From NCBI GenBank assembly GCA_963804645.1, contig CAWDRG010000017.1, positions 1 through 64,000 of the forward strand: a stretch of 64,000 nt of DNA, in the 5' to 3' direction. Within the stretch, counting starts at the first letter, position 1; every line of letters starts with the position of its first letter. Below, piece by piece: positions 1-64,000 of this stretch. The translations under genes were made by a program, and so were the position numbers. The DNA is from an uncultured Bacillota bacterium (GTDB taxonomy: Bacteria > Sysuimicrobiota > Sysuimicrobiia > Sysuimicrobiales > Segetimicrobiaceae). The notes beneath the pieces are model-generated. The model was not told the DNA's origin and ran no database searches. It saw only the letters and a list, made by a program, of their open reading frames with translations.

Positions 1-137
1 CTTCGGTGCTCACGACGGCCGGTCGAGATACCCGCCGAGACAGACCTGCGTCACCACGCGCGTTGACATCCCGTGGACGAATTTGAGAGACTAAGATTAA
101 TCAATATCGATCAATTCAAGAAGAAGAGGTTACTTGC

Positions 138-470
138 ATGACCTCTAAGACCTCGGCTCAAGGAATTGCGAACAACGTAATGCGCCTCCCCATCACGAAA
201 GCGCGAATTAACCTTGGGGCTCTGGTCAAGCGAGCCCATCTCGGTAAGGAATATTTCATCATTGAGAAGGACGGGATACCGATCGCCGGTCTCATGGATA
301 TTGATGAGTTTGAAGACTACCTCGAGCTCAAGGACCCCACCATCCGACGTCACATTCAGCGCAGCTATGAACAATACCGTGCAGGAAAGAGTCGGCCCGC
401 GAACCTGCTGCTTGCTGAACTTCAGCAAGGGAAAGGAAGAAAAACCAAGCCCGCGCGCCGCGCCGGATGA
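138..470 (+). CDS. Phd/YefM-family type II antitoxin
   Basis: 110 aa. N-terminal 'LPITKARINLGALVKRA…FIIEKDGIPIAGL' fits the Phd pattern. Its stop overlaps a downstream ATG (ATGA at 467-470). Confidence 0.8.
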   Translation: MTSKTSAQGIANNVMRLPITKARINLGALVKRAHLGKEYFIIEKDGIPIAGLMDIDEFEDYLELKDPTIRRHIQRSYEQYRAGKSRPANLLLAELQQGKGRKTKPARRAG

Positions 471-756
471 CGACAACTTTTAGGTTCGCACAACGCCGCA
501 CTTCGATCGGCTCGTGCGCCGTTTGCATCGCCGCCACGGCGATCTCGCTGGTCGATACGCCGAAGCGCTCGAAACCCTCCAAACAGACCCGCTAAACCGT
601 AGCGGTGCCCACCCCATCAGAAAACTGGAAGCCATCCGGCCGGGAGAAGGACAGTATCGACTGAGGCTGGGGCGCTGGCGCTTTCGATACGACGTCATCG
701 ACAAAGGTGTCATTCTCCACTACTGCGGTCTCAGGCGCGAAGATACCTACGAATAG
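467..756 (+). pseudogene. RelE/ParE-family toxin, frameshifted after codon 5
   Basis: ATG467 reads MTTTF. A different frame then continues VRTTPHFDRL…IRKLE…YRLRLGRWRFRYDV (RelE-like). One base appears missing near 481-483. Confidence 0.7.
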
Positions 757-1015
757 CTTTTTGTTCGAGGACCGCGATCGCGCTGATATCGCGGTTCGCA
801 TCGTCGCCGCCCGACGTACCTCGCACCCTCGCGTCGATCGCCCCAAGCTCCACCAATCGCCTCAGGCCACCGCCACTTTCATTTCGGACGCTGCGTGAGG
901 CTTCATGAGCAGATTGAGGTGAAGAAGATGAATCTGCCGCGCGTGTCGGGATCGTGATGCCTGCGAGTGCAACGGCCAGGGCGACCACAGTCGGCGCCAT
1001 CCGCAATCGCCGCAT
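731..1015 (-). CDS. small hypothetical protein with possible signal peptide
   Basis: Basic N-terminus, hydrophobic stretch VVALAVALAGITIP, and an RBS-like GGGAGA upstream. Confidence 0.3.
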   Translation of the reverse strand: MRRLRMAPTVVALAVALAGITIPTRAADSSSSPQSAHEASRSVRNESGGGLRRLVELGAIDARVRGTSGGDDANRDISAIAVLEQKAIRRYLRA

Positions 1016-1064
1016 GTCTTCTCCCCCGGTGTCACGATGGAAGCGTCTGAACCGCGCTAACTAA

Positions 1065-1832
1065 CTAATGCATCTTATCGTCTGGTCCCGCTATGTCGAG
1101 CTGCTCGCGTGCCAGAACGCGCACTCGCCCCCGCGAGATCGCGACGACGCCCTCGCGTCTCCACCGGCTCATGATGCGGGACACCGTGTACGGCGTGGTC
1201 CCGAGGTATTCCGCCATCTGTTGCGCAGTCACACGGATTTCAAGGTCGCGGGAAGCATGCAGTCGGGTGGAGGTCTCCCGCAACAAAAAACTGACGAGCC
1301 GATGGCCACTGTCCTCGGTGAGCGTCTCATGGAGATGCGCCCACATTTCCTGGGTATGCTCGACCACCGCGGTGGCGAAGTTGTGAGTGATGGAGGGATG
1401 ACGACGCATTAATCGTTCGAGCGTCTGGGCGTCCCATTCCAGGATGGTGCTGTCTTGCACCGCCTGGATGGAGGCCACCGCCGATACCCCGCTCACGGCA
1501 TGGGCAAAGGAAAAGACGCCCCCCGGGGCAATGAACCGAAGAATCGATTGGTCTCCCGCTCGCCCGACGACGGCGACGGTGAGTTTGCCGCGTGTCAGCA
1601 CCCCAAGCTTGCCGATCGGTTCCCCTTGGCGACAGAAAAATTCTCCTCGCTTCATGAGCCGCGTCTTCGAGGTCCGGGTGAGATCGCGGCGCGCAGAAGT
1701 CGGGAGCTCACGAATAAGGTGGCAGTCCGATGGGATCTGCGCGGCTGGCGCACTCACGGTAGCGCCTCCGGCCCCGTGGCCGTTGCGCGATGTGACAATC
1801 GAGGACCTACTGTCCGTTCGAGACGTAAGCAC
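1065..1832 (-). CDS. Crp/Fnr-family transcriptional regulator
   Basis: cNMP-binding barrel (RGEFFCRQGEP…GKLTV…PGGVF) plus a C-terminal HTH (TAQQMAEYLGTTPYTVSRIM). Start uncertain. Confidence 0.9.
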   Translation of the reverse strand: MLTSRTDSRSSIVTSRNGHGAGGATVSAPAAQIPSDCHLIRELPTSARRDLTRTSKTRLMKRGEFFCRQGEPIGKLGVLTRGKLTVAVVGRAGDQSILRFIAPGGVFSFAHAVSGVSAVASIQAVQDSTILEWDAQTLERLMRRHPSITHNFATAVVEHTQEMWAHLHETLTEDSGHRLVSFLLRETSTRLHASRDLEIRVTAQQMAEYLGTTPYTVSRIMSRWRREGVVAISRGRVRVLAREQLDIAGPDDKMH

Positions 1833-1953
1833 GAGAGGACACCTCCTCAGGATTCAGCGCCCGTTCGCGGACAGACCCTTATACGATTACACAAAAAGCC
1901 CATAGACATGGTAGCAGTACCAATGATAAGTACCACGATAAATACGGCGCGTC

Positions 1954-1969
1954 TGTGCAAAATTGCACA
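1954..1969. promoter_or_regulatory. candidate Crp-family operator TGTGC-N6-GCACA
   Basis: Palindrome TGTGCAA-AA-TTGCACA with CRP-box spacing, upstream of the Crp-family gene. Confidence 0.5.
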
Positions 1970-2364
1970 AAAGACCCGTCGAGGAGACAATTGAGCTCTT
2001 CACCCGAATCAGTCTGCCCGGGGCGAGGGGAGCATGGCCTGGGAATTCATCCCGCAGTTTGGCGACAGCCCGAACGGTTGTGCGTTCACGCGAACGCACA
2101 ACCGGACTCGCGACGATGAAGGGTCGCTCGGGAACTGTTTACCACAGTCCGCCTCGATACTCCGCCGTGCGCGGGCCCGGGCTGGAGGGATCCGGAAGTG
2201 GAACCCCTCATTGCCAGGTGTGCAGGGGCACACTGACGATGAGGCGAAAAGCAAAAAATGGAAGTCCTCGGGCAAGCGCGCGAGACGACGTATGGTGCTC
2301 TTGGGCATGGTCTTCGCCCAGTACCTAATTCAAGAATGTAGTTATCGACGCGGGATCGTGTGTC

Positions 2365-3342
2365 ATGATGGTGTCGACCACCCGAAGCACGAATTCAATT
2401 ACTACGCATGTCCCGACGTTGGACCAAATTACTTTCTCGATCGTCCCAGTTGCACCATTTCGGCTTGACCTTACGGCCTGGGCGCTCCGGCGCCGCACCC
2501 AAAACGGAGTAGATCGTTGGGATGGCGCGACCTATCGACGAGTGCTTCTGTTCGATGATGTGCCGATTGAAGTCGCAGTCCGCCAAAGCGGGCCACGTGA
2601 GGCTCCCCGGTTGCAGGTGACCCTCACCGGCCCCGGGCTGCGACCTGAGTTCAAGCAGAGCGCGAAAACCTTGGTGGGGAAGATGTTTGGGCTTCATGTG
2701 GACTTAACGCCGTTCTATCAGATGGCCAGCCACGATGCGAAGCTGCGGGTACTGGTGGAAAAGTTTCGGGGCGTGAAACCACCACGGTTTCCGACTATTT
2801 TCGAGACGCTGGCGAATGCGTTCGCATGCCAGCAGTTGTCACTCACGGTGGGGTTGGAGTTGCTCGGCCGCCTGGCTCGTGCCTGCGGGTTAAGGCTGGA
2901 GCAAGAGCATGAAGTCAAATATGCATTCCCCCGTCCAGAGGATGTCCTTAGACTTACGCCAGACGTAATTAAAAAACTGGGCTTCAGCGGCAACAAGACG
3001 CGCGCACTTCTCGAACTTGCGGGAAACGTCGTGAGCGGTCGAATTAATTTTGATTCGTTGGAACGGATGGACAACGACGCCGTCATTGCCCGGTTACTGG
3101 AACTACGAGGGGTTGGCAGATGGACGGCTGAATATGTCTTGCTTCGCGGGCTGAAGCCACTGGACGTGTTTCCCGGCGATGACGTGGGCGCCCGGAACAG
3201 GCTTGCCAAATGGCAGCGTCGCACCAAACCTTTAGATTATGCTGGAGTCGCACGGTTGACAAAGCGTTGGCAGCCATATGCCGGGGTGGTGTATTTCCAC
3301 ATGCTGCTGGAAGGTCTGTCCGAAGCCGGTGACCTGAGGTAA
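2365..3342 (+). CDS. AlkA-like DNA-3-methyladenine glycosylase (HhH-GPD)
   Basis: FETLANAFACQQLS, FPRPE, LRGVGRWTAEYVLLRGL…FPGDD, WQPY. Confidence 0.88.
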   Translation: MMVSTTRSTNSITTHVPTLDQITFSIVPVAPFRLDLTAWALRRRTQNGVDRWDGATYRRVLLFDDVPIEVAVRQSGPREAPRLQVTLTGPGLRPEFKQSAKTLVGKMFGLHVDLTPFYQMASHDAKLRVLVEKFRGVKPPRFPTIFETLANAFACQQLSLTVGLELLGRLARACGLRLEQEHEVKYAFPRPEDVLRLTPDVIKKLGFSGNKTRALLELAGNVVSGRINFDSLERMDNDAVIARLLELRGVGRWTAEYVLLRGLKPLDVFPGDDVGARNRLAKWQRRTKPLDYAGVARLTKRWQPYAGVVYFHMLLEGLSEAGDLR

Positions 3343-3475
3343 CGTTAAGTATCGATGTCGCGGAACTGGTGTTCCTCGCGACTCGGGGCGGATGTTTGGC
3401 ATGAAACGGCGCGCAGCGCCACCGCGCATCAGCGGCACGGGGAAGGGTGCGTCTCGTGGAAAAGGCAAACCCGAG

Positions 3476-4018
3476 ATGTCCATTGTCCTGACGATTGGGC
3501 ATTCCACACGCTCATGGAACGCCTTTCTCGAGATGCTGCGGGCGCACCGCGTTAAGCGCGTCGTAGACGTGCGCAGCATCCCACGCTCGCGGCATAACCC
3601 GCAGTTCAACCGAGAGATCCTGCCGACGAAACTGCGCGCCGCGAGGATCGGATACGTACACTTGGGCAAGCTCGGGGGGTTGCGCCGCGCGCAACGCGAT
3701 TCGTCGAACATGGGATGGCGCAATACCTCATTTCGTGGATTCGCCGATTACATGCAGACTCCGGAATTCGGCGTGGGGCTACAGAGGCTGATCAAATTGG
3801 CCAGTCAAAAGCGGAGCGCATTGATGTGCGCGGAAGCAGTTCCCTGGCGCTGCCACCGTTCGCTCATCGCGGACGCGCTCGTTGTGCGCGGGATCCGCGT
3901 TGAGCACATAATGAGCGAAAAGACTTCCCGGGCGCACTCGCTCACTTCTTTTGGTCGGGTACGACGCAATCGCATTACTTACCCTCTCAGCAAGGCCAGC
4001 CGCGTCCTCAATCGATAA
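3476..4018 (+). CDS. DUF488 family protein
   Basis: TIGHSTR, VDVRSIPRSRHNPQFN, LGGLR, LMCAEAVPWRCHRSLIAD. Confidence 0.9.
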   Translation: MSIVLTIGHSTRSWNAFLEMLRAHRVKRVVDVRSIPRSRHNPQFNREILPTKLRAARIGYVHLGKLGGLRRAQRDSSNMGWRNTSFRGFADYMQTPEFGVGLQRLIKLASQKRSALMCAEAVPWRCHRSLIADALVVRGIRVEHIMSEKTSRAHSLTSFGRVRRNRITYPLSKASRVLNR

Positions 4019-4311
4019 CAAGCCCCCTCACGTTTGACGGTGTGGATGAGACCGCGCACCCTGGCAGCGTTCGGTGCCGGGTGTTCGGTCGGCATCGTCA
4101 GCCAGTCATCCGTCAGGAAAGACGCGCCGCCACCGCGCCTGCGAGTGCGACACCGTGGGAGTCAGGAGAGAGCACGACCATCGCGCCCGCCGGAGACCGC
4201 CGCGAGAACTCCACGAGGCATGCCGGAGGAATGCCGTGCGAATGAGCGCCGCAGGCAAGTCGGAGCGCATGGCGCTCGTGGACCACCGGCTGAGGGGGCA
4301 GGTCGAGAAAC

Positions 4312-4908
4312 CTAGGCATTCGAGAACAGGGGAATGTTGGCTCCGCTGGCGGCCGCCCAGGGCGTGTCCAGCAGCGCGACTTTCAACTCGGCTACGTCCG
4401 CTTCCATATTGCCCAGAACTCGGCTCACAGCATATACGGCGTCGTCCCCGCATAGTTTGCGAGGTCGCTTGGCCTCTAGCGGAAGCCGGATCCGAGATGA
4501 CCCGTCTGCCACGCCCCTGAGAAGTCGGGCCACCCCGTATCAGCGGACACGTCACTCCGCTGACGCCGGCCGCGAGATCGGGCATGTATTCTCACTCCTC
4601 GTCGACCGGGTGACAAACACGCGTCGCCGGTACCAGTGATGCCGCGGATCATACGGCGCTATCCACGCATCATGGTGGAGAACCTGGTACGCGAGCGTCT
4701 CATTGTGTTCGACGGCCACCACTGATGCTTGGTGAAGGCGGCGTCCAAGGAGCGGGATGCATCCGAAGCTGTGCGCGGGAGAGACAAAGCGAACGACGAC
4801 CAACCGTTGGCGCGAACCGCAGCGTCGCGATTGAACCATGCCGCAGGTAAGAAGATAAAACTCCGCTGCGCGGCGGCTCTGATGATGGAGCCGCTGGCCC
4901 CATGGCAT
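4312..4908 (-). pseudogene. degraded second Crp/Fnr-family gene
   Basis: cNMP-like segment (GQRLHHQ…FYLLTCG…VRFVSPAHSFG…ASVVAVE) and HTH-like segment (…VYAVSRVLG) lie in different frames. Boundaries approximate. Confidence 0.5.
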
Positions 4909-5655
4909 CTGCTCGCCATCGTACTGATAATCTCCAGCACGTCCCCGGGCGACGCGCCGAATGCGTCGCTCCGCTCCAAGAGATGGTCGAGTTCCTGGAT
5001 GTCGAGTCCCTTACGGGCCATGCCCTCTCACCCGATCGGTCTCATCGCGTTGGCGGCCTGTGCCGCAGCCTGTCACCTAATGGCAACGACAACGTCCACG
5101 AGCGTCTCATTGGCTGAGGTACTGTTTCGAACCCTCCGCGACCTACGAACGTTGTGGGCGGCCCGCCGCTACTTGCGCTTTCGCAACGACGCATACCCCT
5201 CCTCATGGTAACGTGGCGGTATCACTAGCCGCGCCGATCGACCAGGCGTGCGAGACGGTTGTGTGCCTGGAAGGCGTGGGCGAGATGATGCGCGTGGACC
5301 CGTGCCGGCGCTACTGCTGACCAGGGTGATACTCGTGTGGCCCGCTGTCGGGTGTGTCTCTGTCGGCGCACCCGACACCGGGGGCCTCTGCGAAGGTCAC
5401 CACCCGCGATATGACCCCGTGCCGTCCGTTGTCGACCACGTCTCTTGGTACGGTCCATGGTCGTGGCCACCGAGGCGGACAACAGCGCCGAGGCACAGGT
5501 TGCCTCGCGCATGCGGTTGATACTGTCAACAGTCGTCGGTGGCGCCGTTGGATCGTTCGACGCTGAGGAAGCGGAGGCAAGATTGGAATCCTCCCGGCTC
5601 GGGTTCGAGAGGAATTCCGGGAGAACCGATGCACCAAAGATTGAGGATGTGATCA

Positions 5656-7143
5656 ATGATGCCCCTGGATTATCCAGTGTGGTTGCGGGCGACGCACTTC
5701 TTCAACTTTCTTCTCCTATCGCTTCTCGTTCGGAGCGGTCTCGAGATCTTGAGCGCACACCCGAGACTTTACTGGAACGATCACTGTACGCCTGGTAGTG
5801 AATGGTTCAAATTCACGAAGAAACAGAGACCTAAAGACCACCTGTGGACGGCGAGTGACGAGGAAAGCTCATTCCCGTCGGCGATCGCCCTGCCGGGCCA
5901 CGAAAATCTAGGTCTCGGACGCCATTGGCACTTTCTCGCGGATTTCGCATGGCTCCTGACAGGTTTGACATACGTCATAATGCTCTTTGCCACACCGGAG
6001 TGGCGGCGGCTGATTCCGACGTCCTGGCAGATTGTCCCAGATGCATGGCATGCGATGCTCAGCTATCTAAGCTTTCACATCGTGGAAACGCCGGGGGCAT
6101 ATAACGCCTTACAACAGTTGAGCTATGCGGCCGTTATCTTCTTGCTCGCCCCGTTCAGCATTGCGACAGGAATCGCGATGTCCCCAGCCATTGCCGCCCG
6201 TTTCCCATGGTATATCAAACTCTTTCACGGTCGACAGAGCGCACGGAGTCTGCATTTCCTGGCTCTGTGCACGTTCATCGTATTCTTCATCGGACACGTC
6301 ACGCTCGTGGCTCTGCATGGTTTCCAACGAGAGCTGGCGTTGATTGTGCTGGGACAGACGTACAATCCGCAGCTGACGCTTGCACTTGGGGTCTGGTTAT
6401 TCGGGCTGGCGTGCATCGTAGCAATCCACGTCCTAACCACCGTGTGTTCACACCGGCGCCCCCGCTTCGTCCAAACAGCCACGCAATCGATCACAGACCC
6501 ACTGCGCACCTTGCTCTTCGGTCATGTAACCTCGTCGCAGCATTACACGTCCGCGGATATCTCGCCCTCGTTCTGGGTCAATGGGCGGCCGCCAAAAGAG
6601 GAAACGTATCTGGCGATGGCACGCGATCAATTCGCACATTACAGTCTGGAAATTGGCGGACTCGTTGAACAGCGGCTGCGTCTGACGTTGCGCGATCTCC
6701 GCATGATGCCGAAACAAACTCAAATCACCAAGCATTGCTGCATCCAGGGCTGGTCGGGCGTTGCAGAGTGGGGTGGCGTCTCTCTGCATCACATCATCGG
6801 ACTGTGCCAGCCGCTTCCCGCTGCCCGCTACATCGTTTTCTACGCGTTCGACAACAAGTCGACGTCAGAACCCCACGCCCAGGGCCCTGGATACTTCTAC
6901 GGCACGATCCGGATGGAACTAGCCGAAGACCCGCAGACCATTCTCGCCTACGAAATGAACGGCCAACCGCTGCCGATTTTGCATGGAGCACCCCTCCGAC
7001 TCCGCGTTGAAACGCAGCTTGGATTCACGATGGTGAAGTACATCCGCGCAATCGAGTTCATCGCGGATTACAAGACCATTGGCCAGGGCCAAGGCGGTTG
7101 GCGGGAAGATTACCAGTATTTCAGCCAGGAGGCCGGGATCTGA
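5656..7143 (+). CDS. cytochrome b membrane domain fused to a sulfite-oxidase-family molybdopterin oxidoreductase
   Basis: TM helices with His (RATHFFN, RHWHF, RSLHF, GHV). C-terminal HCCIQGWSG and LAYEMNGQPLPILHGAPLRL. Confidence 0.88.
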   Translation: MMPLDYPVWLRATHFFNFLLLSLLVRSGLEILSAHPRLYWNDHCTPGSEWFKFTKKQRPKDHLWTASDEESSFPSAIALPGHENLGLGRHWHFLADFAWLLTGLTYVIMLFATPEWRRLIPTSWQIVPDAWHAMLSYLSFHIVETPGAYNALQQLSYAAVIFLLAPFSIATGIAMSPAIAARFPWYIKLFHGRQSARSLHFLALCTFIVFFIGHVTLVALHGFQRELALIVLGQTYNPQLTLALGVWLFGLACIVAIHVLTTVCSHRRPRFVQTATQSITDPLRTLLFGHVTSSQHYTSADISPSFWVNGRPPKEETYLAMARDQFAHYSLEIGGLVEQRLRLTLRDLRMMPKQTQITKHCCIQGWSGVAEWGGVSLHHIIGLCQPLPAARYIVFYAFDNKSTSEPHAQGPGYFYGTIRMELAEDPQTILAYEMNGQPLPILHGAPLRLRVETQLGFTMVKYIRAIEFIADYKTIGQGQGGWREDYQYFSQEAGI

Positions 7144-7474
7144 TTCGGAATGTCTCTAGGACGGAGGCGAGCACCAACACGAGGCGCGCGCGCCCGTGCA
7201 CATCTGCAGCGGGAAGAACGGCCCGCGGAGCGCGCGGGCAGAGGAGAAGAACATAGGACCACGAGGGCAGCGGCCCCGATCACGACATCCAAACTTATGA
7301 GCCGGGGGGAAGTCGCTCATCGCTTCCTCGGCAACACTGACCGGGATCGCAATCGGGTGGGGCGCCGGGGATGGTTGCGCCGGAGTCAAGACGGGCGTCC
7401 ATTCAAAGTGGCGGTGTGAAGGCAGCGGCGATCGCAAGCCAAAGACCGAGATCGACGGTCCGACATCGCTGGAG

Positions 7475-7870
7475 GTGAGCTCTATGGCGGCAAACGATAA
7501 GGTACCGGATTATCTTCAGACGCATCAGCTACAGGCCGCGCTGTTGCGGTTCGGCATCCCGTCCGAGGTGGCGCCGCTGCGCGAGGAGGCGGCGCGGTCG
7601 GGCACCGGGCGCGCCGCGAAGACGCTCGTGAAGGAGGGGGCGATTCGCGTGACGCTGATCGCCTTGCGGCAAGGCGTGGCCTTGGAAGAGCATCGCGTCG
7701 CGGGTGCGGTGACGATCCAGGCGCTTCACGGAGCATTCAGGCTGTCCACGAACCAGGAGGCCGCCGACGTACACGCCGGTGAGCTCGTGGTGCTCGACAC
7801 CGGGGTTGCGCACGCCGCGCACGCGCTCGAGGACTGCGCCCTCCTCTTGACTGTGGCGATGGCGAGATAG
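7475..7870 (+). CDS. cupin-domain protein
   Basis: GRAAKTLVK…LEEHRVAGAVTIQAL…GVAHAAHALED. Confidence 0.75.
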   Translation: MSSMAANDKVPDYLQTHQLQAALLRFGIPSEVAPLREEAARSGTGRAAKTLVKEGAIRVTLIALRQGVALEEHRVAGAVTIQALHGAFRLSTNQEAADVHAGELVVLDTGVAHAAHALEDCALLLTVAMAR

Positions 7871-7917
7871 CCGATCGGCCAGCGCGGCAGACGCACAGGC
7901 CACCACCGAGCCCGTCA

Positions 7918-9201
7918 TCAGCCTTCGAGCAATAACGTTTCGGGATCCTCGATCAGCGCCTTGACGCGCCCCAGGAATTGCACCGCCTCGCGTCCGTCGA
8001 CGATCCGATGGTCGTAGGTGAGAGCCACGTACATCATCGGGCGAATGACGACCTGCCCCACGCGTGCGACCGGCCGATCCGCGATCCGGTGCAGGCCCAG
8101 GATCCCCACCTGCGGCGGGTTCAGGATCGGGGTACTGAAAAGCGAGCCGAACACGCCGCCGTTGGTGATGGTGAACGTCCCGCCGCGCAGGTCCTCGAGC
8201 GAGAGCGTCCCTTGCTCGGCTCGCTGCGCAAAGTCGCGGATCCCACGTTCGATCTCGACCAGCGTGCGCCGGTTGGCGTCTCGCAGCACCGGCACGACGA
8301 GCCCGTCCTTCGCCGCGACCGCGATCCCGATGTCATAGTAGCGCTTGAGAACGGCCTCCTCGCCCCGCAGCTCGGCGTTCAGATAGGGGAACTCGCGCAG
8401 CGCGGCAACCGCGGCACGGACGAAGAACGCGGCGATCCCGAGCCGGAATCCGTGCCGTTCCTGGATCAGCGGGTTCTGGCGACGGCGGAGATCGGCGACC
8501 GCGCCCAAGTCCGCCTCGTTGAAGGTCGTCACCATCGCCGCGTTCCGCAGGGCCTCGACCAGCCGGCGGGCGATCGTCAGGCGCCGGAGCGACAGGCGGA
8601 CATGCTCTTCGGAACCGGCGGGCGCTGACGCCGGCGCGGCGGGCGGCGGTTGGTGAAGCGCGCCCTGCACGTCGTGGCGCGTCACCCGGCCGCCCGTGCC
8701 TGTCCCCGCGATGGCGCTGATGTCCACCTTGTGCTCGGCCGCGAGCCGCCTCGCCAGCGGCGTCGCCGCGGACGGACGAGCGGGAGACGGCTGGTCGGGC
8801 GGGTTTGGCGCTGCGGTCGATCCTCCGACGTCCTCGTGGAGCATGTGGTCGGGATCGACCGCGTCCCAGGCAGCGGCGGACGGTGCAGACGCTGCCGCAC
8901 CGGGGGCTGAGATCTCGCGCCGACGGTCCTGGGCGGCGGACGCGGCGTCAGGTTCCACGACGGCGGTCTCGTCAACGACGCCGAGTACGTCCCCCGGTCG
9001 AACATCTGCGCCGTCCGGCTGCGCGACGTGCGTGAGCCGGCCCGCCACCGCCGCAGTCACCTCGAAGTTTACTTTCTCCGTCTCGAGCTCGACGAGGACC
9101 TCACCGACGCCCACCGCCTCTCCCTCGTGCTTCCGCCAGTGGAGCACCCGGGCCTGGAGGACGGACTCGCCGACGGTCGGCACAACGATGTTGGTGGCCA
9201 C
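7918..9201 (-). CDS. sucB: 2-oxoglutarate dehydrogenase E2 (dihydrolipoyl succinyltransferase)
   Basis: Lipoyl domain (LETEKV), E3-binding ATPLARRLA…GTGTGGRV, catalytic [10 protein letters not shown] and YDHRIVDG. Adjacent to sucA. Confidence 0.93.
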
Positions 9202-9207
9202 GGCCCG

Positions 9208-12033
9208 CTATCTCTCCCCTGCTTGCGCGCCGGCACCACCCGGCACCCGCGCCTCGAGCGCCTGCTGGATCAATTGCGCCTGTGCCACCGCGTAGCGCGC
9301 GTGCGACCCTTCCGCAGGGCTCGCGTTCGGCACGCGGCTAATACGGGCCACGCGGCGCTCGCTGCCGAGCGCCGCCGTCAATCGCGGTTGCACGAACGTC
9401 CACGCGCCCATGTTCTCCGGCTCCTCCTGGACCCAGCACACGGCCCGGACCCGCGCGTACCGTCTGAGAACCGCCCGCAACGCCTCGTCAGGGAATGGAT
9501 ACAGTTGTTCCAGGCGCACGATCGCCAGCTCCGGATGATCCTTCCGGGCGGCGCTCTCGGTGAGGTCGACGGCGATCTTGCCGCTACATACCACAAGACG
9601 CTCCACAGCATCGGGGTGGTCCCGGACCTCGGGGTCGTCGAGTACCGGCTGCCACCCCCCCTCGGCGAGATCCCGGAGGGGCGAGCTGACCAGCGGGTGC
9701 CGAAGCAGGCGCTTCGGAGTCATGACCACAAGCGGCAGCGGGTCAGTCCGAAGGAGCGCCGCCTGCCGGCGGAGCAGATGGAAGTACTGCGCCGCGGTCG
9801 TACAATTCGCGATCCGAAGGTTGGTCTCCGCCGCGAGCTCCAGGAAGCGCTCCAACCGCCCACTGGAGTGATCCGGGCCCTGCCCCTCGGCGCCGTGCGG
9901 CAACAGCAGCACGAGCGACGGCGTCTGGCCCCATTTTGATCTGGCCGACGCGACGAACTCGTCGACCACGACCTGCGCCCCATTGATGAAGTCGCCATAC
10001 TGGGCCTCCCAGACCACCAGCCGTCCCGGCCCGCCGATGTTGTATCCATACTCGAAGCCGAGCGCCGCGTTCTCCGTGACGGGGCTGTTGCACACCTCGA
10101 ACGCCGCGCGCACCTGAGGCAACCGCTGCAGCGGCACGTACGTGCTGGCGGTTTCAACGTCGTGCAACACGGCGTGGCGCTGGCTAAAGGTGCCGCGCTC
10201 GACGTCCTGCCCGGTCAGGCGGATGCTCACGCCCTCAGCCAGGATCGTCGCGAAGGCGAGCTGCTCGGCGGCCGCCCAATCCACCGCGATCGGCGCGGTC
10301 CCCTCGACCACCTCGCGCCGGGCGATCGCCTGGGCGAGCTTGGGGTGCACATGAAAGCCTGGAGGAATCTCCGCGAGCGCTCGGTACAGCGCGCGCAGAG
10401 TGGGCTCCGACACGGCCGTCTGCGCCCGCCGCGCCGCGCCCGCCGGGGCGGGCGGAGGGGGGGCGTCCCGAAAGACTGCGGGATCCAGCGCGGCGAGCAC
10501 GGCCTGCAGGGCCACCGTGCGCTCGCGCAGCAGGGCGTCCGGCTTCGCCGGGTCGATCAGGCCCCGCTCGACCAGGGCCCGGGCCCACAGCGCCCGCACG
10601 GTGGGGTGGCGACGGATCGCGTCATACATCTGCGGTTGCGTGAAGGTCGGCTCATCGCCTTCGTTGTGGCCGTAGCGGCGATAGCCTACGAGATCGATCA
10701 GGGCGTCCTTGTGAAACCGCTGCCGATAGGCGGCACACAGCCGGATCGCTGCAAGGCATCCCTCGGGGTCGTCGGCGTTCACGTGGACGATCGGGATGCC
10801 GAATCCCTTCGCCAAGTCGCTTGCGTACGGGGTACCGTGGGTTTCCTCCGGGGTCGCGGTATACCCGAGCTGGTTGTTGACGATGATGTGGAGCGCCCCG
10901 CCCACCTCGTAGCCGCGGAGCCGGGACAAGTTCAGGCTCTCCGCGACGACCCCCTGGCCATGGAACGACGCATCGCCGTGGATCAGCACGGCCAGCGCCG
11001 TGCCGAACTCCCACCGCGGAGCCCCCGCCTGGTCCGTGCGCGCCGCGGCTGCGCGCGTCATCCCCAGCACGACCGGGTCCACCGCCTCAAGGTGGCTCGG
11101 GTTCGGCGCAAGCATGATCGTCACGCGGTCGGGCCCGGACGTCCCCGGATCGGTCCGCGCGCCCTTGTGGTACGTGACGTCGCCCGTCCACCCGACGTCA
11201 TCGCGCGCGGGCCGCGCGTCCAACGGTTCCTTGAACTCCGCCAGGATCGCCGCGTACGGCTTCCCCACGACGTGCGCCATCACGTTGAGGCGCCCGCGGT
11301 GGGCCATGCCGAGCTGGACCGTCCGAATGCCATCCGACGCCGCCAGCCGGATGAGCTCGTCGAGCATCGGGACCAGCATGTCCGCGCCCTCGATCGAGAA
11401 GCGCGTCTTCCCTGGGAACGTCCGGTGCAGAAACTGCTCGAATGCCTCCAGCTGCGTCAGGCGTGCCAGCAGGGTACCGCCGGCGTCCGCGTCCGTCTGC
11501 ACGCGGAACCGGGCGCTCTCGATCGCCTCCCGGAGCCACGTCCGCTCCTCGGGCACCGTCACGTGCTCGACCTCGTAGCCGACCTGGGATTCGTACACCG
11601 CGCGGAGCCACTCGATCGCGTCCCAGGCCGTCGCGGCGTCTGCGGGGGCGGGACCGCCGACAAGACCCGGCGCCAGCGCGCGCAGCACGCCCTCCGCGAC
11701 GGCGCAGGACGTGGGGTCGAGCTGCGCATCGCCTGCGGCACCGTGCGCGAGCGGGTCGGTGCGCGCCAAGAGGTACCCGCGCGCGCGGATCGCATCAGCG
11801 AGCCGCACCGCCTCCGCGATCCCGCGTTCGTCCCACTCGGCGTCTTCGCGCGGCGTGTGCTCGAGCGCACCGGCGAGCAGAGCGGCGCCACCGTTCCCTC
11901 CGGGCTGCCATCGCTCGAACTGCGCTCGCGTCGCAAGGTCCACCGAGGCCGGGTCGTCCCGGTACCGCGCATAGAGTTCCGCGACGTACCCGAGGTTCAG
12001 TACCGCAAATTCGTCAGACGCCGCCATTATCAA
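9208..12033 (-). CDS. sucA: 2-oxoglutarate dehydrogenase E1
   Basis: RFSIEG, GMAHRGRLN, NPSHLE, HGDA, GHNEGD, RGTFSQRH, WEAQYGDF. Confidence 0.95.
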   Translation of the reverse strand: MIMAASDEFAVLNLGYVAELYARYRDDPASVDLATRAQFERWQPGGNGGAALLAGALEHTPREDAEWDERGIAEAVRLADAIRARGYLLARTDPLAHGAAGDAQLDPTSCAVAEGVLRALAPGLVGGPAPADAATAWDAIEWLRAVYESQVGYEVEHVTVPEERTWLREAIESARFRVQTDADAGGTLLARLTQLEAFEQFLHRTFPGKTRFSIEGADMLVPMLDELIRLAASDGIRTVQLGMAHRGRLNVMAHVVGKPYAAILAEFKEPLDARPARDDVGWTGDVTYHKGARTDPGTSGPDRVTIMLAPNPSHLEAVDPVVLGMTRAAAARTDQAGAPRWEFGTALAVLIHGDASFHGQGVVAESLNLSRLRGYEVGGALHIIVNNQLGYTATPEETHGTPYASDLAKGFGIPIVHVNADDPEGCLAAIRLCAAYRQRFHKDALIDLVGYRRYGHNEGDEPTFTQPQMYDAIRRHPTVRALWARALVERGLIDPAKPDALLRERTVALQAVLAALDPAVFRDAPPPPAPAGAARRAQTAVSEPTLRALYRALAEIPPGFHVHPKLAQAIARREVVEGTAPIAVDWAAAEQLAFATILAEGVSIRLTGQDVERGTFSQRHAVLHDVETASTYVPLQRLPQVRAAFEVCNSPVTENAALGFEYGYNIGGPGRLVVWEAQYGDFINGAQVVVDEFVASARSKWGQTPSLVLLLPHGAEGQGPDHSSGRLERFLELAAETNLRIANCTTAAQYFHLLRRQAALLRTDPLPLVVMTPKRLLRHPLVSSPLRDLAEGGWQPVLDDPEVRDHPDAVERLVVCSGKIAVDLTESAARKDHPELAIVRLEQLYPFPDEALRAVLRRYARVRAVCWVQEEPENMGAWTFVQPRLTAALGSERRVARISRVPNASPAEGSHARYAVAQAQLIQQALEARVPGGAGAQAGER

Positions 12034-12087
12034 GCACCTACTGCATCGGACCTGCCCTGAGCCCGTTACGGCCCAGGAACGACTTGG

Positions 12088-12336
12088 TCAGCGTGTGCCC
12101 TGTTTCTTTGCCGGCATCTGCCCCTTCACGATCCTAAGAGCCGTTCCCTTGTGGATCGCGACGTGCGGAGTCTTGTCACTCTGGATGAGATACTGTGGCT
12201 CGGCTGGCGAGGCGTGATGCACGTAGCCCTTGACCACAGTGTCGGCCGTGATACGCTTGATGATCCTGCCGCGCACTCGGCCGGCCTCGGAGTTCCACGC
12301 CACGTGATCTCCGATCCGGAACGTTCTCTTACCCAT
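12088..12336 (-). CDS. DUF2945 (Tudor-like) protein
   Basis: GDHVAWNSEAG…PQYLIQSDKT…AIHK. Confidence 0.8.
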   Translation of the reverse strand: MGKRTFRIGDHVAWNSEAGRVRGRIIKRITADTVVKGYVHHASPAEPQYLIQSDKTPHVAIHKGTALRIVKGQMPAKKQGTR

Positions 12337-12628
12337 GCCCTTTCTCCCGAGCCTCGCCCGCCACGCTCGCGTAGACTTTCCGGGAGCGGCCTCCAACACC
12401 TCCCCCCTACGCTGTGCGCTCTCAGTCCTCCACGACGGGCTCCATGGCCAATCTAAGACACCGTGCGCATCCGGTCGTTGCGCGAACGCAATCAGCCAGA
12501 TGCGCCTCGGTACATGCGCTGACACTGAGTTTGGAGGTCGCGGTCTCGAAGGCAGTGGTACATCCATCGGTGGAACTCAGAGATTGGTCTAGCGACGACG
12601 TGTTCGGCTGCCATAATGCGTGTTGCCA

Positions 12629-12743
12629 CCGCACGCAACGTGACGCTGGCGTGACAGCTAACGGACAGGGAGCGCTGGAACCCGTGCATTTACTGGCGTT
12701 TCTTCACGGGAAAGCGCGGGTTCAAGTCCCCCCTCCCCGACCA
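12629..12743 (+). repeat. att-like repeat copy 1 (arm motif + tRNA-Pro 3' end)
   Basis: CCGCACGCAACGTGACGCTGGCGTGACAG…ACGGGAAAGCGCGGGTTCAAGTCCCCCCTCCCCGACCA. Recurs at 14844, 16156 and 26827. Confidence 0.9.
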
Positions 12744-12861
12744 GTACGGCTGTCTACCGATCAGTACGGCTCGCGACGTAATCCTTATCTGGAGCCCGTT
12801 CGCCCATTCTTCTGGAGCCAGTTCGCGCATTCTATTGAACACCTATACCCCCCGGTCATTC

Positions 12862-13160
12862 TCACTCAATACCGCTCGAAACCGCACGATGCGTGACGCT
12901 GGCGTGACAGCCGGTCGACCAGACAAGATCCTCGGGCCATTCTACTGGCCTCACCTTGATTGTCTCAAACTTGATCGTCTCAAAGAGGTGTCCGTAGCGC
13001 TTGAGCGTAAAGCCCGGATCCGAATGACCGGCCTGTTTCGAGATGTAGAGCAGGTCCTTGCCCGCGGCAATCAGGAGGCTGACAAACTGGTGGCGCAGAT
13101 CGTGCCACCGGATCGGATGCCGCACGCCCGCACGACGCAGCGGTTCGACTATAGCCGAGG
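12862..13160 (-). pseudogene. tyrosine recombinase/integrase C-terminal fragment
   Basis: HDLRH…AGH…RYGH carries the catalytic HxxR, H and Y residues. The N-terminal part is missing. Confidence 0.85.
12882..12910 (+). repeat. isolated arm-type motif copy inside the integrase 3' end
   Basis: CCGCACGATGCGTGACGCTGGCGTGACAG matches the motif at 12629-12657 at 26/29 positions, same orientation. Confidence 0.8.
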
Positions 13161-13233
13161 GAAGCACCCGAAGCCCGGCCGAACCGGCGACTAACCTCGA
13201 TACGCCTCCCAACGCCGGTAGAGTATCAGATCA

Positions 13234-13302
13234 GCGCAAGTCGCGACCCATCGAGCGGGTGGCAAGCCTCAGAAGTGCAGATCGAACCCGATGCTGCCCG
13301 TC
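13234..13302 (+). repeat. 69-bp direct repeat copy A
   Basis: 63/69 identical to 14371-14439. Confidence 0.9.
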
Positions 13303-13557
13303 TGCCCTTTCTGGTAGGTATTCAGCATCGCATCGTACGTCACGTGAAAGTCCGCCCCATGCCACAACTGCCAGTTGAGCCGGACCCCGTCCCCCCCCGG
13401 TGTCCGCCGCGGGATTCACCCCGGTCACCGTGAGCAGCGAACCGGCCGACCCTTGCAGCGTCGCCGTGGTCGTGAATCCCGGCGTCCCAAACTCGTGCCC
13501 GTACCCCGCGTACGCCGTCCACCCGAACGTGTCGTGCGTCGGGCCCGCCAGCCGCAA
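13269..13557 (-). pseudogene. autotransporter/outer-membrane beta-barrel C-terminal remnant
   Basis: WTAYAGYGHEFG… and terminal GSIGFDLHF* (C-terminal Phe) in broken frames. Confidence 0.45.
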
Positions 13558-13587
13558 GCCTATGCAACGGGGCCTGGGTTGCGATTA

Positions 13588-13606
13588 GTTATGTCATTAT
13601 GATAAC
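13588..13606. promoter_or_regulatory. candidate operator GTTAT-N9-ATAAC
   Basis: Inverted repeat in an AT-rich stretch just upstream of the two-gene module. Confidence 0.4.
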
Positions 13607-13620
13607 CTTTATGTGTGACG

Positions 13621-13971
13621 ATGCGGCGTGACCCGAGCCTAGATGTACTGCTCGATCTCGATGGACAGGTGCTCGTGGTGGATCCCGAGGGCGGTCACAC
13701 GGTCCGGTTCGTCGTAACGCGGGTCCCGGCCTCCGCTGAGAAGCCACACGGCATTAACTACTCCCTCACGCTGCACGGACCCGATGGCGAGCGGTTGGTC
13801 GGCTTCGATAACGCACATCCGGTCGCCAGGCGGAAGCGCGCCGAACCACAGGACCATTACCACCGGGTGCGGACGACCAAACCATACGTCTACCGAGACG
13901 CGGCGACCCTTCTCGATGACTTTTGGAGCGCGGTGGATGCGGTGTTACGCGCGAGAGGAGTGATCTCATGA
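13621..13971 (+). CDS. DUF6516-like putative TA component
   Basis: PHGINYSLTLHGPDGERLVGFDNAH…DHYH…LLDDFW. ATGA overlap with the next gene. Confidence 0.75.
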   Translation: MRRDPSLDVLLDLDGQVLVVDPEGGHTVRFVVTRVPASAEKPHGINYSLTLHGPDGERLVGFDNAHPVARRKRAEPQDHYHRVRTTKPYVYRDAATLLDDFWSAVDAVLRARGVIS

Positions 13972-14345
13972 CGACGTTGAAAGTTGGCATCGCCAGTTAC
14001 CAAGAGATGAAGGCTCGCACTATGGCGGTAGCACGGGGTGAACGGCGCGGCGCCTCCGGCGAACCTAAGGTCTGGTTCACTTCGACGGAGTCCTTCGCAA
14101 AGGTTCTGTCGGCCGGCAACCGAGAGCTGTTGCGTGTCGTCGTCGAAAAAGCACCGACCTCGCTAGACGAATTGGCGCGCATGACGGGTAAGGCCAAATC
14201 GAATCTGTCGCGCACCTTAAGGACAATGGAGAATTATGGATTGGTCCAGCTTGTGCGCGGCGATCGGGGACGCGTAACACCGAAAGTAATCTATGATCGA
14301 GTGGAGTTAGACCTGCCGCTCACTGCATCACGGAAGGCGGGCTGA
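13968..14345 (+). CDS. winged-HTH putative antitoxin partner
   Basis: VWFTSTESFAKVLS…SLDELARMTGKAKSNLSRTLRTMENYGLV. Confidence 0.8.
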   Translation: MTTLKVGIASYQEMKARTMAVARGERRGASGEPKVWFTSTESFAKVLSAGNRELLRVVVEKAPTSLDELARMTGKAKSNLSRTLRTMENYGLVQLVRGDRGRVTPKVIYDRVELDLPLTASRKAG

Positions 14346-14370
14346 CCCCGAGGCCCAAACGTACTGTACC

Positions 14371-14439
14371 GCGCAAGTCGCGACCCATCGAGCGGGCGGT
14401 AAGCGTCAGAAGTGCAGGTCGAGTCCGATGCTGCCCGTC
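14371..14439 (+). repeat. 69-bp direct repeat copy B
   Basis: 63/69 identical to 13234-13302. Encodes GSIGLDLHF* on the minus strand. Confidence 0.9.
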
Positions 14440-14620
14440 AAGCGCTCGCGAATTTTCCGCGCCGTCCAGCTGGGGTGCTCGCGCTTCACATTGAGAATGT
14501 AGTTCTCGACTTGAACGGGCAGTTGGTTGGCGTAGCGAATCGGATGCCGGCTGCGGTCAGTGAGCCCGTGCATGCCGCAGTCCTGATACTGATCGAAGAG
14601 CTTGTAGCCGGTCTTGCGGG
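14440..14620 (-). mobile_element. IS481-like transposase N-terminal fragment
   Basis: RKTGYK…GLTDRSRHP…ANQLP…EHPSWTARKIRERL. No DDE domain or element ends visible. Confidence 0.7.
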
Positions 14621-14843
14621 ACCTCCAGGATCTGCTCGGAACAGTATTAAAGATAGGTTGTTTGCAACTTCGGACAAATCGGGCGGCGGCCCGATTTCTA
14701 CTGCTTCGAGATAACCAATATCTGCTCGCCGCCAACAGGGCGGGGTTCCGTATCGTGGGATCCAGCATGCGCTGGATGTTGGGCGTCGGAGGTGATGCGA
14801 GATGCTGGAAATCGCGGCGGCCATTTCATCAAGCGTATCGCCG

Positions 14844-14957
14844 CCGCACGCAACGTGACGCTGGCGTGACAGTTAAGGGACCGGGTGCTCTGGACTCCGT
14901 GCAATCACTGACGTGTTCTGACGGGAAAGCGCGGGTTCAAGTCCCCCTCCCCGACCA
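14844..14957 (+). repeat. att-like repeat copy 2
   Basis: Identical 29-bp arm motif and 27-bp ACGGGAAAGCGCGGGTTCAAGTCCCCC block. Ends CCCCGACCA. Confidence 0.9.
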
Positions 14958-15012
14958 CTACGGCTTCTATCGGTCGATGCTGCTCACGACGGTCAGCAAA
15001 CGCTGCCTAACG

Positions 15013-15573
15013 TCAAATCGGGATGGCGGCGAGCTCCTCGCGAGTGAAGCGCCGTACATATGATGACACGACCTCAACGCGGGCGGCATGCCGTGTGAAG
15101 CACACGGCACAGGCATATTGCGAGGCCTGCGCCGAAGGAACGATGAGGACATCTACACCCGCGCGGCAGGCCGCGGTGCCGACCAGAATGGCGCGGGCAT
15201 ACCCGGCCCCCTCATCCAGGAGATGGGAGATTGGCCACGGCAAGCGCGCAGCGACATCGTCCAACCGCACGACCTGTTGGCCGGTGATCCGCAGGTGTGC
15301 GACCCGAAAGGTCACTGGGTCGATGCCCGGTCGGAGGTGATCCGCCGCCTCAACGATGGCCACGGCATCCGTAGCCGCGGTATACAACGCTTGGGTTTCA
15401 GCCGGATGGTGCCAGCGTCCCGCGTAGCGTTGGCTACGGGCGCTGGAGATGGGATCCAGAGGCTCCTCGACGCACCGCCACATCATCACCGTCAGGGCGG
15501 CGCGGGGCGCCGCGAGGAAAACATCCTGTAGCCCGCCGAGATAGCGCGGGGCGCGATCGAGGCGGATGTCCAC
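15013..15573 (-). CDS. RES-domain toxin
   Basis: WR…GRW…ALYTA…IVE…LIVPS gives the R-E-S residues. Abuts the upstream antitoxin. Confidence 0.8.
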   Translation of the reverse strand: MDIRLDRAPRYLGGLQDVFLAAPRAALTVMMWRCVEEPLDPISSARSQRYAGRWHHPAETQALYTAATDAVAIVEAADHLRPGIDPVTFRVAHLRITGQQVVRLDDVAARLPWPISHLLDEGAGYARAILVGTAACRAGVDVLIVPSAQASQYACAVCFTRHAARVEVVSSYVRRFTREELAAIPI

Positions 15574-15948
15574 TTATGTCAGGCTGTCACCGTTCGCGCG
15601 AAGCTGCTGGAGAAGTTGCGTGATTCCACCTCGACGGTGGACCAAGTCGATCGGGCTGCCCCCGCGTCGCCGCGGCGTCGCAGCCCACTGTCGGAGGGAT
15701 CCGTAGGGGACCTGATCGAGGTACCCCATGATCTCGTCGATCACCCCAAGCGCCATGCGCACGCCACGCGTCGCGCGTTCCCGATCGACGTCCCCGGACT
15801 CCACGCGTTCCCACGTCCGCACCGAAATCGCCGTGAGGATGGCAAGCTCTTCGTGGGTTAGGTCGAAGAGCTTCCGGAACGCTCGAACGAGCTCTTGATC
15901 ACGCGTAGTCAGTGCAGGCATCACCGGCGCCTCCTCTACGAGAAGCAT
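15574..15948 (-). CDS. Xre/MbcA-like antitoxin
   Basis: HTH LTHEELAILTAISVRTWERVESG plus a C-terminal W..TP….G.SPIDL pattern. Confidence 0.7.
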   Translation of the reverse strand: MLLVEEAPVMPALTTRDQELVRAFRKLFDLTHEELAILTAISVRTWERVESGDVDRERATRGVRMALGVIDEIMGYLDQVPYGSLRQWAATPRRRGGSPIDLVHRRGGITQLLQQLRANGDSLT

Positions 15949-16155
15949 ACCAACATGGCGGGTTTCCCGTCAAGACGCCGCGCGGTCACCGAAACTCACC
16001 GCCCCGCCAGTCTCGAGCGCCACAAGAGGGCCCATCGAGAGAGAGGGAAAATGGCTGCGTGGCGCCAGGTCCCACCGTCGGGCGCGCACAGTTGATTCCC
16101 AGACATCCGCATCGGGACGAACATCGCGCACTGTTGGTGCGAGTGCGCGCTACCG

Positions 16156-16270
16156 CCGCACGCAACGTGACGCTGGCGTGACAGTTAGAGGACCCGGCAC
16201 CCTGGACGCCGTGTAATTACTGGCGTTTCTTCACGGGAAAGCGCGGGTTCAAGTCCCCCCTCCCCGACCA
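16156..16270 (+). repeat. att-like repeat copy 3
   Basis: Identical arm motif and core. Ends CCCCCCTCCCCGACCA. Confidence 0.9.
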
Positions 16271-16305
16271 GCACAGCTCTCTACCAGTTGTGCTGACTAC
16301 ATCCT

Positions 16306-16527
16306 TCAGGGCGTGTGTGCTCTTATTCTCTTCGCGAGTAACTGCCCTAGCTTTTGTCCATGTCCTTTCCAAGCTCCAGGATGGTTTCTCACGGTTACCA
16401 GTTTTTTGGTCGTGGGGTGTTGGAAAGTGAGATGACCGCCCTTGGTTCGTATCAAGACATAGCCCTGCTCTTTTAACTGGTCTATGTAGGCTTTAGCCTC
16501 CTTGGTTACCTTGATCTTGCTTCCCAT
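16306..16527 (-). CDS. HicA-family toxin-like protein (no HicB seen)
   Basis: 73 aa, basic. LKEQGYVLIRTKGGHLTFQHP…VTV..H. Low-GC gene. Confidence 0.7.
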   Translation of the reverse strand: MGSKIKVTKEAKAYIDQLKEQGYVLIRTKGGHLTFQHPTTKKLVTVRNHPGAWKGHGQKLGQLLAKRIRAHTP

Positions 16528-17249
16528 GCTAAGGCTAGTGGTTTTCTCTTCGCGCTAACAACCCTGCCTGCGCAACCAGTCGGAAGCGACCATCCTCATC
16601 GATGCACGTAGGCCACCGGTACTCACCCTGTCTCGCCCGTCCAGTCCACCGCGGACAGTCCGGTGGATCTCGACCCCTTCGGCGCCGTGGGCCCCGGGAT
16701 CCCGTCACTAATCCACCGGCCTCCCGAAGCATCCGGTGCATTTTGCGATCGTGACTACGGCGTAGCGTGTTTGTTCCTATGAACAGCGTCGGATGCATCT
16801 GATCGATTCACGGCTACGAACATCATCAAGTGCCTCGAGGCGAGCGGCGCCGGCCGAGCCGTCGCTCCGCCGGTTGAGCTGGACGTGAACATATCGCCGA
16901 CCGAGCAGCCAGATGGATGAGCTCGTCTCGTAAACGTCCACGATTCGGGTGGGCAGCGGCCAACAGAGCGTCCGTCGGCGCAGCGTCGGGCCCGCGCCAG
17001 GATTGTCAATCCAGTGTCGGCCCGATGGCACCGTCGGCGCAAAAGGCACATGCTCCATCATAAATGTATTCGAATCCGCCGGAAAGAAACGGGCAGCCGG
17101 GGACGATCGGACTGGCCTTTCTCAACGCGGCGCTGCGCGGGACGCTGACGCGCGTGTCGCGACGCTCTCCATCCTGAACAGGCTCTCTGAGCCTAGTCGA
17201 ACAGGACCGCTGCTGAGCATGCGGCGAGTGTGTCCTAGGGAGGGCAGCT

Positions 17250-18695
17250 ATGAGGAATCCGCAGAGGCCCACAGCAACGATCAAGAGCGACGAGCATGTG
17301 GTTGGCACGGTCGAAGGGCGGCATTCCGTTGCGCACGTTACTGTGCGACCAGGCCGCAAGGAACGTCGCGCAGCGGGCAAGGCCTTGCGGGACCGTGTGC
17401 CGCATGAGCAGCATCAAGAGTGGTCACCACCGAGGAGTCGCCGCGATCCGGTCGATTTGGTGATCGAGTCGAGCCAGGGCCGCATCCCAGACCTCATCCC
17501 CATCCGCTACGGCCGCATGATGGCGTCGCCGTTCACCTTCTATCGGGGCACGGCGAACATCATGGCTGCCGACCTTGCGGCGACACCGGTGACGGGCCTC
17601 TCCGCGCAAATCTGCGGCGACTGCCACGCGCTCAATTTCGGTGCCTTCGCGACCCCCGAACGCCGTTTGATCTTCGATCTCACCGATTTCGACGAGACGC
17701 TCCCCGGCCCGTGGGAATGGGACGTGAAGCGGCTCGCGGCGAGCTTTGTCTTTGCGGCGCGATCGAATGGATTTTCCGCCGCCGACCAGCGAGATGCGGC
17801 ACTCGCATGCGTCCGGTCGTATCGCGAGCAGATGGCCGTCTACGCCGACATGCCCGTCCTGGACGTCTGGTACGCGCGCGTCGATCGTCGTGGGGCGCTG
17901 CTAGCGAGCCGCGACGAAACCACCGCGGCCCGTATAGAAAAGCGCCTCAAGAAAGAGGCCGCGCGCGATTTCGCTCGTGACGGCTTTCCGAAGACGATCG
18001 TGACCAACGACGGTGCGCACGTGATTGCCGAGAATCCACCGCTCATCTATCACCATCCGCTCCTCGACATGGCGTCCAACCGGGAGCTCATTCACGAGAG
18101 CTTCACCCACTACCGAGAGGCCCTTTCGGATGACCGCAAAACGTTGCTCGACCACTATCGGCTCGTTGACATTTCACTGAAAGTAGTCGGGGTCGGGAGC
18201 GTGGGCACATTTTGTGCCATCGTGCTGATGATGGCCGAGGATGATGATCCGCTGTTCCTGCAGGTGAAAGAAGCAAGCCCATCAGTCCTGGAGCCGTACG
18301 TGGGCAAGAGTATCTACCCCAACCATGGGCAGCGAGTGGTGGTGGGCCAGCGACTGATGCAATCCGCGAGCGACGTCTTCCTGGGTTGGACTGAGACTCG
18401 GAGGGGGCGACAGTATTACATCCGCCAGTTGCGCGACATGAAAATCAAGCCACTGGTCGAGCAATACAGTCCGGGGGTCATGGTTGATTTCGCCGGGATG
18501 TGCGGCTGGACGCTCGCGCGCGCCCATGCGCGCTCGGCCGATCCGGCGATGATCGCCGGGTATCTCGGAAAGAAGGACCGATTCGACAAGGCCGTCGCGC
18601 GGTTCAGCGTCGCTTATGCTGATCAGGCCGAACGCGACCACGCGGCATTTATGCGGGCCATTCGCAAGGGTCGGATCAAGGTTCAGAAAGGTTAG
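17250..18695 (+). CDS. DUF2252 family protein
   Basis: PIRYGRM..SPFTFYRG, CGDCH..NFG, DFDE, KVVGVGSVG, LQVKEA, RQLRDMK. Confidence 0.92.
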   Translation: MRNPQRPTATIKSDEHVVGTVEGRHSVAHVTVRPGRKERRAAGKALRDRVPHEQHQEWSPPRSRRDPVDLVIESSQGRIPDLIPIRYGRMMASPFTFYRGTANIMAADLAATPVTGLSAQICGDCHALNFGAFATPERRLIFDLTDFDETLPGPWEWDVKRLAASFVFAARSNGFSAADQRDAALACVRSYREQMAVYADMPVLDVWYARVDRRGALLASRDETTAARIEKRLKKEAARDFARDGFPKTIVTNDGAHVIAENPPLIYHHPLLDMASNRELIHESFTHYREALSDDRKTLLDHYRLVDISLKVVGVGSVGTFCAIVLMMAEDDDPLFLQVKEASPSVLEPYVGKSIYPNHGQRVVVGQRLMQSASDVFLGWTETRRGRQYYIRQLRDMKIKPLVEQYSPGVMVDFAGMCGWTLARAHARSADPAMIAGYLGKKDRFDKAVARFSVAYADQAERDHAAFMRAIRKGRIKVQKG

Positions 18696-19379
18696 GAACG
18701 GGCTCCTCCGGGGCCCGCGATGAAGGAAACTAGGGACACTCCCCCAACACCAGCGCAGGTACACTTGAAAATGAGCCGAACCGCCAAAACGCGCGTCCAG
18801 TTTGTACCACGTATGGAAGTCAGCGACGTCGTTGCTGTTGGGTTCAACGACGCGATAACCATTCCACCCCCTCAGACTGTCACGATGGAATCGGCCGCAA
18901 AACCTCTTTCCAGAACTACCAGGAGAGCTTTGCCTTTGACGCTATGGTCGATTGAGAGCATTGCATCATGACAATGCTACACTGTCGAAGCCGACGATCT
19001 CAACCGACCGAGAAACCGCCGGTACGCTTAGATCCCCGGAAGACAGCAGACGAGACCGCGCGCGACAGACAACCGTGGTCACGCTCGCATCGACAACTTG
19101 TTGGCGGGACACAGAACTTGGTCCATTGTGAGACGCTGACGCCGGCGCTCGCGAGGAGCTACCGGGCGCCGTGGACGGTTCACTTGCGGGCAGCCAGAGT
19201 CATTTGAATGGACTTGCCATAAAAGTAACCTATCTGTTACACCCATACTGCTGAACGCCCTGGGTAGCTAGCAGCGACAGTCCCAAACGGTGGAAACGGT
19301 GGCTTGGCTGGGGAGTGCCTCGCCTCGGTTTGTTATACTTATTGGCATGAAATGGGCGAAGCGACGGGGGTTAGCAGAA

Positions 19380-19621
19380 TGAGTGCGGCAAAGGGCACGG
19401 TGCTGGAGTTCACCACCCAGATGATGCCAAGTGGGCCACTAACCTTCCCTGCGGAATTCGCTACATGGTGGCGGGGAGAATTGCCGCCTGGCCAAGTGGG
19501 TCGGGTAATGGTCGTGGTCATGCCTGCTGGTGAGGACGAAAACGAATCAGCGTGGCATCACACGGCAGGACTACAACTGGCGCGACTGTCCGATGCCGAT
19601 CTAGTTGCCCAGGAGCCCTAG
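19380..19621 (+). CDS. putative antitoxin upstream of PemK-like toxin
   Basis: Small ORF whose TAG (19619-19621) overlaps the GTG of the reconstructed toxin. Confidence 0.5.
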
Positions 19622-19642
19622 TGTCAATCCAGTATCGTCTAG

Positions 19643-20969
19643 CAGGCGCGGAAAAAACGTGTTTATGACGAATCATCGTGCCTGGTTCGAGAGTGATCAT
19701 GCGACCTGAAGCTCCGCGGAGCTGCTTGCGCGAGTTCCGCGCGCTCGGTGCGACCTCGCCATCGCACCGAGGGGTGGCATCCTCATGCGAGGGCCTGTTG
19801 GAGATAGAGGATCCGCACCAGGTTGTAGATCGCACACGCAAACACGAACATCGAGTGCACGCGGTGGGTGCTGCGATGGTGCAGCTTGCGCATCAGCGCG
19901 ATGGTCTTCAGCGAACGAAAGATTTCTTCCACGCGCTTGCGGATGCGTTGGCTGATCTCATAGCCGGGGTGCCGGGTGGTCCGCAGATCGACGGCACTGC
20001 GCCGCTTGCTGGTGTTTTGGGCAATGTGCGGTGTGACGTCCAAGTCGCGCAGCGCTTGGACGAATTCCGGCGTGTCGAAGCCTTTGTCCGCGCCGACAGT
20101 CACGCGGCGCTCGCCGGCCACCTGCTCGAGCAGCTCTTCCGCGGTGTCCCGTTCCGCGGTGCGCGTCGCCGCGGTCGCTTGGGCCCGCACCACCAAGCGA
20201 TTGCGGTTCTCCATCAGCACATGGCCCATATAGTACAGCTTCGCTTCCCGGCCGTGGCCTTTGCGCTGCAAGCGCGCCTCGGGATCAGTAGTCGATTGAT
20301 GCGTGGCATTGCTGCGGTGTTGGCTATGAAAGTTGACGGTTGGGTTCCCCGGATCATCCGGCGGCGGCTGGTCGGTCGGGTCCTCGTCCTTGGGACGAAA
20401 GCTCTTCAGGCCCGCCAAGGCTTCAATCAGCGTCCCGTCGACGGTGAAGTGTTCCATCGACAAGAGGTAACGCTCCCGCGCTTGGGCCAGCACGCGCGTG
20501 AAGAAGGCTTGCGCGATATCGCTATCCAGCAGGCGCTGACGGTTCTTCGTGAACGTCGTCGGGTCCCAGACCGGCTCGTCCATGTTCAACCTGACGAACC
20601 AGCGGAACAGCAAGTTGTAATACAGTTGCTCCATCAACTGCCGCTCACTGCGCACCGTGAAGAGCACCTGCAGCAGCAAGGCCCGCAGCAGTTTCTCCGG
20701 CGGGATCGAGGGGCGGCCAATCTGCGAATAGAGTTTGGCGAACGTGGGCGACAACTCATGCAGCACCGCGTCCACCATGCTCCGGATCACGCGCAACGGA
20801 TGGTCCTGCGGGACGCGCGCTTCCGGGGAGAGGTAGCTAAACATGCCTTCCTGCTGCCGATCGTCTCCGCGCATCGTGGTACCTCCGAGGGAGGAGTACG
20901 AATGAGGGTGCAACGCGACAGAGTATCATTCTATATGAACATCCAAATACCTGCTTTTTCATCATCCTG
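19643..20969 (-). mobile_element. IS5-family insertion sequence
   Basis: CTAG duplication at 19639-19642 and 20970-20973. Imperfect TIRs CAGGCGCGGAAAAA / CAGGATGATGAAAAA. Confidence 0.88.
19783..20874 (-). CDS. IS5-family DDE transposase
   Basis: MRGDD…GRPSIPPEKLLRALLLQ…RSERQL…VDGT…GADKGFD…RKRVEEIF…YNLVR. Confidence 0.92.
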   Translation of the reverse strand: MRGDDRQQEGMFSYLSPEARVPQDHPLRVIRSMVDAVLHELSPTFAKLYSQIGRPSIPPEKLLRALLLQVLFTVRSERQLMEQLYYNLLFRWFVRLNMDEPVWDPTTFTKNRQRLLDSDIAQAFFTRVLAQARERYLLSMEHFTVDGTLIEALAGLKSFRPKDEDPTDQPPPDDPGNPTVNFHSQHRSNATHQSTTDPEARLQRKGHGREAKLYYMGHVLMENRNRLVVRAQATAATRTAERDTAEELLEQVAGERRVTVGADKGFDTPEFVQALRDLDVTPHIAQNTSKRRSAVDLRTTRHPGYEISQRIRKRVEEIFRSLKTIALMRKLHHRSTHRVHSMFVFACAIYNLVRILYLQQALA

Positions 20970-21385
20970 CTAGGCGCCGTGATCACTTCGATAATTCCAG
21001 GCGTGAAAGACACGAAAGCGCGTCCCGCAGTTGTTCTCGCCGACCTGGGAGATGACGACCTTATTGTCGCCCCGATCACTAAGATGGGGCCGAGGAGTGC
21101 CTACGACATTCCGATAGCTGGATGGAGAAACGTCGGCCTCCAAATGCCTTGCTACGCTCGAGCGAATGAGCCCCCTGACAATCCAAAAGGCAAATGTGAG
21201 CTTAAGAAGGGAGGATTAGTGCGGGACTACACTGATCTTGACCACCTGACCCGCGAGGTCGAGAAGCACCTACTTTCAACTGTTCGGGAATTGGTGGTTC
21301 GGCGTGGCATCGGTCCGGAAGCGGGAAGCTCAAGCGCGCAGGAGCCTATAGTGGGCCGCCGCGAGCGGCTGGAGGGGATGCGCCG

Positions 21386-22867
21386 ATGACACCGCTGCTG
21401 TCCGTAGAGGGATTGGCCGTACGGCCGCGCTCCGTCGTCCAGATCGACGGCGCCGAGGTCGGGATGGCCCGCGCCGACGGGGGCGACCGGCTGGCGGCGC
21501 TCGCGCCGGCCCGGCCGCCGCGCCTCGCGGGGCTCGAGGGCCAGGCCACGGAGGCGGCGGGACGATGGCTGCTGGTGGGGCCCGCCAGCGACCACAACCT
21601 CGGCGTCCTGCGCGGGCTGCTCCCGTGGCTCGTGCCCGAGACGCTCGCGCTGCGCCCGTCCTTCGGCTTCGGCGACCGCCTCGGCCTCGCCACGCCTGGC
21701 CACATCCGTGCGCTGCGCGCGGTGGACGGGCGCCTGGCGCCGATCTTCGCCCAACAGTCGATCCGCGAGATGGAGCGCACCGGCCGCGATCCCGCGCGCG
21801 TGCTGGCGGACGCAGCGTGGGGCGTGTTCGCGGAGGGCTGGCGCGACGGCTTCGGCGCGGACGCCGACCATCTCAAGACCACGGCCGACGTGGACGCGTG
21901 TCTTGCGGCGGGGTACACGTTCTTCACGTTCGATCCGGGCGCGCACGTCGACCCGGCCGGCGACGCGCTGGAGGCGGACGCGCTCGCCGCCGCGCTGGCG
22001 TCGCTGCCGTGGACAGAGCTCGAGGACACGCAGGCCGCGATGCAAGGGCGCTACCGGACGCTGTCGCTCGACCTCGGCGACCGGGCGCTGCGCGTCGGCG
22101 AGGACGACGCGGCGCGCGCCGCGGTCAAGTACGGCCGCGCCGTCGCGCACGTGGCGCGCCTCCACCGGCACCTGCGGGCGCGCGACCGGCGCGTCGAGGT
22201 GGAGGTCTCCGTGGACGAGACCGACACGCCGACGACGCCCGCGCAGCACGTGTACATCGCCACCGAACTCCGCCGCCTCGGCGTCGATTGGGTGAGCATG
22301 GCGCCCCGCTTCGTGGGGCGCTTCGAGAAGGGCGTCGACTACCTGGGCGATCCCGCCGCGTTCGAAGCGGACGCCGCACTCCACGCCGCGATCGCCAGAC
22401 GCCTGGGGCCGTACAAACTGAGCCTCCACTCCGGCTCCGACAAGCTCAGCGTCTACGCGGCGCTGGCCCGTCAGGCCGGCAGCCTGCTGCACGTCAAGAC
22501 GGCCGGCACGAGCTACCTGGAGGCGCTGCGCACCATCGCGCCGATCGACCCGGCGCTCTTCCGCGAGATCTACGCGCTCGCGCGCGAGCGGTACGAGCAC
22601 GACCGGGCAAGCTACCACGTGTCCGCCCGGCTCGACCGCACCCCGGAGCCCGCCGCCGTGCCGGACGCGGACCTCGCCGGGCTGCTGGACAGCTTCGACG
22701 CGCGGCAGGTGCTGCACGTCACCTTCGGGTCCGCGCTGGCGCGGTACGGCGGCCGCCTGATCGCCGTGCTGCGGGCCCACCCGGAGGCCTACGAGGCGAC
22801 GCTGGAGCGCCACTTCCTCCGCCATCTCGTCCCGCTCCTCCAGGCGACGCGGGAGGCGCGGCGATGA
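21386..22867 (+). CDS. uxaE: tagaturonate/fructuronate epimerase
   Basis: SFGFGDRLGLATPGH, AQQSIREM, GADADHLKT, EVSVDET, SLHSGSDK, HVKTAGTSYLEALR. Confidence 0.88.
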   Translation: MTPLLSVEGLAVRPRSVVQIDGAEVGMARADGGDRLAALAPARPPRLAGLEGQATEAAGRWLLVGPASDHNLGVLRGLLPWLVPETLALRPSFGFGDRLGLATPGHIRALRAVDGRLAPIFAQQSIREMERTGRDPARVLADAAWGVFAEGWRDGFGADADHLKTTADVDACLAAGYTFFTFDPGAHVDPAGDALEADALAAALASLPWTELEDTQAAMQGRYRTLSLDLGDRALRVGEDDAARAAVKYGRAVAHVARLHRHLRARDRRVEVEVSVDETDTPTTPAQHVYIATELRRLGVDWVSMAPRFVGRFEKGVDYLGDPAAFEADAALHAAIARRLGPYKLSLHSGSDKLSVYAALARQAGSLLHVKTAGTSYLEALRTIAPIDPALFREIYALARERYEHDRASYHVSARLDRTPEPAAVPDADLAGLLDSFDARQVLHVTFGSALARYGGRLIAVLRAHPEAYEATLERHFLRHLVPLLQATREARR

Positions 22868-23120
22868 CGCGCCGACGCCGGGGATACGCGAGCGCGCCGG
22901 TGCGGATCGCCGCGCTTGTCTTCGACCGCATCACGCCGCTCGACGTCGTCGGGCCGATCGAGGTCCTCGCGCGCGTCCCGGGGCCGAGATCGTCGTCGTC
23001 GCCAGGGAACGCGGGCCGGTGCGGGACCCCCGCACGCACAGAACGCTGGCCGCGGAGGCGGCGCTCGCAGAGGTGCCGGCGCCCGACGTGCTGGTGATCC
23101 CCGAGAGGAGAGCGGCGTAG
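22864..23120 (+). pseudogene. DJ-1/PfpI-family fragment, frameshifted and truncated
   Basis: RIAALVFDRITPLDVVGPIEVL, a frameshift in the G-run at ~22981, then …PDVLVIP and a premature stop. Confidence 0.7.
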
Positions 23121-23273
23121 ATGCACCGCGTCCAGGCCGTCAACTTTTACAGGAAGACTGACACTTGACCCTGTGAACCTTCTCCGCGGCATCTATATCT
23201 TTCCCAGGTTCTATAAAGTAGTCCGGGTTCGGACAATAGGCCTTCCCCGAGGCTCGAATCGAGCGCAGGATCT

Positions 23274-23440
23274 TCACGCTTCAAACTCCTCAATATGTTT
23301 GATGATCGTATACTGATTGTATTTGCCATAAGTCATGGTCACCGGAACCTTCATCGTTCCCGGCGCGACCTTGGCATTGATGAAGAGCGGGCCGTTCGTC
23401 GCCAAAGCGCACCTAACGGCTGCGCTAAATTCCTCCACTT
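23274..23440 (-). pseudogene. C-terminal remnant of a ThDP-binding enzyme subunit
   Basis: EEFSAAVRCALATNGPLFINAKV. No N-terminal part. Confidence 0.35.
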
Positions 23441-23589
23441 GCCGGCAGCCTGCACACCGACGGAGACGCGCGTGAGCCGGTTCCTCAGCGCGTTCGATTG
23501 CGGACGCATCCGCAACGCTGAGACGGCGGAAAGCCAGTTCGGGCGACACCATTATTATGGGCCTGGGATTCGCGCTCATCTAAGAGACG

Positions 23590-23740
23590 CAGTTCGACGA
23601 ACGCAAGGGTCGCGTCATGAACCCAAGCCTCGCGGGGTACCACGTGCCCGTGCACATGGACGTGCCCGAGATCGACGTGATCTGGATCGACATCCCCGAT
23701 CCACATGCGCCGATGGGCGCGCACGGCATCGGCGAGCGCC
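23590..23740 (+). pseudogene. xanthine-dehydrogenase-family molybdopterin subunit remnant
   Basis: MNPSLAGYHVPVHMDVPEIDVIW…DPHAPMGAHGIGE. Confidence 0.65.
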
Positions 23741-23899
23741 GGACGTGGAAGTGGTGTCGGAGAAATCGGTTGCCCGGACGGCCGTGCCGAGCGTTCCGAG
23801 TCGCAGGAGGCACAAACAGGCTTTCGGGGAGCCGCCGAGAGGGCCCCGGACGGCAAAGAGCGAACCGGGTTCCACCGAGGGAAGATTATAGGCGACAAA

Positions 23900-25378
23900 A
23901 TGGAACGCCCCATACGACGGGCCCACCGGGCCCCGCAGCAGCGCGGTCGGACTGAGCCTGTACCCGAGCCACCGTTCGCGCTTCATTTCGACAGAGGCTC
24001 GCTGCGGCTGGAGGCGCCGGCCTCTGCTAAGGTGCCCGCCTATCTGAGGTGGGACGCGCGCGTGCAAGCGTGGCGCACCGAAGCGTTGCGGCATCATCGC
24101 CTGATCGACGACGCGCGCGCGTGCGGTCTGGTGATCAGGGACGAGGCCGCGCGGTTCTTCGATTGTCCGCCCGTGGCAGCCGATCTGCCGCGCCTGCGTC
24201 CGGACCAGGAGGCCGCGGTCGCCGCCTGGGAGCGAGCGGGCGGGCGGGGCGTCGTGGTGAAACCCACGGGCACAGGCAAAACCGAGATCGCGCTCGCGGT
24301 CATCGAGCGCCATCGCTGCTCCGCGCTCATCGTGGCGCCGCTCCGCGATCTCATGTATCAGTGGCACCGGCGAATCAAGCACACCTTGGGGATCGAGGCC
24401 GGCATCCTCGGAGACGGCCGGCGCGAGGTCTGGCCCATCACGGTGACCACGTACGACAGCGCCTGGATCCACATGAAGGAGATCGGCAACCGCTACCGGC
24501 TGATCGTGTACGACGAAGCCCACCATTTGCCCGGCCACGCGCTCCACGAGAGCGCATTGGACTGCCTGGCGCCGATGCGGCTCGGCCTGACCGCCACGCC
24601 CGAGCGGGCGGACGGGCGGGAGGGCATGCTCGACGAGCTGATCGGGCCATGCGTGTTCAAAGAGCACATCCATGACGCGCGGGGGCGGACGCTCGCCGGC
24701 TACTCCATCGTGCGGGTCCCGATTTATCTCTCCGAAGAGGAGCAGGCCGAGTTCGACCGGCTGTCGCGCCAGATCCGCGCGTATGTGGCGCGCCGCCGTC
24801 GGGAGGGAGGCGGATTCGACTGGAAGGAGGACATTGCCAGGCTGTCCCGCACCGATCCGGAGGCGAAGAAAATCATGCGGTGCTACTGGCGGAAGCTCAC
24901 GTTGACGCACCGCTCCTCCGAGAAGCTGCGGGTGCTGGAAGACATCTTCCGGCTCCATCCGGACGATCAGTGCGTCGTCTTCACCGCGTCCAACCGGATG
25001 GCGCTTGACGTGTCGAGCCGGTTCCTCATCCCCGCGCTTACTGCGCACTCGGACAAGCGCGAGCGGAGTTTGGTGCTGGACCTGTTTGCGCACGGACGCC
25101 TCCGGGCCTTGGCGGCGTGCGAGGTTCTCAACGAGGGGTGGGACGCGCCCGCGGTCAAAGTCGGCGTGGTCCTGGGTGGAGAGAAGGGAACGCGCGAGGC
25201 CGTGCAGCGCCTGGGGCGGCTGCTGAGGCGATCGGGGGACCGGCCCGCCCGCCTGTACGAGGTCGTGGTCGAGGAGACATCCGAGGTCAGGCGCGCCCGG
25301 CGGCGCGCGCAAACCAATGCTTACCAAGGCGCACCGCGTCTATCACTGGGACAGGCGAAGCAACTCGGTCTCTTCTGA
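23900..25378 (+). CDS. XPB/Rad25-like SF2 helicase
   Basis: LRPDQ, PTGTGKT, DEAHH, GLTATP, LNEGWDAP, QRLGRLLR. Start uncertain. Confidence 0.88.
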   Translation: MERPIRRAHRAPQQRGRTEPVPEPPFALHFDRGSLRLEAPASAKVPAYLRWDARVQAWRTEALRHHRLIDDARACGLVIRDEAARFFDCPPVAADLPRLRPDQEAAVAAWERAGGRGVVVKPTGTGKTEIALAVIERHRCSALIVAPLRDLMYQWHRRIKHTLGIEAGILGDGRREVWPITVTTYDSAWIHMKEIGNRYRLIVYDEAHHLPGHALHESALDCLAPMRLGLTATPERADGREGMLDELIGPCVFKEHIHDARGRTLAGYSIVRVPIYLSEEEQAEFDRLSRQIRAYVARRRREGGGFDWKEDIARLSRTDPEAKKIMRCYWRKLTLTHRSSEKLRVLEDIFRLHPDDQCVVFTASNRMALDVSSRFLIPALTAHSDKRERSLVLDLFAHGRLRALAACEVLNEGWDAPAVKVGVVLGGEKGTREAVQRLGRLLRRSGDRPARLYEVVVEETSEVRRARRRAQTNAYQGAPRLSLGQAKQLGLF

Positions 25379-26489
25379 CCGCCTGGAGGACGGCTGCGGC
25401 GCCGTGCTTGCGCGCGGAATCGCCGTCTACCGGACCAGGGTCGGGGACCGCCTCGGCGTCGTGCGGAACGCCGCCCGACGGGCACTTGACGGGCTCCGGC
25501 CGGATCGCGTGGAGGCCGTCGTCGATCTGCTCGACGCCGCCGCGACGTACGAGTGGCCAGCCGGCGTCCGCCAGGCCGAGCGGCGGGTAAGGGTATTCGA
25601 AGCGGCCGCGCGCCCGGTGATGGACTCGAAGACCAGGAAGCGCCTGCTCGAGGCTGAGCTCGGCGCCCCGGCAGATGGCGACGACCAGGTCACCGCCGCG
25701 CTGTACGCCGACTACCCCGAGTTCCACCGCCTGGCGGCATTTCCCGCCGAGTACACGCCGGAGGATCTGCGCGCGGCGTACGATCTCGCGCAGGCGCAGG
25801 CGCTGCTCTACGATGCCGTCGCGATCGTCGTAGAGGCCCGGGGGAACTTCAAGCACATCGTGCAGTACGCGCGGCTCTCCCGGTTGCTGCACCGCATCGA
25901 GCGCGGCCCGGGACCCGCCTACCGCCTGCGCTTCGACGGCCCGAATTCGGTGCTCCGCCGGACCCACGCGTACGGTGTGGATTTTGCGAAGTTCCTGGCG
26001 GCGCTCGTCCAGGCCCGGGAGTGGCAGCTGGAGGCCTCCGTGGCCGTGCGCGGCCGGGGGCGTCCGGCCGTGTTTACCCTGAGCTCCAGTGACGGCCTCC
26101 GCTCGAACGTCCCGCCGCCCCGTTTGTTCGACTCGAGCCTCGAGGAGGCGCTTGCCCGGAAGTTCGGCGAGGTCCGCGACGGCTGGCGGCTGCGTCGCGA
26201 GGCCGTGCTCCTGGAAGTCGGCCGGTCTCTGCTTGTGCCGGACTTCGTGTTCACGCACGATGACGGGACGGAGGTGGCGCTGGAGATCGTGGGGTACTGG
26301 ACGCCCGAGTACCTCGCGGACAAGTTCGGCAAACTCGCGCTCGTGCGGGAGACCAACCTCATCGTCGCCGTCCGCCGGGCGTGGGCGCTAAGCCAGCCCG
26401 CCGTGCCTCCGTGGGCGCTGCCTTTTCGAACCACTATTTTACTGAAGGAGCTCATGCCCCGGCTCGAGGCGTTCAGGACCGGGCGGTGA
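25317..26489 (+). CDS. DUF790 (Bax1-like) PD-(D/E)xK nuclease
   Basis: MLT…LYAD…YDLAQAQALLY…DGP.S…YG…FDSSLE…VPDF…EIVGYWTPEYL. Overlaps the helicase. Confidence 0.85.
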   Translation: MLTKAHRVYHWDRRSNSVSSDRLEDGCGAVLARGIAVYRTRVGDRLGVVRNAARRALDGLRPDRVEAVVDLLDAAATYEWPAGVRQAERRVRVFEAAARPVMDSKTRKRLLEAELGAPADGDDQVTAALYADYPEFHRLAAFPAEYTPEDLRAAYDLAQAQALLYDAVAIVVEARGNFKHIVQYARLSRLLHRIERGPGPAYRLRFDGPNSVLRRTHAYGVDFAKFLAALVQAREWQLEASVAVRGRGRPAVFTLSSSDGLRSNVPPPRLFDSSLEEALARKFGEVRDGWRLRREAVLLEVGRSLLVPDFVFTHDDGTEVALEIVGYWTPEYLADKFGKLALVRETNLIVAVRRAWALSQPAVPPWALPFRTTILLKELMPRLEAFRTGR

Positions 26490-26826
26490 TCGCGAGCGTG
26501 CCACGCCGTGGCTGCGTGCAATCCGGACGCCCATTCCCCGGTGCAGGCCGGGTCCGCGGGGCAGCGCCGCACCTGTGTGTCCGGCGAGCCGCGCGCCCGC
26601 AGCGCCGATTCCGTGCTCGCGCAGTGCCCGCGGTTCAGCCCGCCATCCACGTCTTCTTCAAAAAACTGCGGCGGCCGGTGAACGACTGCGAGTAGCCGTG
26701 GAACTTCGTGGACAAGCGCCTCGATGTTCAGCTTCGCGTACCACCACCAGTACGGCGAGTCCACCAGCAGCGTGCGCGGGATCTCGGTGTACAGGCTGCG
26801 CCGCTCGTCCAGGTTGGAGATCTGGT

Positions 26827-26912
26827 TTAGAGAACAGGGTGCTCTGGAACCCGTGCAATTACTGGCGTTTTCTCACGGGAAAGCGCGGGTTCAAGTCCCC
26901 CTTCCCCGACCA
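26827..26912 (+). repeat. att-like repeat copy 4 (outermost, lacks arm motif)
   Basis: 86 bp colinear with the other copies. Ends CCCCCTTCCCCGACCA. Downstream sequence is unrelated to copies 1-3. Confidence 0.88.
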
Positions 26913-26914
26913 GT

Positions 26915-28810
26915 TCACCCATCGCCATGGAGTTGGTCGACTGTCCGGGATCCTCGTATCGTCGGACGCGATGACCGCCCGGCCACCGGCGTGAAGCCGT
27001 CGGCGCTCCAGTGCTCACTGCCCACGCCGTGATGCACGAAAAACAGCCCAGCGGGATCGTATGTCGCCTTGACCGCCTGCAATCGCGGGTAATTCGCCCC
27101 CCAGAACGCCCGCTGCCAGTCGCGCGCGAAGAAATTACTCTCCGAGACGTACGACCCGGTGTCGGGCACGACCTCGCGGAGTTGGCCCATCGCTTCCCGG
27201 ATAGCGAGCGCATCCCTGCGCCCCGCGGCGAGATCGGGCGGGCGACCGGGTAGATCGGGAAACGCGGGCGGACCCGCGCCGGCAATGATCGCGAGGGCAA
27301 AGGCCGTGAGCACCGCAGGGTTGGTCGCCGCGTCCCTAGCGGCGGCAACCGCCTCCGGAGGAGCGCCCGCGAGCCCCTTATTGAAATGCAGCTCCACGCT
27401 CCAATACCTGGTCGCTGCAAACAGGGCATCTGCGAGACGCTCTCGCTGGGGCGGATCCAACAGCGAGGCGGGCAGCCAGGCGGAGTCAAACCCGTGAAGG
27501 AACCAACCGACCTGGCCTTGATCCCCCGCCCACCACACGTTGCGGTTGGGCACCCCAGGCCGGTCATCGGTCTTCACCGCGCCGGGCGCGTGCGCGCGGA
27601 GATAGTCGGCGTCCCACCAGTGCTGAGCAGGTATGCTCGCAATCACGGGGGCCGACGCCAGGGTGAACTCCTGCGGCGATGCGGCCACCCAATCGAGGAA
27701 CGGTCGCCATGCATCCTGCGACTGGGGTGCGCTCAGTCCGTGGGACACCATGGAAACGGCCAGCGTGTTGTTCGGCCGCAGAGCGACGCTCTCGCCCCAG
27801 TGAGGATTGAACAGCCGGTCGCGGTACACGCGGATGAATTCGCCGATCAGACGCCGGAACGCGGTGTCCGACGCGGCCCGGATCGTCATGAACGCGGCGC
27901 CGAAGAAGCTCGGGAGGTCGTGCGTCTTGAGCGTGAGCGCGGTGACGACGCCCAGGCTACCGCCACCGCCGCCCTTGAGCCCCCAGAACAGGTCGGGGTT
28001 GGTGCAGGCGTTCGCGATCCGCGCGGCGCCGTCCGCGGTCACGATCTCGGCTTCCAGCAGCCCCGACGCGGCGAGACCGTAGTTCTTCGAGAAGCTCCCG
28101 AACCCGCCGCTTTGGATCAGTCCCGCGACGCCGACGGTGGCGCATCCGCCGCCCTGGACGTACTGGCCGGCCTGCGTGGTCACGGCCTCGTAGACGCGCA
28201 TCCACAGCGCGCCCGCGCCGACCGTCACCGCGGGTTGCGGCGCCGCGACGCCCGCGCAGCCCCGCGCGACGAACGCGTCGTGCAGGACGACGCGGTTCAT
28301 CGCGCGCGTCCAAATCAGGAGCGAGTCTGCCGCGTTGGAGGTGCCCTGGTAGCTATGCCCGCCGCCCTTGATGACCAGCCGCAGATGGTGCTCGCGGGCG
28401 AAGTTGACCGCGGCGGCCACATCAGCGGTGTCGCTGGCCGCGACCGCGTACGTGCTCGGCGCCGACGTCCACGCGTCCACCCAGCCCGACGTCTGCGTCG
28501 CACCAGGCTGATCGCCGAGAAAATAGGGATTGTGCAGCTCCTGGACCGCGTCCCGACAGGACGCACCGCCGGGCGCGCTCGCGCAGGCCGCGAACGGAGA
28601 CTGTACCGAGATGAGACGTCCGCCCACATCGCGCTTCAGCGTGTCCCACTGTGCTGGGCTCGGCCACGCCCGGTCGGAGGGTCGGATGCGACGCATCGGC
28701 GCGCCCGACGGGGCGGCGGCACGCGCGGGCGCCGCGCGAAACGGGTTGAGAAGAGCCAGCAAGGGGAGCGCGCCTGCCCGCTGAAGCAGGCCTCTCCTAT
28801 TCATTTTCAT
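26915..28810 (-). CDS. Tat-exported FAD-binding oxidoreductase (berberine-bridge/VAO family)
   Basis: NRRGLL Tat motif, GGGHSY, DLFWGLKGGGGG, FWGANYPRL..VK..YDP. Confidence 0.9.
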   Translation of the reverse strand: MKMNRRGLLQRAGALPLLALLNPFRAAPARAAAPSGAPMRRIRPSDRAWPSPAQWDTLKRDVGGRLISVQSPFAACASAPGGASCRDAVQELHNPYFLGDQPGATQTSGWVDAWTSAPSTYAVAASDTADVAAAVNFAREHHLRLVIKGGGHSYQGTSNAADSLLIWTRAMNRVVLHDAFVARGCAGVAAPQPAVTVGAGALWMRVYEAVTTQAGQYVQGGGCATVGVAGLIQSGGFGSFSKNYGLAASGLLEAEIVTADGAARIANACTNPDLFWGLKGGGGGSLGVVTALTLKTHDLPSFFGAAFMTIRAASDTAFRRLIGEFIRVYRDRLFNPHWGESVALRPNNTLAVSMVSHGLSAPQSQDAWRPFLDWVAASPQEFTLASAPVIASIPAQHWWDADYLRAHAPGAVKTDDRPGVPNRNVWWAGDQGQVGWFLHGFDSAWLPASLLDPPQRERLADALFAATRYWSVELHFNKGLAGAPPEAVAAARDAATNPAVLTAFALAIIAGAGPPAFPDLPGRPPDLAAGRRDALAIREAMGQLREVVPDTGSYVSESNFFARDWQRAFWGANYPRLQAVKATYDPAGLFFVHHGVGSEHWSADGFTPVAGRSSRPTIRGSRTVDQLHGDG

Positions 28811-28843
28811 TACCGGGCCCTCCGGGACGGCAGGCCGTACGGT

Positions 28844-30271
28844 CTACAGGTCGAGCGCCGGGCCCGGCACGTCCCGCACGGGTGAGACGTACGGCGCGGA
28901 CGCCGTCGCCTTCCGGTGCTCGTCGGCGGCCTGCGCGATCATTGCACGATCTTTCATCAAATCGCACGCGGCCGCGCCGAGCACCTGCGCGGCGAACAGC
29001 ATGCCCGTTCGGCCGATCGGACTGCCGACGCTCGCCGCGAATTGCCAGGAGTGCCCCGGCGTCCCGAGGGGTGCGGTAACCGCGCGCATCTCCGATGTCG
29101 GCACGACGTAGGACACGTCCCCGACGTCGGTCGAGCCTCCGACCGACTCGTCGTAGGACGGAACCGGCAGAATCCGCTCGATCAGGTCGGTGCCCGGGGC
29201 CCCTGGAGCGCCGAGGTCAAGTCCGTGCCGGCGCAGGTCATCCATCGCCTTGCGCAGCGCGCCGTCGGGAAACGTCGCCTGCAGCTTGCGCGCGAACGCG
29301 TGCTCCTCGGCGGTAAACATCGGCGCCCCGATCGCTTCCATCGTGCGCTGCAGCAGGGCGTCGAGCGTCTGATTCGCCAGCGTGTCGTAGCACCCGGCGA
29401 CGAGGCGGACGTCGTGCGTGGTCCCCGTCATGAGGCATGCGCCGCGCGCGATGTCGAGCAGGCGCCCGTAGACGTCCTCCACTTGGGCGCGGTGCGGCGC
29501 GCGGACATAGTACCACACCTCCGCGCGACTGGGCACCACGTTCGGCGCCAGCCCGCCGTCGGTGATCACGTAGTGGATGCGGGTCGAGGAATGGACGTGC
29601 TCGCGCAGAAAGTTCGCGCCGACGTTCATCAGCTCGACCGCGTCGAGGGCGCTGCGCCCGGCCTCCGGCATCCCCGCCGCGTGCGACGACACGCCGTGAA
29701 ACGTGAATCGAACCGAGTTCATCGCGGTGTGCAGCTCGTTCATGACCTGGTTCTCGCGGCCCGGGTGCCACGTCAGCGCGCAGTCGACGTCCGCAAAGCG
29801 TCCTTCCTTCACCATGAACACCTTGCCGACCAGCGTCTCCTCGGCGGGGCACCCGTAGAAGCGCACCGTGCCCGTGATCTCCCCCCGGCGGATCGCGTGG
29901 CGCACGGCCATCGCTCCCGCGGCGGCCGCGGTCCCGAGCAGGTTGTGGCCGCACCCGTGGCCCGGCCCGTTCGGCACGATCGGACGATGCTCCGTCGCGC
30001 CGCGCTGCTGGCTCAACCCCGGCAGCGCGTCGAACTCACCGAGCAGCGCGATGACGGGCTTGCCCTCCCCATAGGTCGCGATGAACGCGGTCGGCATCCC
30101 GGCGACGCCGCGCTCCACCGCGAACCCGGCGGCCTCGAGCGCGTGCGCGAGCGTGGCGCTGCTCTGCGTCTCATGCAGCCCGAGCTCCGGCGTTTCCCAG
30201 ATGCGATCGGCAAGATCCCCGAATAAGGGCGCCTGTTCGGTCACAAAATCGAGGACCGACGATAGCGGCAT
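28844..30271 (-). CDS. M20 amidohydrolase, AbgB-like
   Basis: GEFDALPGLSQ, GHGCGHN, GCPAEE, GSTDVGDVS, PGHSWQ. Confidence 0.9.
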   Translation of the reverse strand: MPLSSVLDFVTEQAPLFGDLADRIWETPELGLHETQSSATLAHALEAAGFAVERGVAGMPTAFIATYGEGKPVIALLGEFDALPGLSQQRGATEHRPIVPNGPGHGCGHNLLGTAAAAGAMAVRHAIRRGEITGTVRFYGCPAEETLVGKVFMVKEGRFADVDCALTWHPGRENQVMNELHTAMNSVRFTFHGVSSHAAGMPEAGRSALDAVELMNVGANFLREHVHSSTRIHYVITDGGLAPNVVPSRAEVWYYVRAPHRAQVEDVYGRLLDIARGACLMTGTTHDVRLVAGCYDTLANQTLDALLQRTMEAIGAPMFTAEEHAFARKLQATFPDGALRKAMDDLRRHGLDLGAPGAPGTDLIERILPVPSYDESVGGSTDVGDVSYVVPTSEMRAVTAPLGTPGHSWQFAASVGSPIGRTGMLFAAQVLGAAACDLMKDRAMIAQAADEHRKATASAPYVSPVRDVPGPALDL

Positions 30272-30341
30272 GCGTCACCTCCGGCGGTCGCGCAAACCGC
30301 CGAGTTCTCACGCGGGCTGGTCCCGGTCTATCCCCGCGCGG

Positions 30342-31952
30342 CTATTTCCACGTCGCGTAGATCGCGGCCCACTTTTCTGTCGGCACCACGGTCACCCCGT
30401 CGAGGTGACTGCTCGTCACGACGTAGAAGTCCTGGCTCCACAGGAAGATCCAGGGGGCGTCCATCCAGACCGTCTCCTGCGCGTCTTTGTAGATCGCCGC
30501 CCGCTGCGCCGGACTGACGGTCGTCTGGCCGGCCAGCAGGTCCTGGTCGAACTTGGGATCCTTGTAGAACACGGACGAATATCCGTTGGGGGGCCACATG
30601 CCCGAGTAGAGCGGTCCGAACAGCTCGCCGTCGGTATCGAGGTACGGCCCGGCCTGCCCGAGCATGTACATTTGGATCTGGGTCCGATCCGAGGGCACCC
30701 CGAGCGCGCCGATGTAGCTCGGCCAATCCGCGGTCTGCACCTGCGCCGTCACCCCGACGTTGGCGAGCTGTGCCGCGATCGCCTGCGCGGCCTGGTAATC
30801 CTGAATGTACCGGCCGGTCGGCGCCCGGAGCGTGATGGTAAAGCCGTTCGGATAGCCTGCCTCGGCGAGCATCTTCTTCGCGCGGGTGGGGTCGAAGGGC
30901 CATCCGCCCCGCTGGACCTGCGTGTAACCGAAGATCGCCGGGGTGTCCGGCGAGTCCATCACGTTCGCCAATCCGAACAGCACGCTGTGGACGATCGCCT
31001 GCTTGTTGACGGCGTAGTTGAGCGCCTGGCGGACCCGCACATCCTTGAGCGGGCCGTACAGGTTGTTCATGCCGATGAAGATGACCCGGTCGCTCGCGCC
31101 CTCGACGACCCGCAGCGACGCATCCTTGCGCATCGCCGGCACGTCCGGCGCCGGCGGCTCAAATGCGAACTGCACGTCGCCCGCGCGCAGCATGGTCTCG
31201 CGGGCCCCGGCGTCGGGCACGACGCGGAAGGTCACCTGATCGAAGTACGGCTTCCGCCCCCAGTAGTCGGGATTGCGCGTCACGGTCAGATGGTCGCCGT
31301 GCACCCATTCTTTGAACACGTACGGACCGGAGCCCGCGTTCGTGGGCGCGAGCGCGATCTTCTCGTTCCCGAGCGCCTTGACCGCGGTCGGGGACACCAT
31401 CTCCGCGGCCGTGGTGGCGAGCTGCTCGAGCAGCGTGGGGGCGGGCTTATTGAAGTGCAGCACGATCGTATAGGGATCCGGGGTCTCGATGTTGTTCGCA
31501 TCGAGCGCGGCCCAATAGTACCGCGCGTTATTCCGGATCGCGGGATCCAGCATGCGCTGGATGTTGAACTTCACCGCCTGAGCGTCGAACGCGGTGCCGT
31601 CCTGGAACTTGACCCCCTGCCGCAGCTTGAACGTGAACGTGCGCCCGTCCGGGCTCACCGTCCACGAACTCGCGAGCTGCGGCGTGAGCTTCGTGTATTG
31701 GGGCTGGCCGGGGCCGACCCCGGACCGCTCGTCGTTGTACCACACGAGGGGGTCGTACATATAATCCACGACGTTCGACACCGTCGCCGTCGTCTGCCCT
31801 TCGGGATCGAGCGTGTCCTCGTCGATCCCAAGCGCCAGGGTGAGCGTCGTCGGCGCCGCCGCGTACCCGCCTCCCGACAGGACGAACAGGACACACGTGC
31901 ACGCGATGGCGATCACCCACGCCGGGCCGCGCCCGGCGATCCGTCCGCCCAT
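30342..31952 (-). CDS. peptide/nickel ABC transporter substrate-binding protein (family 5)
   Basis: Signal peptide, LASSWTVSPDG..FTFKLRQGVKFQDG, GSGPY, VRQALNYAVNK. Confidence 0.92.
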   Translation of the reverse strand: MGGRIAGRGPAWVIAIACTCVLFVLSGGGYAAAPTTLTLALGIDEDTLDPEGQTTATVSNVVDYMYDPLVWYNDERSGVGPGQPQYTKLTPQLASSWTVSPDGRTFTFKLRQGVKFQDGTAFDAQAVKFNIQRMLDPAIRNNARYYWAALDANNIETPDPYTIVLHFNKPAPTLLEQLATTAAEMVSPTAVKALGNEKIALAPTNAGSGPYVFKEWVHGDHLTVTRNPDYWGRKPYFDQVTFRVVPDAGARETMLRAGDVQFAFEPPAPDVPAMRKDASLRVVEGASDRVIFIGMNNLYGPLKDVRVRQALNYAVNKQAIVHSVLFGLANVMDSPDTPAIFGYTQVQRGGWPFDPTRAKKMLAEAGYPNGFTITLRAPTGRYIQDYQAAQAIAAQLANVGVTAQVQTADWPSYIGALGVPSDRTQIQMYMLGQAGPYLDTDGELFGPLYSGMWPPNGYSSVFYKDPKFDQDLLAGQTTVSPAQRAAIYKDAQETVWMDAPWIFLWSQDFYVVTSSHLDGVTVVPTEKWAAIYATWK

Positions 31953-32186
31953 CTCGCATCACCTCCGACGCTGACCGCGTGTCCGCCGCATCCCGCGAAG
32001 CGACAGCAACAAAGGGGCTTCCGCGCTGAGACCGGGTCCCCTGCCCGGGCCTGCCGTGGACCGACCGCGTCGCGGCGCGCTCGGAGATCCCAGTCTGTGG
32101 CGCTACGCCCATGGAACGAGAAACGCGCCGGCCCGGGAGGAGCGGACGTCCCGCGCCCCCGGGCCGGTGAAGCCGTGCGACCGCCG

Positions 32187-32552
32187 CTAACCCGCCTTCG
32201 TCTGCCAGAGCGCGATGGGCGCGCCGGTGGGGTCGATGAGGATGCTGAACCAGCCCATCCCCGGCACCTCCGTCTTATCCCGCATAACCGTGGCCCCGAG
32301 CGACTTCGCCTTCTGCGTGGCCGCGACAAGGTCGTCGACGTTCACGTAGGCGAGCCAGCCCGACGGCGCGCCCGGCACGGGGTGCTTCATCATGCCCCCG
32401 CCCGGGCCATCGCCCGTCTTGATGATCGTGTACGTCTGACCGCCTCCCATGTCCACGTCTTCCAGCGTCCAGGTAAACAGGTTCTGGTAGAACGCTTTTG
32501 CCTTGGCCACATCGGTCGTATTCAGCTCCAGGTGCACAAACGAGTTTGCCAC
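32187..32552 (-). CDS. VOC/glyoxalase family protein
   Basis: FVHLEL…AKAFY…WLAYVNVDD…DPTGA. GTG start with RBS. Confidence 0.88.
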   Translation of the reverse strand: MANSFVHLELNTTDVAKAKAFYQNLFTWTLEDVDMGGGQTYTIIKTGDGPGGGMMKHPVPGAPSGWLAYVNVDDLVAATQKAKSLGATVMRDKTEVPGMGWFSILIDPTGAPIALWQTKAG

Positions 32553-32863
32553 GGCGGACCTCCTCATCTCGGATGTATAGCCGTACCCATGGTGCGACGA
32601 CCGCAACGAATGAACACGCACAAGCGGGACCCACAGACAGTGTGCGCCTCCAATATTAAGCCTCTCGCGAAGGAAGGTAAAGACAGTCCTCATCGTGCGT
32701 CACAGACAGGACACGCCACCGACCCGCACGCCCGGTGCCGGACGCGGCACCATCCTGTCCGAGCGCCCTCGCCGGACCTCCGGGGGAGGGGCGGAATCCC
32801 GGGCGCCCGGCGCGAATCCCTCGCGATGGCGGCGGCCCGTCAGACGGCCCGCGGGAGGACCTC

Positions 32864-34615
32864 ATGCTCGAATCTCCAATGTCGACTACCGGCCCGAGAG
32901 GGGTCACGCAGGGGCGGCCTGCCTTTCTCGCGAGGACGTACCTCGTCAGCTCGACCCACTACCTTGCCACGATGGCGGGCGAGCGGGTGTTCTCGCGCGG
33001 CGGCAACGCGGTGGATGCCGGGGTCGCGGCGGGGATCGCGCTCAACGTGTTGGAGCGGCATCTCACCGACTTCGGCGGGGTGGCGCCCGTGATGGTGTTC
33101 CGGACCGGAATGCCGCGCCCGGAGACGATCGCCGGCGTCGGACGGTGGCCGCTCCGGCTCTCCCTGGAACGCCATCGGGAGCGGCACGGATCCGAGATGC
33201 CCGAGGGCGCCGCGCGCTACGTCACGCCGGCCGCGGCGGACGCCTGGCTCACGGCGCTGGCGCGGCACGGCCGGCTGGGGCTGGCCGACGTTCTGCAGCC
33301 CGCGCGCGAACTCTGCGACGGGTTCCCGGTGTTCCCCCGGCTGGCGCGGGATCTCGCGAGCGCCGCGCCGCGTCTCGCCGAATGGCCCTCGAGCGCCCGC
33401 GTGTTTCTGCCGCACGGGCGCCCGCCCGAGGCCGGGGACGTGCTGGTGCAGCGGGACCTGGGACGGCTCTTCGACCGGCTGATCGAAGTTGAGCGGAACG
33501 CGGTGCGCAAGGGCCGCAAGGCGGCGATCATGGCGGCCCGGAACGAGTTCTATACCGGCGAGATCGGCCGGGAGCTGGCCGCCCACGCCCAGCGCACCGG
33601 CGGGGCGCTCGACGCCGAGGACCTCGCGGCGTTCCGCGTGGCCGTCGGACCCTCGGTCTCGTCGACCTACCGCGGCATGGAGGTCCACGCGTGCGGACCG
33701 TGGTCGCAGGGCCCGATGCTCCCGATGATTCTGAATCTGCTCGAGGGCGTTGATCTCCGCCGCATGGCGCCCGGCTCGGCCGAATACTTCCACCATGTCG
33801 TCGAGGCGATCAAGCTGGCGTGCGCGGATCGCGAGGCGTTCTTCGGCGATCCGGATCTGGTCGACGTGCCGATCGACGGCCTGCTCCACCCCGGCTACGC
33901 CGAGGAGCGGCGCCGGCTGCTCGATCCCGGCGCCGCGAGTCCAGGAATGCCGGTGCCCGGCGACCCCTGGCGGTGGGAGGAGCGCACGGGCCCGGCCGGC
34001 TGCGTCCCCCAACCGGTGAGCGGGCCCGGACAGCCGGACACGTCGTATGTCTGCGCGATGGACGCGGACGGCAACGCGTTCTCGGCCACGCCGTCGGACT
34101 CCGGGCTGACCGCTCCGCTCGTGGACGGGCTCGGCATCATCATCTCCACCCGAGGCTCCCAACTGTGGACGACACCGGGCCACGCCTCGGCGATCGCGCC
34201 GGGGAAGCGGCCGCGTCTGACCCCGAACCCCGCGATGCTCGTGCGCGACGGCCGCGCCGTGATGCCGTTCGGGTGTCCGGGCGGGGACGCGCAGGTGCAG
34301 GCGATGGTGCAGGTCGTCTGCAACATTCTCGACTTTGACATGAACGTGCAGGCGGCGATCGAGGCGCCCCGCGTGATCTCGGAGAGCTTTCCGGGATCGT
34401 TCCATCCGCATCCGTATGCGCCGGGTCTGCTGCGCGTCGAGCGGCGCGTCCCCCCGGAAGTGCGCGCCCGCCTCACCGCACTGGGGCATCGCCTCGAGCT
34501 GCTGCCCGAATTCGCGCCGGCGGTCGCGGCCGTCTGCGCCATTCTCCGCCGCGATCACGACGTGCTGGAGGGCGGCGCCGATCCTCGCCGGGAGAGCTAC
34601 GCGATCGGCTGGTAG
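32864..34615 (+). CDS. gamma-glutamyltransferase family protein
   Basis: GGNAVDAG, ADRE..FGDP, DTSY….D..GN, PGKRP..T..P, GCPGGDAQ, GADPRR. Confidence 0.9.
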   Translation: MLESPMSTTGPRGVTQGRPAFLARTYLVSSTHYLATMAGERVFSRGGNAVDAGVAAGIALNVLERHLTDFGGVAPVMVFRTGMPRPETIAGVGRWPLRLSLERHRERHGSEMPEGAARYVTPAAADAWLTALARHGRLGLADVLQPARELCDGFPVFPRLARDLASAAPRLAEWPSSARVFLPHGRPPEAGDVLVQRDLGRLFDRLIEVERNAVRKGRKAAIMAARNEFYTGEIGRELAAHAQRTGGALDAEDLAAFRVAVGPSVSSTYRGMEVHACGPWSQGPMLPMILNLLEGVDLRRMAPGSAEYFHHVVEAIKLACADREAFFGDPDLVDVPIDGLLHPGYAEERRRLLDPGAASPGMPVPGDPWRWEERTGPAGCVPQPVSGPGQPDTSYVCAMDADGNAFSATPSDSGLTAPLVDGLGIIISTRGSQLWTTPGHASAIAPGKRPRLTPNPAMLVRDGRAVMPFGCPGGDAQVQAMVQVVCNILDFDMNVQAAIEAPRVISESFPGSFHPHPYAPGLLRVERRVPPEVRARLTALGHRLELLPEFAPAVAAVCAILRRDHDVLEGGADPRRESYAIGW

Positions 34616-34651
34616 CGTCGACCGAGGCGCGCAGAGGCCGGACGGCCGGGG

Positions 34652-35428
34652 TCAGGCGAGCCGAAAGACGCCAGGCTTGATCTGAGGGAAGCGGGTCAGG
34701 ATCTCACCATCGTGGCCGGGGCACATCCGCGACTCATCCCCGCCCGCGAGCGCCTGGATCCTCGCCATGCCGTCGAGGCACTCCGCGATGCTGTTGAGGT
34801 GCGCGCCCGGCGGCATCCAATCCCGAAGATTTCGATACGTGGTCAGCGCGTCGTTGGCGAGCACGAATACGCCGCGCGCGGTGCGCACCAGCACGATCTG
34901 CAGCCCGGGCGTGTGCCCGCCGACCCATTCCAGGGTGACCCCATCGGCCACGTCCGTTGTGCCGTCGACGAGGCGCAGACGGCCGGATGACTGCAGCGCC
35001 GCCACGTCCGCGGCAAAGCAGTCGGTCACCCCGCGGCGGTGCCAGCGCTCGCGGGTGCCGTAGCCGGTCCAGAACTCCAGTTCACGACGCTGCACCCAAA
35101 ACGTCGCGCGCGGAAACATCCCCTCGACGTCAAAATGATCCCAATGGAGGTGCGTCAGGATCACGGTCGACACCGATGCCGGGTCGACGCCGGCTGCGGC
35201 CAGCAGCGCCTCGCGTGTGCGGAAATCTTCGAGCGCGACCCCCTGGGCCGCCGCCTGATGCGGGACAAATCCGGTGTCGACGACGATCGGCCCCGCGGGG
35301 CCCTGCAGCACCCACAGAAAGTACGCGGACTTGGCGGTCTCTCCCGGCGTATACGAGTACAGGCGCAGCGCCCAGTCGACCGTCCGACCGGCCTGGTTCA
35401 GTGCATACACTTCATACGTCCCCGCCAT
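34652..35428 (-). CDS. metallo-beta-lactamase-fold, AHL-lactonase-like hydrolase
   Basis: VDTG, THLHWDH, GGHTPG, PGHD. Confidence 0.85.
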
Positions 35429-35440
35429 CGCTGCCTCCCG

Positions 35441-36004
35441 TCACTGGCGGCCGAACTGGTTCGGCCGGGCCGCGCGCGGCGGCGAGTCCTGCCGGCCGCT
35501 GGCCGGCGGCGCGGAGAAAAGATCCTCCATCGGCGCGCGGTCGCGTTTCCACACCATGACGCTGCGCACGTATTCGACCACCACCTTCCCGTCTTGATTC
35601 ACGCCCCGCGTAGCGGACCTTCACGATCCCGTACTCCGGGCGCGACCGGGATTCGCGGATCTCCTGCACTTCCGATTCCGCGTACAGCGTGTCTCCGGCA
35701 AACACCGGGTGAGGCAGCGCGATCGCATCCCAGCCGAGCGCGAAGCGTTCTCGCTCACGTCGGTCACGCCCAGGCCCGTCACGATCGCGAGCGTAAGCAG
35801 GCTGTTGGCGAGGGGACGCTGAAACTGTGTGCGGCGCGCGTACTCGGTGTTGAAGTGGATCTGGTTGGTATTGTTGGTCAGCAGCGTGAACCAGGTATTG
35901 TCGACGTCGGTCACCGTCCGCCCGATGCGGCTGCGGTAAAAGTCCCCGACTGCACAGTCCTCGAAGCAGCGCCCCTTCCATCCGTCCTTCACCGCCACGG
36001 TCAC
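35441..36004 (-). pseudogene. MaoC-family dehydratase with two indels
   Basis: FED..VGD…[11 protein letters not shown]…HFN, a -1 at ~35745 (LGW…[12 protein letters not shown]), then a +1 at ~35612 (TRGVNQDG). Confidence 0.75.
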
Positions 36005-36099
36005 TCAGCCGTCTTCCAGATGCCCGCGATCGCGAATATTGGACACGTATGGTACTCTGGGGAACGGCCCCGGCGCATCCGGGGGAGATCGGTGAATCG

Positions 36100-36504
36100 A
36101 TGCTGACCGACGCGCAGCGCGCATTCCTCCAGCCACCACGGCTCGCGCATCTCGCGACCGTCGGCGCTCGTGCGACGCCTCACGTGGTCCCTGTCTGGTA
36201 CCAACTGGACGGCCACGCATTCTACTTTACGACGGTCATGACACGCCGCACGGCCAGGTACCTCCTGCGCGATCCGCGCGCGACGTTCGTCGTCGACGAC
36301 GCCGAACCGCAGGGCCGTCAGGGCATTGAGATCGAGTGCGTCGTCGAGTTTCTGCCCCACGAAGCCGAGCGGGTCGCCCGCGAACTCGCCCTCCGCTACC
36401 TGGGCCCCGTGGAAGGTCCGGTCTACGCGGCCGGCATGATCGCCACCCCCGGCCGCAGCGCGATTCGGGCCGTGCCGCAGCGCGTCCGCAGTTGGGGCAT
36501 GTAG
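36100..36504 (+). CDS. pyridoxamine 5'-phosphate oxidase-like (PPOX) protein
   Basis: LAHLAT….PHVVPVWY…[12 protein letters not shown]…RVRSWG. Confidence 0.8.
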
Positions 36505-36562
36505 CCGCCGCGACGCCCTCACCACGCGCGGGCGGCTCCGGGACCGTCGCCCCGCGTCCCGG

Positions 36563-37597
36563 TCACGCCTCCGCCCCCGATCCCACCAGCCGTCCCAGCA
36601 CTTCGTCGGCGAACACGCGCATCGGCGTCAGCGGTCCCGCGTCGTCCACGGGCCAAAGCCGGAGCGCGAAGTGGGACACGCCCGCCGCCGCGAGCGCGCG
36701 CAGTTTCGCGAGGCATTCGGGCGGCGTCCCCGCCACGGTGAACGTGTCGACCACCTCGTCGGGGATGAGTCCCAGCACGTCGTCCTGGAGCGTCCAGTGG
36801 TCGCCGTACCGGACCTTCGCCATCACCGCCTCGAGCGGTGCGGGCAGCGTGACGCCGAAGGTCGGGAGCACGTCGCGGCTCGAGAGCAGGATGCCGAACA
36901 CCACGAGACGCGCCCGCCGCCGGACGCGCCGCGCATCCGTCCCGATGACGGTGTGCGTCCACGCCGCCACCCGAAGGTCGTGGCGCGTCCGGCCAGACTT
37001 CCGGAGCCCCGCCTCCACCGGCACCATCGCCCGGCTCACGGCCGCGGGGCTGGCGAGCCCGCCGAGCATCACCCCATCCGCGACCTCGCCCGCGACCTCC
37101 AGGATCCGGGGGCCGCGGCCGGCAATGTAAATCGGCGGCACTGCCACCGGGCCAAAATCCATGCCGCCGTGAAAATGGACCGGCGCGTCCATCGCCACCT
37201 GCCCGCCGGCGAACAACGTGCGCAGCAGCTGCACGGTGGCGCGGATCGACGCGGCAGGCCGATGGACCACCGTGCCCATCGCGGCGAATCCGCTGATCCC
37301 CGCCCCGAGCCCCACGACGACCCGTCCATGCGAGGCCTCCTGCAGCGTGGCCAGACAGGTCGCGGTGATCGCGGGGTGCCGCACGAACGGGTCGGTGACG
37401 CAGGGCCCGAGCCGGACGGCCCGGGTGTGCCGCGCGACGGCGGTCAGCGTCACCATGACGTCGCGGAAGAACCGCTCGTCCGGCACCCAGATGTGGTCAA
37501 AGCCGCGCGCCTCCGCCTCCGCGGCGGCGTCGGCCAGCTCGCGCACCGGCAGCGCCGGCAGCAGCCCGACGCCGACGCTGATCGCGGGGCCGGTCAT
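36563..37597 (-). CDS. LLM-class flavin/F420-dependent oxidoreductase (Mer-like)
   Basis: AEARGFDHIWVPDE, LGPCVTDP..RHP, PIYIAGRGPR..EVAGEVADG. Confidence 0.88.
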   Translation of the reverse strand: MTGPAISVGVGLLPALPVRELADAAAEAEARGFDHIWVPDERFFRDVMVTLTAVARHTRAVRLGPCVTDPFVRHPAITATCLATLQEASHGRVVVGLGAGISGFAAMGTVVHRPAASIRATVQLLRTLFAGGQVAMDAPVHFHGGMDFGPVAVPPIYIAGRGPRILEVAGEVADGVMLGGLASPAAVSRAMVPVEAGLRKSGRTRHDLRVAAWTHTVIGTDARRVRRRARLVVFGILLSSRDVLPTFGVTLPAPLEAVMAKVRYGDHWTLQDDVLGLIPDEVVDTFTVAGTPPECLAKLRALAAAGVSHFALRLWPVDDAGPLTPMRVFADEVLGRLVGSGAEA

Positions 37598-38754
37598 CGG
37601 ACGAGAAGCTCCCGCGGCGCGTTCGAGAGGAAGTCGTAGCCCGTCTCGGTGACCACGACGTTATCCTCGATGCGAAACGCGCCGATGCTGAAGTCGTAAA
37701 TACCGGGCTCGATCGCCAGCACCATGCCCGGCTGGAGCGTGACCTTCACGCCGGGCCCGATCGATGGTTCTTCGTGGACTTCGGTCCCGAGGCTGTGCCC
37801 GGTCCGGTGCAGCATATGCTCGCGGTAGCCGCGGCGCACGATCGATGCCTCGACCTGCCGGTCCAGCTCCTCGCAGGTGATGCCCGGCCGGACAGCCCGC
37901 ACCGCATCCCAAAAGATCTCGGCGCTGGCCTCGTAGAAACGCCGCTGCCGATCGCTTGGCTCCCCGATGAAAAACCCTCGGGTGAGGTCGCCGTGATAGC
38001 CGTTGTACACCGCCCCGCAGTCGAACGTGACCATCTCGCCCCGCGACAACGTCCGCGTCGTCGCCGGGGCGTTCAACATCGCGTACCGCTGCGGGCCCGA
38101 GGCGATGCTCAGTGAGCGCACGGTGTCGGCGCCCTCGCGCATCATCGTGGTCCCCATCACGACCTGGAGCTCTCGCTCGGTCACCCCCTCCCGCATCACC
38201 TCGAGGGCCGCGACGATGCTGGCATCGGTGATGCGGCACGCCTCCCGCATGTAGGCGACCTCCTGCGGAGACTTGATCATGCGGAGATCCCACAGGATCG
38301 AGGCGCTGTCGACCCACGTTGCGGCCGGCAGCAGCCGCTGCAGCTGCCCGTACTGCTCGAGCGTCATGCCGAGCCGCTGCCCGCGGGTCTGCTCGATGCC
38401 GACGCGGCCGGCGGCCAGCCGCTTCTCGTCCATCACGATCTTGATCAGCTCGAGCGGGTCGCGGGCGACCGAGCCCATCCCGACGCCCCATCCCCGCACG
38501 TCGGCGATCCAGCCGGTCGCTTCGCCCTGCCACACTTCGAGGTTCGGCAGCAGCAGCACGGGGGCCGACGCCAGCGGGATCACCGCCGTGAACGGCCGGA
38601 ACGTGCTGGAAAACAGGTTCGTGCGGTAGCCCGTGAGGTACGTCAGGTTTCGATTCGCGGTGACGAGGAGCGCATCGATGCCCGCCTTCGACATCGCCGC
38701 GCGCGCGCGGGCCAGCCGCCCCTCGTATTCCGTCTTCGTGAACACGTCGTCCAT
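37594..38754 (-). CDS. M24 Xaa-Pro peptidase family
   Basis: Metal ligands present: FDCG…GDLTR, GHSLG..VHE, EPG, RIED. Confidence 0.9.
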   Translation of the reverse strand: MDDVFTKTEYEGRLARARAAMSKAGIDALLVTANRNLTYLTGYRTNLFSSTFRPFTAVIPLASAPVLLLPNLEVWQGEATGWIADVRGWGVGMGSVARDPLELIKIVMDEKRLAAGRVGIEQTRGQRLGMTLEQYGQLQRLLPAATWVDSASILWDLRMIKSPQEVAYMREACRITDASIVAALEVMREGVTERELQVVMGTTMMREGADTVRSLSIASGPQRYAMLNAPATTRTLSRGEMVTFDCGAVYNGYHGDLTRGFFIGEPSDRQRRFYEASAEIFWDAVRAVRPGITCEELDRQVEASIVRRGYREHMLHRTGHSLGTEVHEEPSIGPGVKVTLQPGMVLAIEPGIYDFSIGAFRIEDNVVVTETGYDFLSNAPRELLVR

Positions 38755-38776
38755 CGTCCGGCCTCCCCGTAGTGCG

Positions 38777-40324
38777 CTACTTGGTCACCCAGGTCTGACT
38801 GAGATCGATCAGCTCGACCGGGGTCCCGTGGAACCCGTGGACGCGCTTGTTCACGCCGTAGATATTGTTCGTATAGTAGATTTCCTTGGCGACCGTGTCC
38901 CGCACCAGAAGGATCGATTCCATCTGGTCGTACATCTTCTGCCGCGCGATGGGGTTGTCCGAGGCCTCCGCGTCGGTGAGCATCTTGTCGAAGTCCGGGT
39001 TGTTGTAATCCCAGTAGTTGAACGCCGAGTGCGACTGGAAGTTCTGCGCCAGCGCCTGCGCCGGGTCGCCGGTGATCCAGCCCCAGCCGATCAGAAAGAT
39101 CGGACCTTGGTGCCGGGCGAGCGCGTCGAGGTACGCGCCCCACTCCATGACCTTCACATCGGCCTTCACGTTGATCTGCTGGAGCTGCTGCTGCACGGTC
39201 TCGGCGATCTGCCGGTCGCCGAGGTAGCGGCCCTCGGGCGTCCAGAACTCGGTGGTGAAGCCGTTCGGAAACCCGGCCTCCGCCAGCATCTGCTTCGCCT
39301 TCGCGGCGTCGAACGGGACGTCGGCGCACGGCGTCGTCGCCATGACCTCGGGCGGGATCATCCCGCACTTCGCCTCCCGGCCGAGCCCGTTCAGCACGTA
39401 CTTGATGATCGGGCCCCGGTCGATCGCCATCGCGAGCGCCTGCCGCACCTTGACGTTGTCGAACGGCGGCTTCGTCACGGTGAAGCCCACGCGGACGTCG
39501 CGGGTGGACGGACTGATATCCAGCGTCAGGTTGGGGGTGCTCCGGATCTGTGCGGCGAGGTTGGACGGCGGGTTCGAGATGACATCGACCTGCCCGCCCC
39601 GGAACGCCAGATACCGCGTGCTGTCATCGGAGATCGTCCGGAACACGACCTGATCCAGATACGGCTTGCGGCCCCAGTACGTGGGATTGCGCACCAGGCG
39701 CAGTTGCTGGTTCGGCGTCCAGTCCGCGAGCATGAACGGACCGGTGCCGACCGGATGCGTATTCGGATCGGGGGCGCCGGGGCGAAGCTCCGACGGGCTG
39801 AGCACCGCGGCCACGGGCGCCGCGAGGTTCTGAAGGAACGGCGCGAAGGGACGCTTCAGCCGGATGACCACGCGGTAGTCGTTCACCACGTCCACGCCGG
39901 CGATCACTCCGACGTACCCGGCGCTCCGCGGTGCGGCCGCGGCGCGCTCCATGCTCGTCTTCAGCGCCTGCGCGTTGAACGGGGTCCCGTCCGAGAATTT
40001 CACCCCCTGCCGGAGGTCAAACCGCCACGAGGTGGCCGACAGCTCCAGCCAGTCGAGTGCGAGCGCGGGGCGGATGTGGAGATTGAGGTCGAACTGCACC
40101 AGCGTGTCGAAGATCAGGTTGCTCACGACGATGTCCGTCGCCGCCTTGTAGTTGTGGGGGTCGAGCGTCAGCGCGTCCGTCCCGAACGCGATCGTGACGC
40201 TGCCGCCCGGCGCGGGGGTCTGCGCGAACGTGCCGGTGGTCGATAGGAACAGCGCCAGCACCACCACCGCCGCCGCAGCGATCCACCCCGATCGATGTAC
40301 CCCAAGCTGTTGCATCCCGAACAC
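38777..40324 (-). CDS. peptide ABC transporter substrate-binding protein
   Basis: Signal peptide, LRQGVKFSDG, VGTGPF, VRQALAMAIDR. Confidence 0.92.
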   Translation of the reverse strand: MFGMQQLGVHRSGWIAAAAVVVLALFLSTTGTFAQTPAPGGSVTIAFGTDALTLDPHNYKAATDIVVSNLIFDTLVQFDLNLHIRPALALDWLELSATSWRFDLRQGVKFSDGTPFNAQALKTSMERAAAAPRSAGYVGVIAGVDVVNDYRVVIRLKRPFAPFLQNLAAPVAAVLSPSELRPGAPDPNTHPVGTGPFMLADWTPNQQLRLVRNPTYWGRKPYLDQVVFRTISDDSTRYLAFRGGQVDVISNPPSNLAAQIRSTPNLTLDISPSTRDVRVGFTVTKPPFDNVKVRQALAMAIDRGPIIKYVLNGLGREAKCGMIPPEVMATTPCADVPFDAAKAKQMLAEAGFPNGFTTEFWTPEGRYLGDRQIAETVQQQLQQINVKADVKVMEWGAYLDALARHQGPIFLIGWGWITGDPAQALAQNFQSHSAFNYWDYNNPDFDKMLTDAEASDNPIARQKMYDQMESILLVRDTVAKEIYYTNNIYGVNKRVHGFHGTPVELIDLSQTWVTK

Positions 40325-40345
40325 CTCCCAGTCGTCTCGTGCCCG

Positions 40346-41377
40346 CTAGTGCTGCGTCCCTGGATGAGCGTGGTGGTACGGCCGGATGACCGCCTCGGCG
40401 AACTCTGTCATGAACTGTTCAAGCGTCTGCTCGGGAACGACCCACGGCAGCACGCCGATCTGCGTGACCCCTTGGCGCTCCAGCTCCGCGACCCGGCGGA
40501 GGCAGACGGCGGCATCCCCCGCCATCGTGAAATGCGCCAGCACGTCGTCGGGGACGTGCGAGGCCGCGCGCAGCATGCTTTCGGAGTGCATCCCATAGGT
40601 CACGGTCGCGAGCTCTTCGCGGAGCCCGGGCGGCAGCACGACCCCGAGATCATCGAGCACCGGCAGCGACGACACCAGCACCCCGACGACGATCGTGCGG
40701 ACGGCGTCCCGGGCGCGCGCGCCGTCCGACGCGAACGCGGTGTGCAGCCACAGCATGGTCTCGAACCCCTCCAGGCTGCGGCCGCTGCGGGCCGCCCCCG
40801 CGCGAATGTGGCGCGTCGCGTAGGCAAACGTCGACGGCGACGCCAGTGCGCCGATGATCACGCCATCGGCGATCTCGCCCGCCAGTTCCAGGATCCGCGG
40901 ACCGCGGCCGGCGATGTAGACCGGGATCGAGGCGCGCGCGGGGAAGTCCAGGCGTGCGCCGTGCGCACGCACGATCTGCCCCTCCTGCGTCACGCGCTCC
41001 CCGGCCAGCAGGCCGCGGATCAGCGCGATCGCCTCACGGATCGCCGTGGCCGGACGGTCGCGCTTCATGCCCATCGCGGCGAAACCGGCGGCGCCCGCGC
41101 CGATGCCGAGGATCGCCCGGCCGTCGGCCAATTCGTCCACGGAAGCCATCGCCGCGGCCGTCAGCGCCGGATGGCGCGAGTACGGATCCGTCACGCACGG
41201 CCCCAGCGCCACGCGCGTCGTGCGCTCCGCGACGTCCGCCAGCGTCACGTAGCAGTCGCGGTAGAAGCGCTCGTCCGGAATCCAGACGACGTCAAAGCCG
41301 AGCGTCTCGGCCAAGACGGACAGCCGCACGTTCTCGTCGTGCACCGCCACGGGCGTCAGCCCGATCCCAAACCGCAT
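40346..41377 (-). CDS. LLM-class oxidoreductase (paralog of 36563-37597)
   Basis: GFDVVWIPDERF.RD, LGPCVTDP, YIAGRGPRILELAGEIADG. Confidence 0.88.
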   Translation of the reverse strand: MRFGIGLTPVAVHDENVRLSVLAETLGFDVVWIPDERFYRDCYVTLADVAERTTRVALGPCVTDPYSRHPALTAAAMASVDELADGRAILGIGAGAAGFAAMGMKRDRPATAIREAIALIRGLLAGERVTQEGQIVRAHGARLDFPARASIPVYIAGRGPRILELAGEIADGVIIGALASPSTFAYATRHIRAGAARSGRSLEGFETMLWLHTAFASDGARARDAVRTIVVGVLVSSLPVLDDLGVVLPPGLREELATVTYGMHSESMLRAASHVPDDVLAHFTMAGDAAVCLRRVAELERQGVTQIGVLPWVVPEQTLEQFMTEFAEAVIRPYHHAHPGTQH

Positions 41378-41459
41378 GACTACGGTACCTCCCTTCTCGT
41401 CGGACGCGGCCCCGACGCGCGTGGCCCGTGCGGGGGACGCGGCGCCGAGCCGTCGCGCC

Positions 41460-42330
41460 TCACCGAGACAACCGCGGATCGAGCGCGTCCCGCAGACCGT
41501 CACCGAGCAGATTCAGTGCTAGCACCAGCGTCATCAGGAACACCCCGGGAATCACCATAATGTGCGGCGCGTCGAACAGGTAGTTCCGCCCGTCGCTGAC
41601 CATGAGGCCCCACTCCGGCACCGGCGGCTGGGCGCCGAGCCCGAGGAAGCTCAGCCCCGCGATCGCGAGGACGTCCCCGCCCAGGCCGACCGTCGCCAGC
41701 ACGATGATCGGCGCCATCACGTTCGCGAGTACGTGCTGCCGCATCGCGCGCAGGTCGGACGCGCCGATCGCGTGCGCCGCCTCCACGTACTCCTGGCGGC
41801 GCACCTGCAGCACCGCCCCGCGCACCACGCGCACGTACTGCGGCATTTTCGTGATCCCGACCGCCGCCGCCGCCGTCCACAGCCCCGACCCGACGATCGC
41901 CACGATCAGAATCGCCAGCAGAAAATACGGGAAGGCGAGCAGGAGGTCGGTGAATCCGCATCATCCAGCCCGTCGGACCAGCCCCCGTAGTAGCCGGCCA
42001 GCATCCCAAACGGCGTGCCGATGCACAGGCCGATGGCCGTCGCCACCGCGGCGCCGCCGAGGGTGAACCGCGCGCCGTCGACGACGCGGGCGAGCATGTC
42101 CCGCCCGAGCGCGTCGCGCCCGAACCACCCCGCAGTCCCCGGCGGCGCGGCGCGCTGCGCCAAGATCTGCGCGCTGGGGTTCAGGCTCGACACGAACGGA
42201 CCGACCGCCGCCATCACGACCACCAGCCCCACGACCACCAGGCCCGCCGCAGCCGCGCGGTCCCGGCGCAGCCGCGGCCACATCTGCCGCACGAGGCCGC
42301 GGCCGGCCCGCTCCCCGCGAGCCCCGACAT
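41460..42330 (-). pseudogene. DppC-like ABC permease, frameshifted
   Basis: FGRDALGRD…GYYGG and EYVEAA..IGA…LSFLGLG…EWG…GDGLRD are split by indels at ~42300 and ~41960. Confidence 0.8.
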
Positions 42331-43250
42331 TAGGCGTAGCGGATCCTCGGGTCGAGGTACGCATACGCCACATCGACCGCAAGGTTGATGACCGCGAACA
42401 CCCCGGCCACCAGCAGGATCGCGCCGCGGATGATCGCGTAGTCGCGGGCGAGCACGGCCGTGAGCAGCAGCGTCCCCAGCCCGGGCAGGGCGAACACCGA
42501 CTCGGTCAGCACCGCCCCGGCCAGCACCGCCCCGAACTGCAGGCCGATCACGGTCGTCACGGGCACCAGCGCGTTCCTCAGCACGTGGCGCGCGACGACC
42601 CGCGCGGTGCCCAGGCCTTTCGAATGGGCGGTCCGGACGTAATCGGAGGCGACCACCTCGAGCACGCTGCTCCGGGTCATCCGCGCGATCGCGGCCAGCG
42701 GAAACGCGGCGAGCGTGATGACCGGCAGGACGACCTGCTGGGGCGTGCCCCACCCGGAGACCGGAAAGATCGGGAATTTGATCGCGAACCACGAGATCAG
42801 CAATAGACCCAGCCAGAAGATCGGGATCGAGACCCCGCCGAGCACGATCCCGCGCGCGAGGTAGTCGATCCAACTGTACCGGCGGAGCGCGGAGAGGCAC
42901 CCGACCGACATGCCGATGATCGTCGCCACCGCGACGGACAGGGTCGCGAGGACGAACGTGACCTGGAACGTCCGTCCCAGTTCACCGGTCACCGGGCGCT
43001 TGGTCTCGAACGACCGACCCAGGTTGCCCTGCGCCGCCCCGCCGACGAACGCGACGTACTGCGCGAGCAGGGGCCGGTCCAGCCCGAGCTCGTGCCGGAC
43101 CTGCGCGATGCCGGCCGGCGTCGCGTCCTGTCCGAGCATCAACACGGCGGGGTCGCCGGGCGCGAACCGCAGCGCCACGAACACCAGCGCCGACACCGCC
43201 AGCAGGAGCGGGATCAACGCGAGAATCCGGCGCAGCACGTAGGCCGTCAC
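42330..43250 (-). CDS. DppB-like ABC permease
   Basis: PGDP…LGLD.P…QY, P.FW, DYVRTA.SKGL, RNA, E.VF.LPGLG, DPRIR. Confidence 0.92.
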   Translation of the reverse strand: MTAYVLRRILALIPLLLAVSALVFVALRFAPGDPAVLMLGQDATPAGIAQVRHELGLDRPLLAQYVAFVGGAAQGNLGRSFETKRPVTGELGRTFQVTFVLATLSVAVATIIGMSVGCLSALRRYSWIDYLARGIVLGGVSIPIFWLGLLLISWFAIKFPIFPVSGWGTPQQVVLPVITLAAFPLAAIARMTRSSVLEVVASDYVRTAHSKGLGTARVVARHVLRNALVPVTTVIGLQFGAVLAGAVLTESVFALPGLGTLLLTAVLARDYAIIRGAILLVAGVFAVINLAVDVAYAYLDPRIRYA

Positions 43251-44449
43251 GATGCCCCGGCCGCCGCGGCCGCGTACACCTTCGCCGCGTCCACCACCTG
43301 GCTGACGCTCACGTGCTCGCGCTCGCCGGCGTCCCCGATCAGCCCGGGGCCGAGCGCGACGCTCGGCATCGCGTGCACGCGGATCAAATAGCCGGCGTTG
43401 CTCGCGAACGTGATGTATGTGTGTTCCGCGGGACGCCCGAGGGCGGCGCGCACGGCCCGCTCGACGCGCTGCACGACCGGGGCCGAGGGTGACACCCCGT
43501 AGGGGGACATCCCGCTCACCTGGCCCACCCGCGCGGTGATGCGGGGGCGCGAGGCGGCGGCCCGATCGGCGAGTGCCTGGAGCACGTCCCGGATCGCCTC
43601 CGGCGACTCCTGCGGCAGGACGCGCCGGTCGAGCATCACGCAGCAGGCACCCGGCGTCCTCGGCGCCACGGCGGAGGACTCCACCTGGAACGCCGAGATC
43701 GTGGCCGCGCCGAGGGCCGGATCCGACGGAAGGTCCAGGCGCTCGATCGACGGGAGGAACGCCGCCAGCGCGAAGAGCGGATTCGCGGCGTCCTGCGGAC
43801 GCCCCCAGTGCGCCGGCACCCCCTCGAACTCGACCGCGTAGTGCGCGATCCCCCGAGCGCCGAGCACGATCGCGTTGTGCGACGGCTCGCCCGCGATGCA
43901 GATCCCCTCGCGCAGCAGCCCGATCGCGTCCGCCTCGCGAACGCCCTCATGATTGGCGGACAGATCCTTCGTGACCGCGGCGAGCTGCACGCGGCCGGGC
44001 AGCGCCCCCGCGTGCGGGGCGAGCGCCGCCATCGCCGCGAGCATCGCGGCAAGCGCCGCCTTCGGCGCGCACGCCCCGCGGCCGTAGACGACCTGACCGT
44101 CCTTGCCGAAGGGTGCGCCGTCGAGCACGACGCCGCTGTACGGATCCGTCATCGTCCCGGCGGGCCCGGAGTCGGTGTGCGTAAGCAGCAGGACGCCCGG
44201 GCCATCCCGCGGCCCCAGGTCGCCGAGCACGTTCCAGTGCTCGTCGACGGTGACGCGGGCGCCCAGCCCGCGGAGCCGCCCCGCGACGTATTCCGCCACA
44301 TCGCGCTCCTGCCCGGTCGTCCCGGGAATCTGCACCAGCGCCCGCAGCGTCCGGATCGTCTCGTCGGCATCGATCTCCGCCGCGATCCTCTCAACCTCCG
44401 GCACCCGCTCCGCCCCTTCCCGACCCGCTCGATCGACGGCCGCGGGCAC
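43247..44449 (-). CDS. M20 (ArgE/DapE-like) metallopeptidase with atypical ligands
   Basis: HTD, YGRGAC.PK, GEPS, GPG…EH. The usual D and EE ligand motifs are not canonical. Confidence 0.75.
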   Translation of the reverse strand: MPAAVDRAGREGAERVPEVERIAAEIDADETIRTLRALVQIPGTTGQERDVAEYVAGRLRGLGARVTVDEHWNVLGDLGPRDGPGVLLLTHTDSGPAGTMTDPYSGVVLDGAPFGKDGQVVYGRGACAPKAALAAMLAAMAALAPHAGALPGRVQLAAVTKDLSANHEGVREADAIGLLREGICIAGEPSHNAIVLGARGIAHYAVEFEGVPAHWGRPQDAANPLFALAAFLPSIERLDLPSDPALGAATISAFQVESSAVAPRTPGACCVMLDRRVLPQESPEAIRDVLQALADRAAASRPRITARVGQVSGMSPYGVSPSAPVVQRVERAVRAALGRPAEHTYITFASNAGYLIRVHAMPSVALGPGLIGDAGEREHVSVSQVVDAAKVYAAAAAGAS

Positions 44450-44473
44450 GCGCCCGCGGCCGTCGGCGGTCAG

Positions 44474-46057
44474 CTAACAGTACGTGGCGTATTCGCGCCC
44501 ATCGATCGGCACGCTGATCACCGCGGGCTGGCCGCCGCGGATCGCGTCCTCGACGGCGCGGCTCAGGTCGGACAGCGATCGCACCCGCGTTCCCGCCACT
44601 CCAAATCCGGTGGCGATCGCCGCGAACTCCGGCGCCGGAAAGTCTACGCCGTACGGTTCGAGCTTGCGCCGCTGCTGCCCCACCCGAATCAGGCTCAAGC
44701 TGTCGTCGACAAAGCACACGACGACGACCGGGACCCGATACTGCCTGAGAAAACTCAGGTTGTGCAGCATCATGAGGAGCCCGCCGTCGCCCACGAGCGC
44801 GATCGTCGGCCGATCGGGAAACTGCAGCTTCGCAGCGATCGCGGCCGGGAGGCCGTAGCCCATGCCGGACAGCCCGTTCGACATGAAAAACGTGTTCGGC
44901 TCGTAACTCTCCCAGAACTGACCGGCGTAGTACTTGTGGGAGCCGACGTCGCACGCGAGGATGGTCTCCCGCGGCGCCGCCGCCCGGATCGCCCGCACGC
45001 ACGCGAGCGGGCTGAGGCCCTCGACGGTGGACATGGGCGCGGGCCGCACGCGGGCGCGGCCCGCAGCGACCGCGTCCTCGGGCCACGCGGCAGGGTGCGC
45101 CGAGATCCGCAACTGCGCGAGCAGCCCGCCGATCTCTCCGCGCACCTCAAGCGGCCGGTACGTACCCTCCGCGGTGCTGGAGCGCGAGAGGTTCGCGAGC
45201 GACCGGCCCACATACCAATCCTTATCGCACTCGACGGGGTCGAAGCCCACGCCCAGGAGGAAATCGGCTTGATCGACGGTCTCCATCACCGCGCCGTCCA
45301 CCGCCATGCCGCCGACCACCCCGAGAAACCCCGGGGCATCCTCGGGCAGGAGGCCCTTCGCCTTGGGCGTCACGACGAACGGCATGTGCGTCGCATCCAC
45401 GAAGCCCCGCAGCGCCGGCGCATCCAGGGGACGGCAGCCGAGACCGACGACGAGCAGCGGCCGCACCGCCGCGTTGAGCGCGGCGCGGATCTCGTCGAGC
45501 GACGCGCCCCCGCCGGGCGCATCGGGCTCGGGGCCCGGCGCCGCGGCGGCGCCGGGCTGTGCGGCCGCGCCGGCGAGATTGCTCGGCAGCGCGAGGTGGA
45601 CCGGCCCCGGGGGTTCTCCGGTCGCCACTTTGACGGCGCGGCGGACCGTTTCCGCCGTGCCGCGGCCGTCGAGGGTCTGGCTCCACTTCGTGATCGAGCC
45701 GAAAAATCGGTCCAGCGGAAGCCGCTGATGGGGGAAATGGGGCTCGAGCGCGGTCGACAGCTGCGCCGTGATCGCGAGCACGGGCGACCGGTCGAGCAGC
45801 GCGTTCGACACCCCGAGCGCAAGGTTCACGGCGCCGGGGCCGAGCGTCGCGAGACACACCCCCGGCCGGCCGGTGATCTGACCGGTCACATCCGCCATGA
45901 ACGCCGCGCTGGCCTCGTGACCGGTCAGGAAGAAGCGGATCCCGGCGCGGCGGCACGCGTCGAGCAGGAGCGTGATCTCGCCCCCGGGAAGGCCGAAGGC
46001 GATCTCGGTCCCGCTCTCCACCAGTGTCGCCGCGATCGCGTCGGCGTTGGTCGTCAT
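44474..46057 (-). CDS. ThDP-dependent enzyme, acetolactate-synthase family
   Basis: FGLPG, HEASAAFMA, TLGPG..N, DVGSH, MGYGLPAAI, GDGG. Confidence 0.9.
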   Translation of the reverse strand: MTTNADAIAATLVESGTEIAFGLPGGEITLLLDACRRAGIRFFLTGHEASAAFMADVTGQITGRPGVCLATLGPGAVNLALGVSNALLDRSPVLAITAQLSTALEPHFPHQRLPLDRFFGSITKWSQTLDGRGTAETVRRAVKVATGEPPGPVHLALPSNLAGAAAQPGAAAAPGPEPDAPGGGASLDEIRAALNAAVRPLLVVGLGCRPLDAPALRGFVDATHMPFVVTPKAKGLLPEDAPGFLGVVGGMAVDGAVMETVDQADFLLGVGFDPVECDKDWYVGRSLANLSRSSTAEGTYRPLEVRGEIGGLLAQLRISAHPAAWPEDAVAAGRARVRPAPMSTVEGLSPLACVRAIRAAAPRETILACDVGSHKYYAGQFWESYEPNTFFMSNGLSGMGYGLPAAIAAKLQFPDRPTIALVGDGGLLMMLHNLSFLRQYRVPVVVVCFVDDSLSLIRVGQQRRKLEPYGVDFPAPEFAAIATGFGVAGTRVRSLSDLSRAVEDAIRGGQPAVISVPIDGREYATYC

Positions 46058-46216
46058 CCTGCGCCACCCACCTTCAGCCCGCAACCGCGAGCCCGCCTCT
46101 CGAGTCTCGATCCTCGCCGCCAGGACATGGGTTCGGCACTCGTCCGGTGCCGCCCCGCCGCGGTCCCCGGGGATGCGCCGTCGCAGCGGACATCGGCCGG
46201 ATCGTCGAGCGCTCGC

Positions 46217-47095
46217 TTATTTCGAGCCCGCAAACGCTTGGTTGAACTCGTTCCACGGAATGCTCACGTCGAGCCACAGATTCAAACGCCCGACGTACAC
46301 GATCAGCGCATCGACCATTTCGCCCGCGTGCGGCGCGGGCAGCTCAGGGAGCGCGCCCGCCGCGAGTTCGAGCACCGCCGCCGCGCGGTCGAGCTGGTAC
46401 CATCCCCGCAGCCGCCCCGCCGCGTGGCGAAGCAGACGTGACGCGAAGGGCGGAACCGCGCCCGTCGCGCGCGCCTCCTGACGCAGAAGCCACAGCGCCT
46501 CCTGGAGGGTTCGGGTATCGCCCTCCGCGTACAGCAGCGGACCCGCGGGGCGCATGACGTCGCGCGCGCGGAGCAGCGCCGACACCTCCTCAGGCACGCA
46601 GTCGGCGATCCCGGCGTAGGCGGCGTCGATCTGTCGCGCGACCGCCGCGCCGCGCGCCGCAGGACCGCTCCGGCCAACGCCGCCGGCGCGATGTGCCGGC
46701 GTGAGGGCGCGCAGCCGCGCGATCGGGTGCCCATCCCCGTGCGGCCGCCGCAGCCGTTCGCCGGCCGCCGCCAGGGCGTCGAGGTTGTCGACGACCTGGC
46801 CCAACACGGTCACCGTGGCATCCTCTTCCTGGATGCGACCGTAGTAGACGCAAAAGAGCTGCCGATCCGGCCAGAACGCGACACAGCCGCGCGGGAGCAC
46901 CGCGACCGGCCGCGCGCGCTCGACCTCCAACACGACCGGAAGATGGAGCATGAATTCGTCGCCCGCGATCTTGGCGTAATGTGCGGTGGTCGAGAACGGC
47001 AGCAGTCTCTCAAGCGCCGCGCACGTGGCCGGAGCGGACTCGGGATCGAGCCGAGCGCGCGCCGCGGTTCCCTCGAGGTCGATCTCGATCTCCAC
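46217..47095 (-). CDS. DUF3830 cyclophilin-like domain plus helical C-terminal domain (cucumopine-synthase-like)
   Basis: APATC…LP…H.KIAGDE…G.VAFWP…YYG…G.V..N. C-terminal YVGRLNLW…PW. Start uncertain. Confidence 0.6.
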   Translation of the reverse strand: MEIEIDLEGTAARARLDPESAPATCAALERLLPFSTTAHYAKIAGDEFMLHLPVVLEVERARPVAVLPRGCVAFWPDRQLFCVYYGRIQEEDATVTVLGQVVDNLDALAAAGERLRRPHGDGHPIARLRALTPAHRAGGVGRSGPAARGAAVARQIDAAYAGIADCVPEEVSALLRARDVMRPAGPLLYAEGDTRTLQEALWLLRQEARATGAVPPFASRLLRHAAGRLRGWYQLDRAAAVLELAAGALPELPAPHAGEMVDALIVYVGRLNLWLDVSIPWNEFNQAFAGSK

Positions 47096-47227
47096 GACGG
47101 TACGGTGAACCTCCGGCAGTTGGCAGGCGTCGCGCCCATTTTGGGGACGAGTTCGCAGGGAAATTGCACCAGGGGTGGAATATTTCCTGCCACATTGTGT
47201 TCGTACTTCAACTCCAGGCGGCGCTTG

Positions 47228-47815
47228 GTGGGCAAGACACGCATCGACGACGGACTCCCCGTCGACCGTCCTTCCGCCGGCATCGGGGAAAAATTGGCGT
47301 CCCTGCGCAAGCAGCGGGGCCTGACCCTGGTCGAGCTGGCCGGCGCCGCCGGCACGAGCCCGAGCTTCCTCAGCCAGCTCGAGCGCGGCACCACCAACGC
47401 GTCGATCGATACGCTTCGCCGCATCGCCACCGCCCTCGGCGTGCCGATGTTTCACCTGTTCGTCGATGAGCCGAGCGCGCTCTGGGTCGTGCGCCGCAAC
47501 GGGAGGAAACGGCTGTCGTATCCGGATTCCGGCGCCACCTACGAACTGCTGGTGCCCGATCTCAACCGAGAAATGGAGCTGGTCCTGATCACGCTGGACG
47601 AGGGGCGCGCGACGTTCGACGCCCCGTTCAGCCATGCCGGGCACGAATGCGACGTGGTCCTTGAGGGCGAGGTACGGTTCGAGATCGGCAGTCGGCTCGA
47701 GGCGCTGGAGGCGGGCGACGCGATTTACTTCGACTGCACCATTCCGCACCGGTTCGTGAACGTCGGGCGCGGTGCGGCGCGGCTCCTGTCGGTCGTCTCA
47801 CCACCAACGTTCTAA
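47228..47815 (+). CDS. XRE-family regulator with cupin sensor domain
   Basis: LRKQRGLTLVELA…SFLSQLERG and H.G.E..VLEG…GDAIYF…PHRF.N. Confidence 0.9.
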   Translation: MGKTRIDDGLPVDRPSAGIGEKLASLRKQRGLTLVELAGAAGTSPSFLSQLERGTTNASIDTLRRIATALGVPMFHLFVDEPSALWVVRRNGRKRLSYPDSGATYELLVPDLNREMELVLITLDEGRATFDAPFSHAGHECDVVLEGEVRFEIGSRLEALEAGDAIYFDCTIPHRFVNVGRGAARLLSVVSPPTF

Positions 47816-47828
47816 GGAGCGAGACCGC

Positions 47829-48836
47829 GTGAGCCTGCACAGCGGGACCCAAGTCGAGGCGGCGGCCGTCGAGCCGTCCCGCCAGCAGTTGGAGGAGATG
47901 TACCGCCGGATGTGCGCGGTGCGCGAGCTCGAGGAGGAGCTCGGGCGTCAGCACAAGCTCGGGACCACCCGCGGACCAATTCACCGCTGCGACGGGCAGG
48001 AGGCGGTCGGCGTCGCCGTGACCGCCGCGCTCGCGCCGACCGACATCGTCACGAGCACGCACCGGGGGCACGCCCACTACATCGGCAAGGGCGCCGATCT
48101 CCGCCGCCTCGCCGCGGAGATCTTCGGCCGGAAAACCGGATACTGTCTCGGCCGCGCCGGGCACATGCTTGTCGCCGACGCCTCGATCGGACTGCTGGGC
48201 GGGAACGGGATCGTGGGCGGCGCCATTCCGGTGGCGACGGGTCAGGCGTTTGCGTTCCAGGTGCAGCGCAGCGGCCGCGTCGTGGCGTGCTTCTTCGGCG
48301 AGGGCGCCGCGCAGATCGGTGCGTTTCACGAATGCCTCAACGTCGCCGGCCTGTGGCGGCTCCCGATCGTGTACGTCTGCGAGCACAATCACTACGGACT
48401 CACGGTCCATGTACGTCATCAGTCGAGCGTGGCGGACATTGCGCCGCGCGCGGCGGGCTACGGCATGCCGGGCGTGACGGTCGACGGGAACGACGCCGCG
48501 GCCCTGTATCGCGCGGCGCACGAGGCGGTCGCGCGCGCCCGCAGCGGCGGCGGGCCGACGCTGATTGAGGCCAAGACCTACCGGATGACCGGGTTCTCCA
48601 CGAGCGACCTCGGCGGCTATGAATTGCCGGACGAGCGCGCGGCGTGGGCACCGAAGGACCCGATCCAGCGGCTCCACCGTGCGCTCGCGGCCGCGGGCTC
48701 CGCCCCCGAGCGGCTCGACACACTGGCCCGGACCGCGCGCGAGCAGGTCCAGGACGCCATCGCCTTCGCGCTCGCGAGCCCGTTGCCGACCGCCGAGGAC
48801 CTGTGGGGCGACGTGTACGCGACGGAGGCGCCCTGA
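47829..48836 (+). CDS. ThDP-dependent dehydrogenase E1 alpha (PdhA/AcoA-like)
   Basis: GQEA, STHRGH, NGIVG, FFGEGA, VDGND, GPTLIEAKTYR. Confidence 0.9.
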   Translation: MSLHSGTQVEAAAVEPSRQQLEEMYRRMCAVRELEEELGRQHKLGTTRGPIHRCDGQEAVGVAVTAALAPTDIVTSTHRGHAHYIGKGADLRRLAAEIFGRKTGYCLGRAGHMLVADASIGLLGGNGIVGGAIPVATGQAFAFQVQRSGRVVACFFGEGAAQIGAFHECLNVAGLWRLPIVYVCEHNHYGLTVHVRHQSSVADIAPRAAGYGMPGVTVDGNDAAALYRAAHEAVARARSGGGPTLIEAKTYRMTGFSTSDLGGYELPDERAAWAPKDPIQRLHRALAAAGSAPERLDTLARTAREQVQDAIAFALASPLPTAEDLWGDVYATEAP

Positions 48837-48837
48837 G

Positions 48838-49827
48838 ATGCGGGAGCTGCGGTACGCGGAAGCCCTCCACGAGTCGCTCGTCTCGGAGATGCGCCGGGAC
48901 CCGCGCGTCATCGTCTTCGGCGAGGACGTCGGCATCTACGGCGGCGTCTTCAAGGTCACGAAGGACCTGCAGCAGGAGTTTGGCGCGGAGCGCGTCCGCG
49001 ACACGCCGATCGCCGAGGAAGCGATCGTGGGGCTCGCAATCGGATCCTCGATGATGGGCCTGCGCCCCGTCTGCGAGATCATGTACGTGGATTTCCTGCC
49101 GCTCGCCCTCGATCAACTGATCAACCAGGCCTCTCTGATGCATTACATCTGGGCGGGCCAGGTCCAGCTCCCCTTCGTGCTGCGCACGCAGGGCGGCGCG
49201 GGCGGCGCCGCCGGCGCGCAGCACTCCAAGAGCCTCGAGGCGATCGTCGCGCACATCCCGGGGCTGAAGGTCGTCATGCCGGCGACGCCCGCGGACGCGA
49301 AGGGCCTGCTCACCGCGTCGATCCGGGATCCCAATCCGGTCGTGTTCATCGAGCACAAGATGCTGTACAACACCCGCGGGCCCGTGCCGGAGGGCGAGCA
49401 CCTCGTCCCCCTCGGCGTCGCCGACATCAAACGGCCGGGCGGCGATGTCTCGATCGTCGCCACCTCGCGGATGGTGCTCGAAGCGCTGCGGGCCGCCGAG
49501 GAACTCGAGCGGGACGGCGTCTCCGCCGAGGTCGTTGATGTCCGCACCCTGCGGCCGCTCGACGTGGCCACGATCGTCGCGTCGGTCAAGCGGACACACC
49601 GCGCGGTGGTCGTCAACGAGGGATGGCGCACGGGAGGCTTTGGGGCCGAACTCGCGGCGGTGATCGCGGAAGAAGCGTTCAGCTACCTCGACGCGCCGGT
49701 CCAGCGGCTGGGCGCGGCGGACCTGCCCGTCCCCTACAGCCCAGGGCTGGAGCCGGCGTCCGTGCCGGACGCGGCCGCGATCGCGCGGGCGGCGCGCTCG
49801 GCGCTGCGCGCGGCGGACTTGGTGTGA
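48838..49827 (+). CDS. dehydrogenase E1 beta subunit
   Basis: GEDVG.YGG, DTPIAE, EIMYVDF, AQHS, PGLKVV, DVRTLRPLD. Confidence 0.92.
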   Translation: MRELRYAEALHESLVSEMRRDPRVIVFGEDVGIYGGVFKVTKDLQQEFGAERVRDTPIAEEAIVGLAIGSSMMGLRPVCEIMYVDFLPLALDQLINQASLMHYIWAGQVQLPFVLRTQGGAGGAAGAQHSKSLEAIVAHIPGLKVVMPATPADAKGLLTASIRDPNPVVFIEHKMLYNTRGPVPEGEHLVPLGVADIKRPGGDVSIVATSRMVLEALRAAEELERDGVSAEVVDVRTLRPLDVATIVASVKRTHRAVVVNEGWRTGGFGAELAAVIAEEAFSYLDAPVQRLGAADLPVPYSPGLEPASVPDAAAIARAARSALRAADLV

Positions 49828-49837
49828 GCGGCGTCCG

Positions 49838-51007
49838 ATGCCGGTAGAGGTGCGGCTCACCGCCGTGGCGGGCGAGTACATGGCCACCGCCGTGGTGCAG
49901 GAGTGGCTCGTCCAGGAAGGCCAGCCGGTCGCCGAGGGCGCGCCGCTGGTGGTCGTCGAGACGGCGAAGGCGAACGTCGAGATCCCGGCCCCGGCGACCG
50001 GCGTGCTGCAGCAGATCGTCGTGGCGCGGGGGGATGAGGCGCCGGTCGGCGCCCTGCTGGCCGTGATCGCGTCTGCGGGTGAACGGGCAGCGCCTCCCGC
50101 GACGGTGACGGCCCGCGAGGCCACGCGGACCGAGCCGAGCCCGAAGACCGACACGACGCCGGCGCCCGAGCCGCAGGCCCCCGGCGGCTTCGTGCGCGCC
50201 ACGCCCCGGGCGCGGGCGCTGGCCCGGGAACTCGGGGTGCCGCTCGCGCGGGTGACGGCCGCAGGGGGCGGCGTCGTCTCCGAGGAGGACGTGCGCCGCG
50301 CGGCTTCCGCCGCGCGGCCCGCACCCCGCGTCGAGCAGCTCGAGGGGTACCGCCGCGCGGCCGCGGAGCACATGGCGCGCGCGCTCGAGGTCCCGCAGTT
50401 CTCGGTGTCGATGACCTTCGACGCGACACGGCTCGACGAGACGCGCGCGGCGCTCAAACGGGCGGACCCCGAGGACGGCGCGGTCATCCCGAGCGTGACC
50501 GAGTTCGTCGTGAAAGCGGCGGCCCTGGCACTCAGGCGGCATCCCCGCGTCAACGCCCGGTGGGAAGATGGACGCGTCCGCGCCCTGGACGACGTCAACG
50601 TGGGTGTCGCGGTGGCGACGGACCGGGGACTCGTCGTCCCGGTGCTCCGGGCCGCGGACACCCGCGCGCTGTCGGACCTCGCGGCGGGCCTGGCCGGGCT
50701 GCGCACGCGCGCGGAGGCGTTTCGCCTCGCCCCGGAGGACGTTCAGGGGGGCACCTTCACCGTGTCGAACCTCGGCATGTTCGGGGTCGAGCACTTCACC
50801 GCGCTCGTCAATCCGCCGCAGGCCGCGATCCTGGCCGTCTCCGCGGTCACCGCGCGGGTGGTGTGGGTGAGCGGAGAGGCCCGTCCCCAGCGGCGGGGCG
50901 ATCTGACCCTCACGGCGGACCACCGTGTGATCGACGGCATGGACGCGGCGCGCTTCCTTGGCGACATCAAGGCGCTGCTGGAGCAACCCGACGGCCTCCT
51001 GGCGTGA
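49838..51007 (+). CDS. dihydrolipoamide acyltransferase E2
   Basis: ETAKA lipoyl site, GGTFTVSNLG, DHRVIDG. Confidence 0.9.
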   Translation: MPVEVRLTAVAGEYMATAVVQEWLVQEGQPVAEGAPLVVVETAKANVEIPAPATGVLQQIVVARGDEAPVGALLAVIASAGERAAPPATVTAREATRTEPSPKTDTTPAPEPQAPGGFVRATPRARALARELGVPLARVTAAGGGVVSEEDVRRAASAARPAPRVEQLEGYRRAAAEHMARALEVPQFSVSMTFDATRLDETRAALKRADPEDGAVIPSVTEFVVKAAALALRRHPRVNARWEDGRVRALDDVNVGVAVATDRGLVVPVLRAADTRALSDLAAGLAGLRTRAEAFRLAPEDVQGGTFTVSNLGMFGVEHFTALVNPPQAAILAVSAVTARVVWVSGEARPQRRGDLTLTADHRVIDGMDAARFLGDIKALLEQPDGLLA

Positions 51008-51073
51008 CGCGGGACGCGCCGGGCGGAGCACGGAGACAGACCGCGGAGGCGGACGATCGATGGGGGTGGGACG

Positions 51074-52237
51074 ATGAAGTTCTTGGAGTTCTCGGTCGAA
51101 GAATATCAGGCGCGGTACGCCGCGGTGCAGCGGTTGATGCGGGAAGCCGACGTGACGGCGCTCGTGCTGAGCGACGCCTCAAACCTCATCTACCTGACCG
51201 GCTACCGGACGATCCTGTTCGCGAGTAAGTTCCGGCCGTTCTACGCGGTCATTCCGGCCCAAGGCGATCCGGTGCTGGTCCTGCCAAACCTGGAGGTCGG
51301 CGATGGGCGGAAGACGTCCTGGATCCAGGATATCCGAGGCTGGGGCAAGGGGCTGTACGCCGACCGTCCGGACGTGTTCACGATCGTCCGCGAGGTCGCG
51401 GACGAGAAGCACCTCCGCACGGGCCGCATCGGGCTGGAGCTCGGGATCGGCCAGCGGCTGGCGATGACGTTCGATCAGTACGAGCAGCTGCGCGAGATCT
51501 TCTCCGGCGCGACGTTCGTCAACGCCGCCGAGATCATGTGGAAGGTCCGCGTCAAGAAGTCGCCGCAGGAGATCGCGTACCTCCGGACCGCGTGCAAGGC
51601 GACCGACGCCGCGTTCGACGCCGCCGTCGCGGCGGCGCGCGAAGGGGTCAGCGAGACCACCCTGCAGCGGGTCCTCGGCGTCACGATGATGGAGCACGGG
51701 GCGGACGCGCCGGGATTCCTGGTCGTCGCGTCGGGGCCCGACCGGTACGACATGCTGAACCCCTACGCATCCTCGCGCACGCTGCAGCGCGGCGACATGC
51801 TGAACTTCGACATCGGGGCGGTCTACAAGAGCTACTGGGCCGATCTCACCCGCGGCATCTTCATCGGCGAGGTGTCGAAGCGGCAGCGGGAATTCTACGA
51901 GGCCGAGGCGGAGATCTTCCGCCGCACGCTGCACGCGGTCAAGCCGGGCATCGCCATTCAGGACGTGGACAAGGTCGCCGAGGCGACGACCCGCGAACTC
52001 GGCTACGAGAAGTACATGCTGCACCGGACCGGGCACGCCCTCGGCCTCGACGTACACGAGATTCCGTCGGTGGCGGTCGGCGACACGACGGTGATGGAAC
52101 CCGGCATGGTGTTTACGATCGAACCCGGGATCTACGACTTCGCGATCGGGGCGTTCCGGATCGAGGACACCGTGCTCGTCACCGACACCGGCTTCGAAAC
52201 GCTCACCAACTGTACGCGTGACCTGATCGTCCGGTGA
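51074..52237 (+). CDS. M24 Xaa-Pro peptidase family (paralog of 37594-38754)
   Basis: FDIG…ADLTR, HRTGH.LG..VHE, EPGIYDF.IGAFRIED. Confidence 0.9.
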   Translation: MKFLEFSVEEYQARYAAVQRLMREADVTALVLSDASNLIYLTGYRTILFASKFRPFYAVIPAQGDPVLVLPNLEVGDGRKTSWIQDIRGWGKGLYADRPDVFTIVREVADEKHLRTGRIGLELGIGQRLAMTFDQYEQLREIFSGATFVNAAEIMWKVRVKKSPQEIAYLRTACKATDAAFDAAVAAAREGVSETTLQRVLGVTMMEHGADAPGFLVVASGPDRYDMLNPYASSRTLQRGDMLNFDIGAVYKSYWADLTRGIFIGEVSKRQREFYEAEAEIFRRTLHAVKPGIAIQDVDKVAEATTRELGYEKYMLHRTGHALGLDVHEIPSVAVGDTTVMEPGMVFTIEPGIYDFAIGAFRIEDTVLVTDTGFETLTNCTRDLIVR

Positions 52238-52359
52238 CGCGGCCGCGCCCGGCGGAGGCCGCGGGGACGCCGGCCTGAGGCCGACTCGCGGCGGCGCCGG
52301 CGCGGTGCACGGGTCCGTGAGGCCGGCCGGACACGATGCCAGCACGTGAGGAGGACACG

Positions 52360-53361
52360 ATGCCAGCATTCGCCTACTTCTGCGGCACCGAGCAGTTCCA
52401 GCCCGAGGTCCTGCTCGAGCACGCGGTGCGCGCCGAGGACGTCGGGTTTGACGCCCTCACGGTCTCCGACCATTTCCACCCGTGGGTCGATGACGCGTCC
52501 GCGGCGGGCGCCGCGTGGACCTGGCTCGGCGCGGCGGCCGTCCGCACCCGGCGCGTGCGCCTCGCCACCGCCGTGACCTGCCCCCTCTTCCGCTACCATC
52601 CGGGATTGGTCGCCCAGGCGGCGGCCACGGTCGACCGGCTGTCCGGCGGCCGGTTCGCGCTCGGCATCGGGAGCGGCGAGGGCATCAACGAACGCCCCCT
52701 CGGCTGGGACTTCCCAGGGTACAAGGAACGGTCCGCCCGCATGGCGGAAGCGATCGCGATCATGCGCGGCCTCCTCGACGGGAAGAAGCTCGATTTCACC
52801 GGGGAGCACTATCGGACGCGCGCCGCCAAGCTCTACAGCCCTCCGCGCGGCTACGTCCCGATCTGGATGTCGGCCGGCGGCAAGCAGTCCGCCGCGATGG
52901 CCGGCCGGCTCGCGGACGGGCTCATCGTCAGCGTCAAGGACCCGGTCGACGCGCACCAGCAGGTCATCGATCCCTTCCGGCAGGCCGCGCGCGAGGCGGG
53001 CCGGCCGACGCCGACGGTCGTCGCCCAGCGGTGGTCGATCCTCGCCCGCACCGAGGAGGAAGCCTGGCAGGCGCTCGCCGCGTGGCGGGGCCTCCGCGTC
53101 GAGGGCCGGCTCGACGAGGTGGACCCGGCCGTCCTCCGGCAGCGGGCCGACTCGATGGACCGCCGCGAGATCATCGCCAAGTACGCGTGGGCCCGCACGC
53201 CCGCGGAACTGGTGGAGGTGTACCGACCGTTGGTCGAGGTCGGGGCGGACATCGTCACGGTCCAGGTCACGTCGGTCGACCAGGAGGCCACCCTCGACAT
53301 CCTCGGGACGGACGTGCTCCCCGCGCTGCGCCAGATCGTGCCTCCGGCCCCGCGCGCTTAG
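52360..53361 (+). CDS. F420-dependent LLM oxidoreductase, G6PDH-like family
   Basis: EQF.P, SDHFHPW, TAVTCP..RYHP, G.GE..NE. RBS GAGGAGG. Confidence 0.85.
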   Translation: MPAFAYFCGTEQFQPEVLLEHAVRAEDVGFDALTVSDHFHPWVDDASAAGAAWTWLGAAAVRTRRVRLATAVTCPLFRYHPGLVAQAAATVDRLSGGRFALGIGSGEGINERPLGWDFPGYKERSARMAEAIAIMRGLLDGKKLDFTGEHYRTRAAKLYSPPRGYVPIWMSAGGKQSAAMAGRLADGLIVSVKDPVDAHQQVIDPFRQAAREAGRPTPTVVAQRWSILARTEEEAWQALAAWRGLRVEGRLDEVDPAVLRQRADSMDRREIIAKYAWARTPAELVEVYRPLVEVGADIVTVQVTSVDQEATLDILGTDVLPALRQIVPPAPRA

Positions 53362-54293
53362 GAGCGAAACACCGCCAGGGGCAGCAGCGCGCTGACGACG
53401 TACTGTCCCGCGTCGACGATCTCCGAGATCCGCAGGTCGACGCACAAGCTCGCGAGCACGTAGGCGTCCTGTGCCGACAGCCCGTACTGCCCGGAGAGAT
53501 GCGCGATCATCGCCCGCACGGCGTCCTGGGCCGCCCGGTACACGTCCGGCCCCACTCCCGTCGTGCCGTACCATCCGCCGTCGTTGACCCGGGGGGCCAG
53601 CGGACCCGGGACCGAGAACTGCGGCGCAGGAAGGCGGCGGCCGGGCTCGAGCGTCAGCCGCAGCGACGCGTACATCGGCGCCTCGACCGCGGTGACGCAG
53701 ATCTCGCCGTCGCCCTGCGCGGCGTGCGCGTCGCCCACGCTGAACAGCGCCCCGTCGACGTGCACCGGCAGATACAGCGTCGAGCCGCGCGTGAGCTGAC
53801 GGGTGTCCATGTTGCCCCCAAACGTCCCGGGCGGCATGATCGGCTGCTTCGCCGCGCCGGCCGGGCAGACGCCCATCGTGCCGAAGAACGGCTCGATCGG
53901 AACCGCGATGTCGTCGCGCAGGTACGCGGCGTCCCCGTTGGTCAGATCGAAGATCCGGAGGTACGGCTCCTTGAACTCCTCCGGCAGCAGCCCGAGTCCG
54001 GGCAGGATGGCGGCCCACCCCCACCCCTCGGAGTGCATCTCGAGGATCTCCACGGCCAGGGTGTCGCCCTCCCGCGCCCCCCGCACCCGCACCGGCCCGG
54101 CGAGCGGGTACACGCGGTCCCAGTTCATCGACGCCAGCGCGTCGGAGGTCGACGCGGGGCTGAGCTGATTGTCGCTCACGTCGCGGGTCCGCACCACGAT
54201 CACGTCGCCGCTGTCGATCGTCACCGCCGGTGGGTGGCCGACATCCCAGGTAAAGTGCACCGCGTCCGCCGGCACGTAATGCGTCGCCGCCAT
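53358..54293 (-). CDS. acetamidase/formamidase family
   Basis: GPV.V.GA..GD.L, PFFGTMG, GGNMD, GDAHAAQGDGE, AY.L.S. Confidence 0.9.
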   Translation of the reverse strand: MAATHYVPADAVHFTWDVGHPPAVTIDSGDVIVVRTRDVSDNQLSPASTSDALASMNWDRVYPLAGPVRVRGAREGDTLAVEILEMHSEGWGWAAILPGLGLLPEEFKEPYLRIFDLTNGDAAYLRDDIAVPIEPFFGTMGVCPAGAAKQPIMPPGTFGGNMDTRQLTRGSTLYLPVHVDGALFSVGDAHAAQGDGEICVTAVEAPMYASLRLTLEPGRRLPAPQFSVPGPLAPRVNDGGWYGTTGVGPDVYRAAQDAVRAMIAHLSGQYGLSAQDAYVLASLCVDLRISEIVDAGQYVVSALLPLAVFRS

Positions 54294-54377
54294 CGCCGTC
54301 CTCCGTCTCCGTCGCCGTCCGTCGGAACCCTTCCCCGGCGGACCCGACTGTCCTGCGGGGCGCACGCCTGCGGCGCG

Positions 54378-55592
54378 CTAGGCTCCGTCGCCCTTGCCGA
54401 GTTCGTTATCGAACAACCGGTCCATGAGGTGCTGGCCGGTGATCGGCTCGTCCGTCAGCGCCATCGCCAGCAGCTCTCCGCCCATGACGTCCGGCGCCAT
54501 CATGACGTCCGGACGGACCAGCTTGACACGCGCGAGGTGCTTGCCGTCGTTGACCACGACGAAGGTCTTCGCGGACCCCTTGAGCTCCTTGACGGCCAGC
54601 ACGATGAAAGCGTTCTCGGAGTCGTCGGCGCGCGCGACGACCACCGCCCGCGCGCGGTCCGCGTTGGCCGTGCGCAGGACCTCGACGTTGTTCGCGTCGC
54701 CGATCACGACGTCGTCCTTGTCGAACTCGCCGGTCTGGCCCTGCCCCAGAATAACCGTCACCGTCTGGCGGCGCCGCTTCAGCTCTCGGTAGGCGTTCTG
54801 CGCGACGGGGGTCGCGCCAACGATCAGAAAATGGTTGCTGCGGCTCATGTATCCCTCCCGTTGACCGCTGACGCGCGCGAAACTGGAACGGACGAGCGGG
54901 CCGACCACCGCGCTGATCGACGTCGCGAGCAGTCCGACACCGAGAAAAATGACCTGGATCGCGAACAGCCGGGCCGCGTCGGTCGTCGGGACAATGTCCC
55001 CGTAGCCGACGGTCGTCATCGTCACGACCGTGTAGTAGAACGCGGTAAAGAGGCTCTTGATCGGCGGGGTAAACTGATCCCCGAGATAGAAGCTGCCGAA
55101 GGTCGCGTAGGTCAGCGCCGGCACGACCGCGATCATCACCACCAGCGCTGCGCCGCCCACGACGGATCGATCGAAGGACCGGTAGGCAAGCAACAGCGCC
55201 ACCACCAGCAGGCTGTCGAACGACTCCAGATACCGCCCGTACGGATGTCCGAACCGGACCACGAACAGCACGACGGAGAGCGTCAGCACCAGCGCGAACG
55301 CCCACGCCACGCGGGAGCGCAGCGCGAGCCCCACGGACACCGTCATCATCGCGGCGCCGATCAGCAGGTAGGGAAGGTCGGACGACCGGATCAGATTGGT
55401 GGCCCACACGCCGGTGGCCAGCGCGCCCCACGTCGATCCGAACGTGACCCAGAGGAGATGGCCGCCCGAGAACGCGAGCGCGGCGGCGAGCGGAATCTGC
55501 GGAAACCAGGCGGGGTTGCGAATCTGTCGCAGCGCGTCCCCAAGCGCCACGACCCACCCGCCGCGCGCCTGGCGCGTCTTCGCGTCCCGCAT
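54378..55592 (-). CDS. Kch-like potassium channel with RCK domain
   Basis: Several TM helices, TMTTVGYGD filter, and a C-terminal TrkA-N/RCK domain. Confidence 0.88.
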   Translation of the reverse strand: MRDAKTRQARGGWVVALGDALRQIRNPAWFPQIPLAAALAFSGGHLLWVTFGSTWGALATGVWATNLIRSSDLPYLLIGAAMMTVSVGLALRSRVAWAFALVLTLSVVLFVVRFGHPYGRYLESFDSLLVVALLLAYRSFDRSVVGGAALVVMIAVVPALTYATFGSFYLGDQFTPPIKSLFTAFYYTVVTMTTVGYGDIVPTTDAARLFAIQVIFLGVGLLATSISAVVGPLVRSSFARVSGQREGYMSRSNHFLIVGATPVAQNAYRELKRRRQTVTVILGQGQTGEFDKDDVVIGDANNVEVLRTANADRARAVVVARADDSENAFIVLAVKELKGSAKTFVVVNDGKHLARVKLVRPDVMMAPDVMGGELLAMALTDEPITGQHLMDRLFDNELGKGDGA

Positions 55593-55694
55593 CACGACAG
55601 GGGGCCGGATGCGACGGGCGCCTCGGGCCCGCCGACGCCTCCCGCGTCCCGCCGCCGCCCGCGGCACCGGCGGGACGCGCCCGTGAGGCGCGGG

Positions 55695-56543
55695 TCACCG
55701 CAGCAGATCTGGCGGCACCCCCTGCCCGTAGGGGCTCGTGACGTCCAAGGTCGCGAGATACCCGTACACCGTCCGCGACACGTCGGCGATAAATCGCTCC
55801 GCCACCGACCGGTCCGGCGGGCCGTACTTCGTCATGACGCAGATCGCGTACGGCCGGCGCTTCAAATAGACGATCGCCGCGTCGGTCTTGATCCGATCCA
55901 TGCCGCCCGGCTTGTTGGCGATCAGCACATCCTGCGGCAGGCCCTCCGCGATCCATCCGCGCTTCGGCTTCTTCAGAATGTTCAAGGTCTCGTCGCACAC
56001 GAAGCGGCTCAAGCCCTCGCCCCGATGCAGCGCCATCAGCATCTGCACGCCCTCCGCGGGTGAGGCGACGTTCTCGTCCCCGCGCAGCACCGACGCGTGA
56101 TCCTGCATCTTGCGGCGTAGCGTCGTCTTGGTCAGGCCGAGCTTCCGCAGCATGGCGTTGGTCCCGTCGATCGTCGCCCAATCGATGCACAGGTTTGTCG
56201 CCGTGTTGTCGGACACGATGATCATGAGGATGGCCACGTCGCGCATCGTCAGGTCCTCGGGATCGTCGAAGTACGTGAGCACCCCGCTCCCGGGCACGCG
56301 CACGGCCTGGTCGATGCGGATGCGCTGCGTAAGATCCAGCTCGCCAGCCTCGACGCGCTGCATCATGCGGGCGAGAATGTGGATCTTGATCATCGACGCG
56401 GTGGGGAACAGTTCGTCGGCGTGGATCGCGATCTGACGGTCGGTGGTCAGATCGCGCACGCAGAGGCCGGCCACCGCGGGAAAGCCGGCCACCTGCCGGT
56501 CGAGCTCGGCGGACAGCCGCCGCCACAACAACTCCTCGGACAT
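55695..56543 (-). CDS. class A beta-lactamase-like serine hydrolase
   Basis: SMIK (SxxK), SDN, KPG. No signal peptide. Confidence 0.85.
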   Translation of the reverse strand: MSEELLWRRLSAELDRQVAGFPAVAGLCVRDLTTDRQIAIHADELFPTASMIKIHILARMMQRVEAGELDLTQRIRIDQAVRVPGSGVLTYFDDPEDLTMRDVAILMIIVSDNTATNLCIDWATIDGTNAMLRKLGLTKTTLRRKMQDHASVLRGDENVASPAEGVQMLMALHRGEGLSRFVCDETLNILKKPKRGWIAEGLPQDVLIANKPGGMDRIKTDAAIVYLKRRPYAICVMTKYGPPDRSVAERFIADVSRTVYGYLATLDVTSPYGQGVPPDLLR

Positions 56544-56654
56544 GGTCCTCCCCCCTTCTGCAGCAGGCACGCCGCTGATCGTTCTCGGCCGCGCCGCTCA
56601 TGTCCTCGGTGCGCGCGCTGATCGTCGAGGGTCGGGGCGGCCCGTGCGTCGGGG

Positions 56655-57308
56655 CTAAGGGGCGGCCGTGCCGAAATCGCCGAGGTGATCGGTCGCCGCG
56701 AGCAGCTGCTGGCTCGCGGTAAACACCGTGGTCGGGAGCACGGTCCACTGCGCATCGCGCCGCAGCATCCGGCGGGCGTGGACCGGATAGCGCAGCACCA
56801 CGGTCACCGGCCGGAGCAGGGGGGCCGCGGTGTTGGAGTCGACGTACCGCGCATCGATGCGGTACGCATTCCCGTCGAACCGGCTGCCTGGCGGCGCGGC
56901 CGGGAGCGAGGCGGGGTCCATGGGCACGACCGTCACGCGGACGGGCGATCCGTCCGCCCGAGGGGCGATCGCCCCGGCCGGGAACGTCGCGATGGCCTGG
57001 CCGTCGTCGGTGGTGACCTCCACGGCGGGCGATCCCTGCGGCCCGAACCCCAGCACGGCCTCGGCAGAATCCGGGGGCTGGTTGTCGTGGGCGAGGGCCG
57101 CCGGAGGATGCTCCCAGTGATAGGGCGGCAGCGGGACCAGCCCATCGTAGAGCAGGCGCACCGGGGCCGGCCACGACAGCAGCACGGCCGCGACGTACAC
57201 GGCCGCCGCGGCTGCGCCCCAGGCCACCGCCCGCGGCAGACTCGGCGAGACCCGCGCGGCCTCGTCCGTGGCAGGTGCCGCCCCCGCCCCGCGCGCGCGG
57301 CCCCTCAT
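56655..57308 (-). CDS. hypothetical exported/membrane protein
   Basis: N-terminal hydrophobic helix. Co-directional with its neighbours. Confidence 0.55.
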   Translation of the reverse strand: MRGRARGAGAAPATDEAARVSPSLPRAVAWGAAAAAVYVAAVLLSWPAPVRLLYDGLVPLPPYHWEHPPAALAHDNQPPDSAEAVLGFGPQGSPAVEVTTDDGQAIATFPAGAIAPRADGSPVRVTVVPMDPASLPAAPPGSRFDGNAYRIDARYVDSNTAAPLLRPVTVVLRYPVHARRMLRRDAQWTVLPTTVFTASQQLLAATDHLGDFGTAAP

Positions 57309-57320
57309 CCCCGCCGCGGG

Positions 57321-58415
57321 TCAGTGGGACGCGGACGTGCCGGTGGTCGACGGCGTCGTGAAGACCAGGTAGCCGAGCGTGTACGTCACGGTAAACTTGT
57401 GTCCCGCCCGCTGAGTGGTCTCGTTCCACGCGTCATAGTTGAGGCAGACGCGGTCGGTGGGAAGGTTCAGGTCGGTGAGGGCATGGATCATTTCGGGCGG
57501 CACGCTGTCGTTGATCTGCGCGAACACCCCGCCGCCCGAGTTGTCGACCGGCAGGCCGCGCTTAAACGAGAGCCAGGCGATCATGTGGAGCGGACGCTCT
57601 ACGTTCAGGGAGACGGCGAGGGAGTTGAGATAGGCGGCGTGCGGCGGCGCGTCGACGCACGACACGGCCTCGGCCTCCTGGTGCGAGGTCGGCCCGATGT
57701 CGTTCCCGGTGTGCGTCAGCGTCAGCGTGACCGTCGTGGTCAGGGGCAGCGGCAGCGGCGCGGCGCCGGGCGCGTGCGCCACGAGCGGCTGCGCGACGTC
57801 GATCGGGACCGCCAGGTTGAAGTTCTGCGCGCCCAACACCGAGGCGTCCACGATGCCGATCACCCGGCCGTCGGCGGCGAGGACGGGCCCGCCGCTGTTC
57901 CCCGGGTTGATCGGCGCGTCAATCTGGAGAAACTTCGATTCGACGTTGAGCGCGCTGACGATCCCCTGCGTGACCGTGAGCGTCGGATGCTCCGGCGAGG
58001 CCAGCGGGTACCCCAGCACCGTCACCGACTCCCCGAGCTGCACCGCGGCGGAGCTGGCGAGCGGGAGCGCGGCCGGCACAGACGGAGGGGTCTCGGCGAG
58101 ATGGAGCACGGCGACGTCCTGCTCCGTGTCGATCTCGACGACGTCCGCGGCGACCGCCGTCTGAGTGGGAAACTGCACCGTCACCTTCGTGGCCGTCGCG
58201 ACCACATGCAGCGCGGTCAGCAGCAGCCCGTTGCCGATCGCGAACGCCGTCCCGGACTCGTGCGGCTTGCCGTCGGTCCCGAACGACACCACGTACGCGA
58301 CCGACGGGGTGGCGCGGCTGACAAGGCTGACGACCCCCTGTGCGCGCGCGCCCGGCGGCGCAAGCGTGCAGATCACCAGCACCAGCATCGCGGTCATCGT
58401 GCCGAGCCGTCGCAT
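57321..58415 (-). CDS. secreted trypsin-like (S1C) serine protease without PDZ
   Basis: Signal peptide, TALHVV, DVAVL, PGNSGGP. Confidence 0.88.
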   Translation of the reverse strand: MRRLGTMTAMLVLVICTLAPPGARAQGVVSLVSRATPSVAYVVSFGTDGKPHESGTAFAIGNGLLLTALHVVATATKVTVQFPTQTAVAADVVEIDTEQDVAVLHLAETPPSVPAALPLASSAAVQLGESVTVLGYPLASPEHPTLTVTQGIVSALNVESKFLQIDAPINPGNSGGPVLAADGRVIGIVDASVLGAQNFNLAVPIDVAQPLVAHAPGAAPLPLPLTTTVTLTLTHTGNDIGPTSHQEAEAVSCVDAPPHAAYLNSLAVSLNVERPLHMIAWLSFKRGLPVDNSGGGVFAQINDSVPPEMIHALTDLNLPTDRVCLNYDAWNETTQRAGHKFTVTYTLGYLVFTTPSTTGTSASH

Positions 58416-58618
58416 ACAGATTCGACCCCTTCGCGTTCCGTGGCCCCGCTCGAGGATTCGCGCACGCCGCCGGGCCTCCCTGCGGCCATACGGCAACGGC
58501 GCCGCGCCCGTGCGCGGCGAGTCCCCGCGTCTCCTCTCGTCTACGGAATCGGCGCGGCGTAGGTTCGGATCGACGGGGCGAACGCAGGGACCGACGGGAC
58601 GCCGGGCGCGGGGTCGCG

Positions 58619-59743
58619 TCAGGACACCGTCCCGACGAGCTTGCCTGCGCGCATGGTATGCACCGCCGCCAGGTCCACGGTCCCTCGTTCGCTCGCGCCC
58701 TCGCTGTCGACGTACTCGACCGGCCCATCAAGCACCCGGAACACGGTAATATCGGCGCAGGCGCCCGGCCGGAGCGTCCCAAACTCCTCGGCGCGCCCGA
58801 TCGCGGCGGCCGGCCCGAGCGTCACGAGCCGCACCACGTCCGGGAGCGACAGCCCGAGGTGCAGAAACTTGGCCATGGTGCGGGCGAGCGTGAAGACGGG
58901 GCCCTTCACGTTGCCCTGGTGCAGATCGGTGGAGATGGAGTGGAGCGGAAAGCGCGCGGCGAGGGCCTGCCGCGCCGCCGTGAAGCAGAAGCTGCCCTGG
59001 CCGTGGCCGAGATCGAACCGCACGCCCCGTTCCGCCGCGGCCCAGGCTTCCGGCACCGGCCGGCCCCAGCGGTGCATGAGACCCCCCGGGTAGGCCTTGA
59101 AGCAGTGCGTCACGACGTCGCCGGGGCCGAGCGCGCTCAGGACGTCCTGGATCACCGGGGGTGCCACGCCGATGTGCACCATGAAGCCGGTGCGGGCCTC
59201 ACGCGCGGCCTGCAGACCGAGCTGCAGCGGGAGCAGGCCGAGGTTGCCGCAGTGGCGCTGGGACGCCAGGACTTTGATCCCGACGAGCAGGTCGCGGTGG
59301 GCCTCGGCGGTCGCAATCGTCCGCTTCTGGTCGAACAGGCTCCAGTCGCCGTGGATCGGCGACCCGCGCCGCGCCGACACGTTCAGATACCCGAGGACGC
59401 GCGTGGTCGCCCGGCCGGCCGTGTCCTGAAACGCGCCGAACTGGTCGGCCCCGAACGATCCGGTGTCCACCACCGTGGTCACGCCGGTGCGGACGCCGCA
59501 GTCCTCGTCCGGACGGACGCTGCCTTCGTGCGCGCCGTGGAGACAGTGCACGTGCAGGTCGATCCACCCCGCCGACGCGATCAGGCCGCGGGCGTCGACG
59601 ACCCGGCCCGCCTCCGCGCCGCCGAGATCGCACACCGCCCCAATCCGATCGCCGATCACGCCGATATCCGTCGGCCCGTCCAACCCCTGGGCGGCATCGA
59701 TCACCCGGGCACCGCGCACGATCACGTCGTACCGCTCGATCAT
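58619..59743 (-). CDS. amidohydrolase/dihydroorotase-like metallohydrolase
   Basis: IDLHVH, GVTTVVDTGS, MVHIG, THC, GHGQGSF, ISTD. Confidence 0.88.
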   Translation of the reverse strand: MIERYDVIVRGARVIDAAQGLDGPTDIGVIGDRIGAVCDLGGAEAGRVVDARGLIASAGWIDLHVHCLHGAHEGSVRPDEDCGVRTGVTTVVDTGSFGADQFGAFQDTAGRATTRVLGYLNVSARRGSPIHGDWSLFDQKRTIATAEAHRDLLVGIKVLASQRHCGNLGLLPLQLGLQAAREARTGFMVHIGVAPPVIQDVLSALGPGDVVTHCFKAYPGGLMHRWGRPVPEAWAAAERGVRFDLGHGQGSFCFTAARQALAARFPLHSISTDLHQGNVKGPVFTLARTMAKFLHLGLSLPDVVRLVTLGPAAAIGRAEEFGTLRPGACADITVFRVLDGPVEYVDSEGASERGTVDLAAVHTMRAGKLVGTVS

Positions 59744-61143
59744 CGCTGCCCCCCGTCCGGCTCCGCGACCATGCGCATCGCGTCTCCAAGCCGCCGCACG
59801 TCGTCGAGCTCGTCAAGGTGCGACACCAGGTCGGCGAGCTCCCGCGCGCGTGCGTCCCCGCACGCGCGGGACGCCATCGACAGGTATTTCGCGAGCACCT
59901 CGTCGTCCGTCATCGGGTTCTCGGGCGTGCCTTTCGCGCGGTCCACCCGGCCGCGCAGCTCCCGCCCGTCGGTCAGCGCGACCGAGACGATGCTGCTGTA
60001 CTCGTCCGGGTAGTGTGCGTCGAGCGCGTCGTCGTGCACCACCCGCACCTGGCGCGACAGCCGCGCGACCTCCGGGTCCTCGCGCCGGTCGGTCAGGATG
60101 TCGTCGATCGTGATCTCGCCGCGCACCGCGGCCACCGGCAGGATGTACTGCGCATTGTGGGACCGCAGCGCGTTGTTGTCGATCACGGACGCGCCGGACT
60201 TCGGAAAGCGCAGCTCGATGGCCGCGATGTCCCGCGAGGCGACGCGCTCGGTCCCGAGGAGGGCCAGCAGCGCGTCGAGACCCGGATGCAGAAACGCACA
60301 GCACGAGTACCGCTTGATCGCAAACCCCGACACCGCGAACCGGCGGCCGAGGCCGTCCGTGAGCCGCTCCGGGCGCCGGACGCCCGAGAACGCGTGGAAG
60401 ATGTCGTACTTCCCCTCGAGCACGGCGGCCGGCCCGCCGAAGCCGAGCGCGGCGAGACTCGCGGCGGTCACGCCGTTTCGGGCGGCGATCCCGATGTTCA
60501 GGGGGCGGGACTGCTCGCTGGGATCGCTGGTCCAGCTCAGCAGCCCGGACGCCTGCAGGGCCGCCAGTCCGAGGGCGCTGCGCCAGGCGTCGCGTCCGAG
60601 CCGCAGGAGGCAGCCGGCCGCCGCGGCCGCGCCAAACGTCCCCGCCACCGCGGATGGGTGAAAGCCGCGCGCGTACAGCGCGCGCGGATCCAGCGCCTCG
60701 CTCATCCGACACGCCAGGTCGATGCCCACCGCGCACGCGGTGAGCACGGCGCCGCCCTGGGCGCCCTCCGCCTCCCCGACCGCGAGCGCGGACGGGACCA
60801 CCGCGGCGACCGCGTGCATGACCGAGGCGACGTGATGCGGCTCGACGTCGCAGTAGTATCCGAACGTCCCGTTCACGAGCGCGGCGCTTGTCATCGACGT
60901 GCGGGCGGGCCGCCCGAACACGCTCGCCCGCGGCGCGCCGCCCTCCGCGTCGATGAACGCCCGGAGGAGGCGTCCCGCCGCAAACCTCGGCGACGCCGCC
61001 GTCACGGAGGCGCCGAACAGATCCAGGATCAACCGCTTGGTCGGCGCCAGCACCGCCGCCTCAAGCGGCAGCGTCCCGGCTCCGGTCAGATACTCCACCA
61101 GGAGGGGGGTAAGCTCGACGGGCTGCTCCGGCACGGATCTCAT
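59740..61143 (-). CDS. MmgE/PrpD family protein
   Basis: AALVNG, H…VVP.ALA, RGFHPS, K.Y.CC…H, KG.PENP. Confidence 0.88.
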   Translation of the reverse strand: MRSVPEQPVELTPLLVEYLTGAGTLPLEAAVLAPTKRLILDLFGASVTAASPRFAAGRLLRAFIDAEGGAPRASVFGRPARTSMTSAALVNGTFGYYCDVEPHHVASVMHAVAAVVPSALAVGEAEGAQGGAVLTACAVGIDLACRMSEALDPRALYARGFHPSAVAGTFGAAAAAGCLLRLGRDAWRSALGLAALQASGLLSWTSDPSEQSRPLNIGIAARNGVTAASLAALGFGGPAAVLEGKYDIFHAFSGVRRPERLTDGLGRRFAVSGFAIKRYSCCAFLHPGLDALLALLGTERVASRDIAAIELRFPKSGASVIDNNALRSHNAQYILPVAAVRGEITIDDILTDRREDPEVARLSRQVRVVHDDALDAHYPDEYSSIVSVALTDGRELRGRVDRAKGTPENPMTDDEVLAKYLSMASRACGDARARELADLVSHLDELDDVRRLGDAMRMVAEPDGGQR

Positions 61144-61174
61144 CGCTCGATCACCTCGGTGTGCGCGCCCGCCG

Positions 61175-62659
61175 CTACCGTGCCCGCCGGAACAGTTGGG
61201 CGGCCGGCGCGAACGCGACGTCGCCGTCAAGCGGAAACATCGGCCGGCGGCAGATCCGGTGCCCAAGCGACTTGAGGTCGGCGCTCGTCGCGCCGGGCGC
61301 GTCGATGTTGAAGTCCTTCTCCGCCCACTCGTCGAACATATGGTACTCGCAGTGCGGAGACTTGACGACCGTGAGATGGAACCGCTGCGGGTCGAGGCCA
61401 TGGGCGACGAACATCGCCCGGTCGAACAGACTCACCGAGCGGGTCATGACCAGGATGGTCACATGGCCGGCGCGGAGCACGGCGGTCGGCCCGGCGTCGA
61501 GGGCGTTGCCGCTGGTCTCGAGCGCGGCCCGCCCGCGCGACAGCATCTCGACCTCCGCGGTCACCTCGACCGGGATGAATCGCGGATCCATCGCGCCGCC
61601 GAGGCGGACCCGCACGGTGGCGCCGACGCCCGCCGCGTGTGCCGCGGCGGCCGCCGCCGGGTCGACGATCGGCAGCAGCACCGACCGCTCGTACCCGGCG
61701 CGCAGGAGGGCGGAGAGGATCGCGTTGCTGTCCCCGGTCGCCCCCGACGAGGTCGCGTCCGCGGCGTCCGTAAAGATCACGGGCCCGGCCATCCGGCGCG
61801 CCTGCGCGATCGCCCGGTCGAGCGGGATCAGCTTGCCCTGCATGCGGTGGCGGTGGACCCAGAACTCCTCGGACAGGCGCACGGCCTCGGCGTCGGCCAC
61901 CGCCGCGTCCTGCGCGACCACGACGGCCTGGCTGCACAGCTCCGGGACGTCCGTGAACGGGTTCCCGATCATGACCCCCGCCGCGAGCACGCGGTCCTCG
62001 TGCTCGAGCCGCTCGGCCTCCCGGATCACGTCGCCGAAGCAGCCCGACTTCGTGACCAGCTCGTCACCGCGCACGAGCGCGGGCATGACGACGCGCGCGA
62101 TCACCGGCGCGAGCCGCTCGTCGATGATGCGGAGCAAGAGGCGCGCGGCGCGCACGCCGGTATCCGCGAAGTCCACGTGCGGGTAGGTGTGGTAGAGGGC
62201 GAGCCCGTCCAGCGCCCGCAGCATGCGTTCGGTCAAGATCCCGTGAAGGTCCAGCGATGCGACGATCGGGACGCCGTCGCCGACGATCCGGCGGGTCTGC
62301 TCGAGCAGATGTCCCTCCGGGTCCAACTCGCCGTCCGCCCCCATCGCCCCATGCATCGAGAAGTAGACACCGTCCACGCCGCGGGCGCCGGCGGCGACCG
62401 CGGCGAGCACCTCGTCCGAGAGCCGCCGCCAGCCCGCGGCCGACAGCGGCCCGGCGCTCCCGGCGCGCGCGCTGTACGTCGGCACGAGGTCGATGCCGCC
62501 GTGCGCGTCGAACACGTCGGCCGCGCCTCCGATCGCGGTGTTGCGTCCCCGCTGATCGAAGACGGCGCCGCCGCGGCGGATCGTGAAGTCTTCATAGCGG
62601 CTCGGGACCGGGTTGAACGACGAGATCTCCTGCATGCATTCGGCGACGAGCAGCTTCAC
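61175..62659 (-). CDS. MlrC (M81) family metallopeptidase
   Basis: QE.SSF.P, MHGAM, DPEG, LDLHG, YHTYPHVD, VVKS. Confidence 0.88.
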   Translation of the reverse strand: MKLLVAECMQEISSFNPVPSRYEDFTIRRGGAVFDQRGRNTAIGGAADVFDAHGGIDLVPTYSARAGSAGPLSAAGWRRLSDEVLAAVAAGARGVDGVYFSMHGAMGADGELDPEGHLLEQTRRIVGDGVPIVASLDLHGILTERMLRALDGLALYHTYPHVDFADTGVRAARLLLRIIDERLAPVIARVVMPALVRGDELVTKSGCFGDVIREAERLEHEDRVLAAGVMIGNPFTDVPELCSQAVVVAQDAAVADAEAVRLSEEFWVHRHRMQGKLIPLDRAIAQARRMAGPVIFTDAADATSSGATGDSNAILSALLRAGYERSVLLPIVDPAAAAAAHAAGVGATVRVRLGGAMDPRFIPVEVTAEVEMLSRGRAALETSGNALDAGPTAVLRAGHVTILVMTRSVSLFDRAMFVAHGLDPQRFHLTVVKSPHCEYHMFDEWAEKDFNIDAPGATSADLKSLGHRICRRPMFPLDGDVAFAPAAQLFRRAR

Positions 62660-62808
62660 GGCGTGCCTCCGGCGGGATGCGTTCGCACGCAGGTCAGTTC
62701 TCGGCGGGCGGCCGATCCTCCCTGCGGGCGCGCGCGGCGAGGCGGAGTGTCGGCCCGCGGCCTCGAACCAGAGAGACGAGACAGACTCACGGAGAGGGGT
62801 GGCATGCG

Positions 62809-63243
62809 ATGGCGGCAGCGGCACAACCGATGTTCCGGCGGATCAACCACATCGGCGTGATTGTGGAGGATCTGAGCAACTCGCAGCATTGGCTCGCGGA
62901 GATCTTCGGCCTGCCACTCAATCGCACGGCGGACATGCCGGAGGGGCAGATCCACGGGGAATTCTACCGGTGCGGCGAGGTCGACATCGAGATCGTACAC
63001 ATCGGGGAGCCGGAGGAGCGGCGCCGGCGCCTGCGCGGCGCGAAGGTGCGGATTGAGCACATCGCCGTCGAGGTCGATGACCTCGACGGCACGCTCGGCC
63101 GCCTGAGCGCCCTCGGCGTCAAGACGACGACCCCGAAGCCCCGTCTGGCCGGGAACGTACGGTCGGCGTGGACGACCGAGGAGACCACCGGCGGCGTCTC
63201 GTACCAGCTGATGCAGTTCGGGGAGGCGAAAACCGCGCGGTAG
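62809..63243 (+). CDS. VOC family protein (methylmalonyl-CoA-epimerase-like)
   Basis: INHIGVIVEDL…IEI…IEHIAVEVDD…TGGV..QL. Confidence 0.8.
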   Translation: MAAAAQPMFRRINHIGVIVEDLSNSQHWLAEIFGLPLNRTADMPEGQIHGEFYRCGEVDIEIVHIGEPEERRRRLRGAKVRIEHIAVEVDDLDGTLGRLSALGVKTTTPKPRLAGNVRSAWTTEETTGGVSYQLMQFGEAKTAR

Positions 63244-63509
63244 AGCGCGCCGGACCCCGGCCGTCCGGAGGAGAACTCCGGGATGATCACGTACTACCGG
63301 CCCAGGCCCGTCTACTCCTGGCGGAGCCCGTGCATAAGCACACCAAGGTGGCGGCGGCGGCTCAGCCGACGGCGCGTCTGTTGCGAATTGGGGGGCTGCA
63401 GATGTCGCGCACTGTGAGCGGGAGAGTCCGGAGGCCACTGCGCACCTCGCAGACGCGCCGAACCGAGCGGGATGGCGCGACGGGGCCGCGACGACGCGCG
63501 CTCGACCTG

Positions 63510-64000
63510 ATGCGCCTCGCGGCCGGGGCACTTGCGCTCGTATTCTGCGCCGCCGTCCTGCCGCCCGCGGGCGCGCAGACCGGCATGAAGCGGGTCACCG
63601 ACGCCAACAATCGATTTTCAATCGCCTTTCCACCACGCTGGACCGTCGAGGCGGTGCAGCACAACACAAAAATTCTGTCCACGGAAGTACCCGTCAGCTC
63701 GCTGTCCAGAAGCGGCAGCTCGCAGTCGGCCATGATCGGCGTGGGTCCGAATGTGGATTTCACCGTGCCGCCGCGCCTCGTGGTGATTCCGGTCGATTTC
63801 CCTCGGCCCATCACACCCGATGATATTGCGAACTCGGTGCACCAAGACACCACGCCCGACCCGAACTTCCAAGTGACCCAGGACGGCTTTGCCACCATCG
63901 CGGGACAGCGGGCGTATTATCTCTACGGCGTCACGGCCCCTCGGGGGACTACCCCGTCACTGTATATGGTGCTGGCGTTCTTCGCGCAGGGGCGAGAGGG
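63510..64000 (+). CDS. secreted hypothetical protein (partial, runs off window)
   Basis: MRLAAGALALVFCAAVLPPAGA-Q signal peptide, then FSIAFPPRW. Frame appears open to the window end. Confidence 0.6.
   Translation, partial: MRLAAGALALVFCAAVLPPAGAQTGMKRVTDANNRFSIAFPPRWTVEAVQHNTKILSTEVPVSSLSRSGSSQSAMIGVGPNVDFTVPPRLVVIPVDFPRPITPDDIANSVHQDTTPDPNFQVTQDGFATIAGQRAYYLYGVTAPRGTTPSLYMVLAFFAQGRE

Follow-up and report, generated by a model that had tools for sequence, protein, structure and literature searches.

The 3' end of a tRNA-Pro(CGG) gene has very probably received, one after another, a series of small integrative elements, four or more in number and all from a single tyrosine-integrase family, which decayed afterwards, a reading to which we give a probability of roughly 0.8. 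The window, by which we mean the whole 64,000-nucleotide stretch of DNA analysed, starts at base 1 of contig C17 of genome G000, and it contains four copies of a repeat unit, which are listed below together with the segments X, A, B and C and their contents. The array is best read as tandem accretion that has decayed into remnants resembling cis-mobilizable elements (CIMEs), a route that is already known and that involves no new gene-capture machine.

1-12628, no strand assigned: segment X (Pfam, NCBIfam, tblastn), left end unassembled; besides the pair in the next line it carries a Crp regulator, an AlkA-like glycosylase, DUF488, a cytochrome b561/molybdopterin oxidoreductase, a cupin, sucB-sucA and an Hva1-like protein
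138-756: Phd antitoxin and ParE/RelE-like toxin of X
12629-12743, plus strand: copy 1, internal junction; right arm of X and 26-nt tRNA-Pro(CGG) 3' core at 12718-12743
12639-12655: arm-site pair in the right arm of X (copy 1)
12865-13137, minus strand: tyrosine integrase 3' remnant of A (PF00589), oriented towards the core; 15 bp are duplicated within it
12892-12908: left arm-site pair of A, within the integrase remnant
13132-13182, plus strand: second piece of that integrase, from its middle (residues 121-137 of P0001) and inverted
13615-14345, plus strand: cargo of A, TumE-family toxin and HTH (HVO_A0114-like) partner (PF20126, PF25212)
14406-14768, minus strand: IS remnant in A, IS481-like N-terminus
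14844-14957, plus strand: copy 2, internal junction; right arm of A with a pair at 14854, core with a 1-bp deletion
15013-15948, minus strand: cargo of B, RES-domain toxin and Xre-like antitoxin (PF08808, weak PF20432; NF049844 below its cut-off)
16156-16270, plus strand: copy 3, internal junction; right arm of B with a pair at 16166 and an undamaged 26-nt core; a hairpin with a 10-bp stem comes next
16271-26826, no strand assigned: segment C; DUF2252, an IS5-family element, uxaE, an XPB-like helicase and DUF790
19634-20979: the IS5-family element of C
26624-26826, minus strand: frameshifted 3' gene stub of C, abutting copy 4
26827-26912, plus strand: copy 4, terminal attR; the arm block is deleted and the core has one change, with host genes (FAD oxidase, M20 peptidase) after it

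The repeat unit and its target tRNA

The first-pass annotation had described four plus-strand copies in the same orientation, with starts at 12629, 14844, 16156 and 26827 and core-to-core spacings of 2214, 1313 and 10642, and all of this was borne out. The copies are 86-90% identical pairwise, and the longest block exactly common to the four has the 27 bp claimed for it (at 12706, 14921, 16233 and 26875), a set of matches reached in 0 of 100 shuffles. Each unit is built of an integrase arm and the last 26 nt of tRNA-Pro(CGG), and the arm homology of copy 1 to the other copies reaches left to about 12596. The proposed length of about 115 bp holds for copies 1-3 but not for copy 4, which has 86 bp, lacks the first ~29 bp and carries a gene stub in place of the arm block. 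Homology after the CCA is likewise confined to copies 1-3, as had been noticed, but it extends over about 15-20 imperfect nucleotides and not over ~20-40. The variant acceptor strand of copy 4 corresponds to a C-to-T change, and the deletion in copy 2 lies in a run of C and recurs in the copy on contig C8. Identity with the tRNA had been thought to begin only at the T-loop; it actually covers 26 nt in copies 1 and 3, beginning three bases before the T-loop.

ARAGORN found no tRNA gene in the window. A tRNA-Pro gene starting CGGGGAG, which had been predicted to lie to the left, does exist (C8:109958-110034, anticodon CGG), but on neither the window nor contig C17. Its last 26 nt are the core of the unit, and it is followed directly by segment A sequence; the tail of C8 repeats window positions 12715-15701 (C8:110006-114252, covering A and most of B). 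Linkage of the tRNA to the window is based on this tail and on synteny with G004 and G002, the stretch itself being unassembled; a search of the assembly gave no contig whose end overlaps the start of C17. Compared with the window, the C8 copy differs by 24 substitutions over 12778-14396 but is free of them over 14397-15701, up to the end of the contig, and it has decayed through a 226-bp deletion and an IS insertion. Other contig ends in the bin overlap other contigs too, which together with the substitution pattern fits two haplotypes merging, and the C8 tail looks like an alternative haplotype. The two contigs diverge exactly at the core (tRNA-core-A on C8 vs X-core-A on C17), which implies a fairly recent site-specific event and counts against the preferred reading.

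Integrase remnants, arm sites and related loci

That most segments carry no integrase, as first noted, proved correct: the only remnant is the pseudogene in two pieces in segment A. Its 3' part is 92% identical to residues 314-399 of P0001, a full-length 399-aa integrase from a public metagenome, and its inverted fragment shares 15 of 17 residues with the same protein (tblastn, E 1.4e-5). No integrase remnant was found by tblastn in X, B or C, and so the past autonomy of these segments is something that we infer. The 96.8%-complete assembly of G000 holds no intact integrase of the P0001 family; it has 11 PF00589 matches, and the family profile was strong only for the two remnants. Two further frames, of 155 aa on C11 and 357 aa on C15, were considered as the intact cognate integrase and rejected as distant by the family profile. 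The tRNA-proximal end of X, which is unassembled, could be a place for a live integrase.

The family is present in 22 of the 94 genomes of the order, and 11 of 14 loci in relatives with a homolog of the segment A remnant have a tRNA or tmRNA gene within 1.5 kb. Searches with P0001 gave one locus, a fragment, from 83 candidate stretches of species-representative genomes, and viral contigs gave one distant integrase match (26%) from 18 candidates. An intact family member is about 5 kb long, with an integrase next to the tRNA, a toxin-antitoxin pair, few genes and a repeat pair of 11-bp period at each end. Such an element, of 5.4 kb, lies at tRNA-Pro(CGG) in G090 with a 422-aa integrase and a Phd/ParE pair, so that the cognate tyrosine integrase expected beside the att site of a tRNA island is intact there and a pseudogene in A.

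Because matching pairs of the same period occur at both ends of the intact G090 element, the repeat pairs of the window are probably arm-type integrase binding sites. The arm-binding Pfam domain was detected in only 1 of 25 integrases (E 0.01), so this role is based on position and periodicity. The first-pass annotation had missed that the 17-bp arm block occurs once more at 12892, within the integrase remnant. This further copy makes A the only segment with pairs at both ends; no left pair was found for B and none near either end of C, and cores bound all three. Across the order the arm 17-mer was matched in 10 of 94 genomes and a reversed control in five. Ten places lie outside G000: four precede a tRNA/tmRNA-type core, one has a Pro core next to it on the opposite strand, and the remaining five look like chance matches. 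The same 17-bp arm is found before tmRNA, Ser-type and Pro cores in relatives, the core changing with the target gene while the arm stays. Within the array an arm of ~90 bp was kept at 86-90% identity while the backbones vanished, which could mean selection on the junctions and is a point against the preferred reading.

Toxin-antitoxin pairs are carried by three of the four segments, which have almost no internal sequence in common. The TumE-family toxin and HTH partner of A are a probable type II pair by their domains, and the RES and Xre-like genes are the only ones recognised in the 1.2-kb segment B; Xre-RES homologs lay just downstream of a tRNA at none of three loci examined. Positions 14433-14621 in the IS remnant recur at four further sites of the genome with 91-92% identity, and X 161-702 is 89% identical to G004 DNA lying 0.7 kb behind tRNA-Pro(CGG). 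No relaxase or conjugation domain was detected by Pfam among the 48 window ORFs scanned, and neither the window nor the intact G090 element has a recognised gene of either kind. The window Pfam matches include no phage genes for structure, replication or packaging, and the arm pattern and the junction pattern each had 0 matches in viral contigs.

The assignment of copies 1-3 to internal junctions and of copy 4 to a terminal attR was supported by the alignment and by the host flank after the terminal unit, the same flank following different cargo in G004 (L031) and in metagenome contig L057. Truncation of the copy 4 type was also seen in L058 and L059, and the tRNA-Pro(CGG) site of G004 has decayed to a truncated core and a 28-bp integrase scrap. 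Collectively, these results support the serial integration of related tyrosine-integrase elements at a tRNA-Pro 3' end that had been proposed. Newcomers would have recombined at the tRNA end and shifted older elements to the right, each internal copy thus consisting of the right arm of one element, the core and the left arm of the next, and copy 4 would be the oldest. Deletions, an inversion and IS insertions would then have stripped the integrases and most of the backbone, and the toxin-antitoxin pairs probably persisted because their loss is costly, possibly aiding retention. By analogy with CIMEs, A or the A+B block could be excised by an incoming or neighbouring relative, so that occasional mobilisation may occur; segment C is probably not excisable.

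Alternative readings

An integron-like cassette platform served in trans had been suggested for this array and is not supported by our data. Such a platform would be maintained, its integrase-less units being captured, excised and reordered by the family integrase, whether this works in trans or is encoded in the unassembled end of X, and we consider it improbable. Segment B does consist of a toxin-antitoxin pair between two junctions, but only A has both arm pairs, B and C being without one or both, and cores 2 and 4 are mutated. The cargo ahead of the terminal unit differs among G000, G004 and L057 and the C8/C17 difference falls exactly at the core, but the segments hold pseudogene and IS debris as well as gene stubs. 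A closely related full-length integrase, P0001, is known from a public metagenome, but an intact cognate is absent from the assembly, A holds its own integrase pseudogene, and in relatives tRNA-Pro(CGG) is occupied by autonomous elements that encode an integrase themselves. The sharing of one arm by three kinds of core in relatives would suit the platform, as would the recurrence of such stacks at many tRNAs of G000, where 19 of 52 tRNA/tmRNA genes have copies of their 3' ends elsewhere and similar stacks occur for Thr (5), tmRNA (5), fMet (4) and Lys (3); this recurrence supports the accretion reading as well. No such array stands behind tRNA-Pro(CGG) in three further genomes of the genus that carry no more than one copy there, G001 and G006 having one and G002/G003 none within the DNA examined. 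Reads from a single study (four runs), which may be the source of the window itself, were searched as contigs at a depth of ~4, and no circle-type or core-to-core joint was present among the matches listed (15 of 28 joints), a result that does not show such joints to be absent. One joint, 16184-26840 in X2, was rejected as an excision of C, since its 13 intervening letters match the intact terminal arm that another strain has in L057.

Integrons comprise IntI, attI, Pc and attC cassettes. The array resembles them as a row of small units, several with toxin-antitoxin pairs, with related recombination sites between. However, its sites are a tRNA core with arms and not folded attC hairpins, 8 of 8 strands folding no better than shuffles (z -0.99 to +1.01), and its integrase is not IntI, three full-length homologs scoring 38-39 bits with TIGR02249 against a cut-off of 265. 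Instead of co-oriented single-gene cassettes behind one promoter, the units hold debris and genes in both directions (plus in A, minus in B, mixed in the multigenic C and X).

Equally doubtful is a wider version, by which tRNA 3' ends in this lineage would form a distributed cassette store, integron-like without attC, whose toxin-antitoxin-stabilised units keep their att junctions and are added, removed and reordered by a roaming integrase family with a shared arm and an exchangeable core. The C8/C17 difference would be one such event, and the integrase behind it would be encoded either in the missing end of X or by other members of the population.

Less probable still is an origin of part of the array from a single element end, multiplied by tandem duplication or homologous recombination and then given new cargo, instead of four independent integrations; the C8 tail would be a second chromosomal copy of A+B. 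The closeness of the arms and the repetition of A and most of B at C8:110006-114252 agree with it, but the segments hardly share internal sequence, and the step from 24 substitutions to none, with the other overlapping contig ends, fits haplotype merging. Finally, the idea that the unit is a MITE- or REP-like repeat with a piece of tRNA in it is largely refuted, since the unit is not scattered genome-wide (six copies on 22 contigs, five in the array or its C8 duplicate, and one on the minus strand of C4 with no tRNA-Pro nearby, the single point in favour), forms no hairpin beyond shuffles, has no terminal inverted repeats, is linked to an integrase and changes its core with the target gene at constant arm.

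Known systems and meaning of the array

Decay and accretion of the kind preferred here has been described in PMC5704250 and PMC3146451. According to PMC5704250, which credits the work to Pavlovic 2004 and Bellanger 2011, CIMEs and their tandem accretion at att sites were defined for ICESt1/ICESt3-related islands of Streptococcus thermophilus; they have lost integration and transfer genes, kept their att sites, and arise by integration, decay and re-integration of a relative. Like the CIMEs of that account, the present segments are stacked at the 3' end of the target gene; their internal junctions are chimeric, and a single terminal attR borders the host flank. No intact integrase of the family is left in window or assembly and no transfer gene was recognised in the window, the left end of X being unassembled. 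Unlike them, the array has four members of one family instead of the two described there, no recognised conjugation or relaxase genes, and damaged att arms in B and C.

The ssrA-specific islands of Dehalococcoides, as presented in PMC3146451, also lie several in tandem behind one RNA gene, bounded by ~20-bp 3'-end copies with extra conserved sequence just upstream, and 15 of them have no integration module and were suggested to be CIMEs. They use a serine integrase (DsiB), a six-gene module and a tmRNA target, whereas here the integrase is a tyrosine enzyme and the target tRNA-Pro(CGG). Islands found by Islander (PMC4383910) have a tRNA gene and a same-orientation 3' fragment as ends, and the array resembles them in its 3' fragments, the matching tRNA gene lying on C8, in a crossover of the T-loop/T-acceptor junction class and in a tyrosine integrase. 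Islander, as described there, accepts only islands of 2 kb or more that have an integrase each, so that these segments would be filtered out, and tandems of three or more number four among its 3919 islands. No account of the tRNA-Pro(CGG) array itself was found in the literature searched, mostly open-access text.

As a decayed tandem island the array carries little weight. It illustrates clearly how elements accrete at a tRNA hot spot, and island finders that demand an integrase pass over arrays of its size and type. It also shows how the att sites are built in a tyrosine-integrase family that occurs in 22 of 94 genomes of the order. Its weight would be greater if integrase-less units were mobile in trans, because the many stacks of G000 would then be a working gene-shuffling system.

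Repeat units and segment contents

Four units, each consisting of a flanking block (arm) followed by a core that corresponds to the tRNA-Pro(CGG) 3' end, were found in the window, which covers contig C17 from its first base to 64 kb; the genome has 5.3 Mb (22 contigs, completeness of 96.8%). As proposed in the first-pass annotation, they lie in the same orientation and share an exact 27-bp block, for which none of 100 shuffled sequences gave four matches; pairwise identity is 86-90%. The proposed length of about 115 bp holds for copies 1-3 (114-115 bp), which open with a 17-bp motif of two hexamers with an 11-bp period, but not for copy 4 (86 bp), from which the motif is absent. An additional copy of this motif, absent from the first-pass annotation, is located at 12892.

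Units (all on the same strand) and segments of the window
Left of copy 1: segment X, at least 12.6 kb; Phd/ParE-like pair at its start, sucAB included
12629 (start): copy 1
Copies 1-2: segment A, 2.1 kb; integrase remnant, TumE/HTH pair, IS remnant
12865-13137, minus strand (in A): tyrosine integrase 3' end, 92% identical to P0001, a full-length 399-aa metagenomic integrase
Within A: inverted 17-codon piece of the same integrase gene
14844 (start): copy 2
Copies 2-3: segment B, 1.2 kb; RES/Xre pair
16156 (start): copy 3
Copies 3-4: segment C, 10.6 kb; DUF2252, IS5 element, uxaE, an XPB-like helicase/DUF790 pair, and a frameshifted gene stub joined directly to the truncated copy 4
26827 (start): copy 4

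Segments X, B and C yielded no integrase remnant, which agrees with the earlier statement that most segments carry no integrase. The sole sucA match of the genome lies inside X (7918-12033, 70% GC), together with sucB and a Hva1-like gene; this 4.4-kb block is also present in relative G002 (87%), with no tRNA in the contig part fetched, and such a central-metabolism operon within the island could be an anchor for X. Homologs (72-76%) of the XPB-like helicase and DUF790 (23705-26489) occur in several family members, and none of the three loci fetched has a tRNA. TumE-pair homologs were located 0.06-0.53 kb behind other tRNAs in three of the four relative loci fetched, where no P0001 match was found.

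In the DNA directly after the CCA (12740-12830, 16268-16295), copy 3 has a perfect hairpin with a 10-bp stem, of which copies 1-2 have degenerate versions; copy 1 is also followed by a 24-bp tandem repeat and by a repeat of 20-bp period, with two units here and three in C8. An orphan minus-strand unit with a different downstream flank (C4:141306-141484) lies about 0.6 kb from a tRNA-Arg 3' fragment of opposite orientation, adjoins a ~97-codon ORF that also adjoins the arm in a metagenome contig (L054), and is probably a nested or secondary-site remnant.

Target tRNA and terminal junction

The anticipated tRNA-Pro exists, but on contig C8 (tRNA-Pro(CGG), 109958-110034, ARAGORN), no tRNA gene being present in the 64-kb window. 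Copies 1 and 3 end in exactly its last 26 nt, and the cores of copies 2 and 4 differ from this sequence by a 1-bp deletion and one substitution, respectively. From the tRNA to the contig end (4.2 kb), C8 repeats window positions 12715-15701; it differs by 24 substitutions across 12778-14396, by insertions of 20 bp and 1468 bp (the latter an IS) and by a deletion of 226 bp, after which 14397-15701 contains no substitution. We read this tail as an alternative haplotype (tRNA-A'-B) joining the C17 path (X-A-B-C), while it could also be a tandem copy. The ends of contigs C11, C12 and C13 overlap other contigs of the genome at 96-99.8%, as would be expected if the bin contains haplotype contigs. 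The TumE/HTH pair is bracketed by a 69-bp direct repeat (91%; 13234-13302 and 14371-14439), the left copy of which falls in the stretch deleted in C8.

Linkage of the array to tRNA-Pro(CGG) is supported by two relatives. Behind this tRNA in G004, at a distance of 0.7 kb, is a toxin-antitoxin pair with 89% identity to window 161-702. Downstream of it in G002, 47 kb away and on the same strand, is a homolog of the gene at 28844, although that genome has a second homolog elsewhere. G004 has tRNA-Pro(CGG) twice (L032, L033), with cargo partly duplicated over three contigs, which suggests that strains are mixed at this same hot spot.

Copy 4 is the terminal junction, because the unit is followed by the same host DNA in G004 and in L057, a metagenome contig, in accordance with the single terminal attR postulated earlier. 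Among six metagenome contigs with the junction pattern, three are terminal: L057, with an intact arm and upstream cargo other than that of the window, and L058 and L059, truncated as in the window. The other three junctions have different neighbours. Upstream of the L057 unit (3080-6134), ORFs with E1_FCCH repeats may be phage-like cargo or reflect a chimeric assembly.

Integrase family and putative arm sites

The remnant in A belongs to a family of about 400 aa (PF14659+PF00589) found in 22 of 94 genomes of the order (E <= 1e-40), and of the 14 relative loci that hold a homolog, 11 have a tRNA or tmRNA within 1.5 kb. An element of about 5.4 kb is present intact at tRNA-Pro(CGG) in G090; it encodes a 422-aa integrase and a Phd/ParE pair and has an 11-bp-period pair like the window motif at both ends; in G079 and G052 such a pair is placed at the integrase 3' end, beside tmRNA. 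Since these elements carry such pairs at their ends, the 17-bp motifs are putative arm-type sites and would function as such. Among window segments, A alone has the pair on both sides; in B the left one is missing, and a search of about 0.2-0.26 kb at each end of C detected no pair. The motif also precedes a tmRNA core in G006 (L034, 12479-12584) and, in G014 and G007 (L069, L070), other cores of tRNA type, which suggests that a single arm specificity is combined with different targets. No intact family member was found in the genome, whose 96.8% complete assembly lacks the end of X nearest the tRNA, the position at which members of this family carry the integrase.

Probable serial integration and its alternatives

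We consider that the array arose by serial integration at the tRNA end followed by decay, with a probability of about 0.8. Related small elements would integrate repeatedly at this site, the presumed order of arrival being that each newcomer displaced older ones further from the tRNA; deletion, inversion and IS damage would follow, and toxin-antitoxin pairs would preferentially remain, a role that we infer for them. The serial integration proposed in the first-pass annotation is supported by core identity, the integrase pseudogene and the intact G090 relative, to which arm loss and cargo varying ahead of a fixed flank are added. Against it stand the lack of an integrase trace in X, B and C, the good preservation of the arms, and the att-precise difference between C8 and C17, which indicates fairly recent activity. 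A, or A plus B, may still be excisable. Among the 15 matches listed for four contig sets of low depth, all from a single study, no circle-type joint was present.

A maintained, tRNA-anchored store of cassettes served by an integrase in trans, also suggested earlier, is unlikely, as it requires conserved arms on all units and a standing integrase, and neither was seen. An origin by duplication is still less probable, and one as MITEs very improbable, both fitting worse than serial integration. The array is not an integron as that class is defined: TIGR02249 scored 38-39 bits, far short of its cut-off of 265, gene orientation is mixed, and none of the eight junction strands formed a hairpin beyond those of shuffled sequences.

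The array works like CIME (cis-mobilizable element) and tandem-accretion structures (PMC5704250) and the Dehalococcoides tandem ssrA islands without module (PMC3146451), and its signature of tRNA plus fragments is that of PMC4383910; tandem arrays of SXT/R391 and their instability are likewise described (PMC5812530). Full CIME membership is tentative, the ends of B and C being damaged and mobility of the array a prediction. In the paper listings searched, titles and abstract beginnings contained nothing on this tRNA-Pro(CGG) array. Of the 52 tRNA/tmRNA genes in the genome, 19 have a 3'-end copy at another place, some matches being shared between isoacceptors, and same-orientation stacks occur behind tRNA-Thr (5), tmRNA (5), initiator tRNA (4) and tRNA-Lys (3).
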